This document shows, one piece after another, positions 1-64,000 of a DNA stretch of 64,000 bases; positions within the stretch are counted from its first letter, which is position 1; every line of letters begins with the position of its first letter. The DNA comes from an uncultured Acidobacteriota bacterium (GTDB lineage: Bacteria; Acidobacteriota; Thermoanaerobaculia; Multivoradales; UBA5704), in NCBI GenBank assembly GCA_963770895.1, contig CAVYRF010000002.1, forward strand, positions 4,384,001-4,448,000, in the 5' to 3' direction. The notes under the pieces are model-generated. The model had not been told where the DNA came from. It made no database searches and worked only from the letters and a program-made list of their open reading frames with translations. Made by a program: the position numbers and the translations under genes.

Positions 1-534
1 GTCCGCAAGGTCTGCGTACTGCACCGAGGCACGCGATGCCTGGTTGCTCTGCCGCATCGCGGGCGAGCTGTGGTATTCGACCCCCCACCGTTCGGATAGA
101 CCGCCGGAGCTCGAGTTGGCGCCTCTGGAGATCGCAACGATTCGCAGGTAGGCGAAACCCTTGAGGCGGGCAACCCGGCGGTTCAAGACGTGATCCAGGA
201 CGAGGCCGTGGAGGCTCTCCTCGGGGAACGCCAGCATGTAGGCTCGCCGATACGACGCGAAATTCACATGCACCCACACCTGCCGCGGCGCGTGGAGAAT
301 TGCGGCGCTCGCGACCTGCCAGATCGGCAACTGCGTGTCTCGTGGCGGCGGGTCGTTAGCCTCGATCAACAAGGCGCGATTCGGCATCCCAACCGCCAGA
401 ATCTCTGTGACGCGGCCTACATATCGTGCGATGGCGGCCTGGTCCCTGGCGCCGATGGGCACATAGAGGCAGGGTGGTAACCCCGACCTCTGCGGGATCC
501 GCGTCGCTTCCGCGTCGATCTCTCGTGGTGCCAT
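1..534 (-). CDS. Hypothetical protein with HNH-like motif, 3'-truncated at the window edge (not in ORF track)
   Basis: Hand translation from ATG 534 (GGAG RBS upstream) is open to base 1: MAPREIDAEATRIP...VWVHVNFASYRRAY...LVLDHVLNRRVARLKGFAYLRIVAISRGANSSSGG... The DH...N-S-S-x-G spacing resembles HNH/His-Me nucleases. Confidence 0.6.
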   Translation of the reverse strand, partial: MAPREIDAEATRIPQRSGLPPCLYVPIGARDQAAIARYVGRVTEILAVGMPNRALLIEANDPPPRDTQLPIWQVASAAILHAPRQVWVHVNFASYRRAYMLAFPEESLHGLVLDHVLNRRVARLKGFAYLRIVAISRGANSSSGGLSERWGVEYHSSPAMRQSNQASRASVQYADLAD

Positions 535-907
535 TTCGGTTGCTCCGTAGCAGCCGTGTGCGCCAACCGCGGCTCCGCAGGGCGTGTTCTGCAAAGGAGC
601 TAGCCTGACTAGGGTGATTGGAATCCATTCCGAACGAACAGGCGTCCACCACCACTGTCTGGTTGAATCTGAATACTACCTGACCACTGCGCTTTCGCAT
701 GCACGGGAAGTTTGTGCTATCGCGGCGGGGCAGGCCGGAACTTCCGCGGTCCCGCGACGGTCGAAATAGCTGGGGGCCGGTGCCGGGCGTACGAATGCGC
801 GTCGCTCGGGCGCCGGTCCGGCATGGGGGGAGGGAGATGCCATGACTGGGTGCTCAGGGCGGCGGACGGAGCGGGGCAGACACCGGTATGCCGGGTGGCG
901 GCGGGGG

Positions 908-1804
908 ATGCAGCGTGCCGCGTCGCTGTTTGTGTGCGGTATCGGCGGCGTTGCGACGCTCGCGGCGGCGGATACCATCGGCGCCGCGCGTCCCGCGGTG
1001 GTGCCGGGCGTCGTCGTGGTCGTTCGCGCCGCCCCGGGGAGCGGTACTCAGAAGGACCGGCGCGTGCTGCTTGCCTGGGGTGCGCCGGTCGCGGCGGCGC
1101 GCGCCGCGGGCTTGCGTTGCAGGCCGGCAATCGCGAACGATCAGAGCCCGGGTGCCGATCTGCCCGTGGTCGTCAGCTGCCCGCTCGTCGCCAAGGATGG
1201 CTGGGGTGTCGAGATCCCCGGCCTGGCGACCGCGCTCCAGCTTGCCCCCACCGCGCCGAGCGCGCTGCAGTTCACGAAGGACGGCCTGGCCAGCGCCTCG
1301 ATCCAGCTCGACAGCACCGCGCAGGTGGTCAGCGTGCGCCAGGCGCTCGCAAGGCTGGTGGCTGCCGGCGTGAGCGTGCAGGTCGGCACGGACCAGATGC
1401 CCGGTGGCCGAGTCGACGATTACGTGGTGCCGCACGTGCAACTGGCGATCGTCGAAGCCGCATCCCGGACGGGAGGCTACGTGGAGGTGGCCCACGCGGA
1501 GATCCCGGCCGGACCGCTCCTGGTCGCCGGCGAAAGCGTACCAAAGGTCAAACCCGGCACCCAGGTCCAGCCTCACTATCCCGAGGCGGCGCGCCAAGGC
1601 CATGTGGAGACCACGGTGGTGCTGCGCGTGACCATTGACGAGCGTGGCTCCGTCGCCCACATCGAGGACGTGCGGCCGCAACCTTTGGGATTTTCGCGGG
1701 CGGCCGAAGACGCCGTCCGCCACTGGAAGTTCGCCCCCACCCTGCTCGGGGGGCGCCCGGTATCGGTCCTGATCATCCTCCCGGTGCCCTTCAAGCTGCG
1801 CTAG
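908..1804 (+). CDS. Energy transducer TonB C-terminal domain protein
   Basis: C-terminal PHYPEAARQGHVETTVVLRVTIDERGSV...AAEDAVRHWKFAPTLLGGRPV is a TonB_C signature. Start is 908 or 842. Confidence 0.8.
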   Translation: MQRAASLFVCGIGGVATLAAADTIGAARPAVVPGVVVVVRAAPGSGTQKDRRVLLAWGAPVAAARAAGLRCRPAIANDQSPGADLPVVVSCPLVAKDGWGVEIPGLATALQLAPTAPSALQFTKDGLASASIQLDSTAQVVSVRQALARLVAAGVSVQVGTDQMPGGRVDDYVVPHVQLAIVEAASRTGGYVEVAHAEIPAGPLLVAGESVPKVKPGTQVQPHYPEAARQGHVETTVVLRVTIDERGSVAHIEDVRPQPLGFSRAAEDAVRHWKFAPTLLGGRPVSVLIILPVPFKLR

Positions 1805-1970
1805 GCGTGCCAAGTTGCGGGCCAGCCGGCGGGCGTTGCCGCGGAAACGTGACGGCCGCCGCAGACCAAACGCCCGCACCAGCCGTTTGCCGCAATGGCG
1901 AACATGTCAAGGCAGCGCCCCCGAAGCGATGGCGCGGCGGCGCCATGTGGACTGGCGGTTGCTGGGTGCG

Positions 1971-3500
1971 TCAGGTGGCAATGGACGCCGAATCTCCCGC
2001 GCCGAGGTACAGCAGCCAGTCGATGGCCCAGGCGTAGTCGACCGGATCGCCCCACCAGTCGGGTAACGTCGCGCTGGCATCCACGGCCACGTCGTGACTC
2101 GCGAGGTGTGCGGCCAGGGCCGCGAGCGGCTCTTCCGCCGTCTCCGGCAGCGCCGGCGCCTGCGGCAGTGTCCTGCCGTCGGGACGATGGAAGCGCGCGG
2201 TGCCGTCGGGCGCCAGCCGCATCGAAAATCCTTCTTCGTGCACCGCGCGATGGTGGCGGCGGCACAGCAGCACCGTATTGGCGAGGTTGGTGGTGCCGCC
2301 ATCGGCCCAGGCCTGCACGTGGTGGGCGTCGCACAGCCGCCGGCCGCAGCCCGGAAAGCGGCAGCCGCCGTCGCGATGCTCCAGGGCGCGGCGCAGGGCG
2401 GGGGAGATGGCGCGGGTGCGGCGCCCGACGTCCAGCACGGTGCCGTCCGCGGCATGCCGCATCACCACGCGCGCCGCGTCGCAGGCCAGCCGCCGGCACG
2501 TTTCCGCGGAAACGTGGGTGCCGTCCGCCAGCCACGACTCGCCTTCGCCGCCGGCCGGCAGTGCTTCGGCATCGACGTGCACCACGACCTGGTAGCGGTC
2601 GCCGCGGCTGCCGGGATCGAGGCCCGCGGCCAGGGCGCTTTCCGCCACCAGGCCCAGGGCGTCGGCGCGGCGCTGCTCCGGGGACGTGTCGTCGGTATCG
2701 TCCGCCGCCGCCCCGCCGCCGGACACCTGGCCGGTGTGTGCGCAGTGGAGCGCCGCGGCACCGGGCTGCTCGGTGTCGGACGCTGGGCTGGTGCCTGGCC
2801 GGTGAAGGGTCTCGGCGCCGGACGGCGGACTGGTGGCCGGGCTGTGGGCGCGTGCGGTGCTCGACGGCTGACTGGCGCGAGGCCCGTAGAGCTTCTCGAC
2901 GCCGGCGTCCAGGGCGCGGAGCAGCGCCGCTCCTGCTTCCGGCGCCAGGCGCCCCGTCACCACCACCATGCCGTCCTGGTCGGTGTAGGCACGCAGGTAG
3001 CGCGAGGCATGGCGGCGGCGTTCGTCTTCGCCCGCCGCCAGCCGGTTGACGCGCCGCATGCCGCGCACCAGCCGCTCGACGTGAGCGGCCGTCCCCGCGC
3101 GTCCGAAGGTCAACAGGTACGCCTCGTTGGCCGGCGTGGCGATGCGGGTCAGGGCGCGCACCTTGGAGTAGGAAAGCTCACCGCGGCGCATCGCCGCTGC
3201 CAGGTGTGGCAGAGTGCCGAGGGCGCGGGCCACGCGCAGCTTTTCGCGCGCAGCGCCGACGTCGAGCCCGACGCGCCAGCACAGCCAGTGAGCGCAGGAT
3301 AGAAAGCCGCTGTTCCAGCCGCCCTGCTCGTCGAATTCGCGCAGCATGACCAACAGCTCGTAGGTGGCCGCCGAGATCTGCGCCGACAGCTGGGCGATGC
3401 GCTCGCCGAGCTGCTCGAGGCGTGCACGTTGTTGCGCACCCGCCACCGCCCTGTCGAGGGCTGTCGAAACCATTTGATCTGCTTCCTGCACCGCGGTCAT
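1971..3500 (-). CDS. DUF222-domain HNH endonuclease (13E12-repeat-like, putatively mobile)
   Basis: N-terminal DUF222-type motifs (SCAHWL, GELSYSKVRALTR, RRADAL, RRLACDA). C-terminal RDGGCRFPGC...DAHH...GG.T...N.VLLCRRHH..VH HNH motif. Confidence 0.9.
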   Translation of the reverse strand: MTAVQEADQMVSTALDRAVAGAQQRARLEQLGERIAQLSAQISAATYELLVMLREFDEQGGWNSGFLSCAHWLCWRVGLDVGAAREKLRVARALGTLPHLAAAMRRGELSYSKVRALTRIATPANEAYLLTFGRAGTAAHVERLVRGMRRVNRLAAGEDERRRHASRYLRAYTDQDGMVVVTGRLAPEAGAALLRALDAGVEKLYGPRASQPSSTARAHSPATSPPSGAETLHRPGTSPASDTEQPGAAALHCAHTGQVSGGGAAADDTDDTSPEQRRADALGLVAESALAAGLDPGSRGDRYQVVVHVDAEALPAGGEGESWLADGTHVSAETCRRLACDAARVVMRHAADGTVLDVGRRTRAISPALRRALEHRDGGCRFPGCGRRLCDAHHVQAWADGGTTNLANTVLLCRRHHRAVHEEGFSMRLAPDGTARFHRPDGRTLPQAPALPETAEEPLAALAAHLASHDVAVDASATLPDWWGDPVDYAWAIDWLLYLGAGDSASIAT

Positions 3501-3934
3501 CGTTCCCCTCCCTTTGCCTCGTCAGCGATTGTAAACCCATGATTTTTCGGCCCGCAGGAGGCCGTGGGCGGGCCGATCGGAGGTCGTCGAAGGGGCGCGG
3601 GAGGCTGGCCGCCAGAACCCGTCCTTGTGCCCCCTTTGCGCGCCAATCGATGCCATCCCAGTGCGGACTTGAGAAAACGCGCGCGAGGCCTCGAAAAACC
3701 TTGTCAAGGGGGGCCGGCGAGCTCGGTTGTGCCGCGGCTGCGCAAGCCCAGGCTGGTGGTGCACGTTGCGGCGGGCGGTCGAGATCGATGGGGACGGCTG
3801 CCCCGGCGGGTGGGTGCTGGCCGCCGAGCGCACCTGCCCTCTGCAACTGGACCTGGGATAGAGTGAGGCTTCCGCAATGGGGCCGGTGCACCCCAAATCT
3901 GGCGATGCCCCCTTTGGGGGGAAAGGACGTGGCG

Positions 3935-5602
3935 ATGAGATCAGTCTTTGCAACCCGCGGCGCCGTCGGGCGGTCCGTGGGCGCGGCTGCCGTGGTGCTG
4001 GGAATGGTGGCGGCTCCGGTTTGCGGTCAGCCTTCGGGCCTGGCGACCCGGCACGTGCGGCAGGCGGTCGCCGGCGGCCAGGCCGTGGCGGTGGGCCGCC
4101 TCCCCGTGCAGCAGACCCTGAAGCTGAACATCGCGCTGCCGCTGCGCAACGAGGCAGAGCTGGACGCGCTGCTGGAGCGCCTGTACGACCCCGCGAGCGC
4201 CGACTACCGTCGCTGGTTGAGCGTCGAGCAGTTCACCGATCGATTCGGTCCCACCCGGCAGGACTATCAGGCGGTGCTGGATTTCGCGCGGGCGCACGGC
4301 CTCCAGGTCAGCGGCACGTATCGCAACCGCATGGTGGTCAACGTCACCGGTGCGGTCGCAGACGTCGAAAGTGCGTTTCATGTCACCCTGGGCCAGTACC
4401 AGCACCCGACCGAGAACCGCACGTTCTATGCGCCGGACCGCGAGCCCGCGGCCGATCTGCCGGTCGCGCTCTGGCACGTCACCGGCCTGGACAACTATTC
4501 GATCCCGCACCCGGCCAGCCTGGTCCAGGCCGCGGCGCCGGCGGCCGGCGCAGCCGCGCCGCGCCGTCACAGCGGCTCCGGCCCCAACGGCGAGTTCCTG
4601 GGCAGCGACTTCCGCACGGCCTACTACGGCGGCAGCGCGCTGACCGGTGCCGGGCAGTCGGTGGGCCTGTTGGAGTTCGCGGGGTACGACGAAGCCGACG
4701 TGACCAGGTACTTCGCGCAGGTGGGCCAGCCGCTCGACGTGCAGGTGGTGGGCGTGTCGACCGACGGCTCCAGCCTCAGCTGTGACCGCTACTGCGACGA
4801 CACCGAGCAGGTGCTGGACATCGAAGTCGCCATTTCGATGGCGCCCGGCATGGACCAGGTGCGGGTCTACGTTTCCGATACGAGCGACGTGGCCATCTTC
4901 AACAGCATGGCGGCGGAAAACGTTGCCAAGTCCTTGGGCTGTTCGTGGGGCTGGAGCCCGGCCGATCCGGCGAGCGACGATCCGATCTTCAAGGAGATGG
5001 CGGCGCAGGGCCAGAATGTGTTCGTGGCCTCCGGCGACGACGGCGCCTACCTGAAGCAGTCCCCAGAGGTTTATCCGGCCGACGACGCCTACATCACGTC
5101 GGTGGGCGGCACCACCCTGGGCACCAACGGGCCGGGCGGGGCGTGGAAATGGGAGACCGCCTGGAACGGCAGCGGCGGCGGCGCGTCGCCCAACAAGATC
5201 GCCATCCCGTCCTGGCAGCGGACCGCCGGCGTCATCACCGCCGCCAACCGCGGCTCGCGGCTCTATCGCAGCAGCCCCGACGTGGCCGCCGAAGGGAACA
5301 CCGACAACTTCATCTGCGCCGACCGCGCCTGCGCCGGCGGCTGGGGCGGTTCCAGCTTTTCCGCTCCGCGGTGGGCCGGCTACCTGGCGCTGGTCGACGA
5401 GCGGGCGGTCGAGCTGGGTCTGGCGACACCCGGCTTCATCAACCCGGCGCTCTACGCGATCGGCCTGAGCGCCGACGGCAGCAAGGATTTCCACGACATC
5501 GTGAGCGGCACCAACGGCACCTATCGCTGCCAGGCAGGGTACGACCTGGTCACCGGCTGGGGCACTCCGAGCGCCGCCCTGATCGACGCCCTGGCGCACT
5601 GA
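3935..5602 (+). CDS. Secreted S53 sedolisin/kumamolisin-family protease with pro-domain
   Basis: Signal peptide, pro-kumamolisin domain, EQVLDIE (ExxxD), ASGD, GGSSFSAP (catalytic Ser) and Ca-binding GYDLVTGWGTP. ATG 3935 follows AAGGA. Confidence 0.92.
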   Translation: MRSVFATRGAVGRSVGAAAVVLGMVAAPVCGQPSGLATRHVRQAVAGGQAVAVGRLPVQQTLKLNIALPLRNEAELDALLERLYDPASADYRRWLSVEQFTDRFGPTRQDYQAVLDFARAHGLQVSGTYRNRMVVNVTGAVADVESAFHVTLGQYQHPTENRTFYAPDREPAADLPVALWHVTGLDNYSIPHPASLVQAAAPAAGAAAPRRHSGSGPNGEFLGSDFRTAYYGGSALTGAGQSVGLLEFAGYDEADVTRYFAQVGQPLDVQVVGVSTDGSSLSCDRYCDDTEQVLDIEVAISMAPGMDQVRVYVSDTSDVAIFNSMAAENVAKSLGCSWGWSPADPASDDPIFKEMAAQGQNVFVASGDDGAYLKQSPEVYPADDAYITSVGGTTLGTNGPGGAWKWETAWNGSGGGASPNKIAIPSWQRTAGVITAANRGSRLYRSSPDVAAEGNTDNFICADRACAGGWGGSSFSAPRWAGYLALVDERAVELGLATPGFINPALYAIGLSADGSKDFHDIVSGTNGTYRCQAGYDLVTGWGTPSAALIDALAH

Positions 5603-5615
5603 CGACCCTGCACGA

Positions 5616-5658
5616 CGACGGCGGGACGGCCCAGCCGCGAGCTGCCGTCCCGCCGTCG
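5616..5658. terminator. GC-rich hairpin between convergent genes
   Basis: 15-bp stem CGACGGCGGGACGGC / GCCGTCCCGCCGTCG just after the S53 stop. Confidence 0.6.
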
Positions 5659-5674
5659 CATCAAAGTTCTTTAT

Positions 5675-5941
5675 CTACTCGGTGGAGCACGATAATTCGT
5701 AGATAATTTTTTGATAGTTGGTCAGCGTGCCCGTGCAGGTCCACACCTGACAGCACGCGTGGACGCACTGTCCCACCTTGGTGGTATAGGTGGCGTCGCT
5801 GTACATGTACACCAGTGCGGCATCGGGACAGACCGCCAGGGCAGTCTTCTGTTGCGGCCCGGCCATGGCCAGGCCGAAGATGCCGAGGACCGCCAGAAGC
5901 AAGCTGATGCGGCTGCGCAGGAACTTCCTTACGTTGTTCAA
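5675..5941 (-). CDS. Small secreted Cys-rich protein, DUF6289-like (88 aa)
   Basis: TTG start at 5941 after AAGGAG. Signal peptide, then VCPDAALVYMYSDATYTTKVGQCVHACCQVWTCTGTLTNYQKIIYELSCSTE. The YSDATYTTxVG motif resembles DUF6289. Confidence 0.75.
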   Translation of the reverse strand: MNNVRKFLRSRISLLLAVLGIFGLAMAGPQQKTALAVCPDAALVYMYSDATYTTKVGQCVHACCQVWTCTGTLTNYQKIIYELSCSTE

Positions 5942-6125
5942 AATGATCTCCTTTCGCAAGGTGAGGAAGGTAGGATAATCCATCCTTGCCAACTTCGGTC
6001 ATGCTTTCGCTTCGGCGTCGTCTTTTTTGAAGGTCGCTTCCTCGGCGGCGCGATCGGACCTCCTTCACACACTATTTCCGTAGTGACCGCGGTGCAGCGA
6101 GGTCCATAACCGAGGAGGGATCGCG

Positions 6126-6278
6126 ATGAGAAAGCAAGCCGGGCGCATCACCCTTGCCAAGGAGACGCTGGTGTCGTTGCAGAGCCACAGGCTGTCCGAC
6201 GTTGCGGGGCAGACCGTGAAGAATGAATGCAGCGCCCTCACCGTTTGCGTGCGCTGCCCAAGTTTCCCCACCTGCTGA
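6126..6278 (+). CDS. RiPP-like precursor peptide, 50 aa (LxLxKETL leader, 4-Cys core)
   Basis: Below the ORF-track cut-off. Strong RBS GAGGAGG at 6112-6118. Sequence MRKQAGRITLAKETLVSLQSHRLSDVAG-QTVKNECSALTVCVRCPSFPTC*. Confidence 0.85.
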   Translation: MRKQAGRITLAKETLVSLQSHRLSDVAGQTVKNECSALTVCVRCPSFPTC

Positions 6279-6311
6279 CTGCGTAGACCTATCGTCTGCC
6301 CAACAGCGAAT

Positions 6312-6342
6312 CTACGGCGCGGCGCGGCTCGCCGCGCCGTAG
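6312..6342. terminator. Hairpin downstream of the peptide gene
   Basis: 13-bp perfect stem CTACGGCGCGGCG / CGCCGCGCCGTAG. Confidence 0.55.
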
Positions 6343-6466
6343 GCTCCCGGCTGGTTGTAGTTCGCTCGCACGACCGCTTGGGCAACTCGGACGCCGGAGC
6401 CGGCAGTCCAGGCGGCATGCGGGTCGCCGGTCCGCCAGGCTCCGCGCGTGCTTTGCGCCGGTCGCC

Positions 6467-7702
6467 TCAGCCGCGCGCGGTGGCTACCTGGCGGAAGGCG
6501 GCGACGAACGTTTGCATCTGCGGGGCGGTGCCGATCGTCACGCGCAGATGGTGGGGGAGGGACGGGAACTCGCGGCCCACGTCGACCCCCCGCTGGTGCA
6601 GGTGCTTGATGATCGGGCCGACCGGCTGGCGCAGGTCGATCATCATGAAGTTGGCGGCCGAGGGGACGTAGGCGAACCCCAGGCGGTCGAGCTCGGCGCA
6701 GAGCGCCGCCTTCACTTCGTTGTTGAGGCGCCGGCCGCGGCTCACCTGCTCGGCGTCGCCCAGGCTCGCCCGCGCCGCCGCCAGGGCGAGGACGTTCACG
6801 CTGTCGAAGGCCTGGTGCTCGCGCAGCCGGGCGATGAGCGCGGTCTGCGCCACGCCGTAGCCGCAGCGCAGGCCGGCCATGCCGTAGATCTTCGAGAACG
6901 TGCGGGTGACCAGGAGGTTGGGGTGGCTCGCCACGAGCGGCACGACGCTCTCGTAGTCGGGCCGGTCGACGAAGTGGAAGTAGGCTTCGTCCACCAGCAC
7001 CACCGTGCGCTCCGGCACCTTGGCGAGGAGGGCGCGGACCTCGTCCTTCGGCGTGATGCTGGCGGTCGGGTTGTTCGGGTTGCAGATGTAGAGGATCCCC
7101 GGTTCGGGCGCGGCGGCCAGCATCCTGGGCAGGTCGTGGCGGAAGTCGGCGGTGAGCGGCACCGCCACCGCCTCGGCGCCGTGGTGCTGGGCGTGGCGCG
7201 GCAGCGACTCGAACGTTGGGTCCGCCGCCACCGCCGGCCGTCCGGGCCCGGTGAACGCCAGCGCCGCGGCGTGCAGGATCTCGCTCGAGCCGGCGCCGAG
7301 CGCGACCTGGCCCTCGCCCAGGCCGTGGAGGCGCGCCAGGTCTTCGGCGAGCGCCTCGACGTGCTCGTCGGGGTAGCGCCAGGACAGGCCGAAGGCGTCG
7401 CGCATCGCCGAGAAGGCGGCCGGCGACGGCCCGTACGGGTTCTCGTTCGCGGAGAGCCGCACCACGGAAGCTCCGGCAGCCACCGGTGGCGCCGCGGCCT
7501 CGCCGGCCAGGGGAGCGGCGCGGAGCGCGGCCGCGCCGGCGATGCCGGCCAGCCCCGACAGGGTGGCGCCTGCCCCGAGCAGCTGGGCGAAGCGCCGGCG
7601 CGACAGGCCGACTGCGGGCGCGGCCGCGCCGGCCTCACTGGAAACGTCGGCGCTGGCGCTGGAGCTCCGGTTGACGGCTTCGCACGCGCACCTGTCGGCC
7701 AT
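6467..7702 (-). CDS. PLP-dependent class I/II aminotransferase (HisC-like) with Tat-type signal
   Basis: RLSANENPYGPS, YICNPNNPT, VDEAY and RTFSKIYGMAGLRCGY. N-terminal SRRRFAQLLGAG twin-Arg motif. Start chosen at ATG 7702. Confidence 0.88.
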   Translation of the reverse strand: MADRCACEAVNRSSSASADVSSEAGAAAPAVGLSRRRFAQLLGAGATLSGLAGIAGAAALRAAPLAGEAAAPPVAAGASVVRLSANENPYGPSPAAFSAMRDAFGLSWRYPDEHVEALAEDLARLHGLGEGQVALGAGSSEILHAAALAFTGPGRPAVAADPTFESLPRHAQHHGAEAVAVPLTADFRHDLPRMLAAAPEPGILYICNPNNPTASITPKDEVRALLAKVPERTVVLVDEAYFHFVDRPDYESVVPLVASHPNLLVTRTFSKIYGMAGLRCGYGVAQTALIARLREHQAFDSVNVLALAAARASLGDAEQVSRGRRLNNEVKAALCAELDRLGFAYVPSAANFMMIDLRQPVGPIIKHLHQRGVDVGREFPSLPHHLRVTIGTAPQMQTFVAAFRQVATARG

Positions 7703-8010
7703 GGGTCCCTCGCTTTCCTTGTCTGGCCTTCTGCCGGGTTCGTCCTCGCAGACGGAGGACGCCATTGTCGCACGGCCCCTGGCGCGCTCGTTCGGCACGA
7801 CGCCGTGCTCGATCCGTGCGGCCGAGCTGTTGTCCGGGGAGCTGAAGAGGTGTTGGTCGAGATGGAAGAAAGGAGCCGGACGCTGCGCGAGCGTGCCTGC
7901 GCCTGGTCCACCAGCGAGCGGTGCCGGCCGCGGCCCGGTCGCGGAACCCCGAGCGCGGCGCACAGATTCTTTCGAGGGCATGCAGTCCAACTGCCCAGGA
8001 GGTGTGCGTC

Positions 8011-8190
8011 ATGCGCAAAGCGACCCTGCGTCTTCTCGTCCTCGCATTCGCCCTGGCCACCGCCGCCATGGCCGGCGTCGCTCCGACCAAGTCCGCCCCG
8101 TCGCGAACCTGCGGACACTGCGCCACGGGCAGCTATTGCTGCCAGTACCACGGCGGGCTCTGCCTGCCGAACGGCGTCCCCTGTCCTTGA
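8011..8190 (+). CDS. Secreted 6-Cys mini-protein (59 aa)
   Basis: AGGAGGT RBS, ATG 8011, signal peptide MRKATLRLLVLAFALATAAMA, mature part ...TCGHCATGSYCCQYHGGLCLPNGVPCP. Confidence 0.85.
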   Translation: MRKATLRLLVLAFALATAAMAGVAPTKSAPSRTCGHCATGSYCCQYHGGLCLPNGVPCP

Positions 8191-8648
8191 ACCCGGTCAG
8201 TGGCCTGTATCAGGTGAATCGCTAGTGGATGGCGCCGCAATCGGCGCCTGGAGCCAGGCGCGCCGACGCAGGCATAGCGGGGGACTAATGTCGAGGAGGC
8301 GGCCGGCGCTGATGCCATGCCGGCACTCCCGGCAGGTCGCAACGCCGCTCCGGGCGTTCGAGGGCAAGCCAGGCACTATCGATTCCTCTGATACAGGCCA
8401 CTAGGCTAGCCGCCGTCACCCGCTCGCCGGCGAGAACCCGACCCTGGCGGGTCGAAGACGCGCCCCTTCAACCAGGTTTCAAATGGGGCCGTTGCGGGGC
8501 GATGGCGAAGACGCGGTTGGCGTTGGCTGGAAGACGCCCTTTCAGGGGAGAGGGGTAAGATTGGCTGCAGCCTGCCATGGTGGTTTACCTGCCGCGGCAG
8601 GCACGCCGGTCCAGGCCCCTGCGCCGGCTTGATCTCCGGAGACCTCTG

Positions 8649-10142
8649 ATGTCTCAGATCGTCGGTATCGACCTCGGGACGACGAACTCGCTGGTCGCCG
8701 TGCTCGCAGGCGACCGGCCGGTGGTGATCCCCAATCGGCTCGGCTCCCGACTGACGCCCTCGGTGGTGCGTTTCTTTGCTGACGGGCACCAGGTCACCGG
8801 CGAGCCGGCCCGCCGCGCGAGGTCGGAGGATCCGCGACACACGGTCGGCGGCATCAAGCGCTTTATCGGTCGCTACTACAACGAGGTGGCCGACCTGGCA
8901 GAGCTCGCTCCCTACCGTGTCGTGCCGGGCCCTAACGATGAGGCCACGATCCGGCTGCACGGCCGGGACTGGTCGCCCGAAGAGATCTCGTCGCTGGTGC
9001 TGCGCGACCTCAAGAACAGCGCCGAGGCTTACCTCGGCGAGAAGGTGGACCGGGCTGTCGTCACCATACCCGCTCATTTCAATGGTGCACAGCGACGCTC
9101 CACCGCCAAGGCCGTCGAGCTCGCCGGTCTCTCCTTGGAGCGGTTGCTGCAGGAGCCGACCGCCGCGGCGCTGGCCTACGGCTACCGGAAAGAGGAGGAT
9201 CGCGATCTGCTGGTCCTGGATCTCGGCGGCGGCACCTATGACGTTTCCCTGCTCGAAGTGGGCGAGGGAGTGGTGGAGGTCAAGGCGATCGACGGCGATA
9301 GCGACCTGGGAGGAGACGACTTCGACGAAGCGCTGCTGACCTGGGCCTGCGAGGAGATCTGGCGTCGCCACGGGTTCGACCTCATGTCGGATCCTGAAGC
9401 TGCCCAAAGGATCCGCGAAGAGGTCGCCGCCGCGAAGCGCACGCTATCCGAGCTGGCGAGCTGCACGCTCAAGGTGCCTTTCCTGTTCCGCCGCCAGGGA
9501 GTGGCCGTCTCCGTGGATCTCGTGCTGAGCCGGGACGACTTCAACGCTTACTGCGACGAGCTGTTCGAACGGTTGGTCCCGCCCGTCGAGCGCGCTCTCC
9601 GCAGCGCACACCGATCCCCGAGCGATGTCGGCGAGGTGTTGCTGGTCGGCGGTGCGACGCGAATGTGCCGCGTGCGAGACATCGTGCGCCGCCTGTTTGG
9701 GCGGCAGCCGAGGCATGGCATCGAAGCCGAAGAGGCGGTAGCGCTCGGTGCTGCCATTCAGGGCGGGGTGCTGGTCGGAGGCGTGAAGGACACGCTGTTG
9801 CTCGACGTGCTGCCCTATGACATCAGCATCGAAACCGGTCAGGGCACCGCTGCGATGCTGACCGATCGGGACATGACGGTGCCCTTCCGGAAAACCGAGA
9901 TGTTCACCACCCAGGCCGACAATCAGACTTCGGTCGAGATCAATATCCTGACCGGAGGAAGCCCTTTTGCCGAGCACAATCGCCTGCTCGGAAGGTTGGT
10001 TTTCGACGGGATCCCGGCGCTGCCCCGCGGTCGAGCGCGGATTGAGGTCGCCGTCGAGGTGGACGCCAACCGGGATCTGCACGTCACCGCCAACGACCTG
10101 GGCACCGGGCGGAGCGAATCGCTGACCCTGCGCTACGGCTGA
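8649..10142 (+). CDS. Hsp70/DnaK-like protein lacking the C-terminal helical lid (497 aa)
   Basis: GIDLGTTNS, TPSVV, EPTAAALAYG, DLGGGTYDVS, LGGDDFD, LVGGATRM, linker LLLDVLP and SBD-beta FTTQADNQTSV. The protein ends right after SBD-beta. Confidence 0.92.
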   Translation: MSQIVGIDLGTTNSLVAVLAGDRPVVIPNRLGSRLTPSVVRFFADGHQVTGEPARRARSEDPRHTVGGIKRFIGRYYNEVADLAELAPYRVVPGPNDEATIRLHGRDWSPEEISSLVLRDLKNSAEAYLGEKVDRAVVTIPAHFNGAQRRSTAKAVELAGLSLERLLQEPTAAALAYGYRKEEDRDLLVLDLGGGTYDVSLLEVGEGVVEVKAIDGDSDLGGDDFDEALLTWACEEIWRRHGFDLMSDPEAAQRIREEVAAAKRTLSELASCTLKVPFLFRRQGVAVSVDLVLSRDDFNAYCDELFERLVPPVERALRSAHRSPSDVGEVLLVGGATRMCRVRDIVRRLFGRQPRHGIEAEEAVALGAAIQGGVLVGGVKDTLLLDVLPYDISIETGQGTAAMLTDRDMTVPFRKTEMFTTQADNQTSVEINILTGGSPFAEHNRLLGRLVFDGIPALPRGRARIEVAVEVDANRDLHVTANDLGTGRSESLTLRYG

Positions 10143-10160
10143 GACCTCACCTTCGCTCGG

Positions 10161-13100
10161 TCAGGCCAGACCTCGAACCGAGAGGCTCGGATCGGCCGCG
10201 ATCCGGCGCCGGAGGTCCAGGATCTCGGTCGACGAAACATACTGCAGAGCGACCTGGTACGCCGCCTTGCGGACCGCTGGGCTCGCGTGCGTCGCGGCTC
10301 TCGACAACACATCGCGGATGCGTAGGGTCTCGGCCGCGCCGAGCGACGGCGGGCGGAACCTCTCCGGGCTGCCGAGCAGCGTCAGCAGGTTGGTGCGATG
10401 CCACGCCGCCAGCGACGGCTCGCCGTCCAGCTTGGCGAGCACCGCTTCGATGAGCTCCGGCTCGATGGCGCGCTCGCGGAACAGCCTCAGCGCATAGCGG
10501 TGCACCCGGGTGACCGGATCGGTGAGGAGACGCACGAGAAAGTCCGCCGGCCGGCGTCCGTATCGCTCCCGCAGCAGCCAAGCGCAGTAGATCCGATATT
10601 CCAAGGCGCCTGCAACGATCTGATGATCGATGACCGCGAAGAGAGTGCCGTCGGTGGCGCGATCCAGCGCGCGGAAGGCTTCGAGCGCCGAACGCAGGTC
10701 GACGCTGCCGAGCTTCCGAGCACCCTGCAGGAAGATCTCCAAGGGAGCATCCAGATCGGTCGTGACCAGCAGCGACAAAGCGGTCAGGCGGGCTTCTCGC
10801 GGGTAGTGATGTCTGGCCGGCGGCAGTGCCAGCGGAACGGATTCGCTTCCGCTGTGCGGCGGGGATGAGAGATCTTCCCCTGGCCCCCTTTTCCCCTGGG
10901 CCGTGCCGTTTTCCGTGTCCTCGCTGCGTTCCCCGCTCGGGACGGCGCCTAAGAGACCGGGATCGATCTCGATCAGGCGCAGTGCAAGGCTGCGAACCAG
11001 CGGATGCTCTCGGCGGTGCTGCAGGAGGCGCAAGACTACGGGCGCCAGGGCGTCCCTGCTGATCGGATCGGCAAGCGCTTCGAACCGAGCCAAGGTGAAG
11101 ACGGCTTCATCGCTGGCTTTCTCGACGACGAGGTTCTCGAAGACCGCTACCACGACCGGCTGTTGTGCCGCGAGAAAGGCATCGTCGCGCCGCGCCAGAA
11201 GCGAGATCACGCGCGATAGCACTTCGCCTGACTGCGCCTGCATGCGGTCGAGAAAGAGCAGCGCACCGAGGGTGGAGGCAAAGCTGGGAAGAGCCTCGAT
11301 CGCTTCTTCGAGGAGACGCCCCAGCGTCGTGTCCCGCGAGGTAGTCTCCTCCAGGTGGTGCGCCCAGGCGCGCGCGATCATGTACTCCGCGACGGCTTCA
11401 TAGACGAAATGCAAACGGTGGGCGGACGACCCGGCGGCTGCTGAACCGGCCTCGGCAGAGTTCGCAGCGAGAATCCCCTCGGATCGCAGCTGGTTATAGA
11501 CCGAGAGGGGATCGCTCTGCTCTCGCGGTGTGATGCCGGCCTCGTCGTGCCGGAGCGCCGTTCTGCGCCGTCGCCACATCTCCGAACCGATGCGCCAGAG
11601 CAGGTCGTCGACGAGCGCCGAGCCGGCGAGCGCGGCGCGGAGAACGATCCCGGCCGTCGCACCTGCCATGAATCGGTCGAACACGTCCAGGGCGCGCAGG
11701 TCGGCGACGATCCCCAGGTCGCGGCCCTGGTTGCTGCGGCAAAAGAGGCTCAAGAGCAGCGGGTTCTTGAGCAGCGCCGCCGCGTCAGGTCCCAGCTGGC
11801 AGCGCAGCTGAAACTTCTCGAAATAGAGCGCCATTGCTTGACGCTGTTCCTCCGGGCTGAACTCGTCGAGGATCAGGGGGGCCTTGCCGGTGAGCAGAGG
11901 TTGCAGCTTGCTGGCAAAGACGGGCCAGTGGACGTCGCGACAGGACACGATCACTTTGACACGCTGCCAGCGGCAATGGTTCACCAACTGATCGACGGCT
12001 CGCGCCATACGCACCGGATCGGTGTTCTCGTTCAATGCATCGATCAAGATGAAGAGCCAGCCCCAGGTGCGATTCAGGCCGTTCGCGACGCGGCGCAGCC
12101 AGTCCCGGCAGTCCTCGCCGAGCTCTCGTTCGAGCAGGCGTTGGATGTGCGTCTCGACATCGTATTCGCTTGAGATGGTCATCTCGCCGGAGAGCAGCAC
12201 AGTGGGCGTCTCGCGGCCGAGCTCATCAGCCAGGGAGCAGAGCAGGCTCGTCTTGCCGTATCCGGCGGAGCCGACGATGGCGAGGCAGCGGGCTGCGCAG
12301 TCCGTGGCGGCGGTCTCCAGCTCTTGCAGGAGAGAATTTGCGAGCAGCTCCCGGCCTGACCAGTCGCGGCCCGATGGCGCCGAGGGTAGCAGCGACCAGA
12401 ATCCGTCCATTTCTCCGCGGCCGCCGCTCAGGTTGCTGCGCCTGACGGCATTCAGATACTGCGCGGCCTGTTTGAGCCTTGCCTGGTTGAAAGCTGGCAA
12501 GGTCTCCAAGAGCGTCAGGATCTCTACCAGTTGGCGGGCAAAGGCGGAATCCAAAGGTTCCTGGATCGCCCTTTCCGCCAGCGCGAGAGCCTTCTCGACC
12601 GCGGCGAAACGGAAGGTGCGGCGCAGCGGGTCGAGAGCCTCTTCTACCAGCCGGGGCCCGGCATCCTGTGCCAGCAAGGAATCGATCGCCGAGGTCCCCA
12701 GGTCGTGTGCAACGGCGATCGCCCGCAGGCGGTCGAGCAGGCTTGCCGCCTGCACGCGAAAGCGTGTGTCTGCGTCGAGGAAGTCGTCGATTCGGCGGCG
12801 CGCTCGCCTGGGTACGAAGAGCTCGGCGGCGTAGTTGCCGCGACCGAGACGACGGATCTGATCCGGCAACGCCCTGCCGCAGATTGCCAACAGCCGGGTC
12901 GTGCTGAGCGCCGGCTGCTCCAACGTCATCCCGCGCAGCGGGAGGCCGGCATTGAACAGCAGGTCGGCCAGTCCGGCGCGGTGAGCGCCACCCCGGCGCT
13001 GCGCCCACCGCAGCGCCGAGGCGACCAGCAGCGCCCAGGCGGCGTCGGACAGGTCAGGCTGGCGGAGCTGGTGTCGCAAGCGGTCCAGAGCGAGGCTCTC

Positions 13101-13772
13101 GCCCTCCCCTCCTGGTTCCACGGCGAGAATGTGGATGTGAAGCATCTCAGACAGCTGCGCAATGTCCTTGTCGGTAGGAGGGCTGCGCCGGTGCTTCTTG
13201 AAGCTTGCCGCAAGCAGATCGAGGAATACCGCCAGGACGTCTTCCTCGTCGCGGTTTTTCGCCACGTCGAAGCCCTGTCCGGGAGTCGCGGCGCGCAGGC
13301 GCTCGACGAGGATGGGAAGGTGGACGCGGATGGGCTCTGACGATTCAGGGCCGGCAACCAGGACCAGCCGATCTCGGGTCGGGTCGAGACGGCGCTCCCA
13401 GGGCCTGCCTTCGCGTCGTCCGGCACCCAGGGAGAGAAGCTGCCGGACACATTGGTCCAGTGCCGAGGCGAGCTCGGACTCGGGGCGGCTGCCAAGGTCG
13501 AGGCGGCGCTTGGCCTGCAGAAAGGCAAAGCCGCCCACGGAAGTCGCGACGCGCAGATCGTCTACCGGCTGGTCGGTCTCGCACCAGATCGTGTCCAGCC
13601 GTACATGGGCCGGCAGGCCCCAAGGCGACGCAGCCTGGTCGCCCGCCAGGATGCAGGTGGAGATCCAGGCGGCAACGCGGGCCTGGTAGCCGATGCCTCC
13701 CGCGGTGGCCGCTCCACCCCCTGGCCTGGCGGTGGGACCTTTCGCGTCACCTGCCGGTTCGTGGGCGTCCAT
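10161..13772 (-). CDS. STAND/NACHT-type NTPase with N-terminal PD-(D/E)xK-like nuclease and C-terminal HEAT-like repeats (Avs-like defence protein)
   Basis: N-terminal GIGYQ...ETDQPVDD...FLQAKR. Walker A GSAGYGKT, Walker B FILIDALNE, KVIVSCR, NPLLLSLFC, WHD-like FVYEAVAEY, and a helical repeat C-terminus (LTDPVTRVHRYALR, HASPAVRKAA). Confidence 0.8.
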   Translation of the reverse strand: MDAHEPAGDAKGPTARPGGGAATAGGIGYQARVAAWISTCILAGDQAASPWGLPAHVRLDTIWCETDQPVDDLRVATSVGGFAFLQAKRRLDLGSRPESELASALDQCVRQLLSLGAGRREGRPWERRLDPTRDRLVLVAGPESSEPIRVHLPILVERLRAATPGQGFDVAKNRDEEDVLAVFLDLLAASFKKHRRSPPTDKDIAQLSEMLHIHILAVEPGGEGESLALDRLRHQLRQPDLSDAAWALLVASALRWAQRRGGAHRAGLADLLFNAGLPLRGMTLEQPALSTTRLLAICGRALPDQIRRLGRGNYAAELFVPRRARRRIDDFLDADTRFRVQAASLLDRLRAIAVAHDLGTSAIDSLLAQDAGPRLVEEALDPLRRTFRFAAVEKALALAERAIQEPLDSAFARQLVEILTLLETLPAFNQARLKQAAQYLNAVRRSNLSGGRGEMDGFWSLLPSAPSGRDWSGRELLANSLLQELETAATDCAARCLAIVGSAGYGKTSLLCSLADELGRETPTVLLSGEMTISSEYDVETHIQRLLERELGEDCRDWLRRVANGLNRTWGWLFILIDALNENTDPVRMARAVDQLVNHCRWQRVKVIVSCRDVHWPVFASKLQPLLTGKAPLILDEFSPEEQRQAMALYFEKFQLRCQLGPDAAALLKNPLLLSLFCRSNQGRDLGIVADLRALDVFDRFMAGATAGIVLRAALAGSALVDDLLWRIGSEMWRRRRTALRHDEAGITPREQSDPLSVYNQLRSEGILAANSAEAGSAAAGSSAHRLHFVYEAVAEYMIARAWAHHLEETTSRDTTLGRLLEEAIEALPSFASTLGALLFLDRMQAQSGEVLSRVISLLARRDDAFLAAQQPVVVAVFENLVVEKASDEAVFTLARFEALADPISRDALAPVVLRLLQHRREHPLVRSLALRLIEIDPGLLGAVPSGERSEDTENGTAQGKRGPGEDLSSPPHSGSESVPLALPPARHHYPREARLTALSLLVTTDLDAPLEIFLQGARKLGSVDLRSALEAFRALDRATDGTLFAVIDHQIVAGALEYRIYCAWLLRERYGRRPADFLVRLLTDPVTRVHRYALRLFRERAIEPELIEAVLAKLDGEPSLAAWHRTNLLTLLGSPERFRPPSLGAAETLRIRDVLSRAATHASPAVRKAAYQVALQYVSSTEILDLRRRIAADPSLSVRGLA

Positions 13773-14026
13773 GGCCGCAGCTCTGCGGCATTCTATTCAT
13801 GAACGATGACGGCGCCCAGCAGCGTCCGCCGCGACGCTGCGCGTTCTCTGCACCACCTTGCCGAACGCGGTCGCCAGCTAGCCCAGGTCGGTCCGGATGT
13901 CCGCGAGATCATTGTGCACGCCATTCTCGATCGGGCAACCGCGGTCACAGCCGAATAGCCGCGCCCTACCTGAGTCGGCAACAGGGCGAATAACCTCGTG
14001 GCCGCGGCGGTCGACAGTCTGCCTGG

Positions 14027-15898
14027 TCAGGTGCAGGGAAGCGCTGCTGTGTCCTGGACCGGTTGCGCCGTGGTCTGGTCGGGATTGGAGTAGGTCTTGA
14101 AGTTGCCGGTCTGGGTGTCCGTCACCGTGACCGAGAAGCCGACGTTGGTCAGTGCCGCGAAGAATACCCAGTAGTGCCCTCCCAGGCTGCACCCGTTGAG
14201 GACCTTGATCAGCATCTCGGGGTTGTTCGCGGCGAAGAACCAGAAGATGCCTCCTTGATCGATGCCGAGAGACGCGAGCGCAATGTCAGCCGCAGGGCCG
14301 TGAAGCCCTCCATCCTCGGCGGTGTTGACCGTGGTGTGGACCGCGAAGCGCTTGTCGCCCGGCTTGTCGTCGATGCAGAGAACGCTGCTGCTGGCGACGC
14401 ACGGCGCGCCGCCGCCGGCGGGTGAGAGCCATTGCTCGATCGACGAGAAGGTCTGCGAGAACGCCCCGTCGGCGATCAGGTTCCCCGGATCGCAGTTGTT
14501 GGAGCTTGCCGTGGCAAGACATTGTCCGTGCAGCTGGCCCACGACCTGGCCGCTTGCCAGCGCCACGGGTGAGCCCGAGCTGCCTCCCGCCGTATCGCCT
14601 TGACCGGCGACCACCTTCGAGTAGATGTGGTTCGCGCCGAAACACTCCGAGCTCGACTCGGAGAGGAAATGGGTCACCGAATATCCCTGCGGGAGGGGTA
14701 TCCCCGCCGGTGCCGGGTAGGACACGCGGTACAGCGATTCGCCGCTGGTCAGCGCGCTGCTGGAAGCGTCCCAGCCGAGGAAGACGCTGGTGCCGGGGAC
14801 CGAACCGAGGAGGCGAATGAAGGTGAAGTCGGAGGTCGCGGAAGTCGCCAGGAGGGTGGCCCCGGACGTGCGCGGGAAATTGTTTTCAGACGGTGCGACC
14901 GCGTTGCAGGATGGATCTGCGTACTGCCAGAAAGCCTCCAGGCTCGAGGCCGACGCTTGGGTGGAGAAACAGTGATGCGCGGTCAGCAGATAGGGGGTGC
15001 CGTCTTGTTTCGTGTTGTTCAGGAGGCCGCCGCTGCACAGAAAGCCCGCGGAGTTCTCGATGAACTGCAGCTGCGCCACGCCGTAGTGCAGGGACGTCAG
15101 AACGCTGCTGCTCGGCGCGCACGTGGCGTCGAGCAGACAGCTCGACGAGTCCGCCGCCGGGGTCGGCTGGCCGCCCTGCGGCATGGCTGACATCGACTGC
15201 GTCGCCGGCGGCAGGAGCGGCGAAGCGGCCGGCGCGGAGCCGGGAACGACCGCCGGCGAGCTCAGTTGAAAGAGCTCCATGACCTCGTTCACGGTGAAGC
15301 TTGTCGCTCCGCCGCTGGGCGCCTGCACCTCCACCATGAGGTCCGGGCCCGCCACGCTCGGGGTCCAGAGATCGCCGGCTGGCGCACGCAGCTCGAGGCC
15401 GAATTCGCGCGGCTTCTGGCCCACTCCCCATACCCACATCCGCGCGCCCGGTGCGAGCTGCACCGCCAGCATGTGCAGCCTGAGCCGGTCGGCGTCGTCC
15501 ACGTGGACGCGCGTGCCCCAGGCGACCATACCGTCTCCGGCGTCGGCGATAAGTCCGCCCGAGTTGCCGACGGGGTCCGCATGGCCCACCGCGGCAGCAT
15601 CGAGCTTCACCTCGGCCGGGAGGGGCAGGGGGCGGGCGAAACCGTTCTGGGGCGGCTCGCGCCGCGCTGCATTGCGGGCCTGCATGGCTTCGAGGCTGTC
15701 GAGAGCCGCAATGTTCGCTGCCCGCAGCGAATGGATGGGTGCAATGGCCAGCGCGGTCGCCAATCGCAACGGCGGCGGCTCCGTCGCGAGCGGGGGCGTT
15801 GCGCCCGGCTGGGGGAAAAGAGGGCGCAGGCTCTGAGCAACGAGCGTCGAGGCACAAGCGAAGAAGACGGAGCACAACACCAGAGGCTTACATCTCAT
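14027..15898 (-). CDS. Secreted trypsin-like (lysyl endopeptidase-type S1) serine protease with C-terminal accessory domain
   Basis: Signal peptide from ATG 15898, CSGGLLNN, catalytic triad TAHHC / SDFTFI / GGSSGS. Confidence 0.88.
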   Translation of the reverse strand: MRCKPLVLCSVFFACASTLVAQSLRPLFPQPGATPPLATEPPPLRLATALAIAPIHSLRAANIAALDSLEAMQARNAARREPPQNGFARPLPLPAEVKLDAAAVGHADPVGNSGGLIADAGDGMVAWGTRVHVDDADRLRLHMLAVQLAPGARMWVWGVGQKPREFGLELRAPAGDLWTPSVAGPDLMVEVQAPSGGATSFTVNEVMELFQLSSPAVVPGSAPAASPLLPPATQSMSAMPQGGQPTPAADSSSCLLDATCAPSSSVLTSLHYGVAQLQFIENSAGFLCSGGLLNNTKQDGTPYLLTAHHCFSTQASASSLEAFWQYADPSCNAVAPSENNFPRTSGATLLATSATSDFTFIRLLGSVPGTSVFLGWDASSSALTSGESLYRVSYPAPAGIPLPQGYSVTHFLSESSSECFGANHIYSKVVAGQGDTAGGSSGSPVALASGQVVGQLHGQCLATASSNNCDPGNLIADGAFSQTFSSIEQWLSPAGGGAPCVASSSVLCIDDKPGDKRFAVHTTVNTAEDGGLHGPAADIALASLGIDQGGIFWFFAANNPEMLIKVLNGCSLGGHYWVFFAALTNVGFSVTVTDTQTGNFKTYSNPDQTTAQPVQDTAALPCT

Positions 15899-16084
15899 AG
15901 ACTTCTCCTTGTTCACGGGCACGCGGTGCTCGACGTGCTGCGACCCCACGCCCAACAATCCACTTTCGTTGATAGGCCCAGGATATCACGCGCGCGCCCC
16001 GCCGGAAGCGCTGCGGCGCCGCTCCGCGCGGTATCGACATATGTCTATTTTTTGTAATAAACGATGCCGCGTTACCATCAAGGA

Positions 16085-18577
16085 ATGAACAAAATCCTAT
16101 CTATCGCTTCGATCGCCACATTTTCCATCGCCATCCACCTGGCCGGAGCTGGCTCCGCCGATGCGTCGCCCGTCAACACGAGCGCGGCCTACTCGGAGGT
16201 GGCCGCCCGCGCGGAGGCCGTCAACGCCAATTTCTACGTTTACAAGGATGCCGATTCGGGCTTCAATCACGGCTTCCCATCGGGGTACTTCGCCGATCCG
16301 CTTTCGCTCGTCTACGTCATCCAGGTGAACAGCGCCTGCATCGACGACCCCACCGCTCCCTCCGGTTGCAGCACCGACCCGAACGCACTGGACCGGGTGC
16401 GGGGCAACGTGCTGCAGGTCGTCCTGCCGCCGATGGCGAGCGATCAATTCTCGGGCGTGAATATCGAGGAGCCCCAGAACTGGGGAGCGCAACCGCGTGG
16501 CATCGGCTATGACCTTCGCGGCAGCAGCCAGGTGGTCTTCGACGCCCGCTCCCCCGACGAGGCGCAGGTCCAGTTCGGCGTGGGAGGCTGTGTGACACCT
16601 TTCTTCACTCTCTCGAAGAACTGGCAAACCTTCCCGATCAGCCTGAGCTCGCTGCAGCCGCCCCAGGGGAGCCAGACCGCCTGTCCTCCGGACCTCAGCA
16701 ATGTGCATCTCCTCTTCACCGTCGCCACTTCCGGTGCGCAGGCACCCGCTGGCGCCACGGTCCTGCTCGACAACATCCGCTTCGAGCCGGTTCCCACCAA
16801 GCAGCTCCAGAGCGTCGGCCTGCCGCTCGCAACCACCACCTTCGGCGTCGTCCCGCTGCAGGTGCCCGCCGCCGGCCGGGTCTCGATCCCGCCCGACCAG
16901 GCCAACCGCAACATCGCGACCGCCTACGAGTCGGCCATGGCGAACTTCGCCTTCCTCGCCCGCGGCACGCCGGAGGACCTGGTGGATGCGCAGCTCATCG
17001 CCAACGCCTTCCACGCGGCACTGCACCACGACACCCTGGGAGACCCCTTGCCCCTGGCGGTGGATGGGTCGGCGGGGGTCCACGATGGCTACTCGGCCGG
17101 TGACCTCCTGCTGCTCAACAGGCAGGGCAGCGGCGGCGGCGACGCAGGCCAGGTTCGGCTCGCCGGCTTCAGCGCCGACTCCTGCTCCAACAGCCACTTC
17201 TGCATCGAGCTCGACGGCGCCACCGGCGGCAACGACGCCTTCGCGGTCATGGCTCTCCTCGCGGCCTACAGGAAGTTTGGAGAGCTCGCCTACCTGGAGG
17301 ACGCCCACACCATCGCCGACTGGATCGCCGCCAACCTGGCCGACACCAGCGGCACCGGGTTCGGTGGCTACTACGTGGGCTATCCAGACAACGGCAAGCC
17401 GTACTCGAAGCCCCTGAACATGGGGAAGTCGACCGAGAACAACGCCGACATCTTCTCCGCCTTTTCGCAGCTCGCCGGCGTCGAGCGGGAGCTCGGCAAA
17501 GCCGCCCAAGCGGCGCTGTGGACCGCGCGCGCGAACAGCGCGGGCGACTACGTCATGGCGATGTTCGACAATGGCACCGGCTGCTTTTTCGGTGGCTCGG
17601 TGCCGTCCGGCACGCCGGCGAGCGCCGGCATTTCCCCCAACGGCAAGAAGCGCGGCGACGAGGTGATCAATACGTTCCTTTTTCTCGACTCGAACAGCTT
17701 CACCGCCCTCGAGCTCGCCCAGAGCAGCCGATACCGCAACCAGATCGATTGGCGCCAGCCCATGCGCTGCGTCCTCGGCCGGTTCGGGCGCAGGGTGCAG
17801 GCGGCGAGCTTGACCTACGACGGCTTCAGCATCGACACCACGACCGCCGCCGGTCCGACCGGCGTCGCCTGGGAGTTCACCTCACAGGCCGTGGTGATGA
17901 TGAAATTCATCGACGCCCTGTACCGCGAATCGACCTTCGCACCGGTCGCCGCCGCCTACCTGAGACAGATCGCGCAGGCCCAGGCGCACGCTCCCTTCGG
18001 CGACGGCAGCGGCCTCGTGGCGAGCACGATGCAAGGCGGCAACACCCTCGCCCCGCTCGATCAGTGCCTCACCACACCGTTCCAATGCATCCCAGAGAGG
18101 GTGGGGCTGGCGGCAACGACCTGGGCCCTCTTCGCCGCGCTGGGCATCAATCCCCTCGCCCCGCCCACCGCCGCGCCGCCCGGACCGCCGGGTCCTCAAG
18201 CGTGCCAGACCACGACGCCGCCGGCGATCTCATTTTCCTCCGTTCCGCCGCTCGGCTCCTCCAACGAGGTGCAGGGCAAGGTCGCCTTCGCGGCCACTCC
18301 TTGCATCGCCAGTGACTTCCGCGTCGCACTCTTCATCCAGGTCCCGGGGTTCACCAGCTCGTCCTATATCTGCAAGCCCTTCGAAGATGCGCCGCTCACT
18401 CCGATCGGCAACGACGGCTCGTGGGCAGCAACCTATGTGACCGGCGGCAACGACGTGAACGCCACTGGGATCTGGGCCTTCCTGGTGAATCCAGGCTTCA
18501 CCTGGACCTGTTTCACCAACACCCTGCCCACGGTAGACGGCAAAGCGGTCTTCGCCGTCGCCGTAGCCACCCGGTGA
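16085..18577 (+). CDS. Secreted multidomain protein, probable carbohydrate-active (CBM-like plus six-hairpin-glycosidase-like)
   Basis: Signal peptide, beta-sandwich-like N-region (LSKNWQTFPISL, LLDNIRFE), helical catalytic-like region (KSTENNAD, VAWEFTSQ), Pro-rich linker and a C-terminal domain. Start is 16064 or 16085. Confidence 0.65.
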   Translation: MNKILSIASIATFSIAIHLAGAGSADASPVNTSAAYSEVAARAEAVNANFYVYKDADSGFNHGFPSGYFADPLSLVYVIQVNSACIDDPTAPSGCSTDPNALDRVRGNVLQVVLPPMASDQFSGVNIEEPQNWGAQPRGIGYDLRGSSQVVFDARSPDEAQVQFGVGGCVTPFFTLSKNWQTFPISLSSLQPPQGSQTACPPDLSNVHLLFTVATSGAQAPAGATVLLDNIRFEPVPTKQLQSVGLPLATTTFGVVPLQVPAAGRVSIPPDQANRNIATAYESAMANFAFLARGTPEDLVDAQLIANAFHAALHHDTLGDPLPLAVDGSAGVHDGYSAGDLLLLNRQGSGGGDAGQVRLAGFSADSCSNSHFCIELDGATGGNDAFAVMALLAAYRKFGELAYLEDAHTIADWIAANLADTSGTGFGGYYVGYPDNGKPYSKPLNMGKSTENNADIFSAFSQLAGVERELGKAAQAALWTARANSAGDYVMAMFDNGTGCFFGGSVPSGTPASAGISPNGKKRGDEVINTFLFLDSNSFTALELAQSSRYRNQIDWRQPMRCVLGRFGRRVQAASLTYDGFSIDTTTAAGPTGVAWEFTSQAVVMMKFIDALYRESTFAPVAAAYLRQIAQAQAHAPFGDGSGLVASTMQGGNTLAPLDQCLTTPFQCIPERVGLAATTWALFAALGINPLAPPTAAPPGPPGPQACQTTTPPAISFSSVPPLGSSNEVQGKVAFAATPCIASDFRVALFIQVPGFTSSSYICKPFEDAPLTPIGNDGSWAATYVTGGNDVNATGIWAFLVNPGFTWTCFTNTLPTVDGKAVFAVAVATR

Positions 18578-18936
18578 CGGCCTCGACCGGACGGCCCGCG
18601 GCACTGGGGCGAGCTGGCGGTGGGCGGACGGGGAGACTGGTGGGCGGCGGGTCGGGGGTCGGCGGAGATGGGGGTGGGAGGGTGTTGCGCCGGCGCTGGT
18701 GGCGCGGGCGGGTTTTTGGCGGCCGGGCTGGCGGGAGGTTAGGTCGAGGAGCAAGCCGGCGGGGTTTCAGTTCGCAGGGCTGGCTGTTGCGCGAGCGCGC
18801 ACCGCGGGCTCAGGGTTTGGCGAGTGCGCGGTGGAGTAGGCAATGATCCCGCTGGGGCAGGCGGATGAATTTGGCGCTGGGGCCGGGGTGAGAAGCGCAC
18901 GGGGGCCGGGGTGCGCGCGAGGCCGGGCCGCCGTCA

Positions 18937-19008
18937 CTTGACAACTGCAGCCGCTACCTGCTGGCGCTGCACCTGGCGCCGAGCTTCGATGACGCCGCGC
19001 TGATTTGA
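18937..19008 (+). pseudogene. Tiny DDE/rve transposase-like remnant
   Basis: Reads LDNCSRYLLALHLAPSFDDAALI*, resembling the D-x-x-SR motif of IS3/IS481 integrase cores. Confidence 0.3.
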
Positions 19009-19048
19009 TCGCCGCCGCGTTCGATCATATGGCTCCGTGCCTGCTCGC

Positions 19049-19522
19049 TCATTCAGCGTCAACAAGGGGGATGAGGAACGTGTAGAGCGCCAACAACATG
19101 GCGCCGTATGCCGGCTGATACCAGCTGATGTTGTGCGCCGTGAACGGCTCACCAAGAGAAATAGCCCAAACAGCGAAGGCACCAGTGCCGATCACTACCT
19201 GTCTCCACTTCGTAATTTTAGCGATTCTGATCTGCCATGGGATTGTAATCACCCACACAACCACAAACACAATCCAGTAGATGGTCTCGATCGGCGCCGG
19301 AGGTTGTAGCAGTGCCACGAATCCCTTTAGCGCCAAATACATCGCGACCACATCTGCTGGGATGTATTTGAGGAGCCGATCCTTGTATTTGTCTTCTATC
19401 GTCCCAGAAGCTGCGAAATCAGGCACCCGCAGTCCTGGCGGCGGAACCGTTTGTAGATTTAATTGCGTCGCTTGCGCACGAGCCTGTACCGCGTCTTTCC
19501 TCGTGACAACTTCTCGCCCCAT
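19049..19522 (-). CDS. Small 4-TM membrane protein (157 aa) with a soluble N-terminal extension
   Basis: GGAGG RBS before ATG 19522. DKYKDRLLKYIPADVVAMY precedes four hydrophobic segments. Confidence 0.85.
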   Translation of the reverse strand: MGREVVTRKDAVQARAQATQLNLQTVPPPGLRVPDFAASGTIEDKYKDRLLKYIPADVVAMYLALKGFVALLQPPAPIETIYWIVFVVVWVITIPWQIRIAKITKWRQVVIGTGAFAVWAISLGEPFTAHNISWYQPAYGAMLLALYTFLIPLVDAE

Positions 19523-19899
19523 GGCGTACCTCCGGTTAGTAGAAGTGGTCGCTGTGCGGCACTCAGCCGGCCAGAGAACCGCTGACATCGATCGACAGTC
19601 AGGCCACCTTGTCAGGGTGACATAGTGCCTCAACTACGAAATAATGAGAGAGCTCATCAACACAGTACTTCCGGTTGCCCCCTGAGCACAAGCCTATGCG
19701 CCAACTGCTATGCATCGACTATTGCTGGCAGGTTTGGATGACAAGTCGGCCAGCCTTACTACGCCCGCCGTCACTGAGAGGCGGTAAACAATGGGGCGTC
19801 GGCCTTGCACTCTTGAGATGGATGGCGGCCATTCAAATGGGCATCGGAAGTCGCACAATCCTGTAATACCCAAAGCAATGTTACACTATACTACGATTT

Positions 19900-21366
19900 A
19901 TGGCTCGATACGTCTTCGCGGTGCGCCGATCGGCTTGGACCGAACTTCACGGAGGCGGCAGGCACGCGCGCGTCTGGTCGGACCTGCTTCCCGAGATTCG
20001 CGGAGGCGACGTGCTGTGCGAGCTCTCCGATAGGGATGGACGCCCTCGACGCCGCGTGATTGTTGAGGCCACCGCGGGAGACGTCGACGCGATTCGCGGC
20101 CGGCTGCCCGTAGACATCGTTGTCGAGCCTGAAGTTCTCCACACCTCGCAGATTCTGGGGCTCGGAGGCGGGAGACACAACGTTACGGTCGTTGGTTCGG
20201 GCGGGCATCCCATTCGCGGAGCGGTAGTTCGCATGACCACTCGAAACTCCTGGGAGCCTGCGGTCGCGCGCACAAACGCAGCTGGACATGCCGAATTGGA
20301 AGTTCGAGGAAAGGGCGTCGCTAGGCTGGAGGTATCTCCAATTCCCGGGCATTGGTCCATCGGCTTGCAGCGCTCGGCTCAACAGCGGGACATAGACCTT
20401 ACGGCGGCTTCATTGCCACCAATGCCGAACGACGGCCTGGGATGGTGGCACCAGGCGGTCGGCGGTGGGTCCATTGGTAGCGAGGCAGCCGGCGGAATTC
20501 GGATCGGAATCATCGATTCCGGCTGTGGACCCAACCCGGCTCTTTCCCACGCCCGAACGCTGGGGAGCTTCGTGGATGGGCGACTGCCGACCGCGGAGGG
20601 CCTCGACGCAAACGAGCATGGGACGCATGTCTGTGGGATCGTCGGAGCACGGCCAACCGGAGGAGCTGGTTTCGTTGGCTTGGCGCAGGCTGCTGAGATG
20701 GTGGTAGCTCGGGTGCAACAGCCCGGTCAGCTTGTCAGCGACGCGGACATGGCGAACGCGGTAGATGCGATGGCAGACGAGCAGGTCGATCTCATAAACA
20801 TGAGCCTTGGGGCTAAGCGCGAATCAGTGCAACTCATCGACAGCATCATCGACGCGTGGACTCGAGGCACGGTATGCTTTGCAGCGGCCGGCAACACCGG
20901 CGACGATGTGCTATGGCCAGGCCGCCACGAAAGGGTTGTGGCGGTGACAGCTGTGGGGCGGCGCGGGGTAGCGCCGCCGGGAACCCTCAGCGCGAGCCGG
21001 CTGCTGAGGTGTCTTGGCGAAGATGTGAACAACAACTTGGTGTTCCCCGATTTTTGTTGTCGCGGGCTCGGAGTAACCTGCTGTGCGCCGGGGGTCGCGA
21101 TTATCTCTACGATTCCGGTCGAGGGCGCCGGTCAGATTCCTCCCCTGGCTGGCTGGGCGGATATGGATGGTACGTCGATGGCCAGCCCGGTGGCCCTTAG
21201 CGTGCTCGCCGCGGTCCTCGGCAAAGACAAGAAGTTTCTCCGAATGTCGCGTGACGAAGATCGGGCCCAATATGCATGGGACCAGCTTGAGATGCACTGC
21301 GTGCCCACTACGCTCGACCAGGATTTCCAGGGGAACGGAATCCCTATGGTCAACTTGCCATATTAG
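19900..21366 (+). CDS. Cytoplasmic S8 subtilase with N-terminal prodomain-like and beta-sandwich domains
   Basis: IGIIDSG (Asp), HGTHVCG (His), AAAGN (oxyanion Asn) and DGTSMASP (Ser). No signal peptide. TATACT lies 7 nt before the ATG (possibly leaderless). Confidence 0.92.
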   Translation: MARYVFAVRRSAWTELHGGGRHARVWSDLLPEIRGGDVLCELSDRDGRPRRRVIVEATAGDVDAIRGRLPVDIVVEPEVLHTSQILGLGGGRHNVTVVGSGGHPIRGAVVRMTTRNSWEPAVARTNAAGHAELEVRGKGVARLEVSPIPGHWSIGLQRSAQQRDIDLTAASLPPMPNDGLGWWHQAVGGGSIGSEAAGGIRIGIIDSGCGPNPALSHARTLGSFVDGRLPTAEGLDANEHGTHVCGIVGARPTGGAGFVGLAQAAEMVVARVQQPGQLVSDADMANAVDAMADEQVDLINMSLGAKRESVQLIDSIIDAWTRGTVCFAAAGNTGDDVLWPGRHERVVAVTAVGRRGVAPPGTLSASRLLRCLGEDVNNNLVFPDFCCRGLGVTCCAPGVAIISTIPVEGAGQIPPLAGWADMDGTSMASPVALSVLAAVLGKDKKFLRMSRDEDRAQYAWDQLEMHCVPTTLDQDFQGNGIPMVNLPY

Positions 21367-21403
21367 GCCACTTTTGGTATCCCACCAGGGCCCGGCGCGC
21401 TGT

Positions 21404-21432
21404 TTGCATGCCGCCAAGTCGTTGGGTATGAT
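21404..21432 (+). promoter_or_regulatory. Sigma70-type leaderless promoter for the 78-aa gene
   Basis: TTGCAT (21404-21409), 17 bp spacer, TATGAT (21427-21432), 7 nt, then ATG 21440. Confidence 0.6.
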
Positions 21433-21439
21433 AATGGGC

Positions 21440-21676
21440 ATGGAGCGATATGTCATCGCGGTTAGGCGAGACCACCGGCAGACCGTCAAGTTGTCCGACG
21501 CTCTGAATCGGTTGTCGGGAGTCCACGGTTACAACGTCGTTGGCACTGTTCAGGGTGTGCGGACGGTGATTCAGGCTGATGATGACGCTGCCATCCGCAT
21601 CAAACAATTGCTAAGAGACTGCTGCTACGTGGAACGAGAGGTTCTGCATACTCCGCAAGTTAACTCCTGTCGATAG
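21440..21676 (+). CDS. Stand-alone paralog of the subtilase N-terminal (prodomain/I9-like) domain, 78 aa
   Basis: MERYVIAVRR...RTVIQADDDAAIRIKQLLRDCCYVEREVLHTPQ aligns with subtilase residues 1-84 MARYVFAVRR...RVIVEATAGDVDAIRGRLPVDIVVEPEVLHTSQ. Confidence 0.85.
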   Translation: MERYVIAVRRDHRQTVKLSDALNRLSGVHGYNVVGTVQGVRTVIQADDDAAIRIKQLLRDCCYVEREVLHTPQVNSCR

Positions 21677-21870
21677 AATTCTCCCTATTCCAGGGCGACC
21701 GCAGCCAGATCCTCATGCCATCGTCGAGGCCAGATGGTCGGCGTTCATACTGCAGCCCTCGCCCATCTGCACCGGTTGCTGCCGGTCGAGAGTGCCGCGC
21801 AGGGTGACCTCCGGCGCTTGCCTGTTGGGCCGCTCACGATGCGGGCAGCCTCGTTGCCGCTGACGAAGAC

Positions 21871-22112
21871 TGCGTATTCCGACGAAAATCAGCCACGGTT
21901 CCGGAGCAAATCCTGCCAGGGTTCCGGGCGGAATCCAGCCACCATTCCGACGCCAGGAAGCCAAAGACGGGAATGACGTAAAGCCTGTGGAATCTGCTGG
22001 AAAGCCTCCACCTACCCCCGCCCGCCTTCCCACAGATTCAACAGGCTCGACGACGACGGCAGGGTGGCTGGTTGAACGTCGGAATGGGTGGCCGGCTTCG
22101 TCGGAATACGCA
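21871..22112. mobile_element. Non-autonomous IS21-type MITE (242 bp) with 8-bp TSD
   Basis: 16-bp perfect terminal IR TGCGTATTCCGACGAA / TTCGTCGGAATACGCA. Flanking direct repeat ACGAAGAC (21863-21870 and 22113-22120). Internal ~22-23-bp TTCCG...GCCA repeats at both ends. Confidence 0.9.
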
Positions 22113-22342
22113 ACGAAGACCACGTCCGTCGGGCGGCGATCGATTTGTCAGGCGCGTAGCGGCGGAGCGGTTCTACCAGCTCGGCCCTCGCTCGGTGCTC
22201 AGTAGTGCCGGACCTGTCGAGCTGTTCGGCACAGCCGGCCGCTCGCGCGAGCCGGAGAAGGCGGGGGTGGTGTCACCGATCGCTCTAAATTCCCCCCGTG
22301 CGATCAGCTAATTGTCCCCCCTCCTGCGACCGACGAGGGAGC

Positions 22343-23662
22343 ATGATGGACAACGAGTGCGAAGTAGGGATGCTTGCCGTGGCGCCTGAAGGCGCCGCGG
22401 AGGCGCCAGTTGTGATTGAGGAAAACGTCTGGGGTGCGGTTCGGGCTCTTCGCGAGCGTGGATCGAGCAAGAAGGCGATTGCGCGGGAGCTTGGACTGGA
22501 CATCAAGACGGTCCGCAAGTGGCTGGGGCGGGAGTGGCGGGCGCAGCAGAGGCGCAAGCGAGGCGGGATTCTGGAGCCCTGGGGAGAGTTTCTCCGGGGC
22601 CGAGCTCCCGAGGTGGGCTTCAACGGGTCGGTGTTGTACCGGGAGCTGGCGTCTTTGGGCTACGCAGGGTCGTACCCGACCGTGGTGCGTCATCTGCGGC
22701 CGCTGCGGGAGCAGCAGCGGCAAGACGAGCTTTCGACGTTGCGGTTCGAGACGGACCCCGGCAAGCAGGCGCAGGTGGATTGGGGGTCTTGCTGGGTCTG
22801 GCTCGGCGCGGAGCGGTTGCGGGTTCACCTGTTCGTCATGGTTCTGGGCTACAGCCGTCGGATCTTCGCCTGGGGCTACCGCGATGAAGGGCTCAGCGCT
22901 CTGCTCGATGGCCATGCTCGCGCCTTCGCCCACTTTGGTGGCCGCACAGCGACGATCTTGTATGACAACCCGCGGACCATCGTGCAGGAGAAGGACGAGG
23001 CGTCGGGGTGGGTGAAATGGAATGCGACATTCAAGGATCGGATGGATTTCTACGGTGTCGAGATCCGGCTTTGCCGGTACTACCGAGCCCGCACCAAGGG
23101 CAAAGTGGAGAGCGGGGTCAAGTACGTCAAGCGCAACGCCCTGGCAGGGCGGCGTTTTAGCGACCTCGAAGCGCTCAATGCGGGACTTGGGGAGTGGTCG
23201 GCGGCGGTGGCGGACCAGCGCATCCACGGCACGACGCACGAGCGGCCAGCAGAGCGGTTTGCTCGCGCTGAGGCGGCGGAGCTGATTGCCGTCGACGCCC
23301 GGCCGCCGGCGCCTCGCGAGCGGATGACGACGCGAGTGGTGCCGCGTGACGGACTGGTCGCCGTCGAAGCCAACCGCTACCCAGTGCCGTTGAGCTGGGT
23401 CGGCCTTGAGGTCCGCGTCCATCTGCTGGCCGAGGAGGTACTACTCGGACGCGACGGCGAGGATCTCATCCGCCATCTACGTCTTGTCGGCAAGCATCGA
23501 GTGGCTCGCTGGAATGGGCCGCCGCGCAGTGCGAGTCCACTGGCAGCTGCGGCGGCGGGAGGCCCCCCGCAGTTGGACCCGGCCTACCTTGGCCTCGCCG
23601 GTGAGGTGCAGGTGCGTCCCTTGGGCTTGTACGAGGCGATCGCTGCGGGGATGGGCCGATGA
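22343..23662 (+). CDS. istA: IS21 transposase IstA
   Basis: HTH (IARELGLDIKTVRKWL), RFETDPGKQAQVDWG, YDNP, KGKVESGVKYVK and RIHGTT. Confidence 0.96.
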   Translation: MMDNECEVGMLAVAPEGAAEAPVVIEENVWGAVRALRERGSSKKAIARELGLDIKTVRKWLGREWRAQQRRKRGGILEPWGEFLRGRAPEVGFNGSVLYRELASLGYAGSYPTVVRHLRPLREQQRQDELSTLRFETDPGKQAQVDWGSCWVWLGAERLRVHLFVMVLGYSRRIFAWGYRDEGLSALLDGHARAFAHFGGRTATILYDNPRTIVQEKDEASGWVKWNATFKDRMDFYGVEIRLCRYYRARTKGKVESGVKYVKRNALAGRRFSDLEALNAGLGEWSAAVADQRIHGTTHERPAERFARAEAAELIAVDARPPAPRERMTTRVVPRDGLVAVEANRYPVPLSWVGLEVRVHLLAEEVLLGRDGEDLIRHLRLVGKHRVARWNGPPRSASPLAAAAAGGPPQLDPAYLGLAGEVQVRPLGLYEAIAAGMGR

Positions 23663-24483
23663 GCGGCTTGGCGATCGAACAGGTCCAGGAACAGATGCGG
23701 CAGCTCAAGCTGGTGCGCACGGCTGCCGCACTGCCCCTGTTGGTGCAGGATGCGAGCAAGCGCGAGTCGAGTTACACCGATTTCCTCGAGGACCTGCTGG
23801 GCCGGGAGCTATCGGCCAAGCAGGAGCGCCATACGGCGATGAAAACGACGATGGCTCGCTTCCCGTTCCACAAGAGTCTTGAGAGCTTCGACTTCAAGTC
23901 TCAGCCTTCGATCGAACCGAAGGTGATCAAGGAACTCGCCACTGGCCGCTTCATCGCCGACGCCGACAATGTGCTGCTGCTCGGCCCTCCTGGGGTCGGC
24001 AAGACTCACTTGGCGGTGGGCCTCGGATTGCGCGCCTGCGCTTTGGGCTACCGGACCGCTTTCATCACCGCCGCCGGTCTGATCGCAAGCTTGACGCGAG
24101 CGCACAACGACAACCGCCTGGAAGAGAAGCTCAAGCTGCTCGTGCAACCCAAGCTATTGATTTTGGACGAGATCGGGTATTTGCCCATGGAGAGGCTGGG
24201 CGCCAACCTGTTCTTCCAACTGGTTTCCCGGCGCTATGAGCGAGGCTCCATGCTGATCACCTCCAACCAGAGCCTCGCCGGCTGGGGCCAGGTCTTCGGC
24301 GACCAGGTGATCGCCACGGCCATCCTCGACCGGCTCCTCCACCATTCGACAATCCTCAACATCAAGGGGGAGAGCTACCGTCTCAAGGAGAAGCGGAAGG
24401 CCGGTCTGCTGACCCGCAGCGAACCCTTCACTGCGGCGGCCGCGGCCGCCGCCTCCAGCGGCGGGGAAGACTCTCCGGCGTGA
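23659..24483 (+). CDS. istB: IS21 helper ATPase IstB
   Basis: GPPGVGKT, LLILDEIGY, ITSN and AILDRLLHH. ATGA overlap with istA. Confidence 0.97.
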   Translation: MSGLAIEQVQEQMRQLKLVRTAAALPLLVQDASKRESSYTDFLEDLLGRELSAKQERHTAMKTTMARFPFHKSLESFDFKSQPSIEPKVIKELATGRFIADADNVLLLGPPGVGKTHLAVGLGLRACALGYRTAFITAAGLIASLTRAHNDNRLEEKLKLLVQPKLLILDEIGYLPMERLGANLFFQLVSRRYERGSMLITSNQSLAGWGQVFGDQVIATAILDRLLHHSTILNIKGESYRLKEKRKAGLLTRSEPFTAAAAAAASSGGEDSPA

Positions 24484-25154
24484 CGAGCTGTGGCCTATGG
24501 ATCCTGCCGGAGCTGTGGAAAACGCCCAAAAGCGGCGTTTCCCACAGCTCCTTGGACGGCGCAAACAGCGCGCCGCCCACAGGCCCCACAGGCCCCACAG
24601 GCCCGACGACGACGGGCACAACCAACCAAGGAGGGGGGGACAATTAACTGATCGCGGGGGGGGAATTTAGGGTGATTCTTGACAGGTGGCTGCGGTGTGA
24701 CTTTCCGGGAGGTAGGAAGTTGGGAAATCCTGACACGGCTGGGCGCGCCCAAGCAGCGAGCCGCCGCGAACCGGGGTCGCTCCGTACCGGGATGCCCGCG
24801 AGAGCATGCGGCGCGAGGGTACTGCCGGATGCACCTCCTCCGGGCGTATCGGCATGGCGAGCCTGGGCCGGCGGCGCCGCTCCGCAAGAGATGTGGCTGA
24901 GAGGGGTTCGAGAAATGGGGCCGGGCGGCAGGGGGAGAAGCTGGTCACGCTTGACGGTCAGGTAGATCCCCCCCGCGGCCCGCACCTGCATTGTGGCTGC
25001 GGAGCGGGCGGGCTGGATCCATTGCGCAGCGATGCCTTGCTCGAAGGTCGCTCTGCGCGGCCAATTCTCTTGCAGGGATCTTGCAGGCGCGACCTCTGGC
25101 CCTGCGCCGCGCCCGGAACTGTTTGCCTAATCGACTGATTTTGTTGGGTTTAAT

Positions 25155-25231
25155 TGGTCGGGACGCCGGGATTTGAACCCGGGACCCCCTGAACCCCATT
25201 CAGGTACGCTACCAGACTGCGCCACGTCCCG
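25155..25231 (-). tRNA. tRNA-Pro(GGG)
   Basis: Reverse complement CGGGACGTGGCGCAGTCTGGTAGCGTACCTGAATGGGGTTCAGGGGGTCCCGGGTTCAAATCCCGGCGTCCCGACCA folds as a cloverleaf with anticodon GGG and encoded CCA. Sits in the usual ihfA-merR-tRNA-Pro order. Confidence 0.97.
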
Positions 25232-25242
25232 ACCGGACTGCT

Positions 25243-26574
25243 CTACTGCGGGGTCTTCGAATCGAGGAGGGCAAGAATCTCGTGGGCTGACTGGAGAGCC
25301 TTGTGTATCCCCTTGCGGAGGGTTTCTATCTGCTTGGCGGCTTCGGTGTCAAGGTTGGCGGGGGTTGAGGCGGTTGCGGCTGGGGCGATGTGGGGGGCGC
25401 TGGGCGTTGCTGCGGCTGCGCCGGTTGCGGTGGCGGGTGACTCTGCGCCTGGACGTTTGGCGGCTTGGGCTGGCAGGGAGAGGGTCAGGGCGCCTTGCGC
25501 GGGGGATTGCGATCCGGGCTGTGCGGGGCTGATGGAGGCGACGCCGGCGGGGCTGGTGGAGGCGCTTGCTGGGCGGTTTCCGATCGACGGCTCGCCGGAG
25601 AGGATTGCGGGTGCGGGTGACGCTTTGGCGTTGACGACGGCGGGAGCGGCGGCGGCATCAGGAAAACTGCTTGAGGCGGGAGTGGCCGCGGTGAAGGCGG
25701 CGGTTCCGGCAGGCGCGGCGGCCGGTTGGGGTGTGGCTGCCGCGTTCGGTGCGGTGCCGTTGCCCTGGCCTGCCGGTTTTGTGGCGGATGGGGCGGTGGT
25801 CGCAGGCTGGCCTGATGAGGGCTTGGCGACGGGCGCGCCGTTGCCGGACGGGACGGCTGGGCTGCTGGCCTTGGCGGCGGCCTCGATGGTCGGGGGTTGG
25901 CCGGATGGCCTGGCCGTGGCCGCGCCGCTGCCGGGCATGGCGGGTGGGCTGTCGGGCTTGGTGATGGCTACGGCACCTGCGGGCCGGGTCGCGGCGGCCG
26001 GGCCGTCGTCGGGGTCCGTGGTGGCCGCGGCGGCATCAGGCGCATGGGTGTCGACCGCGGCGTCGGCCGGACGGCCTGCCGCGTCGGTGGCGGTGGCTCG
26101 GCTGGCGGCGGCCGTGGCGTTGGACGACGCTCGGCGGGCGGCAGCGGCGGCAACCGCGGCGGCGTTGGCGGCGGGCGCCGGCGTGATGGCTGGGGCCGGG
26201 CCGGGTGCTGCTTGGGCGGCGCTGGTGCCGGGATCGGCCTGGTCTTCAGCCGGATCGGCGGTGGCGAGGGGCGCGGCGGTGTTGGCGGTGGCGGCGCCGG
26301 GGTCGCCCAGGGTGCCGGTGGCGAGCTCGGTTTCCAGCTTCTTTTTGGCTCCGGCGATGGTGTAGCACTCGTCGTAGAGGAGCTGTTTGATGCGGCGGAT
26401 GATCTCCAGCTCTTTTTCGCTGTAGACGCGCTGGCCGGAGCGGCTTTTGCTGGGGCTCAGGGCTGGGAATTCGGTTTCCCAGAAGCGCAGGACGTAGGGC
26501 TGGATGCCGAGGGCTTTGCAGGCCTCGCCGATCTTGTAGTAGAGGCGCCTCTGGACGCGGGCCTTCGCCGCCAT
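25243..26574 (-). CDS. MerR-family transcriptional regulator with a very long Ala/Pro/Thr-rich insertion
   Basis: YYKIGEAC...[24 protein letters not shown]...[16 protein letters not shown], then ~330 aa of low complexity and a short C-terminal helix. Confidence 0.88.
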
Positions 26575-26601
26575 CTGGGGTGCTCGAAGCGGGGGTTACC
26601 C

Positions 26602-26916
26602 CTAGCCGCGGGAGTCTCCGGGGACGTCTTTGAGGCGGCGGGCGGGGCGGAAGCTGAGGCCGCGGTGGGGCGGGATGAAGATCCGCTCGCCGCTGACCGG
26701 ATTGACACCGGTGCGTCCGGGACGGTTGGTGATCTCGAAGGTGCCGAAGTTCTTGATGCGCACGGTCCGGCCTTCGCCCAGGGAGGTCTTGACGGTCTTG
26801 AAGATCACTTCGACGATCTCGGCCGCTTCGTTCTTGGTCAGCCCCCCGTGGCGGTCGTAGACCACGTCGACCAGGTCGGCTTTGGTCATGCCGGAGGGTA
26901 GCTTTTTCGGCGTCAT
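26602..26916 (-). CDS. ihfA: Integration host factor alpha / HU-family DNA-binding protein
   Basis: MTKADLVD...VRIKNFGTF...RTGVNPVSGERIFIPP..GLSFRP. Located upstream of merR and tRNA-Pro. Start is 26916 or 26889. Confidence 0.8.
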   Translation of the reverse strand: MTPKKLPSGMTKADLVDVVYDRHGGLTKNEAAEIVEVIFKTVKTSLGEGRTVRIKNFGTFEITNRPGRTGVNPVSGERIFIPPHRGLSFRPARRLKDVPGDSRG

Positions 26917-27137
26917 AGGCGCATTTGACCTGGAAGTCTCCAATCGTACCTGAAAACCCGACTGAAACCGAGCGCTGAGTATATGGAGTTCGGCGACGCC
27001 CGACAAGACCGCGGGAGCGCGGTTAGGGGGGTGCCAAAGAGGGGTGGTGCAAGTGGCGACGGAGGCCAGCGGTGGGTGCGTGCAGCGCGCGCCCGGCGTG
27101 GTAGCGGGACGGGGTATGCGGTGGGGGGGCGACGGGC

Positions 27138-28442
27138 TCAGGGCGGTGCGATCGCCGTCTGGTAGGCCTGGCGGTGGCGGGTGGCGATGGCGTCCCAGGT
27201 CAGGTGGGATTCGGTCTTTTGGCGGCCACGGTCGCCCATCTGGCGTGCGGCGGTGGGATTGGCGAGGAGGTGGGACAGGGCTTGCCGGAGGGCGTCGGGT
27301 TGGTTTTCGGCGACCAGCAGGCCGGTGGTTTCGTGCTCGACGGCCAGGGGGATGCCGGAAATGCCGGAGGCGACGACGGGCAGGCCGCTTGCCATGGCTT
27401 CCAGGATGACGTTGGGCAGGCCGTCGACGTTGCCGCTGGCGTCGTGGATCGCTGGCAGCACGAAGAGGTCGGCGGCGCGGTAGAGGTCGGGGAGGGCGTC
27501 GTGCGCGACCGGACCTGGCAGGTGGACGCGCCCGCGCCAGGGTGCCGTGGCCGCGGCGAGCTGGTCGAGCAGGTCGCCGCCGCCCGCCAGGACGACGTGC
27601 AGGTCGGGGAACTGCGCCAGGAGCGCCGGCAGGATCTCGGCCAGGACGCCGAAGCCCTTCTTGGCCGCCATCCTGCCCACGCCCAGCAGGACGGGCGCCG
27701 CGTCAGGGACGGCCAGGCGCTGCCGCCACAGGCTCCGGCGCTGGGGATCGGGGGCGAATGCGACGGTATCGACGCCGTAGGGGATGACGTGCGACCTGGC
27801 GGCGGGAAAGCCGAGGGCGTCGATCCTGGCGACCAGCTCGGGGGAGCAGCCGGTGAGCACCTGGGTGCGGGCCAGGGCCCGGCGCACCAGGGTGCGCGCT
27901 CCCCAGCGCTCAGCCAGAAAGACGTCGCTGCCGTGCAGGCCGATGGCGAGAGCGGGGCGGCCCTGGCGGCGCCCCTGCCGCGGGCCTGGCCCTGGTGGCA
28001 GGGGTTCTGCCGGCGATCCGGCCGCCGGGAGGGATCCGGCCGCCAAGGAGGGCAGCGCCGCCGCGGCGGCGACGCCGTTGGGGACGATCCAGTGGGCGTG
28101 CACCAGGTCGAAGCGGCGCTGGCGCAGTTGGCGCGCGACCGCCCTGCGCGCCGCCAGGGCGTACAGGGGGGTGACCGCCGCGGTGGCGCCCCGCAGCCGC
28201 AGGTCGGCGGCGAGCGAGCGGCCGTAGCCGACCAGCTCGGCGGCCGCCGGCGCGTAGCGAAAGGTGAGGATCTCGACGCCGCCCGCTTCGCGGCGCGCGG
28301 CGAGGCCCTGCGCGTGCGGCGCCAGGACGGTGACGCGGTCGCCCCCTCGCACCAGGGCGCGGGCCAGCTGTTCGATGAACGGCCCGGCGATGTCGCCGGC
28401 GAAGCGCGGGTAGGTCTGGGTGAGAAAAAGGATGTCGAGCAC
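27138..28442 (-). CDS. Glycosyltransferase family 4 (GT-B)
   Basis: DLVHAHW, HGSD, VGRMAAKKG and DGLPNVILEAMASGLPVV. Confidence 0.92.
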   Translation of the reverse strand: MLDILFLTQTYPRFAGDIAGPFIEQLARALVRGGDRVTVLAPHAQGLAARREAGGVEILTFRYAPAAAELVGYGRSLAADLRLRGATAAVTPLYALAARRAVARQLRQRRFDLVHAHWIVPNGVAAAAALPSLAAGSLPAAGSPAEPLPPGPGPRQGRRQGRPALAIGLHGSDVFLAERWGARTLVRRALARTQVLTGCSPELVARIDALGFPAARSHVIPYGVDTVAFAPDPQRRSLWRQRLAVPDAAPVLLGVGRMAAKKGFGVLAEILPALLAQFPDLHVVLAGGGDLLDQLAAATAPWRGRVHLPGPVAHDALPDLYRAADLFVLPAIHDASGNVDGLPNVILEAMASGLPVVASGISGIPLAVEHETTGLLVAENQPDALRQALSHLLANPTAARQMGDRGRQKTESHLTWDAIATRHRQAYQTAIAPP

Positions 28443-28494
28443 GGCGATGGCGGGTGCGGGCGGCCTGGGGCGCGGAGCCAGCCTAGGCCACTAG

Positions 28495-28634
28495 TACTAC
28501 TGTGTCACGCCAGCAGAAAAAGCCTGCCAGCGTTGAATTCCACGAAATTTTCAGAAGTATTCAATTGAAATACGCAAAGCACTGAGACAGAACAACTTGC
28601 ACGGCTGCCTGTGCGAGTTTGTGACACTGTAGTA
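28495..28634. mobile_element. MITE-like AT-rich insert (140 bp) flanked by CTAG
   Basis: CTAG|TACTACTGTGTCAC ... GTGACACTGTAGTA|CTAG: 17/18 inverted match including CTAG. Interior is markedly more AT-rich than the flanks. Confidence 0.7.
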
Positions 28635-28650
28635 CTAGACTAGTGCCGGG

Positions 28651-29652
28651 TCAGAGCAGGCGCTCTTTGATCGAGTAGCTGTCGGGGCGGTGGAAGTTCT
28701 TGAAGGTGATCATCTCGGCGAGCAGGCCGGTGGTCAGGACCTGGATGCCGAGCAGCATGAGCAGGACGCCGAGCAGCAGCAGGGGGCGGTTGGAGAGCGT
28801 CGCCCCGCGCAGCCACAGGATGGCGAGATAGAGATCGATCGAAAAGCCGGCGCCCAGGAACACCAGGCCGATGGCGCCGAACAGGTGCAGCGGCCGGCGG
28901 GTGTAGCGGGTGATGAAGAGCACCGTCAGCAGGTCGAGAAGGCCCTTGTAGAAGCGATCCCAGCCGTACTTGCTGGTGCCGTGGCGGCGCGGGTGGTGGG
29001 CGACCGCCAGCTCGCCCACGGCGAAGCCGCGACGGCTGGCCAGGACCGGGATGTAGCGGTGCAGCTCGCCGTAGACGGCGATCTGGTCGAGGACTTCGCG
29101 GCGGTAGACCTTGAAGCCGGAATTGAAGTCGTGCAGATCGACGCCCGCCAGCCGCCGGGTGACCCAGTTGAAGACGCGCGACGGGATGCGCTTGCCGGCG
29201 GGGTCGCGCCGCTCGCGCTTCCAGCCGGAGACCAGGTCCAGGTCCTGGGTTTCCAGGGCTTCGAGCAGGCGCGGGATCTCGTCCGGGTCGTCCTGCAGGT
29301 CGCCGTCCATGGTGATGACCAGGGTGCCGCGCGAGTGCTCGATGCCGGCCGACAGCGCCGCGGCTTTGCCGAAGTTGCGCCGCAGGCGCACCAGCTTGAT
29401 GCGCGGATCGGCGCGATGGGCGGCGCGCACGCGCTCGGCGGTGCCGTCGCGCGAGCCGTCGTCGACGAAGACCACCTCGAAGCTGCGCCCCAGGCGCGAC
29501 AGCACCGCGAGCAGGCGCGCCGCCAGCTCCTGGACGGACTCGGCTTCGTCGAGCACCGGCACCAGGACGCTGAGGTCGAGGTCGTCCTGCGCCGGCGCCG
29601 ATGCCAGGTCGCGCTGTGCGGCGGCGGCCGCCGGGGCGGTCTGCGGGGTCAT
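28651..29652 (-). CDS. Glycosyltransferase family 2 (polyprenol-phosphate glycosyltransferase, ArnC/GtrB-like)
   Basis: VDDGSRDGT, RNFGKAAAL, MDGDLQDDP, HRYIPVLA and two C-terminal TM helices. Confidence 0.92.
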   Translation of the reverse strand: MTPQTAPAAAAAQRDLASAPAQDDLDLSVLVPVLDEAESVQELAARLLAVLSRLGRSFEVVFVDDGSRDGTAERVRAAHRADPRIKLVRLRRNFGKAAALSAGIEHSRGTLVITMDGDLQDDPDEIPRLLEALETQDLDLVSGWKRERRDPAGKRIPSRVFNWVTRRLAGVDLHDFNSGFKVYRREVLDQIAVYGELHRYIPVLASRRGFAVGELAVAHHPRRHGTSKYGWDRFYKGLLDLLTVLFITRYTRRPLHLFGAIGLVFLGAGFSIDLYLAILWLRGATLSNRPLLLLGVLLMLLGIQVLTTGLLAEMITFKNFHRPDSYSIKERLL

Positions 29653-29718
29653 TTGGCGGCCATTGTACCAGCAGGCTTGGGCACCGCCGGGGCGGCCGCC
29701 GACGCCGGCTACCGCCGG

Positions 29719-31077
29719 CTACCGACGGCCCGGACCGACGCCGGCGCCCGCGGCGCGTGCGGCGACGATGGCCAGGGCGGCGTTGCGGCCGCTGCGCATC
29801 GAGTGGTCCATGTTGAAGTACTGCCACTCGCCGAAGCGGCCGACGTTCCAGATGCCGTGCTGGCGCAGCCAGCTGCCGATCAGCTCGACGTGGGCACGGT
29901 GCGCCAGGTCGTAGATGACGTAGGCGGGCTCGATCTCTTCGGTGTGGATGAGCTCGATCGGGTCGTCGGCGCCCAGGATGCCGGCTGCCCGCAGCGCCGT
30001 GATGGTCTGCTCGACGGCGGCGTCGCGGGCCAGCGGCCGCTCGCGCGAGAAGGCGACTTCGGTGGCGATCGAGCTCTTGCCGGGCGGCACCGTGTCGGGG
30101 CTGAACGACGCCGGGAACGACAGGCGGTGGAAGGGGAACAGGTCTTCGTAGAAGTAGACCCAGTGCATGTCCGACAGGTCGGGCCTGCCGATCCCCAGGT
30201 TGATGCAGTAGATGCCCTGGTAGCGCAGCGCCTGGCACGCTCGTTCCACTTCCGGCGGGACGCCGCTGAACAGCTGCGGGATCTGCGGCAGGGGCAGCGA
30301 AAAGATCAGGTTTTCGAAGGGCACCACCTCGCCGTCGGCAAAGACCACCTGCTTGGCCGGCAGCTCGACGCGCACCGCGGTGCGGCCGACGTGGACGCTG
30401 GCCGGGTCGAGGCGGGCGCCCAGGGCGCGCGGCAGCGGTTCGATGGCGCCGTGGCGCGGGTACCAGAATGCCGCGGTGGCGCCGATCTGCGCCACGTCGT
30501 CGGTCAGGGCGCCGGCGATGATGCGCTCGAAGTCGGGGGTCGGCACCCGCCGCCCGATCCAGCTGAATTCCATTTCGCTCGGCTCGACCGTCCAGATCTT
30601 GCGCGCGTAGGGGATCATCAGGTGGTCGGCGATGCCGTCGCCGAAGAATCCGCGCATCCACTGCTCGTAGTTGGCCGGCGCGAAGTGGCCGCGCTCCTGC
30701 TGCTGGATCGCCCGCACCAGCCCGACCAGGCAGTCGCGCACCATCGGCACCGGCAGACCGAACAGGTGCGCCTGAAACGGGAACCGGGTGTACAGGCGGT
30801 GCGCGTGGTGGTAGATGAACGCCCGCCGCTCCTGGGCGTGGAAGTTGTCGCCCAGCAGGTCGCGGATCAGCGCTTCGATCTCGCCGTCGATGGTGAACAG
30901 GATGTGCGGCCCGTGATCGAAGAGATACCCGTCGATCGCCACCGAGCGCGCCAGCCCTCCCACGCGCTCTTCCCGTTCGTAGAGCTGCCACCCGGTCGCG
31001 CCGGCCTGCTGCAGCGTGTAGGCGGCGGTCATCCCCGAGAGGCCGCCGCCCAAGATCACATCCTGTCGTTCGCGCAT
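29719..31077 (-). CDS. FAD-dependent oxidoreductase (UDP-galactopyranose-mutase/HemY-like)
   Basis: ILGGGLSG, VGGLARS, FDHGPH, FWYPRHG, AYVIYD and GRFGEWQYFNMDHS. Confidence 0.85.
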   Translation of the reverse strand: MRERQDVILGGGLSGMTAAYTLQQAGATGWQLYEREERVGGLARSVAIDGYLFDHGPHILFTIDGEIEALIRDLLGDNFHAQERRAFIYHHAHRLYTRFPFQAHLFGLPVPMVRDCLVGLVRAIQQQERGHFAPANYEQWMRGFFGDGIADHLMIPYARKIWTVEPSEMEFSWIGRRVPTPDFERIIAGALTDDVAQIGATAAFWYPRHGAIEPLPRALGARLDPASVHVGRTAVRVELPAKQVVFADGEVVPFENLIFSLPLPQIPQLFSGVPPEVERACQALRYQGIYCINLGIGRPDLSDMHWVYFYEDLFPFHRLSFPASFSPDTVPPGKSSIATEVAFSRERPLARDAAVEQTITALRAAGILGADDPIELIHTEEIEPAYVIYDLAHRAHVELIGSWLRQHGIWNVGRFGEWQYFNMDHSMRSGRNAALAIVAARAAGAGVGPGRR

Positions 31078-31090
31078 GCGCGGGTCGAGG

Positions 31091-31666
31091 TCAGGTCGGA
31101 TCTTGCGTCATGGCGTGCAGCTTGAGGATGGTGGCCCAGTTGCGCGAGGTCACGGCGTCGCGCAGGGCGCGGCCCACGGTGTTGGCCAGGCGGCTTTCCA
31201 GGATGCCTTGCGCGCACCAGGTGTAGGCGACGCGGTCGCCCAGGGCGAGCGCGTCCGGCGCCCAGTCTTCCTTGAGGAGCGCCGTCAGGCGCGGCAGGTG
31301 GGCGGGATCGTTGAGCACGGCGACCAGCAGCCGCGCCGGGTCGTCGGCGACCGCGAGCAGCGGGTTGCCGGCGACGATGGCGGCGATTTCCTCGGCGCTC
31401 AGCACGGTCACCCGCGCCGGGACGCCGATGCGGTCGGTGAGCCCGGCTTCGATGCTGGCGGCGGCCTTGGCGGCGGCACCCGGCGGCCCGGTGAAGACCA
31501 CGTTGCCGCTGTTGAGCAGGGTGCGCACGTCGCCGTAGCCCAGGCCGGCGACCAGGGCGCGCAGGTCCGCCATGGAGATGCGTTTGGCGCGGCCGACGTT
31601 GATGCCGCGCAACAGGGCGACGTACTTCTGAGCCGGCTTCTGAGCCGGCGCCGGCTTGGATGGCAT
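31091..31666 (-). CDS. DUF1697 family protein
   Basis: YVALLRGINVG...MADLR...VRTLLNSGNVVF...TSRNWATI. True start is ATG 31666 within a longer ORF. Confidence 0.9.
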   Translation of the reverse strand: MPSKPAPAQKPAQKYVALLRGINVGRAKRISMADLRALVAGLGYGDVRTLLNSGNVVFTGPPGAAAKAAASIEAGLTDRIGVPARVTVLSAEEIAAIVAGNPLLAVADDPARLLVAVLNDPAHLPRLTALLKEDWAPDALALGDRVAYTWCAQGILESRLANTVGRALRDAVTSRNWATILKLHAMTQDPT

Positions 31667-31722
31667 GGGCGCGATTGTAGCGGATCGCAGCCCTGGCGGC
31701 TCGCGGCGGGACAGGCCGGCCG

Positions 31723-33234
31723 CTACCTGCCGGTGCGGGCGAAGAGGGCGACCGGGCCGCTGGCGAAGACCGGGTGGTAGAGGGCGCGGATGCGCGCCGC
31801 CACCGGCGAAGGTTCGGGCAGGTGCCAGGTGTAGATGAAATCGACGTTGCCGGCGATCGCCGCGACGTCGAGGCCGGCGGGCGGGCTTGCCAGCAGCGGC
31901 AGGTCGAGCTTGCCGGAGACGCCGGGCCGGAAGCGCAGCGGGAACAGCGTCGTCATCGCTTCGTAGTTGTCCCAATCGATCAGCCCTTTTTCGGCCGCGG
32001 CGTAGCCGGTCAGGTGACCCAGGACGGGGCTGCGCAGGCGCGAGCCGTCGGCGGCGAAGGTGAGCGGCAGCAGGCGGCTGTCGGCGGGCACGGCGTCCAG
32101 GCCGCGCAGGTAGGCGCGCAGCAGCGGATCGAGCCGCAGCCAGGCGCGGCCGACCAGCAGCAGGTTGGCCAGCGCGACGATGGCGAGCGCGCCGACGACG
32201 GCGCGCCGCGCCGCCGGCCCGATGCGGGCGCTGAACCAGGGCAGCAGGACCAGGAAGGGATAGAGGCCCAGCCGCGGCTTGAGGTAGGAGCCGCCGGCCA
32301 TGCCGTCCGGAAACACCAGCAGCAGCACCGCGAACAGCAGGCTGAGCAGCAGGAAGGCGTCTTCGGGCCGTACCGCCAGGCGCCATCGGCCCGCCGGGTT
32401 CCACCGCAGGCCCTCGACTCCGACGCGGGCGGCGAGCAGGGCGGCGAAGATCAGCGCCAGCGGCAGCCCGAGCGCGTCGCGCGGCGCGGCGTCGAGCGAG
32501 ATGGCGCTGGCCCGCAGCAGGTAGGGCCAGGCGCTTTCGGCGCCGCCTGCCGGCAGCATCGGCTGGCCGTGCTGGACCCACACGAACCACAGCGGCAGCG
32601 CGAGCTGCGGCGCGAGCACCGCCAGGTGGCGCAGGTGCCGCCGCCAGTTGTCGGCGCGCAGGGTCGCCGCCCACAGGACGCCGATCGCCGCCACCGCCAG
32701 CAGCAGCGACACGATGTGGGCAAAGTAGCAGGCGAGCAGCAGGCAGGACAGGACCAGCGCCGGCCGCGGCGCCGGCCGCTCGCGATGGCGCCACCAGTAG
32801 CCCAGGGCGATCAGGAAGAGCGCGACGCTCAGGCAGAAGTTGTAAAAGCCGAGCGCCAGCGCTGCGTTGAAGACGAACGGGAACCCCAGGAAGGCGTAGA
32901 ACCGCCGCGCCGGGTCGACGGCCCCGGCCAGGTACCAGCAGGCAAAGAGCAGCAGCAGGACGTAGCCGCTGACCAGCAGCTTTTCCGCCACCACCGGCGG
33001 CGCCACGACCATCAGCAGCGCCAGCAGGGCATGGCCCAGCCAGTTGGGCAGCGGCCGCCAATCGACCTGGTAGAAGCGCGCGAAGAGCGGGTAGTCCGCG
33101 TGGTTGCCGTACTGGCGGAGCACCCAGGCGTTATACACGTGGCTGGGGCCGTCGAGCGTCGGCAGGTAGGCGACCATCCACGGCGGCGCCACGTAGAGCG
33201 CCGCCAAAACGACAAACAGGCAGAGCAGCGCCAC
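31723..33234 (-). CDS. Polytopic membrane protein, GT-C-like
   Basis: About 11-12 TM segments, first-loop PTLDGPSH motif, soluble C-terminal domain. Confidence 0.7.
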   Translation of the reverse strand: MALLCLFVVLAALYVAPPWMVAYLPTLDGPSHVYNAWVLRQYGNHADYPLFARFYQVDWRPLPNWLGHALLALLMVVAPPVVAEKLLVSGYVLLLLFACWYLAGAVDPARRFYAFLGFPFVFNAALALGFYNFCLSVALFLIALGYWWRHRERPAPRPALVLSCLLLACYFAHIVSLLLAVAAIGVLWAATLRADNWRRHLRHLAVLAPQLALPLWFVWVQHGQPMLPAGGAESAWPYLLRASAISLDAAPRDALGLPLALIFAALLAARVGVEGLRWNPAGRWRLAVRPEDAFLLLSLLFAVLLLVFPDGMAGGSYLKPRLGLYPFLVLLPWFSARIGPAARRAVVGALAIVALANLLLVGRAWLRLDPLLRAYLRGLDAVPADSRLLPLTFAADGSRLRSPVLGHLTGYAAAEKGLIDWDNYEAMTTLFPLRFRPGVSGKLDLPLLASPPAGLDVAAIAGNVDFIYTWHLPEPSPVAARIRALYHPVFASGPVALFARTGR

Positions 33235-33648
33235 CGGCCGCCGCCCCGCGCCTGGCCGCGCCGGGTCCGCGTCGGGGACCGGTGCAAGGGGTGGAATCGA
33301 GGACTGCGAAGACGTATCCGCTCCTTCTGGCGGCCGGGACGGGAAATTAGTGCCCCGCCCGGTTCATTCGCTTGGTGGTCGCGCCGCGATCCGGTCCTCT
33401 GGCAAGGCGCGCCGACGCAGGGCCACCGCGAGATTATGCCGGCTGGTACGGAGTGCCGCCAGGCTTGCCGCTGTCGGCTGTCCGCTGTCCGCGGCCGCGC
33501 CGGCGGGTGCGCGGGCTCACCGAGGGCTCCGATGGGCCCCTCCCCCTTGCGGTTCCACCATCTGGATGCATAGAATTGCCTTAGCAACGGCTGATCTCAA
33601 GCAGATGTCGCCAAACCCGCAAACGGGTCGCCTCCCAGGGAGCAGCGC

Positions 33649-35103
33649 ATGGCTCTAGTCGATGAACCGCGCCATCCATGGCCTGACGCTGGCGCTTCGA
33701 TCGCAGCTCCGGTCGCCGCGAGGGCCGGCGGCGCCCGCGCCGATGGCCTGGATCCCCTGGCACCCTCCGGCACCGCGGCCACCGCCGCGCCGGCGGCGGC
33801 CGTTGGCGCCGCCACGGCCGCCGAGCCGCTGGCGGCGGATTGGAGTTTTGCCCAGCGGTTCGCGCTGCGCTTCGCCGCCTGCTACGCGCTGCTGTACTAC
33901 GGCATCTCGCTGTTGATCTACATCCCCGGGGCGGGCGTTGTGGTGGGGCCGTATGTGAACCTGTGGATGCGATTCATCCCCTGGGTCGGCAAGGCGGTGC
34001 TGCACCTGGCCGCTCCGGTCGCCACCTATCCCAACGGCAACGGCAGCGGCGACACGATGTACGACTGGGTGCAGCAGCTCTGCTACCTGGTGTTCGCCGT
34101 CGCCGTCGCCGGCGTCTGGAGCATCGTCGCGCGGCGGCGCCGCGAGGAGCGCCGGCTGTACGAATGGCTGCGCCTGTTTGCCCGCTACAGCCTGGCCTTT
34201 ATCCTGCTCGGCTACGGCTTTGCGAAGGTCATCAAGATGCAGTTCCCGGACCCCAGCCCGCTGCGCCTGGTCGAGCCGGTGGGCGAGATGTCGCCGATGG
34301 GGCTGCTGTGGACGTTCATGGGCTTTTCGGCGCCGTACACGTTTTTTGCCGGCGCGGCCGAGGTGGTGGGCGCGGCGCTGCTGCTGTTCCGCCGCACCAC
34401 CACGCTGGGCGCCCTGGTGTTGATCTCGGTGATGACCAACGTCGTCATGCTCAACTTCTGCTACGAAGTGCCGGTCAAGCTTTTTTCGACCAACCTGCTG
34501 CTGGTGGCGGTGTTTCTGGCGCTGCCCGACCTGCGCCGCCTGGCGGACGTGCTGGTGTTCAACCGCCCGACCCGGCCGGCCGTGGAGGTGCCGCTGGTCA
34601 CCGCCCGCTGGGCGAAGATCGGCGGCCTGGTGCTGAAGGTGGTGCTGGTCGGGTTCGTGCTGTACACCCACGTCGACGGCACCCTGGAGGCGCAGCGCGC
34701 GTATGCCGGCGTGGCGACCCAGGGGCCGCTCGCCGGCGCTTACGACGTCGAAGATTTTGCGCTGGCCGGCAAGTCCCTGCCGCCGGTCGCCGGCGACGCC
34801 AACCGATGGAAGCGGATGGCAGCCCAGCGGCAGATGGTCGCGGTGTACCGCATGGACGATACGCTCCAGCGGTATGCCGCCACGGTGGACCCGCAGCGGC
34901 GCACGCTCGCCTTGGCGGACCTGGCGAGCAAGGCGCCGGTGGGGGCGCTGGTGTGGTCGCGGCCGGACCCCAACCACCTGATCCTGCAGGGCACCCTGTC
35001 GAAGCAACCGGTGCTCATCAAGCTGCGCCGCCTGGACACCAGCAAGGCGCCGCTGCTGCGCCGCGGCTTCCACTGGGTCAACGAGCTGCCGTATAACCGT
35101 TAG
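33649..35103 (+). CDS. DoxX-like integral membrane protein
   Basis: GSGDT, YGFAKV..MQFP, SPMGLLWTFMGFS, LNFCYEVPVKLFS and RGFHWVNELPYNR. Confidence 0.75.
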   Translation: MALVDEPRHPWPDAGASIAAPVAARAGGARADGLDPLAPSGTAATAAPAAAVGAATAAEPLAADWSFAQRFALRFAACYALLYYGISLLIYIPGAGVVVGPYVNLWMRFIPWVGKAVLHLAAPVATYPNGNGSGDTMYDWVQQLCYLVFAVAVAGVWSIVARRRREERRLYEWLRLFARYSLAFILLGYGFAKVIKMQFPDPSPLRLVEPVGEMSPMGLLWTFMGFSAPYTFFAGAAEVVGAALLLFRRTTTLGALVLISVMTNVVMLNFCYEVPVKLFSTNLLLVAVFLALPDLRRLADVLVFNRPTRPAVEVPLVTARWAKIGGLVLKVVLVGFVLYTHVDGTLEAQRAYAGVATQGPLAGAYDVEDFALAGKSLPPVAGDANRWKRMAAQRQMVAVYRMDDTLQRYAATVDPQRRTLALADLASKAPVGALVWSRPDPNHLILQGTLSKQPVLIKLRRLDTSKAPLLRRGFHWVNELPYNR

Positions 35104-35264
35104 TGGCCCGCACGGTTACTTCGCTTGCCATTCGCTTGCCCTCCACGCCCCTGGCTTCGTTGCGCCTCCTCGACATACGTTTCGACTATGCCTGCGTCGG
35201 CGGCGCCTCGCCAGGAACGCGGATGGCGGCGCGACTGACAAGCGGAGTAACCGTGCGGGACACT
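35102..35264. mobile_element. MITE/REP-like element with 26-bp terminal inverted repeats
   Basis: AGTGGCCCGCACGGTTACTTCGCTTG versus the reverse complement of the right end, AGTGTCCCGCACGGTTACTCCGCTTG (24/26). Overlaps the TAG stop of the upstream gene. Confidence 0.7.
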
Positions 35265-35458
35265 CGGCGGGGGCAACTCGTGCCGTGGGGCGGCCGCTGC
35301 CGCGTTGCGGCGTCGCGGCATCGCAGTGCGGCAAAATGGCACGACCAGTCGTCTTGCGCCGCCGGGAAGATGGGAGTAGACTCGATGTCGCACTGCGGCA
35401 TAACGGGGCGCACAGGCCGCCTTGGACGCCGCGTCAGGCGCAAGGGAGAATAGCCACC

Positions 35459-37435
35459 ATGGCGAGCAAAGACCTGCACGTGAGCGAATTGGAGTCGAGG
35501 AAGGTGGCCGAGGCGTCGCGCGAGACGGAGTGGAAGCAGCCCAGCTTCCTGCGCGAGATGTTCCTGGGCACTTTCAGGCTGGACCTGATCGACCCGTACC
35601 CGTTGCCGGAGCCCGAGCGCCCCGAATTCGTCGCCTTCTACGCGGCTCTGCGGGAGTTCCTGGCCAGCGAGGTGGACCCGATCGAGATCGATGCCACCGG
35701 CGAGTATCCCGAGCACGTGGTGGACGGCCTGCGCAAGCTGGGCGCCTTCGGCATGAAGATCCCGGTCAAGTACGGCGGCCTGGGCTTCACCAACGTCGAG
35801 TATCAAAAGGTCATCCAGCTCTTCGGCAGCCTGGACGGCAACCTGTCGGCGCTGCTGTCGGCCCACCAGTCGATCGGCGTGCCGCAGCCGCTCAAGCTGT
35901 TCGGCAGCGAGGACCTGAAGCAGAAGTACCTGCCGCGCTGCGCCCGCGGCGAGATCTCCGCCTTTGCGCTGACCGAGCCGCAGGTCGGTTCGGACCCGGC
36001 GCGGCTGGAAACCGACGCCGAGAAGACCCCCGAAGGCGACGCCTACATCCTCAACGGCGAAAAGCTGTGGTGCACCAACGGCACCCTGGCGAAGCTCCTG
36101 GTGGTGATGGCGCGCGACCCGAAGAGCAAGAAGATCAGCGCCTTCGTGGTGGAGACCGCCTGGCCGGGCGTCAAGATCGAGCACCGCTGCCACTTCATGG
36201 GCCTGCGCGCCCTGGCCAACGCCGTCATCAGCTTCACCAACGTGCGGGTGCCGGCCGAAAACCTCATCGGCCAGGAGGGCCGCGGCCTCAAGATCGCGCT
36301 CACCACCCTGAACGACGGCCGGCTGTCCATCCCCAACACTTCGGTGGGCACGGGCAAGCTGTGCCTGGAGATCTGCCGCACCTGGGCCAACGAGCGCGTG
36401 CAGTGGGGGCGCCCGATCGGCAAGCACGAGGCGGTGTCGCACAAGATCGCCGACATGGCGGCCACCACCTACGCCATGGATTCGATCGCCCACCTGGCGA
36501 CCGTGATGGCCGACCGCGGCAACTACGACATCCGGCTGGAGGCGGCGGCGTGCAAGGAGTGGAACACCGACCGCACCTGGGAGATCGTCGACGACACCAT
36601 GCAGATCCGTGGCGGCCGCGGCTATGAAACCGAGCGGTCGCTGGCGGCCCGCGGCGAAGTGCCGATCGGCGTCGAGCGGCTGATGCGCGACTATCGCATC
36701 AACAAGATCTTCGAAGGCTCGAGCGAGATCATGCACCTGTTCATGGCCCGCGAGGCGGTGGACAAGCACCTGGAAGTGGCCGGCAACCTGATCGATCCCG
36801 AAAAGGCGACGGCGGACAAGCTGGCGGCGCTGCCTAAGATCGCCGCTTTCTACGGTTCGTGGTACCCGTCGCGCTGGCTGGGTTGGGGCCAGTGGCCGCG
36901 CTACTCCGAGTACGGCTCGATGGCGACCCACCTGCGCTTCATCGAGCGCAACACCCGGCGCCTGGCGCGGCAGATCTTCCACGGCATGGTGGTCTACCAG
37001 GGCGCGCTGCAGAACAAGCAGGCGTTTCTGTTCCGCGCCGTGGACGTCGCCAACGAGATGTTCGCGATGGCCGCCTCCGCCGTGCGCGCCCACGCCATGA
37101 GCGACGCCGGCGCGCCGCACGCCGAGGAGGCGCTGGAGCTGGCCGACATGTTCTGCCGCAACGCCCGCCGCAAGGTGACGCGCCTGTTCCGCGAGCTGTG
37201 GGCCAACGACGACGCCCTCAAGTACCGCGTCGCGATGCGGGTCCTGGAGGGGCGCCACGCCTGGGTGTCGGAGGGCATCATGCCGCTGCCGACCGCCGCC
37301 CCCGCCCCCGGCGCCGGTGCGGCCGCCGCGCCCGCCGCCGCCCCCTCGATCGCCGCCGCCGTGCCGGCCGAGGGTCCGCGCCCGCTGCGCGAGGCCGAGC
37401 CGGCGGCTCGTCCCCGCCCGGTCGCCTCGCGCTGA
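35459..37435 (+). CDS. Acyl-CoA dehydrogenase (long, ACAD9/VLCAD-like)
   Basis: SAHQSIG, AFALTEPQVGSD, LNGEKLWCTNG, QIRGGRGY and RDYRINKIFEGSSEI. Confidence 0.93.
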   Translation: MASKDLHVSELESRKVAEASRETEWKQPSFLREMFLGTFRLDLIDPYPLPEPERPEFVAFYAALREFLASEVDPIEIDATGEYPEHVVDGLRKLGAFGMKIPVKYGGLGFTNVEYQKVIQLFGSLDGNLSALLSAHQSIGVPQPLKLFGSEDLKQKYLPRCARGEISAFALTEPQVGSDPARLETDAEKTPEGDAYILNGEKLWCTNGTLAKLLVVMARDPKSKKISAFVVETAWPGVKIEHRCHFMGLRALANAVISFTNVRVPAENLIGQEGRGLKIALTTLNDGRLSIPNTSVGTGKLCLEICRTWANERVQWGRPIGKHEAVSHKIADMAATTYAMDSIAHLATVMADRGNYDIRLEAAACKEWNTDRTWEIVDDTMQIRGGRGYETERSLAARGEVPIGVERLMRDYRINKIFEGSSEIMHLFMAREAVDKHLEVAGNLIDPEKATADKLAALPKIAAFYGSWYPSRWLGWGQWPRYSEYGSMATHLRFIERNTRRLARQIFHGMVVYQGALQNKQAFLFRAVDVANEMFAMAASAVRAHAMSDAGAPHAEEALELADMFCRNARRKVTRLFRELWANDDALKYRVAMRVLEGRHAWVSEGIMPLPTAAPAPGAGAAAAPAAAPSIAAAVPAEGPRPLREAEPAARPRPVASR

Positions 37436-37450
37436 GGCAACCGCAGTCCA

Positions 37451-37495
37451 GTGGAACCGCACGGCTACTTTGGCTGGTAGCCGTGCGGGTTCCGC
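37451..37495. terminator. Hairpin after acyl-CoA dehydrogenase
   Basis: GGAACCGCACGGCTAC / GTAGCCGTGCGGGTTCC followed by a pyrimidine-rich tract. Confidence 0.55.
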
Positions 37496-37573
37496 TTCTC
37501 TTCCGGCAAAACCAAAGCGCTAGGGCGTAAGCCTGACGTCGACCCTTTACGTCGGGGTCGGTGACCCGGCAGG

Positions 37574-39109
37574 TCAGCGCGGCAGGTCCGGCACCGCGCC
37601 ATCGGGCGGCGGCTGGCCGCGCACGTAGCGCACCGCCGCGTCCAGCGCCAGGTCTTCACCCTGGCCCAGCCAGCGCTCGACAGCCTCGGCAGTCAGCGGT
37701 AGGCGCTGGTCGGGCTCGACGCCGCCGCGGCCGGCGGCGTCGCCGTCCACCTCGACCACGCCGCTGGCGTCGAGCGATTGCGCGTGCGGGTAGACGACCT
37801 CCAGGCCTGCCGGCAGGCGGATCGACTTTTCGCCGATGCCGAACGACCCCTGGGTGGTTTGAAACCCGATCACCCTGGTGTCGGGCTGCCCCTTGAGCAG
37901 GTAGGGGATGGCCTCTCCGGCGCTCACCGTGTCGCCGTCGATCAGCACCGCGATCCGCCCCCGATAGACCGGCGGGTGCTCGCGGACGTCGACCGCCTGG
38001 CGCGGGTCGGGCAGGAAGCGCCCTTGCGCGGCGGCGCGGAAGATCCCCGGCACCTCGTAGAACAGATCGTGGCGCACGAAGGGCGCCACCACCGGCGGCA
38101 CCCAGGCGTCGGCGCCGCCGCAGTTGCCGCGCACGTCGAGCACCACGCCGGGGAGCCCGTCGGCGGCGAAGTGCGCCAGCGCCCAGCGGATGCCCAGTCC
38201 GGGCAGCAGCGTGCGCAGCGTCGGCAGCTCGAAGCGCAGGCGCACGTAGCCGGCGCCGGCCGCCAGCTCGCGTGCGTCGTAGGTGCGGCCGAACAGCAGG
38301 GCGCCGGCATGCAGGCAGGGCGGGCCGTCCGGCGGCGCGGCGGTGGCGACCAGGTCGGCCAGGTCGGCGTCCGCCGCGGCAGGCGGGCCGCCGGCGCGAT
38401 CCCCGCGATTGCGGTAGCGGACCTGGGCGTGCGCCCCGACCGGCGCGCGGCCGATCATGCGCTCCTGGATCAGCCGCAGGCCGGCGCGCGTGGCGGGGGG
38501 GCGGTCGCTCCACAAAACCGGCGCCCCGGCCAGCGCCTGCTCGACCGGCTGGCCGTTCCAGGCTTGGACCTGGGCGCCGAAGCGCACGCCGGCGCGGTCG
38601 GCGGGGCCGCCGGGCGCGACGTGCACGGCCAGGAAGCGCCCGTCGTCCAGCTCGGCCAGCTGCAGGCCGAAGCTGCCGCCGGCTTCGTCGCGCGCCAGGC
38701 CGTGGTCGTCGCCCAGCACGTGGGCGTGGCCGTCGCGCATGCGCCAGACCAGCTCGCGCACCACCCGGTACCAGGCCCGCGCGTCCCCCTGCGCTTCGGC
38801 GCGCGCCGCCCGCGGCGCCAGCTCCGCCTCCGTCGCCGCCCAGTCGAGCCCCTTCCAGGCGGTGAACGGATACTCGCGCGCCAGGCGCGCGCAGAGCGCC
38901 GAAAAGGCCGCGCTCCAGCTCATCTGGCTGAAGTCGGCGTGGCGCGGCCGGTCGAGCGAGAACCCCGTCGCCGCCAGCCACCAGCACACCGCCAGCGCCG
39001 CCGCCAAGCCGGCGCGCCCGCGCCTGCCGAGCCATCCCGCCGTCCCCATCGGTTCCATCGGTCCCATCGTCCCCATCGTCCCCATCGTCCCCAGCGTTTG
39101 TCCCGCCAT
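37574..39109 (-). CDS. S41 family peptidase (PDZ plus tail-specific protease domain)
   Basis: DGHAH, GGPADRAGV, VLDVRGNCGG, TVSAGE and GGVEPD. Start is uncertain within the MGT repeats. Confidence 0.85.
   Translation of the reverse strand: MAGQTLGTMGTMGTMGPMEPMGTAGWLGRRGRAGLAAALAVCWWLAATGFSLDRPRHADFSQMSWSAAFSALCARLAREYPFTAWKGLDWAATEAELAPRAARAEAQGDARAWYRVVRELVWRMRDGHAHVLGDDHGLARDEAGGSFGLQLAELDDGRFLAVHVAPGGPADRAGVRFGAQVQAWNGQPVEQALAGAPVLWSDRPPATRAGLRLIQERMIGRAPVGAHAQVRYRNRGDRAGGPPAAADADLADLVATAAPPDGPPCLHAGALLFGRTYDARELAAGAGYVRLRFELPTLRTLLPGLGIRWALAHFAADGLPGVVLDVRGNCGGADAWVPPVVAPFVRHDLFYEVPGIFRAAAQGRFLPDPRQAVDVREHPPVYRGRIAVLIDGDTVSAGEAIPYLLKGQPDTRVIGFQTTQGSFGIGEKSIRLPAGLEVVYPHAQSLDASGVVEVDGDAAGRGGVEPDQRLPLTAEAVERWLGQGEDLALDAAVRYVRGQPPPDGAVPDLPR
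39041..39092. repeat. 9-bp tandem repeat (CCCCATCGT)n encoding MGT/MGP
   Basis: About 5-6 imperfect copies at the 5' end of the S41 gene. Confidence 0.75.
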
Positions 39110-39373
39110 CTGTTGCCGTCGCCGCACCGTGCCGTTTGCGCCCTGGTGTCCCGTCCGGTTCACAGGGGGCCGGAGGGCAAGCGAATGCCATACGAATGAA
39201 CCGGACGGGAGACTCCCAGCTGCCGCCGCGCCGCCGGCCATGGTATCTCCAGGCGCGGTCCGGCGGCGCCCCGGCCGCGGCGGTGCGAGGGGCGCAAACC
39301 GCCAACTTCCGCGGGGTTGCGGGTCGTGGTAGGGTGAGCTCGCGATGAATTGCTTTGCCGGTTGCAAGCGGGT

Positions 39374-40363
39374 ATGAGGGCGGTTCTTCCCACCGTCGGC
39401 GTGCCGCTGGACGGGGCGCGGCTGGTGCCCCAGGTGGGCGAGCTTCCCGACCCGACGGCGCGGGAGGGGGAGGTCGTGGTGGAGGTCGAAGCGGCCGGCC
39501 TCAACCGCGCCGACCTGTTTCAGCTGGCCGGTCAGTATCCGCCGCCGGCGGGGGAGAGCGACGTGCCGGGGCTGGAGTGTGCCGGCGTGATCGCGTCCGT
39601 GGCCTGGGGCGTCGACCGCTGGAAGGTCGGGATGCGGGTGATGGCGCTGGTGGCCGGCGGCGGCCTGGCGACCCGCGTGGTGGTGCCCGCCGGACAGCTG
39701 ATGCCGCTGCCGGACAACCTCTCCTTCATCGAAGGCGCCGCGATCCCCGAAGCCGGCATCACCGCCTGGACCAACCTGGTGTTCGAAGGCGGCCTGGTGA
39801 CCGGCGAGGTGGTGCTGATCACCGGCGCCACCGGCGGCGTCGGCACCTTCGCGGTGCAGGTGGCGCGCGAGCTGGGCACGCGGGTGATCGCCGCGGCGCG
39901 CAACGCCGAGCGGCTGGCGCGGCTGCGCGAGCTGGGGGTCGAAGACCTGGTGACCGAAGATGAGAAGCTGCCCGAACGGGTGCGCGCGCTGCTCGGCGGC
40001 CGGGGCGTGGACATGGTGCTCGACCTGGTGGGCGGCAGCAGCCTGCCGGGGCACCTGGCGGTGGTCAAGACGGGTGGGCGGCTGGTGCTGATCGGCCTGC
40101 TGGCCGGCGCCAAGGCGGAACTGGAGCTGCATCCCATCCTGCGCCGCCGCATCCGCATCATGGGGTCGGTGCTGCGCGCCCGCTCGCGCGACGAAAAGAC
40201 CCGCCTGGTGGAGGGGTTCGGCGCCTTTGCCATTCCGCGCCTGCGCGCCGGGCGGCTGCGGCCGGTCATCGACCAGGTGCTGCCGCTCGCGGAGGCGGCC
40301 CGCGCCTACGCGGCGATGGCCGACGGCAAGGGTTTCGGTAAGATCGTGCTCACCATGCGGTGA
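39374..40363 (+). CDS. NAD(P)H-quinone oxidoreductase, PIG3/zeta-crystallin family
   Basis: LNRADL, YPPPAGES..PGLE, GATGGVG, GSVLRAR and GKIVL. Confidence 0.92.
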   Translation: MRAVLPTVGVPLDGARLVPQVGELPDPTAREGEVVVEVEAAGLNRADLFQLAGQYPPPAGESDVPGLECAGVIASVAWGVDRWKVGMRVMALVAGGGLATRVVVPAGQLMPLPDNLSFIEGAAIPEAGITAWTNLVFEGGLVTGEVVLITGATGGVGTFAVQVARELGTRVIAAARNAERLARLRELGVEDLVTEDEKLPERVRALLGGRGVDMVLDLVGGSSLPGHLAVVKTGGRLVLIGLLAGAKAELELHPILRRRIRIMGSVLRARSRDEKTRLVEGFGAFAIPRLRAGRLRPVIDQVLPLAEAARAYAAMADGKGFGKIVLTMR

Positions 40364-40490
40364 GCGAGCGCCCCGGTGCCATACCGCGCCGGCGTCCCCG
40401 GCGCCCCGGTGCGTCGGAAGCCCGTCGCGCCGGAATCCCGGCGATCATCGAGCGCGTCCCCGGCGACAGCGACTCAAGAAAGGAGCAGCG

Positions 40491-40958
40491 ATGGGCATGT
40501 GGAAAGAGTTCCGCGATTTCACCACCCGCGGCAACGTCATCGACCTGGCGATCGGCATCATGGTGGGCGGCGCCTTTGCGCCGATCGCCAAGTCGCTGGT
40601 GGACGACATCATCATGCCGCCGATCGGCCTGGTGCTGGGCCGCGTGGACTTCAAGAACCTCTTCCTGCAGCTGACCGAAGGCAAGACCCCAGGCCCGTAC
40701 CACACGGTGGAAGCTGCCAAGGCCGCCGGCGCCGTGACCGTCAATTACGGCCTGTTCATCAATGAGATCATCACGTTTCTCATCATCGCCTTTTGCGCCT
40801 TCCTGATCGTGCAGATGGTCAACCGCCTGCGCCGCAGGCACGAGGGCGCCGCTCCCGCCGAACCGACCACCAAGCAGTGCCCGTACTGCCTGACCGCGGT
40901 GCCGGTCAAGGCGACGCGCTGCTCCGCCTGCACCTCGCAGCTGCCGGCAGCCGGCTGA
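40491..40958 (+). CDS. mscL: Large-conductance mechanosensitive channel with C-terminal Zn-ribbon
   Basis: EFRDF..RGNVIDLAIG, SLVDDIIMPPIG and NYGLFI. C-terminal CPYC...CSAC. Confidence 0.95.
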   Translation: MGMWKEFRDFTTRGNVIDLAIGIMVGGAFAPIAKSLVDDIIMPPIGLVLGRVDFKNLFLQLTEGKTPGPYHTVEAAKAAGAVTVNYGLFINEIITFLIIAFCAFLIVQMVNRLRRRHEGAAPAEPTTKQCPYCLTAVPVKATRCSACTSQLPAAG

Positions 40959-41134
40959 GCGGCGTCAGGCGCCACCATTGCGCCGCCGGCGCGGCGGCCG
41001 CGCTGCCGCCCCAGCGGTTGCCGCGCCGGTGCGCACCCGCGGCGCTGATCGTCGCCCGGTGGTGGCACAGGGGTTGCTATTCCTCCGAGAGTCGTTCGCC
41101 AGGGCTGAGAGCGAACGACGAGGGGAGGACCTCC

Positions 41135-41398
41135 ATGAACTTCATTGTCTGGCTCATCGTCGGCGGTCTGATCGGATGGACCGCGAGCATCATCATGCGG
41201 CATCCCGAAGGGGTGCTCATGGACGTGGTGGTGGGCATCGCCGGTGCGGTGATCGCCGGATTCCTGCTGGCTCCGGTCTTCGGCACGAGCACCATCAACC
41301 AGCACAACTTGAGCGCCGCCAGCCTGCTGGTTTCGCTTGCCGGGTCGGTCATCCTGCTGGCGGTGGTGAACCTGTTCCGCCGCAGCGCCGTGCACTGA
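41135..41398 (+). CDS. GlsB/YeaQ/YmgE family stress-response membrane protein
   Basis: WLIVGGLIGW.AS...VVGIAGAVIAG...SLAGSVILL; GGAGG RBS. Confidence 0.9.
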   Translation: MNFIVWLIVGGLIGWTASIIMRHPEGVLMDVVVGIAGAVIAGFLLAPVFGTSTINQHNLSAASLLVSLAGSVILLAVVNLFRRSAVH

Positions 41399-41414
41399 AA
41401 CCTGGGGCCGGGTG

Positions 41415-42074
41415 CTACGACGGCGGCGCCGCCGCCGCGGGGCCGGCAAAGGTGCGCACGAAGGCGGCGACGCTGCGCAGGTCGCCGTCGGTGAGCATCG
41501 GCCCGTACCCGACCATCCCGGCGGACAGGCCGCCCGCGGGCCCGCCGTCGCGGATGATGTGGTACAGGTCCCAATCGGAGCGGGCGTGCATCACCGCGGC
41601 GTTGGTGAAGTTGGTCGGCTTGGGGTCCAGGGCGCCCGCGGCTTCGCCGCGACCGTCGCCCCGATCGCCGTGGCAGGTGGCGCAGTTGGCGGCATAGACC
41701 TGGCGGCCGCGCACCGCGTCACCGCCCAGGCGGAACCCGGCAGGCGCCGCCGCGGCGCCGGCGCCGCCCCCGGCGCTCCCCGCGGTGCCTGCGGACGGGC
41801 CGGCGGTGCCGGGATTGGCGGCGACGCCCGTTGGAGGCTGGCCGGCGGCGGCCTGCGCCGCGGCGTCTCCAGGTTGGGCCGGAGCGCCGGCGCTGTTGCC
41901 CGCGGGCGGCGTGGGCGCGGCAGCTGCCGCGCCGGCATCGCCGCCGGGCGCGTCGTGGTGCGAGCAGGCGCTGCCGGCCCAGGCGCAAAGCCCGACCAGG
42001 GCAAGGGCGCGCGCCGTGCGCCAGGCGAGGCCGTGACGATGCAGCAGGGAAGAGTCTTTGGGCTGAGGGTGCAT
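41415..42074 (-). CDS. Lipoprotein cytochrome c
   Basis: Lipobox-like GSAC, CATCHG heme motif and a distal Met (SAGM). Confidence 0.85.
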   Translation of the reverse strand: MHPQPKDSSLLHRHGLAWRTARALALVGLCAWAGSACSHHDAPGGDAGAAAAAPTPPAGNSAGAPAQPGDAAAQAAAGQPPTGVAANPGTAGPSAGTAGSAGGGAGAAAAPAGFRLGGDAVRGRQVYAANCATCHGDRGDGRGEAAGALDPKPTNFTNAAVMHARSDWDLYHIIRDGGPAGGLSAGMVGYGPMLTDGDLRSVAAFVRTFAGPAAAAPPS

Positions 42075-42133
42075 CGGCTGGTCTCCTCCAGGTCGCCGCG
42101 GATGGTACCATCGAGCCGGGCGGCCTGTTGACG

Positions 42134-42793
42134 ATGCGCGCAGTCGATGCAGCGGTGGTGTACACGCCGGCGGAAGAGCTGATTCACAGCCTTCTGCACG
42201 GCGCCGGAATCGTGCTGAGCATCGCCGGCCTGGCGGTGCTGGTTACCTTCGCCAGCCGGCGCGGCGACGCCTGGGCGGTCGTGGCGTGCAGCATCTACGG
42301 TGCGACGCTCATCCTGCTGTACGTCGCTTCGACCCTGTACCACAGCATCCCCATCCCCGGCGCCAAGCGCGTCCTGCGTCTGCTCGACCACGCCGCCATC
42401 TACCTGCTGATCGCCGGCACCTACACGCCGCTGTCGCTGATCAGCCTGCGCGGACCCTGGGGCTACACGCTGCTCGTCCTGATCTGGTCGCTGGCGCTGC
42501 TCGGCGTGCTTGCCGAGGTGGTGCCGCGCCCGTTTCCCCGCCGCCTGCTGCTGGCCCTCTACCTGGGAATGGGTTGGCTGGCGATCGTCGCCATGCGGCC
42601 GCTGACGCAAAACGTCGCGCCGGGCGGCATCCTGCTGTTGTTGCTGGGCGGCGTGGCCTACACCCTGGGCGTGGCGTTTTACGCCTGGAAGGGGCGCCGT
42701 TACAACCACGTCGTCTGGCACGGCTTCGTCCTGGCAGGCAGCGGCCTGCACTTCTTCGCCATCCTGCTCTACGTCATCCCGCACCGGCCCTGA
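42134..42793 (+). CDS. Hemolysin III / PAQR family membrane protein
   Basis: EELIHSLLHG, STLYH, DHAAIYLLIAGTYTP and HVVWHGFV. Confidence 0.92.
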   Translation: MRAVDAAVVYTPAEELIHSLLHGAGIVLSIAGLAVLVTFASRRGDAWAVVACSIYGATLILLYVASTLYHSIPIPGAKRVLRLLDHAAIYLLIAGTYTPLSLISLRGPWGYTLLVLIWSLALLGVLAEVVPRPFPRRLLLALYLGMGWLAIVAMRPLTQNVAPGGILLLLLGGVAYTLGVAFYAWKGRRYNHVVWHGFVLAGSGLHFFAILLYVIPHRP

Positions 42794-42945
42794 GCGGCCC
42801 GCCTGCGGCCGGTGGCGCGGGCAGGGCGGCCGGCGGGAGGGCAGCCTCGGTCTGCGCGCGGCCGCGAAACAATGGCGCCGCTCCGGCCGTACTTCAGACG
42901 CCGGCTGCCGATGATGGCGGCTCGTTCCCCTGGGAGATCTCTGCG

Positions 42946-44808
42946 ATGCGCATGCCGCGCGCTTTCGTGCTTTGGGCTTGTGTGCTCAGCAATGCCGCCG
43001 TCCTTGTCGCCGCCGGCGCTGCCGCCGCTGCCGCCGGCCAGCCTCCAATGGGCGCGGCCGCGCCCCCGGCCGCAAGCGCCGCGCCGGCCGGTGGCGATCT
43101 TGCGTCGCGCCGCCAGGCGTTGCAGGCGCTGATCGACGAGCAGTGGGAGTACACCTTGCGGACCGCGCCCGAGCAGGCATCGTTTCTGGGCGACAAACGC
43201 TACAACGACCGCCTGAGCGACCTGTCGCTCGAGGCGGTCGAAAAAGACCTTGCCGCGACGCGCGATTTTCTGGCGCGCTTTACCGCCATCGACACCACCG
43301 GTTTTCCCGAGCAGGAGGCGCTCAACCAGCAGCTGATGGTGCGCAACCTGCGCGAAGCGCTGGAATCGGCGCGTTTCAAGCAGTGGGAGATGCCGGTCAG
43401 CCAGCTGGGCGGCGTCCACCTGGATGCGCCGCAGCTGGTCACCCAGCTGACGTTTGAGAACGTCAAGGACTACGACGACCTGATCGCGCGCTACCACCTG
43501 CTGCCCAGGATGTTCGACCAGGTCACCGCCCTGATGCGCCAGGGGATGGCGGACAACCTGATGCCGCCGCGCTTCCTGATGGGCAAGATCGTCAAGCAGA
43601 TCGACACCGTCGCCTCGGAGAAGCCCGAGGATTCGGAGTTCGCGCAGCCGCTCAAGAGCTTCCCGGCGACCGTGCCGGCAGCCGAGCAGCAGCGCATTCG
43701 CACCGCGATGGTGGCCGCCATCCGCGACGAGGTGCTGCCCGCCTACCGGCGCTTCGGCGCCTTCGTCAAGGACGAATACGCGCCCAAGGGCCGCACCGAG
43801 CCCGGCATGTGGTCGCTGCCCGACGGCGAGGCGCGCTACGCCTTTGCCGTCAAGTCGCTGACCACGACCGACGTGCCGCCGGAGCAGATCCACCAGCTGG
43901 GCCTGGCGCAGGTTGCCGAGATCGAGAAGCAGATGCTGGCCATCGCCAACCGCCTGGGCTACCACGATCTGAAGAGCTTCAACGCCAAGGTGCAGAACGA
44001 TCCCAAGCTGCGCGCCACGTCGCGCGAGCAGATCCTGCAGATCTACCGCGGCCATATCGACGACATGTACGCCAAGCTGCCGACGCTGTTCGGCCGCCTG
44101 CCCAAGGCCAAGGTCGAAGTGGTGGCGGTCGAAACCTATCGCGAAAAGGATGCCTCGGCGGCGCAGTACGTGCCGGGCGCCCCCGATGGCTCGCGCCCCG
44201 GCCGCGTCACGGTCAACACCGGCGACGCCACCTCGCGCAAGACGATCACCATGGAGTCGACCGCCTACCACGAGGGCGTCCCCGGCCATCACATGCAGCT
44301 GTCGATCGCCCTCGAAATGCCGTCGCTGCCCCCGTTCCGGCAGAACGCCAGCTACGACGCCTACGTCGAGGGCTGGGCGCTGTACTCCGAACGCCTGGGC
44401 AAGGAGGTCGGCTTCTACGGCGATCCCTATAACGACTACGGCCGGCTGGAAGACGAAATGCTGCGCGCCATCCGGCTGGTGGTGGACACCGGCCTGCACT
44501 ACAAGCATTGGACCCGCGAGCAGGTGGTGCAGTACTTCCACGACCATTCGGCGGCCGACGAGGTGGAGCTGCAGAGCGAAACCGATCGCTACATCGTGAT
44601 GCCCGGCCAGGCGCTTTCCTACAAGATGGGGCAGCTCAAGATCCTGGAGCTGCGCGAACGGGCGCGCCAGAAGCTCGGCGCCCGGTTCGACATCCGCGGC
44701 TTTCACGACGAGGTGCTGAGCGGCGGCGCCCTGCCGCTCGACGTGCTGGAGACGCGCATCGATCGCTGGATCGCCGCCCAGCAGGCGGGCGCCGCCCCGG
44801 CCAGCTGA
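42946..44808 (+). CDS. DUF885 family secreted protein (putative metallopeptidase)
   Basis: YHEGVPGHHMQ, EGWALYSE, RLVVDTGLH and PGQALSYKMG. Confidence 0.92.
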   Translation: MRMPRAFVLWACVLSNAAVLVAAGAAAAAAGQPPMGAAAPPAASAAPAGGDLASRRQALQALIDEQWEYTLRTAPEQASFLGDKRYNDRLSDLSLEAVEKDLAATRDFLARFTAIDTTGFPEQEALNQQLMVRNLREALESARFKQWEMPVSQLGGVHLDAPQLVTQLTFENVKDYDDLIARYHLLPRMFDQVTALMRQGMADNLMPPRFLMGKIVKQIDTVASEKPEDSEFAQPLKSFPATVPAAEQQRIRTAMVAAIRDEVLPAYRRFGAFVKDEYAPKGRTEPGMWSLPDGEARYAFAVKSLTTTDVPPEQIHQLGLAQVAEIEKQMLAIANRLGYHDLKSFNAKVQNDPKLRATSREQILQIYRGHIDDMYAKLPTLFGRLPKAKVEVVAVETYREKDASAAQYVPGAPDGSRPGRVTVNTGDATSRKTITMESTAYHEGVPGHHMQLSIALEMPSLPPFRQNASYDAYVEGWALYSERLGKEVGFYGDPYNDYGRLEDEMLRAIRLVVDTGLHYKHWTREQVVQYFHDHSAADEVELQSETDRYIVMPGQALSYKMGQLKILELRERARQKLGARFDIRGFHDEVLSGGALPLDVLETRIDRWIAAQQAGAAPAS

Positions 44809-44889
44809 GGGTGACCCCCGGCCCCACCTCCCGCCATGACCGGTGGCCGGCGGCGGGAGGTGGGCCGCAGGTAACGGGCGAGCGGCCCT

Positions 44890-46497
44890 ATGGTAAGCTC
44901 GCCCGCCGTGCAACCAGCCGAGCGTCCAGCGGGCGCCGTTCCCTATCCGACCGCGTTTTTCGGCCATCCTCGCGGCTTGGCGACGCTGTTCTTCGTCGAG
45001 TTCTGGGAGCGTTTCAGCTACTACGGGATGCGGAGCCTCCTCATCCTGTTCATGACCGCCGATGCCATCAAGGGCGGTCTGGGCTTCGACACGCTGCGGG
45101 CCGGCGCCATCTACGGCCTGTACACCGGTTCGGTCTACCTGATGTCGCTGCCCGGCGGGTGGGTGGCCGACCGCCTGCTGGGACAGCGCCGCTCGGTGTT
45201 TCTGGGTGGCTGCATCATCGCCGCCGGCCATTTCACCCTCGCCCTCAAGAGCCTGCCGACGTTCTACCTGGGCCTGACGCTCATCGTCATCGGCACCGGG
45301 TTGCTCAAGCCCAACGTCAGCACCATGGTGGGCGAGCTCTACCCCGACGACAGCGCGCGCCGCGATGCCGGCTTCTCGATCTTCTACATGGGGATCAACC
45401 TGGGCGCGACGGTGGCGCCGCTGGTCTGCGGCTGGGTGGGCGAGGCCTATAACTGGCACGTGGGGTTTGCGCTGGCCGGCCTGGGAATGCTGGTCGGCGT
45501 CGTGCAGTACGCCAGGGGCGGCAAGTACCTGGGCAGCGCGGGCCTGCTCCCCAATGCCGAGGACTTCGACGCTGGCACGGTCGCCGCCATCGCCGGCGGC
45601 GGTGCCGCCGCCGGCGGTGGCGGTGTCCGCGCCGCCGCGTCCCGCCGGCGCGCCCTGGTGGTGCTGGCCGTGGGGTGCGGCGTGGGCCTGCTGCTGGTGG
45701 TGCTCACCGTGATGGGTGTGGTGCCGATCTCCGCCCAGGCCGTGGCCAGCGCGATGATCTACCTCATCATCGGCATCGCCATCGTCTACTTCCTGTTCCA
45801 GCTCCTGGCCGGCGGCTTGACCGGCAGCGAGATCAAGCGGACGCTGGCGATCTTCGTGCTGTTCGTTTTTTCGGTGCTGTTCTGGTGCGGATTCGAGCAG
45901 GCCGGCTCGTCGCTCAACCTGTTTGCCGAGCGGCTGACCGATCGCAACGTGTTCGGCTGGCTGATGCCGGCCAGCATCCTGCAGGCGGTCAACCCGGCGT
46001 TCGTCATATTGTTCGCGCCGGTGCTCGCCTGGCTCTGGGTGACGATGGGGCGGCGCAACCCGTCGAGCCCCACCAAGTTCGCCTTCGGGCTGATCTTCAT
46101 GGCGCTCGGCATGTTGACCATGATGCTGGCGGCGCTGGCGAGCGTCGGCCACGCGGTGGCGACGGGAACGGTGGCGGCGACGGCCAGGCAGGTGAGCCCC
46201 TGGTGGCTGGTGATCACCTACCTGTGCCACAGCCTGGGCGAGCTGTGCCTGTCGCCGGTCGGGCTGTCCACCGTCACCAAGCTGGCGCCGCACCGCAAGG
46301 TGAGCCAGATGATGGGCATCTGGTTCATGTCCCTGTCGCTGGGCAACCTGATCGCGGGCCAGATCGCCGGCCGCTTCGAGACCCTGCCGCTGTACCAGAT
46401 CTTCAGCGGCGTCACGCTGGTCACCGGCGCCGCCGGCCTGCTGCTGCTGCTGCTCGCCCGCCCCATGCGCAACCTGCTCATGGGCGGCGTCGAGTAA
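44890..46497 (+). CDS. POT/PTR family proton-dependent oligopeptide transporter
   Basis: EFWERFSYYGMR, GLLKPN, FYMGINLG and ELCLSPVGLS. Confidence 0.95.
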   Translation: MVSSPAVQPAERPAGAVPYPTAFFGHPRGLATLFFVEFWERFSYYGMRSLLILFMTADAIKGGLGFDTLRAGAIYGLYTGSVYLMSLPGGWVADRLLGQRRSVFLGGCIIAAGHFTLALKSLPTFYLGLTLIVIGTGLLKPNVSTMVGELYPDDSARRDAGFSIFYMGINLGATVAPLVCGWVGEAYNWHVGFALAGLGMLVGVVQYARGGKYLGSAGLLPNAEDFDAGTVAAIAGGGAAAGGGGVRAAASRRRALVVLAVGCGVGLLLVVLTVMGVVPISAQAVASAMIYLIIGIAIVYFLFQLLAGGLTGSEIKRTLAIFVLFVFSVLFWCGFEQAGSSLNLFAERLTDRNVFGWLMPASILQAVNPAFVILFAPVLAWLWVTMGRRNPSSPTKFAFGLIFMALGMLTMMLAALASVGHAVATGTVAATARQVSPWWLVITYLCHSLGELCLSPVGLSTVTKLAPHRKVSQMMGIWFMSLSLGNLIAGQIAGRFETLPLYQIFSGVTLVTGAAGLLLLLLARPMRNLLMGGVE

Positions 46498-46578
46498 CCC
46501 CGCCAGCCGATCCCCTCCCCGCGCCGTGCGGCGGCGGGCGCCGCCGACGCCGGGTCAGCATGGCCAGGCCACTGCCGG

Positions 46579-47304
46579 TCAGGAGCCCAGGATTTCCGCG
46601 GCGGCGCGGCGCAGGACGTCGGCGATGCGCCGGGACTCCTCCTCCGAGACGTGCCGCTTTTCGTGCAGCGCCCGCTTCAGCTCGCGGCGGGCGAGCCACA
46701 TCTGGGTCGGTTCGGCATCCCGGTCGTCGCGCCCCGGCAGATCGTCGGCCAGGTCTTCGCCGAAGGAGCGGCGGAACTGGTCCATGCGCTGGCTGATGTG
46801 CTGGAGCTGGGTGAACAGCGTGTCGACGACCTGCCGGTTGGCGTCGACCTGCTGGCGCCCCTGGTCGGTGATGCTGTACAGCTTCTTGGCGCCGTCCGCC
46901 TGGACGGTGGCGTGGCCGACCTCCTCAAGATAGGTGAGGGCCGGGTAGATCATGCCGGGGCTGGGGCTGTAGAAGCCGCCCGACCGCTCCTCAAGGGCCT
47001 TGATCAGCTCGTAGCCGTGGCTGGGCTTTTCGGCCAGCAGCGCCAGCAGCAGGAGCTGCAGGTCGCCCGAGGACAGCTTGCGGCCGCTGCGCATGCCCGG
47101 ACCTTCGAAGCCGGCGCCGCCCATGAAACCGCCGCCAAAGTGGCCGCGGCCGTGGCCGCGCTCGCCGTCGTGGCCGCGTCCGCCGCGGTGCCGCATCATG
47201 GCGAAGAAATGCTCGGCAAGAGGGTGATGGTCGTGACGTTGATGGTGGCGGTGCCGGGAGGAGAACTCGGAGAAGGGATGGGTGTGTTCGTCTTGGTGTC
47301 TCAT
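46579..47304 (-). CDS. PadR-family regulator with His-rich N-terminus (YqjI-like)
   Basis: LLAEKPSHGYELIK...YSPSPGMIYPAL; N-terminus rich in His and Gly. Confidence 0.9.
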   Translation of the reverse strand: MRHQDEHTHPFSEFSSRHRHHQRHDHHPLAEHFFAMMRHRGGRGHDGERGHGRGHFGGGFMGGAGFEGPGMRSGRKLSSGDLQLLLLALLAEKPSHGYELIKALEERSGGFYSPSPGMIYPALTYLEEVGHATVQADGAKKLYSITDQGRQQVDANRQVVDTLFTQLQHISQRMDQFRRSFGEDLADDLPGRDDRDAEPTQMWLARRELKRALHEKRHVSEEESRRIADVLRRAAAEILGS

Positions 47305-47305
47305 A

Positions 47306-47340
47306 TGACATATCGTAAGACGTATCGTACGATATGTCAA
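47306..47340 (-). promoter_or_regulatory. Leaderless sigma70 promoter overlapped by a 12-bp inverted-repeat operator
   Basis: Minus strand TTGACA-17bp-TACGAT-7nt-ATG. Perfect IR TGACATATCGTA / TACGATATGTCA (47306-47339). Confidence 0.8.
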
Positions 47341-47426
47341 GCGGACTGAGCCGAGAGGCTTGACACCCCGGGCGGAAGCTCCTGCCCGGGGATGGTGACG
47401 CCAGGCCTGCGAGGTGGCAGGGGATT

Positions 47427-47576
47427 TCAGCAGTCCGGGCAGGTCGGTGCGCACAGGCTCACCGAGCAACCTGGGTAGGTGCGGATGCCGCCGGCGACTT
47501 CCGGGAGGACGGCTTCCTTGAGCGCGCGCAAGGTCTCACGATGGAGCCGCAGCTTGAGCGTCGTCGTCTTCTTCAT
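47427..47576 (-). CDS. RiPP-like precursor peptide, 49 aa (LxLxRETL leader, double-Gly, 4-Cys core)
   Basis: MKKTTTLKLRLHRETLRALKEAVLPEVAGG-IRTYPGCSVSLCAPTCPDC*; GGAG upstream. Confidence 0.85.
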   Translation of the reverse strand: MKKTTTLKLRLHRETLRALKEAVLPEVAGGIRTYPGCSVSLCAPTCPDC

Positions 47577-47665
47577 GGCGGAGATCTCCACAAATGGCAA
47601 CCGGCCAGGAGTGGCCGGCGCCGTTTCAAAAGGAGTCGCTGTGGGGTTGTGATCGGAGGCGCCGC

Positions 47666-48175
47666 TTAGAGCGCCTTGAGCACCTGGTCCTGGCCGGTGC
47701 TGTCGAGCTTGCCGACCCACACGGACAGGACCTTGCCCTGCCGGTCGACCAGCATCAGGGTTGGCGTGCCGGACACCTTGGTCTTGGCGAAGTCGATCTG
47801 CACCATGCCGTCCACCTTGACCCCCGCGGCGGTCAGGTGGGTCTGCTCGGGCGCCTGGGCGTCCGGGGAGGCGACGGCCACCAGGACTTTGACCGGCGAT
47901 CCGGTGGTGTCCCGATGCGCGACCACCTGCTTGTAGAAGTCCATGCTCTCGTTGCAGAAATGACAGTTGGGCGCAATGGCCAGGAACAGGGCCTTCTCGG
48001 CGCCTGCGGGCATGGCGCCGCGCAGGGTATCGCTGTGTTCGCCGGCGGCGATCCCGCCCGGGAACCCCACCGGTGGCGGCGGGAAAAACTCGCGGCGCAC
48101 CAACACCACCGATGCGATGACACACGTGACCAGGATCGCGACGTTGACCGCAACATCCAGCTTCGATCGGCTCAT
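47666..48175 (-). CDS. Membrane-anchored thioredoxin-fold protein (CHFC)
   Basis: N-terminal TM, LAIAPNCHFC, cis-Pro motif GTPT, LVDRQGKV..VWVGKL; GGAGG RBS. Confidence 0.85.
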   Translation of the reverse strand: MSRSKLDVAVNVAILVTCVIASVVLVRREFFPPPPVGFPGGIAAGEHSDTLRGAMPAGAEKALFLAIAPNCHFCNESMDFYKQVVAHRDTTGSPVKVLVAVASPDAQAPEQTHLTAAGVKVDGMVQIDFAKTKVSGTPTLMLVDRQGKVLSVWVGKLDSTGQDQVLKAL

Positions 48176-48320
48176 CTGTAGAGGCCTCCTGACGCGGAGG
48201 TGTCTTAACCACGCGAAAAGTTGACAAACACCTGCCGCAAGTTCAAAAACCGGCCCTCCGCACCGCCGCATGCAGGGACGGCTGGCCGGAGCTTTCCCAT
48301 TCCGGCAGCTATCCAGGCCA

Positions 48321-49877
48321 TTATCCGGCGGCGCCGTGGACGCCATTGCCGTCGGCTGGCTGGACCAGGGCGGCCAGGGCGAGCACTTCGCGGACGGCGG
48401 TCTGACGGCGGTTGCGCAGCTCCTCGGTGATGGCGCGCCGCGAGCGCAGCAGCAGGTAGGCGCGGGCTTCCCGCCACAGGCGGGCGCGGCGGTCGTCGAA
48501 GTGCAGCGCGATCCAGCCGGTGAGCGGGCCGGCGGCAAAGACCGCCAGGGCCGCCGCGGCGCGGGCGCCCAGGGGCGGGCCGGCCCACCAGCCGGCGAGC
48601 CCGGCGGCGAGCAGCCAGGCCAGCGGGTAGAGCACCATGCCGCCGAAGACCTTGAAGGAGGCCGGCATGTCCGGCTCGCGGGCGGCGCGGGCGGCGATGG
48701 CGCCCACCGCCCGGTAGGGCAGCCAGTTGAGCGCGATGCCCAAAAGAGCCAGCGGCAGGACCACCGTCAGGCGCAGCAGGGTCAGGCCCAGCCAGCGCGC
48801 GACCGGCGCCGGCGGATAGGTCGCCGCCACCTGGTCGTCGCGCAGACCCAGGGCGTTGAGCAGCCGCAGGTAGCGATCCACCGCCTCGCCGGCCTGGGCC
48901 GTGCGTTGCGGCTCGCGCCGCGACAGCTCGCCGTACCCTTCGATGAAGGCGCGCTGAAAGGGGAAGCGTGCGGCCAGCGGCGATTCTCCCGGCAGGCCGC
49001 CGTCGCCCTGGCTGTCGCTGGCGAACAGGTCCGCCGCGCGGGCGATGCGGCGCGCCTCCTCCCACGATGGGTAGTTGAGGGTCACCGCCTGCAGGCCGTG
49101 ATCGATCCTGGCGGTCAGCGCGTGCACCGCCGCCGGCGCCGCCGCCAGGGCCGCGTCGCCCTGGGCATTGGCGCCTGGCGCCGCCTGCCGGTCGAGCGCG
49201 ATCTCGGGCGCCGGATCGATCGGCTCGCCGACTTCGACCAGGGCGCGGGAGCGAAACGTCCCCTTGGCTTCGAACGTCAGGCCGATCGGCACGATGCGCG
49301 GCTCGATCCCCGGAAACCGTCGCACCGCTTCCAGCACGATGCGGGCGGCGCCGGTCTTGAGCGGCGCCAGCGCCGGCTGGCTGTGGCTGGTGCCCTCGGG
49401 GAAGAGCGCGACCACGCCGCCGGCAGCCAGCTCCTGGTGACAGCGGGCAAACGCGGCGGCGTTCTGTGCCGGATCGGCGGCGGCGCCCACGTCCTTGGGG
49501 CGATAGATCGGGATCACCCCGCCCAGCTCCAGCCAGGGACGCAGCGCCGGGTTGCGCCACAGCAGGTGCGTCGCCAGGAAGCGCGGCAACCGCCGGGGGA
49601 CGGGTCCAGCCGCCTCGACCCCAGCTGCCGGCGCCGGCGCGGCCAGCGCCGCGACCACCAGCAGCGGGTCGATCATGCCGTTCTGATGGTTGGCGACGAT
49701 CACCAGCGGTCCGCTCGCCGGCAGCCGTGACGCGCCGGCCACCTCCACCGTGCGGAAGAACACCCGCACCACCAGCCGGGCAAGCCTCGCCGCCCACCTG
49801 TCCAACCGCCGCCGCCGCGCCGCCGCGCCAGCCGATGCCGGCGCGGCCGTCGCGCCCCGTTCCTGGGAACCCACCAT
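48321..49877 (-). CDS. Lysophospholipid/glycerol acyltransferase family membrane protein
   Basis: NHQNGMID (HX4D), FPEGTS, LKTGAAR and C-terminal TMs. Confidence 0.9.
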   Translation of the reverse strand: MVGSQERGATAAPASAGAAARRRRLDRWAARLARLVVRVFFRTVEVAGASRLPASGPLVIVANHQNGMIDPLLVVAALAAPAPAAGVEAAGPVPRRLPRFLATHLLWRNPALRPWLELGGVIPIYRPKDVGAAADPAQNAAAFARCHQELAAGGVVALFPEGTSHSQPALAPLKTGAARIVLEAVRRFPGIEPRIVPIGLTFEAKGTFRSRALVEVGEPIDPAPEIALDRQAAPGANAQGDAALAAAPAAVHALTARIDHGLQAVTLNYPSWEEARRIARAADLFASDSQGDGGLPGESPLAARFPFQRAFIEGYGELSRREPQRTAQAGEAVDRYLRLLNALGLRDDQVAATYPPAPVARWLGLTLLRLTVVLPLALLGIALNWLPYRAVGAIAARAAREPDMPASFKVFGGMVLYPLAWLLAAGLAGWWAGPPLGARAAAALAVFAAGPLTGWIALHFDDRRARLWREARAYLLLRSRRAITEELRNRRQTAVREVLALAALVQPADGNGVHGAAG

Positions 49878-49923
49878 GCGATCATTCTAGTGGTCCGTCC
49901 TGGAGAATCGGAAAGCGGATGGC

Positions 49924-50016
49924 GTGGCGCGCCGCCTCACCTCGCTCGCGAAGGCTCACCAGCTCGCCGGCGTCGCCAATCCCTGCCAGCGCGCCGAGCT
50001 GCGCGAGCTGCTGGCA
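49924..50016 (+). pseudogene. Short tyrosine-recombinase (Cre-like N-domain) remnant
   Basis: VARRLTSLAKAHQLAGVANPCQRAELRELL resembles the RRL.SI..AH..AG...P motif of Cre-like integrases. Confidence 0.4.
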
Positions 50017-50105
50017 CGCCGCTGCCTCCCGCGAAGAGTTGCGGGCCAGGCGACAGCCTCGGCCATCTCCTCGACGTCGTCGCCGCCATGCCTGCGCCGG
50101 TGGGA

Positions 50106-51914
50106 TCAGTCGCGGCCGTCGAGGTTGTTCAGGAGATCTTTGCAGGTCGTGGCCAGGCTCTGTACGCTGATCGAGGCTGATGCGGAGTGGCGGTCTCTGA
50201 GCTGCTTTTGGAGCTGAAGCAGGATCGACTCAAGCTCGCGATCTGAGGAGGCTGGCTCGCCGGGAGCGGTTTTCGAATCGTCTGCGGTGGGCGCTGGAGC
50301 CTGGGGCGGTTTTTTCAGGGCCTGGTCGATCAAGCGCCGGACGGCGCCGTTGTCAAAAAGCTCCTGGTCGCGGGCAGCATCCGGGCCGCTGGCGGCCTCA
50401 CCGGCAGCGAACAGGCGACATGCCTCGGTCCAGGTGCCCAGCCCGTAGTAGAGCCCGTCAACAAGGCCGGCGGCGCCCTGTTCACCCTCTTCATGCAAGG
50501 CACCGGGAAGCAGCCCGGCGAGCGATACTTTCGGGGCCTGCTTGGCGCTATCAGTCTTGGTATCCGGCGGTGTACCGGCGTCCTGCCTGACGTCACGCTC
50601 GTGCTTCGTATGCGAGGGTGCGCTGGGGCTCTTGTTGTCAATAAGGTTCTCCAGGTTCCTGGACAGGTCTTCGTAGCGTTCTGCTGCTTCCTTTCCCAGG
50701 GTGATCTGCGCGAGCAGGCGGACCAAGCGGGTCAGGGCTGTCCTGCTGCCGTCCTGGTCGTCTTTGGTGAGCGCCAGACGTAGGTCAAGCTGGCGGACGC
50801 CGAGGCGGAACGCCTCCTGCTCGGGTGTCAGGTCTTCGGAGCTTTCGCTGTCGGCGTGGGCGGGGCCGCCGCGCATTCTCGGCCCCCTAATCCAGGTCGG
50901 AGGGTCTGTCGCGTTGGCGTTCTCGAACGGTTGGCTTGCCACCAGGACGGTCAGGGCCTGGTTGGGAAGCCCCACCTGCGAAGCCAGGTACCAGCGCGTC
51001 AGCGTCAGGCCGGCGGTCACGATGAGTGCCGCGGCGATGGCCGCCGCCCATCGCCAGGTCGCGCGGGCGGGTCGTTCGCTGCCGGTGCGGCGCCGCGGCG
51101 TGCGCGGGGACGGCAATGCGGGCGCGGCGGGGCGCACCGGATCGGCGTGCCCCGAGGTTGGCAGGTCAAAAGGGCGGCGCGTGGGCTCGGTTCCCGCTGC
51201 GGCGTCCCCCGTCTCATCCGCCGGGTCTGCCCGGTCCACCGGGTCCGCCCGGTCCGCCGGGTCTTGCCGGTCCGCCGGGTCTTGCCGGTCCGCCGGGTCT
51301 TGCCGGTCCGCCGGGTCTTGCCGGTCCACACCGTCCGCCGCGTTTGCCCGGTCCGCCAGATCCGGCACCGCGGCAGCGGCCAGGTGGCGCTCGTCGGCAA
51401 GGAACTGCGCGGCGCCGGCGAACATTTCGAAGCAACTCTCGCAGGTTGCGAGGTGCGCCATCAGGACGGGACGCCGGTCCTCCGGCAGGGTGCCGTCGAG
51501 GAGCGCTGCCAGCTCTTCCAGGTCGGGGCAGCCGGAGCCGTCCGCACCGCCTGCCGCAGGGTCGCCATCCCTGGCGCCCCCGTCGTGCGGACCCACCGGG
51601 CCGGTGCTGTCGTGCTCGTCGAAGAGAGCTCCTCCAGCCTGGCGGCTGACCCCGTCGCCGTCGCCGGCCGGGGCGCTGGCGCCCGCCGCCGCGTCGCGAC
51701 TTGCGGCTTGGTCGTGGCCGGTCGAGGCTGAGCCTGCGTGCGAGTACTGCATGGCATCGGCGGTGCCGTCGTGGCCACGGTGGCCTGACGCCGCCGTATC
51801 AGGGGACGGACGCCCGGGCGAGTTTCCCAGGCCCGTCGCCGCCGCGGCAGGTTCCGGTGCCTGGTTGGCCGGCGCGTCGATCGCACGCGGGCGCGGGTCG
51901 TCAGTCGTCATCAT
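50106..51914 (-). CDS. zf-HC2 anti-sigma-factor-like membrane protein
   Basis: [13 protein letters not shown]...HLATCESC zinc finger, single TM, overlaps the upstream ECF gene. Confidence 0.82.
51217..51358. repeat. 18-bp tandem repeat encoding DRQDPA
   Basis: Four exact CCGGTCCGCCGGGTCTTG copies (51249-51320) plus degenerate flanking copies. Confidence 0.9.
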
Positions 51915-52725
51915 CGTTGAGCAGGTCTGCCACGTCGGCGGTACTGATCCCGGCGGCTTCGAGGGTAAACTTCAGATGCTTTTTGATGTTGTCGATTTTG
52001 CGATAGAGCGGTTTGGCTTCGAGGTGCAGGTCCTTCGCGATGTCCGCGGTTTTCATCCCTTTGCGCATCAGCTTGGCAATCACCGTGTCGTCCGGGCCCA
52101 GGCTTCGGAGCGCCGTCTGCAGGGCGTCGAGAGCTTGTTGCCTGCGGCGCGCCCGTTCGCTGCTCTCGATGCGGTCGTCGGCCCGTTCCCGCGCCACGGC
52201 TTCCGGCGGCAGCCGCGGCGCCGCAACGCCGCCGTCGCCCGGCGCGGACGTCATGTCCGTGTCCAGGGAGAAGTCACGGTGCCGCGTCCGCGGCGGCAGG
52301 AGCTCGGCGATCCTGTAGAGCTCGCTTTCGGTGGTCAGGCCGGGATGCTCGGTCAGGATCTTGTGGCACGCCTCCTCGAAGTGGTAACCGTCCCGCGACA
52401 GCAGCTGTTCCAGCTGGGTGGCGAGCGCCCCCATCTTCACTGCTGCCTTGCACGGTCGCCACTTGCCCCACAGCTTGTCGGCGAAGTCCTTGGCGGCGCA
52501 GTTGACCACCATCACCAGATAGGTTTCGAGGCTGGATTTGCGTTGCCAGGCGCGCAGCACCGCATAGTTGTTGGCAAAGACCTTCGTCAACACTATTTGC
52601 GTGAAGTCTTGGACGTCTTCGGCGCCCATGCCATAGCGGCGGCAGGCGTGTGCCGCGGCTCTGCGGAGCAGCGGTACCTGTTGGAGGAACAGCTGCTCGA
52701 GCGAATCTGAGGGCGGGAGGTCCAT
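51901..52725 (-). CDS. ECF-type sigma-70 factor
   Basis: Region 2-like EDVQDFTQ...SSLETYL...KDF and region 4-like KTADIAKDL...LYRKI. Confidence 0.8.
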   Translation of the reverse strand: MDLPPSDSLEQLFLQQVPLLRRAAAHACRRYGMGAEDVQDFTQIVLTKVFANNYAVLRAWQRKSSLETYLVMVVNCAAKDFADKLWGKWRPCKAAVKMGALATQLEQLLSRDGYHFEEACHKILTEHPGLTTESELYRIAELLPPRTRHRDFSLDTDMTSAPGDGGVAAPRLPPEAVARERADDRIESSERARRRQQALDALQTALRSLGPDDTVIAKLMRKGMKTADIAKDLHLEAKPLYRKIDNIKKHLKFTLEAAGISTADVADLLNDDDD

Positions 52726-53169
52726 CGCAGGCGTCTATTGCCGTTTCAGGCAGAAGCTCGCGATCTGGGGTCGAGCACCGGCATGATTGTAACGAAGTTT
52801 GCCTACTTATGAGCCCTTGCGACCAAAAAACCTGGCATATACCAATAGACGGTTCGCCATGTTTAAACATACCCCTACCGGGGTGCCTGCCGGACGCTGC
52901 CTACTTTCCGCATACGCCAGGGTCCCCCTTTTGTTTTCAGGTCTGCCTTCCCGGCCTTGGGGCTACGCCGTGCTTGCGCCGCGGCCGCAGGGGGGCTATA
53001 CTGCGCCCTCCTCGTGAGGCGTGGCTGCGGTAGCTTGCGGCAGAGAGCCGATGGGGAGCTGTTGTGGAAGCAAGGAGCGACGGCAGGTGGGATGCCGTGC
53101 CTGCGGCGCCACAAGGTGTTCTTCGGAGCGCCCTGTTGCGGGGCTGGCCGGCGGGTGCCGTTTGGGTGA

Positions 53170-53198
53170 TTGACGGAGCGGGACGCTCCTGCTAGGAT
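53170..53198 (+). promoter_or_regulatory. Sigma70 promoter of the str operon
   Basis: TTGACG, 17 bp spacer, TAGGAT with extended -10 TGn. Confidence 0.65.
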
Positions 53199-53573
53199 TC
53201 ACCGGTTTCGCCGCCGAAGGTTTCGCCAGGAACCGTGGCGGATTGATCTTCCGCCGGAAGATCTGATCCTTAACGCCGTTCGAAGCGGTGTGCGGGTTGA
53301 GCCCTTCCTGATGAAAGGTGGGGCCAGCGGGTGTGTCCACGCCTGAGCCAGCGTTGCTAACGCTGTCCAGCGGCGTCTCCCGCAATCCCTGTCGCCGCTG
53401 GAGTGGGCCGGAACCCCTCGCAAGGGAATCTGGCGGGCGCACCGGAGTGCGGTTCTCCGGATGAGCCGGGGATTGAGCGGTCGAGCCGTTTTGGCGACCG
53501 GTCACCCCTGGGTCGTGCGCCGCCGACGGGATGGAGCGGATGGCGGCCGTGAGGCCGAGGAGACTTGGAAGGT

Positions 53574-53948
53574 ATGCCTACGATTCATCAGCTGGTGCGC
53601 AAGGGCCGTGCCCGCGCAGAAGCGAAGACGAAGAGCCCGGCTTTGCAGTCCTCGCCGCAGAAGCGCGGCGTGTGCGTCCGTGTGTACACCCAGACGCCCA
53701 AGAAGCCCAACTCGGCTCTGCGCAAGGTGGCTCGCGTGCGGCTCACCAACGGCATCGAGGTGACCACCTACATCCCCGGCGTCGGCCACAACCTGCAGGA
53801 GCACTCGATCGTGCTCATCCGCGGCGGCCGCGTCAAGGATCTGCCGGGAGTGCGCTACCACGTGGTCCGCGGCACGCTGGATGCCGTGGGCGTGCAGAAC
53901 CGCCGTCAGGGGCGCTCCAAGTACGGCGCCAAGCGGCCCAAGGGCTGA
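53574..53948 (+). CDS. rpsL: 30S ribosomal protein S12
   Basis: [20 protein letters not shown] and [10 protein letters not shown]. Confidence 0.99.
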
Positions 53949-53989
53949 GGCCCCGCAGCGATCGCAAGAGTTCGTAAAATCGGAGATAG

Positions 53990-54463
<474 letters not shown>

Positions 54464-54661
54464 CCACGGCTACCAATTACCGCAAGCCGATCTCGCAAAC
54501 GCACGACACCAACGCACATCCCCGAACCTCGCGTCGGGTAGCCCGCGCCGGCCCTGTGCCGGCGCCGCCGCCCGCGCCCGCCTGCCCCGGTGGCGCCGTT
54601 GCGGCGCCCGGCCAGGCCAGCGAGGGGAGCGGACGGGCGATAGAGAAAGATCGATAGCACC

Positions 54662-56758
54662 ATGGCAAGGCAAGTTTCACTCAAAGACACGCGCAATATC
54701 GGCATCATGGCTCACATCGATGCCGGTAAGACCACGACTACCGAACGCGTCCTTTTCTATACGGGCGTCAATTACAAGATCGGCGAAGTGCACGAAGGCA
54801 CTGCCACCATGGACTGGATGGTGCAGGAGCAGGAGCGCGGCATCACCATCACTTCCGCTGCCACCACCTGCTTCTGGAAGAACCATCGCATCAACATCAT
54901 CGACACCCCCGGCCACGTGGATTTCACCGCCGAGGTGGAGCGGTCGCTGCGCGTGCTGGACGGCGCCGTGGCGGTGTTCGACTCCGTCGCCGGCGTCGAG
55001 CCGCAGTCGGAAACGGTGTGGCGCCAGGCCGATCGGTACCGCGTGCCGCGCATCGCGTTCGTCAACAAGATGGACCGCGTCGGCGCCGACTTCGATCGCA
55101 CGGTGTCGATGATGCGCAGCCGTCTGGCCGCCAATCCGGTGGTGATCCAATTCCCGTGGGGCAAGGAAGACCACTTCAAGGGCATCATCGACCTGGTGGA
55201 CCTCAAGGGGATCTTCTACAAGGACGAAACCCTGGGCGCCGACTACGAGACGGTCGACATCCCCGAAGAGCACCTGGACGAAGCGCACCGGCTGCGCGAA
55301 GCGATGGTCGAAGCGATCGCCGAAACCGACGACCAGCTGCTCGAAAAGTACCTCTCGGGCGAAGAGATCACCAAGGACGAGCTGCGCGCTTCGCTGCGCC
55401 GCGCCACCATCGCCAACCGCCTGCAGCCGGTGGTGTGCGGCAGCGCCTTCAAGAACAAGGGCGTGCAGCCGCTGCTCGACTCGGTGGTGGCGTTCCTGCC
55501 GTCGCCGCTCGACATCCCGCCGATCGCCGGCACCGACCTGGGCGGCGACAAGCAGGTGATGCGCCATTCCGACGATTCGGAGCCGTTCTCGGCGCTGGTG
55601 TTCAAGATCATGACCGACCCGTTCGTCGGCCAGCTGAGCTTCTTCCGTGTCTACTCGGGGCACATCGAATCGGGCACCACGGTGCTCAACGCCAAGCGCG
55701 GCACCAACGAGCGCGTCGGCCGCCTGCTCAAGATGCACGCCAACAAGCGCGAGGAAATCTCCGAGGTGTGGGCTGGCGACATCGCCGCCGCCGTCGGCCT
55801 GCGCAACGTCACCACCGGCGATACCATCTGCGATACCAAATCACCGGTGGTGCTGGAGGCGATGAGCTTCCCCGAGCCGGTCATCTCGGTGTCGATCGAG
55901 CCGAAGACCAAGAGCGACCAGGAAAGGCTGGGCGTGTCGCTCGGCAAGCTGATGCAGGAGGACCCGACGTTCCGGGTGCACACCGATCCGGACACCGGCC
56001 AGACCCTGATTTCGGGCATGGGCGAGCTGCACCTCGAGATCATCACCGATCGCCTGGTGCGGGAGTTCAACGTCGGTTGCAACGTCGGCAAGCCGCAGGT
56101 GGCGTACAAGGAAGCGATCACCCGCGAAGCCGAGGGCGAGGGCCGCTACATCAAGCAGACCGGCGGCAAGGGCCAGTACGGCCACGCCCGCATCAAGCTG
56201 CGGCCGCTGGCCGAAGACGCGGACGAAGATGCCGATCGGGATTTTGTGTTCAACAACATGATCGTCGGCGGCGTCATCCCGCGCGAGTTCATCAAGCCGA
56301 TCGAGCAGGGCATCAAGGAAGCGCTGGAAACCGGGCCGCTGGCCGGCTATCCGATGACCGGCGTCGAAGTGGACCTGATCTTCGGCAGCTATCACGAAGT
56401 CGACTCCTCGGAAATCGCCTTCAAGATCGCCGGTTCGATGGCCTTCCAGGACGCCTGCAAGCGGGCGCGTCCGGTGCTGATGGAGCCGATCATGGCGGTC
56501 GAGGTGGTGACCCCCGAGGAGTACATGGGTGAGGTCATCGGCGACATCACGTCGCGCCGCGGCCGCGTGCAGCAGATGGAGCGGCGCGGCAACGCGCAGG
56601 TCATCGCCTGCCGCGTGCCGCTGTCGGAAATGTTCGGATATGCCACCGACCTGCGCTCGCAGAGCCAGGGGCGGGCCAGCTACACGATGCAGTTCGCCAG
56701 CTACGAGCAGGCGCCCAAGAGCGTCAGCGAAGAGGTCGTTGCCAAGGCAGCCGGTTAA
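54662..56758 (+). CDS. fusA: Elongation factor G
   Basis: [20 protein letters not shown] and NKMD. Confidence 0.99.
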
Positions 56759-56875
56759 ACCGGCTGCGCCAAGGACGGCAGCAGGCTGAGCCTGCTGCTC
56801 CAGGACAGCGGCCGGTTATAACCGGCCGCGCCAGCAAAGCAGCCTGACCGGCAGCGTCCGGGGGGGATTTTCAGC

Positions 56876-58069
<1,194 letters not shown>

Positions 58070-58101
58070 AATGAAGTTGCCGGGCTGGAGCTGAGGAGAT
58101 C

Positions 58102-58419
<318 letters not shown>

Positions 58420-58498
58420 CCGCGTCTTCCCCCCGCGTCCACGTCGGACGCGGGCCAGGGACTTGGACACGACGCAGGAACCTTCAAGGGGTACGCCG

Positions 58499-59128
58499 AT
58501 GGAAGGCATGCTGGGACGCAAACTGGGGATGACCCAAATCTACGCCGACGACGGGTCGGTGGTGCCGGTGACGGTGCTCAAGGCCGGTCCGTGCCTGGTG
58601 GTGCAGCGCAAGACGCACGCCACCGACGGCTACGAATCTGTGCAGCTCGGCCTGGTCGAGGACCGGCCGCCCAAGCACGTGACCAAGCCGCGCCTCGGCC
58701 ACTTCGCCAAGGCCGGCGTGGCGGCGCTCGCCCACCTGATGGAGTTCCGCCTGGCCGACGGCGAGGAGGTCAAGCCGGGCGACGAGGTGAAGGCCAGCAT
58801 CTTCGAGGAGAAGCAGTACGTGGACGTGGTGGCGACCAGCAAGGGCAAGGGCTTCCAGGGCGTCGTCAAGCGCCACGGCTTTGCCGGCGGCCGCGCCACC
58901 CACGGTTCGATGTTCCACCGCGCTCCCGGTTCGATCGGCTCCTCCGCCTTTCCGTCGCGGGTCTTCGCCGGCATGCGCGGCACCGGCCGCATGGGCGGCG
59001 ACCGGGTGACGGTCAAGAACCTCCTGGTCATCAAGGTGGACATCGAGCAGAACCTGATCTACGTGCGCGGTGCGGTGCCGGGCGCCAGGCACGCCTACGT
59101 GGCGATCAAGCGGGCCAAGCGCGGCTGA
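58499..59128 (+). CDS. rplC: 50S ribosomal protein L3
   Basis: [16 protein letters not shown] and HRAPGSIG. Confidence 0.99.
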
Positions 59129-59156
59129 GCCGCGACGACGCCCCTGACGAGAGGAC

Positions 59157-59789
59157 GTGGCAACGATGAAGATCGCGGTCAAGAGTCTGGAGAACCGGCA
59201 GCTGCGCGAGATCGATCTGCCAGAAGCCGTCTTCGGCTATCCGTACAACGAGCACCTGATCCACGAGGCGGTGCAGGCGTACCTGGCCGGACGCCGTCGC
59301 GGCACGCACAAGACCAAGACCCGCGCCGAGGTTTCGGGCTCGGGCAAGAAGCTATGGCGGCAGAAGGGCACCGGCCGCGCCCGCACCGGCGACATCCGCA
59401 ACCCCAAGTGGCGCCACGGCGGCATCGTCTGGGGTCCGGTGCCGCACGGCTACGAAAAGTCGCTGTCGGTGCGCGAAAAGAAGAACGCCCTCAAGTCGGC
59501 GCTGTCGCGCAAGCTGGCCGAAGAGCGCGTGGTCGTGCTCGACAACCTGGACCTGGCGAGCCATCGCACACGCGAGCTGGTCGCTCACCTGTCCGGCCTG
59601 GGCGTGGCGGGCAAGGCGCTGCTGGTCGACGTGCACGACAATCACAACCTGAATCTCGCGGCGCGCAACAACCGCGCCGTCAAGACGGTGGACGCGCTGG
59701 CGGTCAACGTCTACGACGTCGTCGACCGGCCGTTTCTGGTGCTGAGCGAAGACGCGCTCAACCGGCTGGTGGAGGTGCTGGCGAAATGA
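59157..59789 (+). CDS. rplD: 50S ribosomal protein L4
   Basis: RQKGTGRAR motif and operon position. Confidence 0.99.
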   Translation: MATMKIAVKSLENRQLREIDLPEAVFGYPYNEHLIHEAVQAYLAGRRRGTHKTKTRAEVSGSGKKLWRQKGTGRARTGDIRNPKWRHGGIVWGPVPHGYEKSLSVREKKNALKSALSRKLAEERVVVLDNLDLASHRTRELVAHLSGLGVAGKALLVDVHDNHNLNLAARNNRAVKTVDALAVNVYDVVDRPFLVLSEDALNRLVEVLAK

Positions 59790-60079
59790 GGATCCAAGAA
59801 GTGATCCGGCGGCCGCTGATCACCGAGAAGTCGTCGCGCGAGCGCGAGAGCGGCAGCAACATCGTCGCTTTCGAAGTGCACCGCGATGCCAACAAGATCG
59901 AAGTGCTGCGCGCCGTGCAGGTGCAGTTCAAGGTCAAGGTGGCGGAAGTGCGCATCGCCAACTGTCACGGCAAGGTCCGCCGGCAGGGCAAGTTCGTCGG
60001 CCGGCGCCCCGATTGGAAGAAGGCCTACGTCAGACTGGCCGCCGGCGAAAAGCCGATCGAGTTCTTCGAGGGGATGTAA
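59786..60079 (+). CDS. rplW: 50S ribosomal protein L23
   Basis: RPLITEKS, ANKIEV and WKKAYV. Confidence 0.98.
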   Translation: MRIQEVIRRPLITEKSSRERESGSNIVAFEVHRDANKIEVLRAVQVQFKVKVAEVRIANCHGKVRRQGKFVGRRPDWKKAYVRLAAGEKPIEFFEGM

Positions 60080-60082
60080 ACG

Positions 60083-60910
60083 ATGGCGATCAAACAGAGA
60101 AAGCCGACCAACGCGGCAAGTCGTTTTCAGACCTATCCCGCTTTTGACGAGCTGACCGGCCACGCGCCGCACAAACCGCTGACTGCGGGCAAGTCGAACA
60201 CCGGCGGACGCAACAACCGCGGCGAGCTGACTTCGTGGTGGCGCGGCGGCGGCCATAAGCGGCGCTACCGGGTGATCGATTTCCGCCGCGACAAGCACGG
60301 CGTGCCGGCCAAGGTCGCGACCGTCGAGTACGACCCCAACCGCTCGGCGCGCATCGCCCTGCTGCACTACGCCGACGGCGAGAAGCGCTACATCCTGTGG
60401 CCGAACGGCCTGGCGGTGGGCGCGGAAGTGATGTCGGGCGAAAAGGCCGAGGTCAACCTGGGCAACGCCCTGCCGCTGCGCCTGATCCCGCTGGGCACGG
60501 TGATCCACAACATCGAGCTCAAGATCGGCAAGGGCGGCCAGATGGTGCGCAGCGCCGGCGGCGGCGCCCAGCTGATGGCGCGCGACGGCGGCTGGGCGCA
60601 GGTCAAGCTGCCCTCGGGCGAGGTGCGGCGCGTTCATGTCGAGTGCTACGCGACGGTCGGCCAGGTCGGCAACCTGGAGCACGAAAACATTTCCTACGGC
60701 AAGGCAGGGCGCAAGCGCTGGCTGGGCCGCAAGCCCCACAACCGCGGCGTGTCGATGAACCCGGTGGATCACCCGATGGGCGGCGGCGAAGGACGCACTT
60801 CCGGCGGCCGCCATCCCACGACCCCCTGGGGCGTGCCCACCAAGGGTTACAAGACCCGTAACAACAAGCGCACGGACCCGATGATCGTCCGCCGCCGGAA
60901 CCAGAAATAG
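60083..60910 (+). CDS. rplB: 50S ribosomal protein L2
   Basis: [12 protein letters not shown] and [13 protein letters not shown]. Confidence 0.99.
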
Positions 60911-60924
60911 GAGCCATAGAAGCC

Positions 60925-61212
60925 ATGCCGCGTTCAGTGCACAAGGGCCCCTTCGTCGACGGTCACCTTGAAAACAAGGTGACCGCCGCCCGCTCGCGCG
61001 GGGACAACCGGGTGATCAAGACCTGGTCGCGCCGCTCGACGGTGATCCCCGACATGGTGAACCTGACGATCGCCGTGCACAACGGCGCCAAGTTCATCCC
61101 GGTCTACATCACCGAGAACATGGTCGGTCACAAGCTGGGCGAGTTCGCCATGACCCGCACCTTCCGGGGCCACAGCGGCAAGAAGGTCGAAAAGGGGGCC
61201 CGTCCCCGGTAG
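60925..61212 (+). CDS. rpsS: 30S ribosomal protein S19
   Basis: KTWSRRS and MVGHKLGEF. Confidence 0.99.
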
Positions 61213-61233
61213 TTGGACAGGGGGTCTACAACC

Positions 61234-61680
61234 ATGGAAGTCACCGCACGGCTTCGTTATGTGCAGGGCTCGGCGCAGAAGATGCGCCTGGTCGCCGACC
61301 TGGTCCGCGGCAAGCAGGTCCAGGACGCGGTCAACCTGCTGGGGGTCACCAAGAAGGTGGCGGCCCGTCACATCGAAAAGTGTCTCAAGTCGGCGATCGC
61401 CAACGCCGAGAACCGCGAGGAGCACGTGGACGTCGACCGGCTGTACGTCAAGGCGATCTTCGTCGACGGCGGGCCGATGGCCAAGCGCATCCGGCCGGCG
61501 CCGATGGGGCGCGCGTTCCGGATCCTCAAGCGGCAGAGCCACATCACCATCAAGCTCGATACCCACAAGGGCGCCGAGCCTGCCGCGAGATCCGCAAAAT
61601 CGGCGACGCCGTCGGCGCCTTCCGCGCCGTCCGCCAAGGCGCCGAGGCCGTCCAGAGCCAAGGCCAAGGCCAAGGCGTAA
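61234..61680 (+). CDS. rplV: 50S ribosomal protein L22 (Ala/Lys/Ser C-terminal tail)
   Basis: KMRLVADLVRGK, SAIANA and RPAPMGRA. Confidence 0.98.
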   Translation: MEVTARLRYVQGSAQKMRLVADLVRGKQVQDAVNLLGVTKKVAARHIEKCLKSAIANAENREEHVDVDRLYVKAIFVDGGPMAKRIRPAPMGRAFRILKRQSHITIKLDTHKGAEPAARSAKSATPSAPSAPSAKAPRPSRAKAKAKA

Positions 61681-61698
61681 CGGGAGAGGAACGACACA

Positions 61699-62349
61699 GT
61701 GGGCCAAAAAACACACCCTTACGGCTTCCGCCTGGTTTACAACAAGACCTGGCACTCGCGCTGGTACGGCGACAGCCACTACGCCGACATGCTGCACGAG
61801 GACCTCAAGCTGCGCAAACGCCTGAAGAGCCGGCTGTCGCACGCCGGCGTCTCCGAGGTGGACATCGAGCGCGCCGCCGACAAGCTGCGGGTCACCATCT
61901 ACACCTCGCGGCCGGGCATCATCATCGGCCGCCGGGGTGCAGAAGTGGACAAGCTGCGAGACGACCTCCAGAAGGAGATGGGGCGCGAAGTCCACATCAA
62001 CATCCAGGAGATCCAGCGCCCCGAGCTGGACGCCCAGCTGGTGGGCGAATCGATCGCCGGCCAGCTGGAGCGTCGGGTGTCGTTCCGCCGGGCGATGAAA
62101 AAGGCGATGGAGTCGGCGTTCCGCTTCGGCGCCAAGGGAGTCAAGATCATGGTCTCGGGGCGGCTGGGCGGCGCCGAGATCGCGCGCTCCGAGTGGTACC
62201 AGGAGGGGCGCCTGCCGCTGCACACGCTCAAGGCCGACATCGACTACGGGCTGGCCGAGGCGCGCACGACCTACGGCGTCATCGGCGTCAAGGTGTGGGT
62301 GTACAAGGGTGACCTGCTCAAGGAGAAGAGCCGCCGCGCGACCGCTTGA
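61699..62349 (+). CDS. rpsC: 30S ribosomal protein S3
   Basis: [12 protein letters not shown] and [13 protein letters not shown]. Confidence 0.99.
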
Positions 62350-62378
62350 GCGGATCGCGGACAACGGAGTGAATCGTC

Positions 62379-62798
62379 ATGTTGATGCCGAAGAAGGTCA
62401 AGTTCAGAAAGCAGCAGCGCGGCCGGCGCGCGGGCATGTCGAAGGGGGGCACGTACATGGCCTTCGGCGACTACGGCCTGCAGGCGCAGGAGACGGGCTG
62501 GGTGACGGCGCGCCAGATCGAAGCGGCTCGTATCGCCATCACCCGCGCGGTCAAGCGCGGCGGCAAGGTTTGGATCCGGGTGTTCCCCGACAAGCCGATC
62601 ACCAAGAAGCCGCTCGAAACCCGCATGGGCAAGGGCAAGGGCAACCCCGAAGAGTGGGTCGCCGTGGTCAAACCGGCGCGCATCCTGTACGAATTGGAAG
62701 GCGTGTCGCACGAGGTGGCCGAAGAGGCCATGCGTCTGGCGTCGCACAAGCTCGGAATCAGGACCAAGTTCATCACCCGTCATCAGGATCCGAGGTGA
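62379..62798 (+). CDS. rplP: 50S ribosomal protein L16
   Basis: [11 protein letters not shown] and RMGKGKG. Confidence 0.99.
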
Positions 62799-62802
62799 GC
62801 CG

Positions 62803-62991
62803 ATGAAAGCCACGCAGATGCGGGAGCAGACCGTCGAGGAGCTGCGCGACAAGGAGCGGGACCTGTGCGAGCAGCTCTTCGCCCTGCGCTTGCAGAAAGT
62901 CACCGGCCAGCTCGAGAAGCCGTCGCGGGTGCGGCAGGTGCGCAAGGACCTGGCGCGGGTGTTGACCGTGCTGCATGAAAAGAAGGGATAG
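62803..62991 (+). CDS. rpmC: 50S ribosomal protein L29
   Basis: LFALRLQ..TGQL...RKDLARVLT. Confidence 0.97.
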   Translation: MKATQMREQTVEELRDKERDLCEQLFALRLQKVTGQLEKPSRVRQVRKDLARVLTVLHEKKG

Positions 62992-63006
62992 GGGATAGGA
63001 GAGATC

Positions 63007-63339
63007 ATGCCGGAGACGACGAAGGACCAGGGCGGCGAGCCGGGCGCGGCGCCCGAGGTAACGGCGGCGCCGATCGCCGCGACGGCCCAGCGCGGCCGGC
63101 GGCAGGTGAAGGTGGGCAAGGTGGTGAGCAACAAAATGGACAAGACGGTCATCGTCACCGTCGAGAACACCATGACGCACCGCCTGTACCACCGCTACAT
63201 GAAGCGGACCAGCAAGTTTTCCGCGCACGACGCGGAGAACCGCTGCAAGATCGGCGACGTGGTGGAGATCGTCTCCAGCCGGCCCCTGTCCAAGACCAAG
63301 AGATGGCGGGTCCGCGAGATTTTGAAGCGGTCCGAGTAA
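63007..63339 (+). CDS. rpsQ: 30S ribosomal protein S17
   Basis: [11 protein letters not shown] and RPLSKTKRW. Confidence 0.98.
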
Positions 63340-63367
63340 GCGGCCGCGCGGCCGAGGGCTAACGACA

Positions 63368-63736
63368 ATGATCCAGATGGGAACGCTGCTCGACGTGGCG
63401 GACAACTCGGGGGCGAAGCGCATCGCCTGTATCCACCTGCGCGGCGGTTCGGCCGGACGCTACGGTCGCCTGGGCGACGTCATCACGGCGTCGGTCAAGG
63501 AAGCCGCGCCGGACGGCACGGTCAAGAAGGGGCAGGTGGTCAAGGCGGTCATCGTGCGCACGGTCAAGGAGCAGCGTCGCAAGGATGGAACCTACATCCG
63601 CTTCGACACCAACTCGGCGGTGCTGGTCAACGACGCCGGCGAGCCGATCGGCACGCGCGTCTTCGGTCCGGTGGCGCGCGAGCTGCGCGAGCGGCGTTTC
63701 ATGAAGATCGTCTCGCTGGCGCCGGAAGTCATCTAA
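63368..63736 (+). CDS. rplN: 50S ribosomal protein L14
   Basis: VADNSGA and [13 protein letters not shown]. Confidence 0.99.
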
Positions 63737-63763
63737 GCAGGCGAGAGCCGAGGAGCAAGTCTC

Positions 63764-64000
63764 ATGGAGAAGCTGAAGATTCGCAAAAACGACCAGGTGC
63801 TGGTCACCGCCGGCAAGAACCGCGGCGCCCGCGGCCGCGTGCTGCGCGTGCTGTCGAGCAAGGGCCGGGCGGTGGTCGAGCACGTGAACATGATCAAGCG
63901 GCACACCCGTCCGAACCCGCAAAAGGGAATCCAGGGCGGCATCCTGGAGCGCGAGGCGCCCATTCATCTGGCCAACCTGATGCTGATCTGTCCCGAATGC
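63764..64000 (+). CDS. rplX: 50S ribosomal protein L24 (partial, runs off the window)
   Basis: [21 protein letters not shown]...[14 protein letters not shown]. Confidence 0.97.

What the first reader, a model, noticed from the sequence alone, without database searches (positions are those of the whole stretch)
19049..21676. Three-gene cassette: cytoplasmic subtilase, a free-standing copy of its own prodomain, and a divergent 4-TM protein (candidate protease-gated defence or death system)
Seen in sequence: a signal-less S8 protease (19900-21366) with an intact D/H/N/S catalytic set. It is followed by a 78-aa gene (21440-21676) homologous to the protease's first ~84 residues (MxRYVxAVRR at the start; V-x-x-A...D...I...L...VE.EVLHT.Q at the end). 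A small 4-TM protein with a ~45-aa soluble N-terminal arm is transcribed divergently. The block looks lower in GC than the host and lies among IS/MITE sequences near a tRNA integration site. Established: subtilase prodomains (I9-type) are tight inhibitors, and protease-activated membrane effectors (e.g. bacterial gasdermins) occur in defence islands. Inference: the free prodomain acts in trans as an inhibitor or antitoxin. Its depletion or displacement, for example during phage infection, would release the protease to cleave the 4-TM protein into a pore or depolarising effector. I know of no described system with this architecture.
Basis: partly seen in the sequence, partly recalled or inferred. 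Interest (0 to 1): 0.85.

Follow-up and report, generated by a model that had tools for sequence, protein, structure and literature searches.

The report
Protease, spare prodomain, membrane partner gene
A cytoplasmic subtilisin-type protease sits beside a separate small copy of its own prodomain, probably its off-switch, and beside a small membrane protein from a large unnamed family that is usually found next to proteases, which suggests a protease-triggered membrane-damaging device.

Summary

**Protease and small gene.** The S8 protease (19900-21366) has an N-terminal beta-alpha-beta-beta-alpha-beta domain, a beta-sandwich and an intact D206/H240/N332/S426 set. The 78-aa gene (21440-21676) is a true homolog of that N-domain (hhalign 97.4%, E 1e-11). 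A small homolog lies directly downstream of the protease in 36 of 45 related loci across phyla. It is the only recurrent neighbour, so protease plus free prodomain copy is the core unit. A complex model puts the small protein's tail (E-V-L-H70) in the active-site cleft (score 0.88; best control 0.00). This pass may partly reflect solved pro-subtilisin complexes.

**Membrane protein.** The 157-aa 4-TM protein is rarely linked to this protease family. Outside the window it is seen in one Spirosoma locus, and probably on one metagenome contig. Its own family has no Pfam model and 2,496 cluster representatives. It sits directly beside a peptidase gene (S8, trypsin-EAD, or zincin plus caspase) in 23 of 31 well-flanked groups, including vWA-MoxR/VMAP conflict operons.

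**Reading.** A latent protease is held by a trans prodomain, with an optional protease-controlled membrane effector. No step has been shown biochemically. I rate it a new variant of known kinds.

The parts
19049..19522 (-). 157-aa membrane protein: cytoplasmic N-arm (about residues 1-45; helix 8-24, then a low-confidence linker 31-41), conserved DxYKDRLLKYIPAD motif, four hydrophobic helices. Candidate protease-controlled membrane effector.
   Evidence: Homologs are about 157 aa and start MGRE. No Pfam, NCBIfam or PADLOC match. AF2 pLDDT 69.8, helices 46-70, 78-99, 106-123, 137-155. Hydropathy and charge distribution. The family is next to peptidases.
19523..19899 (.). 377-bp divergent intergenic region between the TM gene and the protease gene
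   Evidence: Coordinates. One sigma-70-like match at 19617-19645 (+), which is a consensus match only.
19900..20145 (+). Protease N-domain (residues 1-82), prodomain-like beta-alpha-beta-beta-alpha-beta, ending in the conserved VEPE(I/V)LH motif
   Evidence: Family alignment. AF2 secondary structure E2-8, H10-16, H21-33, E37-42, E52-57, H59-66, E73-77. Pro-subtilisin entries align over 490-530 columns.
20170..20415 (+). Beta-sandwich middle domain (residues about 91-172)
   Evidence: AF2 strands 91-172. Weak Pfam hits to CarboxypepD_reg and Big_1, both below cut-off.
20494..21366 (+). S8 catalytic domain (residues 199-488) with D206, H240, N332, S426
   Evidence: Pfam PF00082 E 1e-25. Invariant columns. 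Foldseek subtilisins, E 4e-21, TM 0.88 of target.
21440..21676 (+). 78-aa free-standing paralog of the protease N-domain (alternative starts 21428/21434). Candidate trans-acting inhibitor.
   Evidence: homology; conserved position; modelled complex; 171 relatives of about 71 aa, none with a Pfam domain.
22271..24684 (+). IS21-family insertion sequence (IstA 22298-23662, IstB 23659-24483) with 51-nt terminal inverted repeats. Context, not part of the module.
   Evidence: Pfam rve/Mu-transpos_C_2 and IstB_IS21. Inverted repeat I1.
25155..25231 (-). tRNA-Pro (GGG). Context only.
   Evidence: ARAGORN.

Best explanation
The core is a two-gene latency module. A signal-less S8 protease is made with its own prodomain-like N-domain, and a second, free-standing copy of that domain is encoded just downstream.

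Inferred sequence of events:
1. The cis domain folds and blocks the enzyme, and is cut at the conserved VEPE(I/V)LH junction.
2. The free copy then rebinds the mature enzyme, with its own E-V-L-H70 tail lying through the S4-S1 pockets and across the catalytic Ser426. This keeps a dangerous cytoplasmic protease off.
3. If the small protein is lost (not resupplied, displaced or degraded), the protease is released.

In this window the module has acquired a third part. This is a 157-aa four-helix membrane protein whose family is a habitual neighbour of proteases of four catalytic classes, including effector proteases of vWA-MoxR/VMAP conflict systems. Most likely the freed protease cuts its cytoplasmic N-arm (disordered linker around residues 25-45) and converts it into a membrane-damaging form. 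That would give a protease-gated growth-arrest or cell-death (abortive-infection-like) device carried on accessory DNA.

Shown here: homology, conserved gene order, modelled binding, and context.
Inferred: autoprocessing, inhibition, trigger, cleavage of the TM protein, membrane damage, and a defence role.
For: **Homology.** The small protein family aligns to the protease N-domain family with hhalign probability 97.4%, E 1e-11.

**Conserved pairing.**
- A small homolog lies directly downstream in 28 of 34 distinct loci, window included.
- It is also downstream in 9 of 12 further loci from genomes of the same order.
- Among 45 loci, the only recurrent neighbour families are the protease and the small protein.
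- The small proteins are about 71 aa and end 2-6 residues after the VEPEIxH-like motif.

**Fold.** The N-domain is beta-alpha-beta-beta-alpha-beta. Pro-Tk-subtilisin and pro-subtilisin E entries align over 490-530 columns.

**Complex model.**
- Catalytic part (87-488) with the small protein scores 0.88, 0.88 and 0.90; best of 3 controls 0.00.
- In the tool's calibration the mark was reached by 58 of 80 solved complexes and 2 of 110 mismatched pairs.
- Runs agree in at least 85% of contacts, and the partner's pLDDT is at least 87.
- Small-protein residues 67-76 touch 278-282, 302-305, D206/207, H240, N332 and 422-427.

**TM family.**
- 80 metagenome loci were collected.
- A divergent but catalytically intact S8 gene lies directly downstream in 21 loci by the map, or 22 counting L109, whose contig-end fragment matches S8 at E 9e-8.
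- EAD1- or EAD8-trypsin lies directly upstream in 24 loci, often followed by VMAP, MoxR AAA and vWA-WD40.
- Zincin plus caspase C14 is adjacent in 3 loci.
- By groups at 90% identity with at least 1.2 kb on both sides, 22 of 31 were scored by script and 23 of 31 with L114 added by hand.
- 46 of 135 genes adjacent to the TM gene are peptidases, against 13 of 269 non-adjacent genes in the same loci.

**The three-gene set elsewhere.**
- Spirosoma MAG locus L022 has TM, protease and small gene on one strand. Its near-syntenic sister L018 lacks only the TM gene.
- Homologs of all three (74%, about 81% and 81% identical) are each recorded on a contig of 42,061 bases from the same source.

**Accessory nature.**
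- The protease family was not found in 9 of 9 other genomes of the genus, and in 16 of 300 of the order.
- GC is low and an IS21 is adjacent.
- A STAND NTPase gene and a trypsin-like gene lie upstream.
Against: - The TM gene is absent from 44 of 45 other loci of this protease family. The protease therefore must have other substrates, and the TM link here could be recent or incidental.
- Here the TM gene is divergent, not co-directional as in most TM-peptidase pairs.
- In the four other genomes of the phylum that hold a TM-family member (5 of 401 searched, window's genome included; one of the four, G083, is unpublished), no S8 gene lies within about 4-6 kb.
- 8 of 31 well-flanked TM groups have no adjacent peptidase.
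- Neither the N-domain nor the small protein matches Pfam Inhibitor_I9 at E up to 1.
- The complex pass may come from likeness to solved pro-subtilisin complexes, and my own alignments were used.
- No cleavage motif shared by the TM arm and the prodomain junction was found. The arm is not homologous to the prodomain (hhalign probability 0.2-0.3%).
- Some TM-family members carry an N-terminal PG_binding_1 domain. If that domain is periplasmic, it would argue against a cytoplasmic N-terminus in those members.
- The peptidase profiles used for counting were built from the neighbours themselves, and the loci are not independent.
- There is no experimental evidence for any step.
Confidence: 0.45

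Rival explanations
1. A two-gene housekeeping or regulatory protease with its latency factor, with the TM gene an unrelated neighbour. Protease plus free prodomain copy is a self-contained unit for controlled cytoplasmic proteolysis, and the TM gene merely landed beside it in a mosaic accessory region.
For: The TM gene is absent from 44 of 45 other family loci. The only recurrent neighbour is the small gene. Here the TM gene is divergent and separated by 377 bp. The region is mosaic, with an IS21 and low GC.
Against: The TM family is rare (5 of 401 genomes of the phylum) yet lies next to this protease family in two distant lineages, and probably on the 42,061-base contig. The family is adjacent to a peptidase in 23 of 31 well-flanked groups. 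A chance meeting of a habitual protease neighbour with a protease is therefore unlikely.
Confidence: 0.25
2. The TM protein is linked to the protease but is not a killing effector. It could be a membrane anchor or activator that recruits the protease, a sensor cleaved to signal, or an immunity or regulatory partner.
For: Adjacency shows a functional link, not its direction. The protein is small and has no recognisable pore-forming fold (best Foldseek E 0.95; best VIA Z 6.8, in the noise range for helical bundles). The N-terminal motif MGRE(V/I)(V/I)TKxD is conserved in S8- and caspase-linked members, which could be a docking site.
Against: In VMAP operons the TM gene sits between the EAD1-trypsin effector protease and the EAD1-VMAP core. 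[quoted passage not shown] The TM protein carries no EAD adaptor.
Confidence: 0.15
3. The small protein is mainly a trans-acting folding chaperone (foldase) for the protease rather than a standing inhibitor.
For: Subtilisin prodomains act as both chaperone and inhibitor (abstract of PMC10580911, seen in the listing). The closest relatives of this protease (9 proteins of 326-403 aa, 42-51% identical) lack the N-domain altogether and might depend on a separate prodomain protein.
Against: The window's protease keeps its own N-domain, so a second foldase seems redundant. The modelled tail lies through the active site as an inhibitor or substrate would. The two roles do not exclude each other.
Confidence: 0.12
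4. The small ORF is a precursor peptide or substrate processed by the S8 enzyme (as leader peptidases of the S8 family do), or a decaying duplicate.
For: The small ORF lies beside an S8 enzyme. The model threads residues 67-76 through the active site like a substrate.
Against: It is a folded-domain homolog of the protease's own N-domain. It is conserved at about 71 aa across phyla with no conserved Cys or core-peptide pattern. No modification enzymes recur nearby.
Confidence: 0.03

Closest known systems
Free-standing subtilisin-propeptide-like inhibitors (MEROPS I9 type): Pleurotus POIA1, yeast proteinase B inhibitor 2, Plasmodium SUB1 propeptide-like protein
   Same: A small stand-alone protein related to a subtilase prodomain that inhibits the mature enzyme. 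The POIA1-subtilisin complex 1v5i appears among the fold matches of the catalytic domain. The Plasmodium case is titled as a potent inhibitor of SUB1 (PMC6993865, title and abstract start seen in the listing).
   Different: Those are eukaryotic and act on secreted or compartmental enzymes. Here the pair is bacterial, signal-less, encoded as adjacent genes and spread across phyla. There is no sequence match to Pfam Inhibitor_I9. The names PBI2 and MEROPS I9 are recalled, not taken from a call.
Bacterial gasdermin-protease systems
   Same: A membrane-acting protein encoded next to a dedicated protease that activates it by cleavage. 43 of 50 bacterial gasdermins lie next to protease genes (passage of bioRxiv 10.1101/2021.06.07.447441), comparable to 23 of 31 for this TM family. 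The associated proteases include caspase-like ones, and in fungi subtilases.
   Different: The TM protein is a 157-aa all-helical integral membrane protein, not a soluble gasdermin fold. Any autoinhibitory piece would be N-terminal. Cleavage is not shown.
vWA-MoxR/VMAP ternary conflict systems with EAD-linked effector peptidases (Kaur et al. 2020, PMC7159879), and CARD-type systems in which gasdermin is replaced by other effectors (PMC10312443)
   Same: Relatives of the TM gene sit inside operons of EAD1-trypsin, EAD1-VMAP, MoxR AAA and vWA-WD40. [quoted passage not shown]
   Different: The window has no MoxR, vWA, VMAP or EAD gene next to the cassette. In the passages I searched in PMC7159879 and PMC8195603, no small multi-TM partner of the effector peptidases is described. 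Their supplementary tables could not be read.
Intracellular subtilisin proteases (ISPs) of Bacillus
   Same: Signal-less cytoplasmic subtilases kept latent by an N-terminal segment. The processed ISP entry 2xrm is among the fold matches.
   Different: ISPs use a short N-terminal extension, not a folded prodomain (recalled), and no separate inhibitor gene is known to me. Here there is a folded N-domain plus a free copy.
Protease-activated proenzyme effectors in defence (nuclease-trypsin pairs, PMC12799240), and type II toxin-antitoxin logic
   Same: An effector is kept inactive until a partner protease acts, and a small adjacent protein neutralises a harmful enzyme by direct binding.
   Different: Only the title and abstract start of PMC12799240 were seen. 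The effector here would be a membrane protein, and the 'antitoxin' is a paralog of the enzyme's own prodomain.

Membership tests
Peptidase S8 (subtilase) | Asp-His-Ser triad in that order with the oxyanion Asn; subtilisin fold | tested here: met
   PF00082 E 1e-25. D206, H240, N332 and S426 are invariant in 21 sequences. Foldseek subtilisins E 4e-21, target TM 0.88.
Inhibitor_I9 / subtilase propeptide (N-domain and small protein) | Sequence match to Pfam PF05922 | tested here: not met
   No Pfam family for P0002, and none covering residues 1-90 of P0001, at E up to 1.
Inhibitor_I9 / subtilase propeptide (N-domain and small protein) | Beta-alpha-beta-beta-alpha-beta fold packed on the catalytic domain | tested here: inconclusive
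   The secondary-structure order fits, and pro-subtilisin entries align over 490-530 columns but at rmsd 5.6-8.2.
Inhibitor_I9 / subtilase propeptide (N-domain and small protein) | C-terminal tail bound in the substrate cleft; inhibition of the cognate enzyme | tested here: inconclusive
   The model places residues 67-76 in the cleft, score 0.88 against best control 0.00. This is a model only, and inhibition cannot be tested with these tools.
Bacterial gasdermin system | Gasdermin-fold pore-forming protein | tested here: not met
   The TM protein is predicted all-helical with four hydrophobic helices. There is no Pfam match.
Bacterial gasdermin system | Effector gene adjacent to a protease gene | tested here: met
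   23 of 31 well-flanked TM-family groups. In the window the TM gene lies 377 bp from the protease gene.
Bacterial gasdermin system | Activation by site-specific cleavage that removes an inhibitory peptide | not testable with these tools
   Needs biochemistry.
vWA-MoxR / VMAP ternary system | MoxR AAA, vWA and VMAP genes together | tested here: not met
   None among the window's neighbours scanned. They are present around TM-family relatives such as L130.
IetAS-type defence (ATPase plus S8 protease; recalled) | Partner ATPase gene beside the S8 gene | tested here: not met
   No ATPase is adjacent to the protease in the window, and none recurs in 45 loci. The PADLOC 'subtilase' model matches the catalytic domain only (E 1.1e-17).
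Intracellular subtilisin protease (ISP) | No signal peptide; short N-terminal inhibitory extension instead of a folded prodomain (recalled) | tested here: not met
   The protease is signal-less but has a folded N-domain of about 82 residues.

The most novel reading that the evidence does not exclude
The 157-aa TM protein belongs to a large, unnamed family (2,496 cluster representatives) of protease-gated membrane death effectors. These would be helical functional counterparts of gasdermins that have been swapped between S8, trypsin-EAD/VMAP and zincin-caspase conflict systems. In this window such an effector is wired to a cytoplasmic subtilase whose safety catch is a free copy of its own prodomain. 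That gives a three-part 'inhibitor, protease, membrane executioner' abortive-infection device of a design not described so far.
Probability: 0.35. Interest if true: 0.85.

Novelty: new variant of a known kind. Interest (0 to 1): 0.7.

Why it matters
If the small protein is a dedicated trans inhibitor, this would be a widespread bacterial version of a control so far described for eukaryotic subtilases. It would also explain how bacteria can keep an active-site-competent subtilase in the cytoplasm.

If the TM family is a protease-activated membrane effector, it would give a missing effector for many predicted vWA-MoxR/EAD conflict operons. It would also be a second, structurally unrelated solution to the 'protease opens a membrane lesion' logic of gasdermins.

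Both ideas can be tested directly with three small genes.

Tried and rejected
- **First genome-contig scan.** The scan with the single protease found no relative. The alignment-based scan worked.
- **TM arm as a mimic of the prodomain's first strand.** Rejected: hhalign probability 0.2-0.3%.
- **Fold of the TM protein.** Foldseek against PDB gave no match at E up to 0.001 (best 0.95). VIA wide search gave a best Z of 6.8, within the range the tool gives for unrelated helical bundles. Nothing can be concluded from this.
- **ESM Atlas for the TM protein.** Only unnamed clusters were returned, scores 0.91-0.92.
- **NCBIfam and PADLOC.** Nothing for the TM or small protein.
- **tRNA-derived direct repeat or integrase as island borders.** None seen.
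- **Intrinsic terminators in 18800-22300.** 0 found.
- **Expression.** No RNA holder was listed. Only four soil-metagenome DNA runs from one study hold 0.06-0.26 of the words, and none was laid.
- **Long TM-family members.** Pfam scan of ten of them for protease fusions found none: two carry PG_binding_1, one GIY-YIG, one a sub-threshold Trep_Strep hit, and six nothing.
- **L169/L170.** These join the TM N-arm to an S8 C-terminal piece. I read them as deletion remnants, not designed fusions.
- **Earlier notes of this scan near this place or by the TM sequence.** Nothing.
Full report
**1. What is there**

The three ORFs exist as described.

*Protease (19900-21366, 488 aa).*
- Pfam Peptidase_S8 matches residues 199-451 at E 1e-25.
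- In an alignment of 21 family members, D206, H240, N332 and S426 are invariant.
- The N-terminus has no hydrophobic stretch, so no signal peptide is apparent.
- The start at 19900 is supported by the family consensus MARYVxANRR and by an 81%-identical 487-aa homolog that keeps it. One stored gene call begins 37 codons later.
- An AlphaFold2 model built on that alignment has pLDDT 81.1 and pTM 0.87. It shows three parts: residues 1-82 as beta-alpha-beta-beta-alpha-beta, residues about 91-172 as a beta-sandwich, and then the catalytic domain.
- Foldseek finds subtilisins (E 4e-21). Unprocessed pro-subtilisins (2e1p, 3whi_B, 2zwo_C) align over 490-530 columns, that is, prodomain included, though at high rmsd.

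*TM gene.*
- It is 19049-19522 (157 aa). All 57 homologs found are of this size class, and the closest start MGRE.
- It has four hydrophobic helices and a charge pattern that puts the N-arm of about 45 residues in the cytoplasm.

*Surroundings.*
- GC is low over 19-22 kb.
- An IS21 with 51-nt inverted ends lies at 22271-24684.
- tRNA-Pro is at 25155-25231.
- I found no MITE, integrase or att-like repeat.

**2. The small gene is a conserved free copy of the prodomain-like N-domain**

*Homology.* Pairwise similarity is modest (31% over 85 residues, E 0.007). Profile against profile it is clear: 97.4% probability, E 1e-11.

*Conserved position.*
- Among family loci from species-representative genomes, a small homolog lies directly downstream of the protease in 28 of 34 distinct loci, window included. 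It was not found in L012, L019, L021, L025, L027 and L030.
- It is also there in 9 of 12 further loci from genomes of the same order. One of the three misses runs off its contig.
- In L176 the small gene is on the opposite strand.
- The iterated profile was run only on ORFs just downstream of the protease, so its E-values are for a small set. The first-pass hits with P0002 alone were already in that position in 9 loci.

*The family.*
- The proteins are about 71 aa and end 2-6 residues after a VEPEIxH-like motif. The same motif ends the cis N-domain.
- 171 relatives were found in the large protein collection. The 120 listed are 70-82 aa with no Pfam domain.
- In 45 loci the only recurrent neighbour families are the protease and the small protein. 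This pair is the autonomous unit.

*Complex model.*
- It used the catalytic part (87-488) with the small protein, both with alignments. Scores were 0.88, 0.88 and 0.90, against 0.00 for the best of three controls.
- The tool's calibration for this mark is 58 of 80 solved complexes and 2 of 110 mismatched pairs. Contacts agree in at least 85% between runs, and the partner's pLDDT is at least 87.
- Residues 67-76 (E-V-L-H70-T-P-Q-V-N-S) run through the cleft. They touch 278-282, 302-305, D206/207, H240, N332 and 422-427 around Ser426.
- This is the binding mode of a prodomain tail or a substrate.
- Solved pro-subtilisin complexes exist, so the pass shows likeness rather than proof.

*Limits and earlier notes.*
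- Neither domain matches Pfam Inhibitor_I9.
I treat it as a lead that my own tests agree with.

**3. The TM protein: rarely with this protease family, nearly always with some protease**

*From the protease's side.*
- The TM gene is exceptional. A TM-family profile hits only the window and L022 among the 80 genome-contig loci, and none of the 15 order loci.
- L022 (a Spirosoma MAG) has TM, protease and small gene on one strand. Its near-syntenic relative L018 lacks just the TM gene.
- Homologs of all three window proteins are each recorded on a contig of 42,061 bases from the same source: TM 74% identical, protease cluster about 81%, small protein 81%. Adjacency there is inferred, not seen.

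*From the TM protein's side.*
- The family has no Pfam, NCBIfam or PADLOC model.
- It has 2,496 representatives at E up to 0.001, 1,282 at 1e-10 and 101 at 1e-30.
- In 80 metagenome loci the TM gene has the following neighbours:
  - A divergent S8 gene directly downstream in 21 loci by the map, or 22 counting L109, whose contig-end fragment matches S8 at E 9e-8. This S8 gene has an intact D/H/N/S set.
  - An EAD1- or EAD8-trypsin gene directly upstream in 24 loci, mostly followed by EAD1-VMAP, MoxR AAA and vWA-WD40 genes.
  - A zincin-like gene and a caspase C14 gene adjacent in three loci.
- After grouping the TM proteins at 90% identity there are 62 groups. A same-strand adjacent peptidase is present in 32 of them by script.
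- Of the 31 groups with at least 1.2 kb on both sides, 22 have one by script, and 23 with L114 added. The script missed the S8 gene in L114 because of an over-long ORF call.
- Gene by gene, 46 of 135 neighbours of the TM gene are peptidases, against 13 of 269 other genes in the same loci.

*Caveats.*
- The profiles were seeded from the neighbours themselves, loci are related, and many contigs are short.
- In the window's phylum the family was found in 5 of 401 genomes. The four others (one of them, G083, unpublished) have no S8 gene within the 4-6 kb read.
- S8- and caspase-linked members keep the conserved N-arm (MGRE..TKxD). Trypsin-linked ones are shorter at the N-terminus.
- No fold relative was found.

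**4. Mechanism proposed**

1. The protease is made as a zymogen. Its cis N-domain is expected to be cut at the VEPE(I/V)LH junction, by analogy with subtilisins.
2. The co-encoded free copy rebinds and blocks the mature enzyme. This is inferred from conserved pairing and from the model.
3. Loss of the small protein frees the enzyme. The trigger is unknown.
4. In this window the freed enzyme acts on the TM protein's cytoplasmic arm and turns it into a membrane-damaging form. This is inferred from the family's habitual pairing with effector proteases, including those of vWA-MoxR/VMAP conflict operons (Kaur et al. 2020, PMC7159879, passages read). It is also inferred by analogy with gasdermins, 43 of 50 of which lie next to proteases (passage).

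A defence or cell-death role fits the accessory nature of the cassette:
- The protease family was not found in 9 of 9 other genomes of the genus, and was found in 16 of 300 of the order.
- The surroundings include an IS21, a STAND NTPase with a weak Avs2-like match, and a trypsin-like gene.

None of this shows defence.

**5. Comparison with what is known, and novelty**

- Free prodomain-like inhibitors are described for eukaryotic subtilases. Examples are POIA1 (entry 1v5i) and the Plasmodium SUB1 propeptide-like protein (PMC6993865, listing).
- My searches listed no bacterial cytoplasmic case. This covers only the held library.
- I found no description of this TM family as a partner of effector peptidases in the passages searched in PMC7159879, PMC8195603 and PMC10312443 or in the listings. 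The supplementary tables of these papers could not be read and may list it.
- The pieces therefore belong to known kinds: a prodomain inhibitor, and a protease-gated membrane effector. The bacterial free prodomain pair, the helical effector family and their combination here are new variants.

**6. Verdict**

The trans-prodomain idea is well supported by comparison and modelling. The TM-effector idea is supported by context only. The three-gene unit is a rare elaboration of a common two-gene core.

Noticed in passing
window 10161-15958 (-): A 1203-aa STAND NTPase (nSTAND1/NACHT; weak NCBIfam Avs2 match, E 8.8e-15, far below cut-off) next to a 643-aa protein with a Trypsin_2 domain. It looks like a separate NLR-like protease conflict system 3 kb from the cassette. 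An Hsp70 gene lies at 8577-10142.
   Followed up: partly
L128-L144, L153, L167 (metagenome loci): Short (about 136-141 aa) members of the TM family sit between an EAD1-trypsin gene and EAD1-VMAP, MoxR AAA and vWA-WD40 genes. In L158, L159, L165 and L171 they follow an EAD8-trypsin gene and two unknown genes.
   Followed up: partly
P0006-P0014 (proteins): The closest relatives of the window's protease after the 81% homolog are nine proteins of 326-403 aa, 42-51% identical (one from a Gemmataceae MAG). They start at the beta-sandwich and lack the N-domain altogether. Their gene neighbourhoods could not be fetched.
   Followed up: partly
L169 5001-5636; L170 4657-5292: A 211-aa ORF joins the TM family's N-arm (profile positions 1-70) to a C-terminal piece of the S8 neighbour. 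It looks like a deletion across the gene pair.
   Followed up: no
P0392, P0438, P0445: Some TM-family members carry an N-terminal PG_binding_1 domain, and one has a GIY-YIG-like region. The PG-binding fusions raise a question about the topology of the N-terminus in those members.
   Followed up: no
L100 5470-8196: The TM gene is followed by two different S8 genes in a row (431 and 466 aa).
   Followed up: no
L176 2650-2874 (-): The small prodomain-like gene lies convergent to the protease gene, on the opposite strand, unlike in all other loci.
   Followed up: no
window 16064-18577 (+): An 837-aa protein with a signal-peptide-like N-terminus has no Pfam or NCBIfam match. It separates the cassette from the STAND/trypsin genes.
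   Followed up: no
window 27138-28442 (-): A group-1 glycosyltransferase also matches Pfam GT4-conflict (E 8.2e-8), just beyond the tRNA-Pro and a MerR-family gene (25243-26574).
   Followed up: no
L013, L036, L038, L014: Several family loci have the protease split over two frames or reduced (frameshifts or decay) while the small downstream gene is still intact.
   Followed up: no
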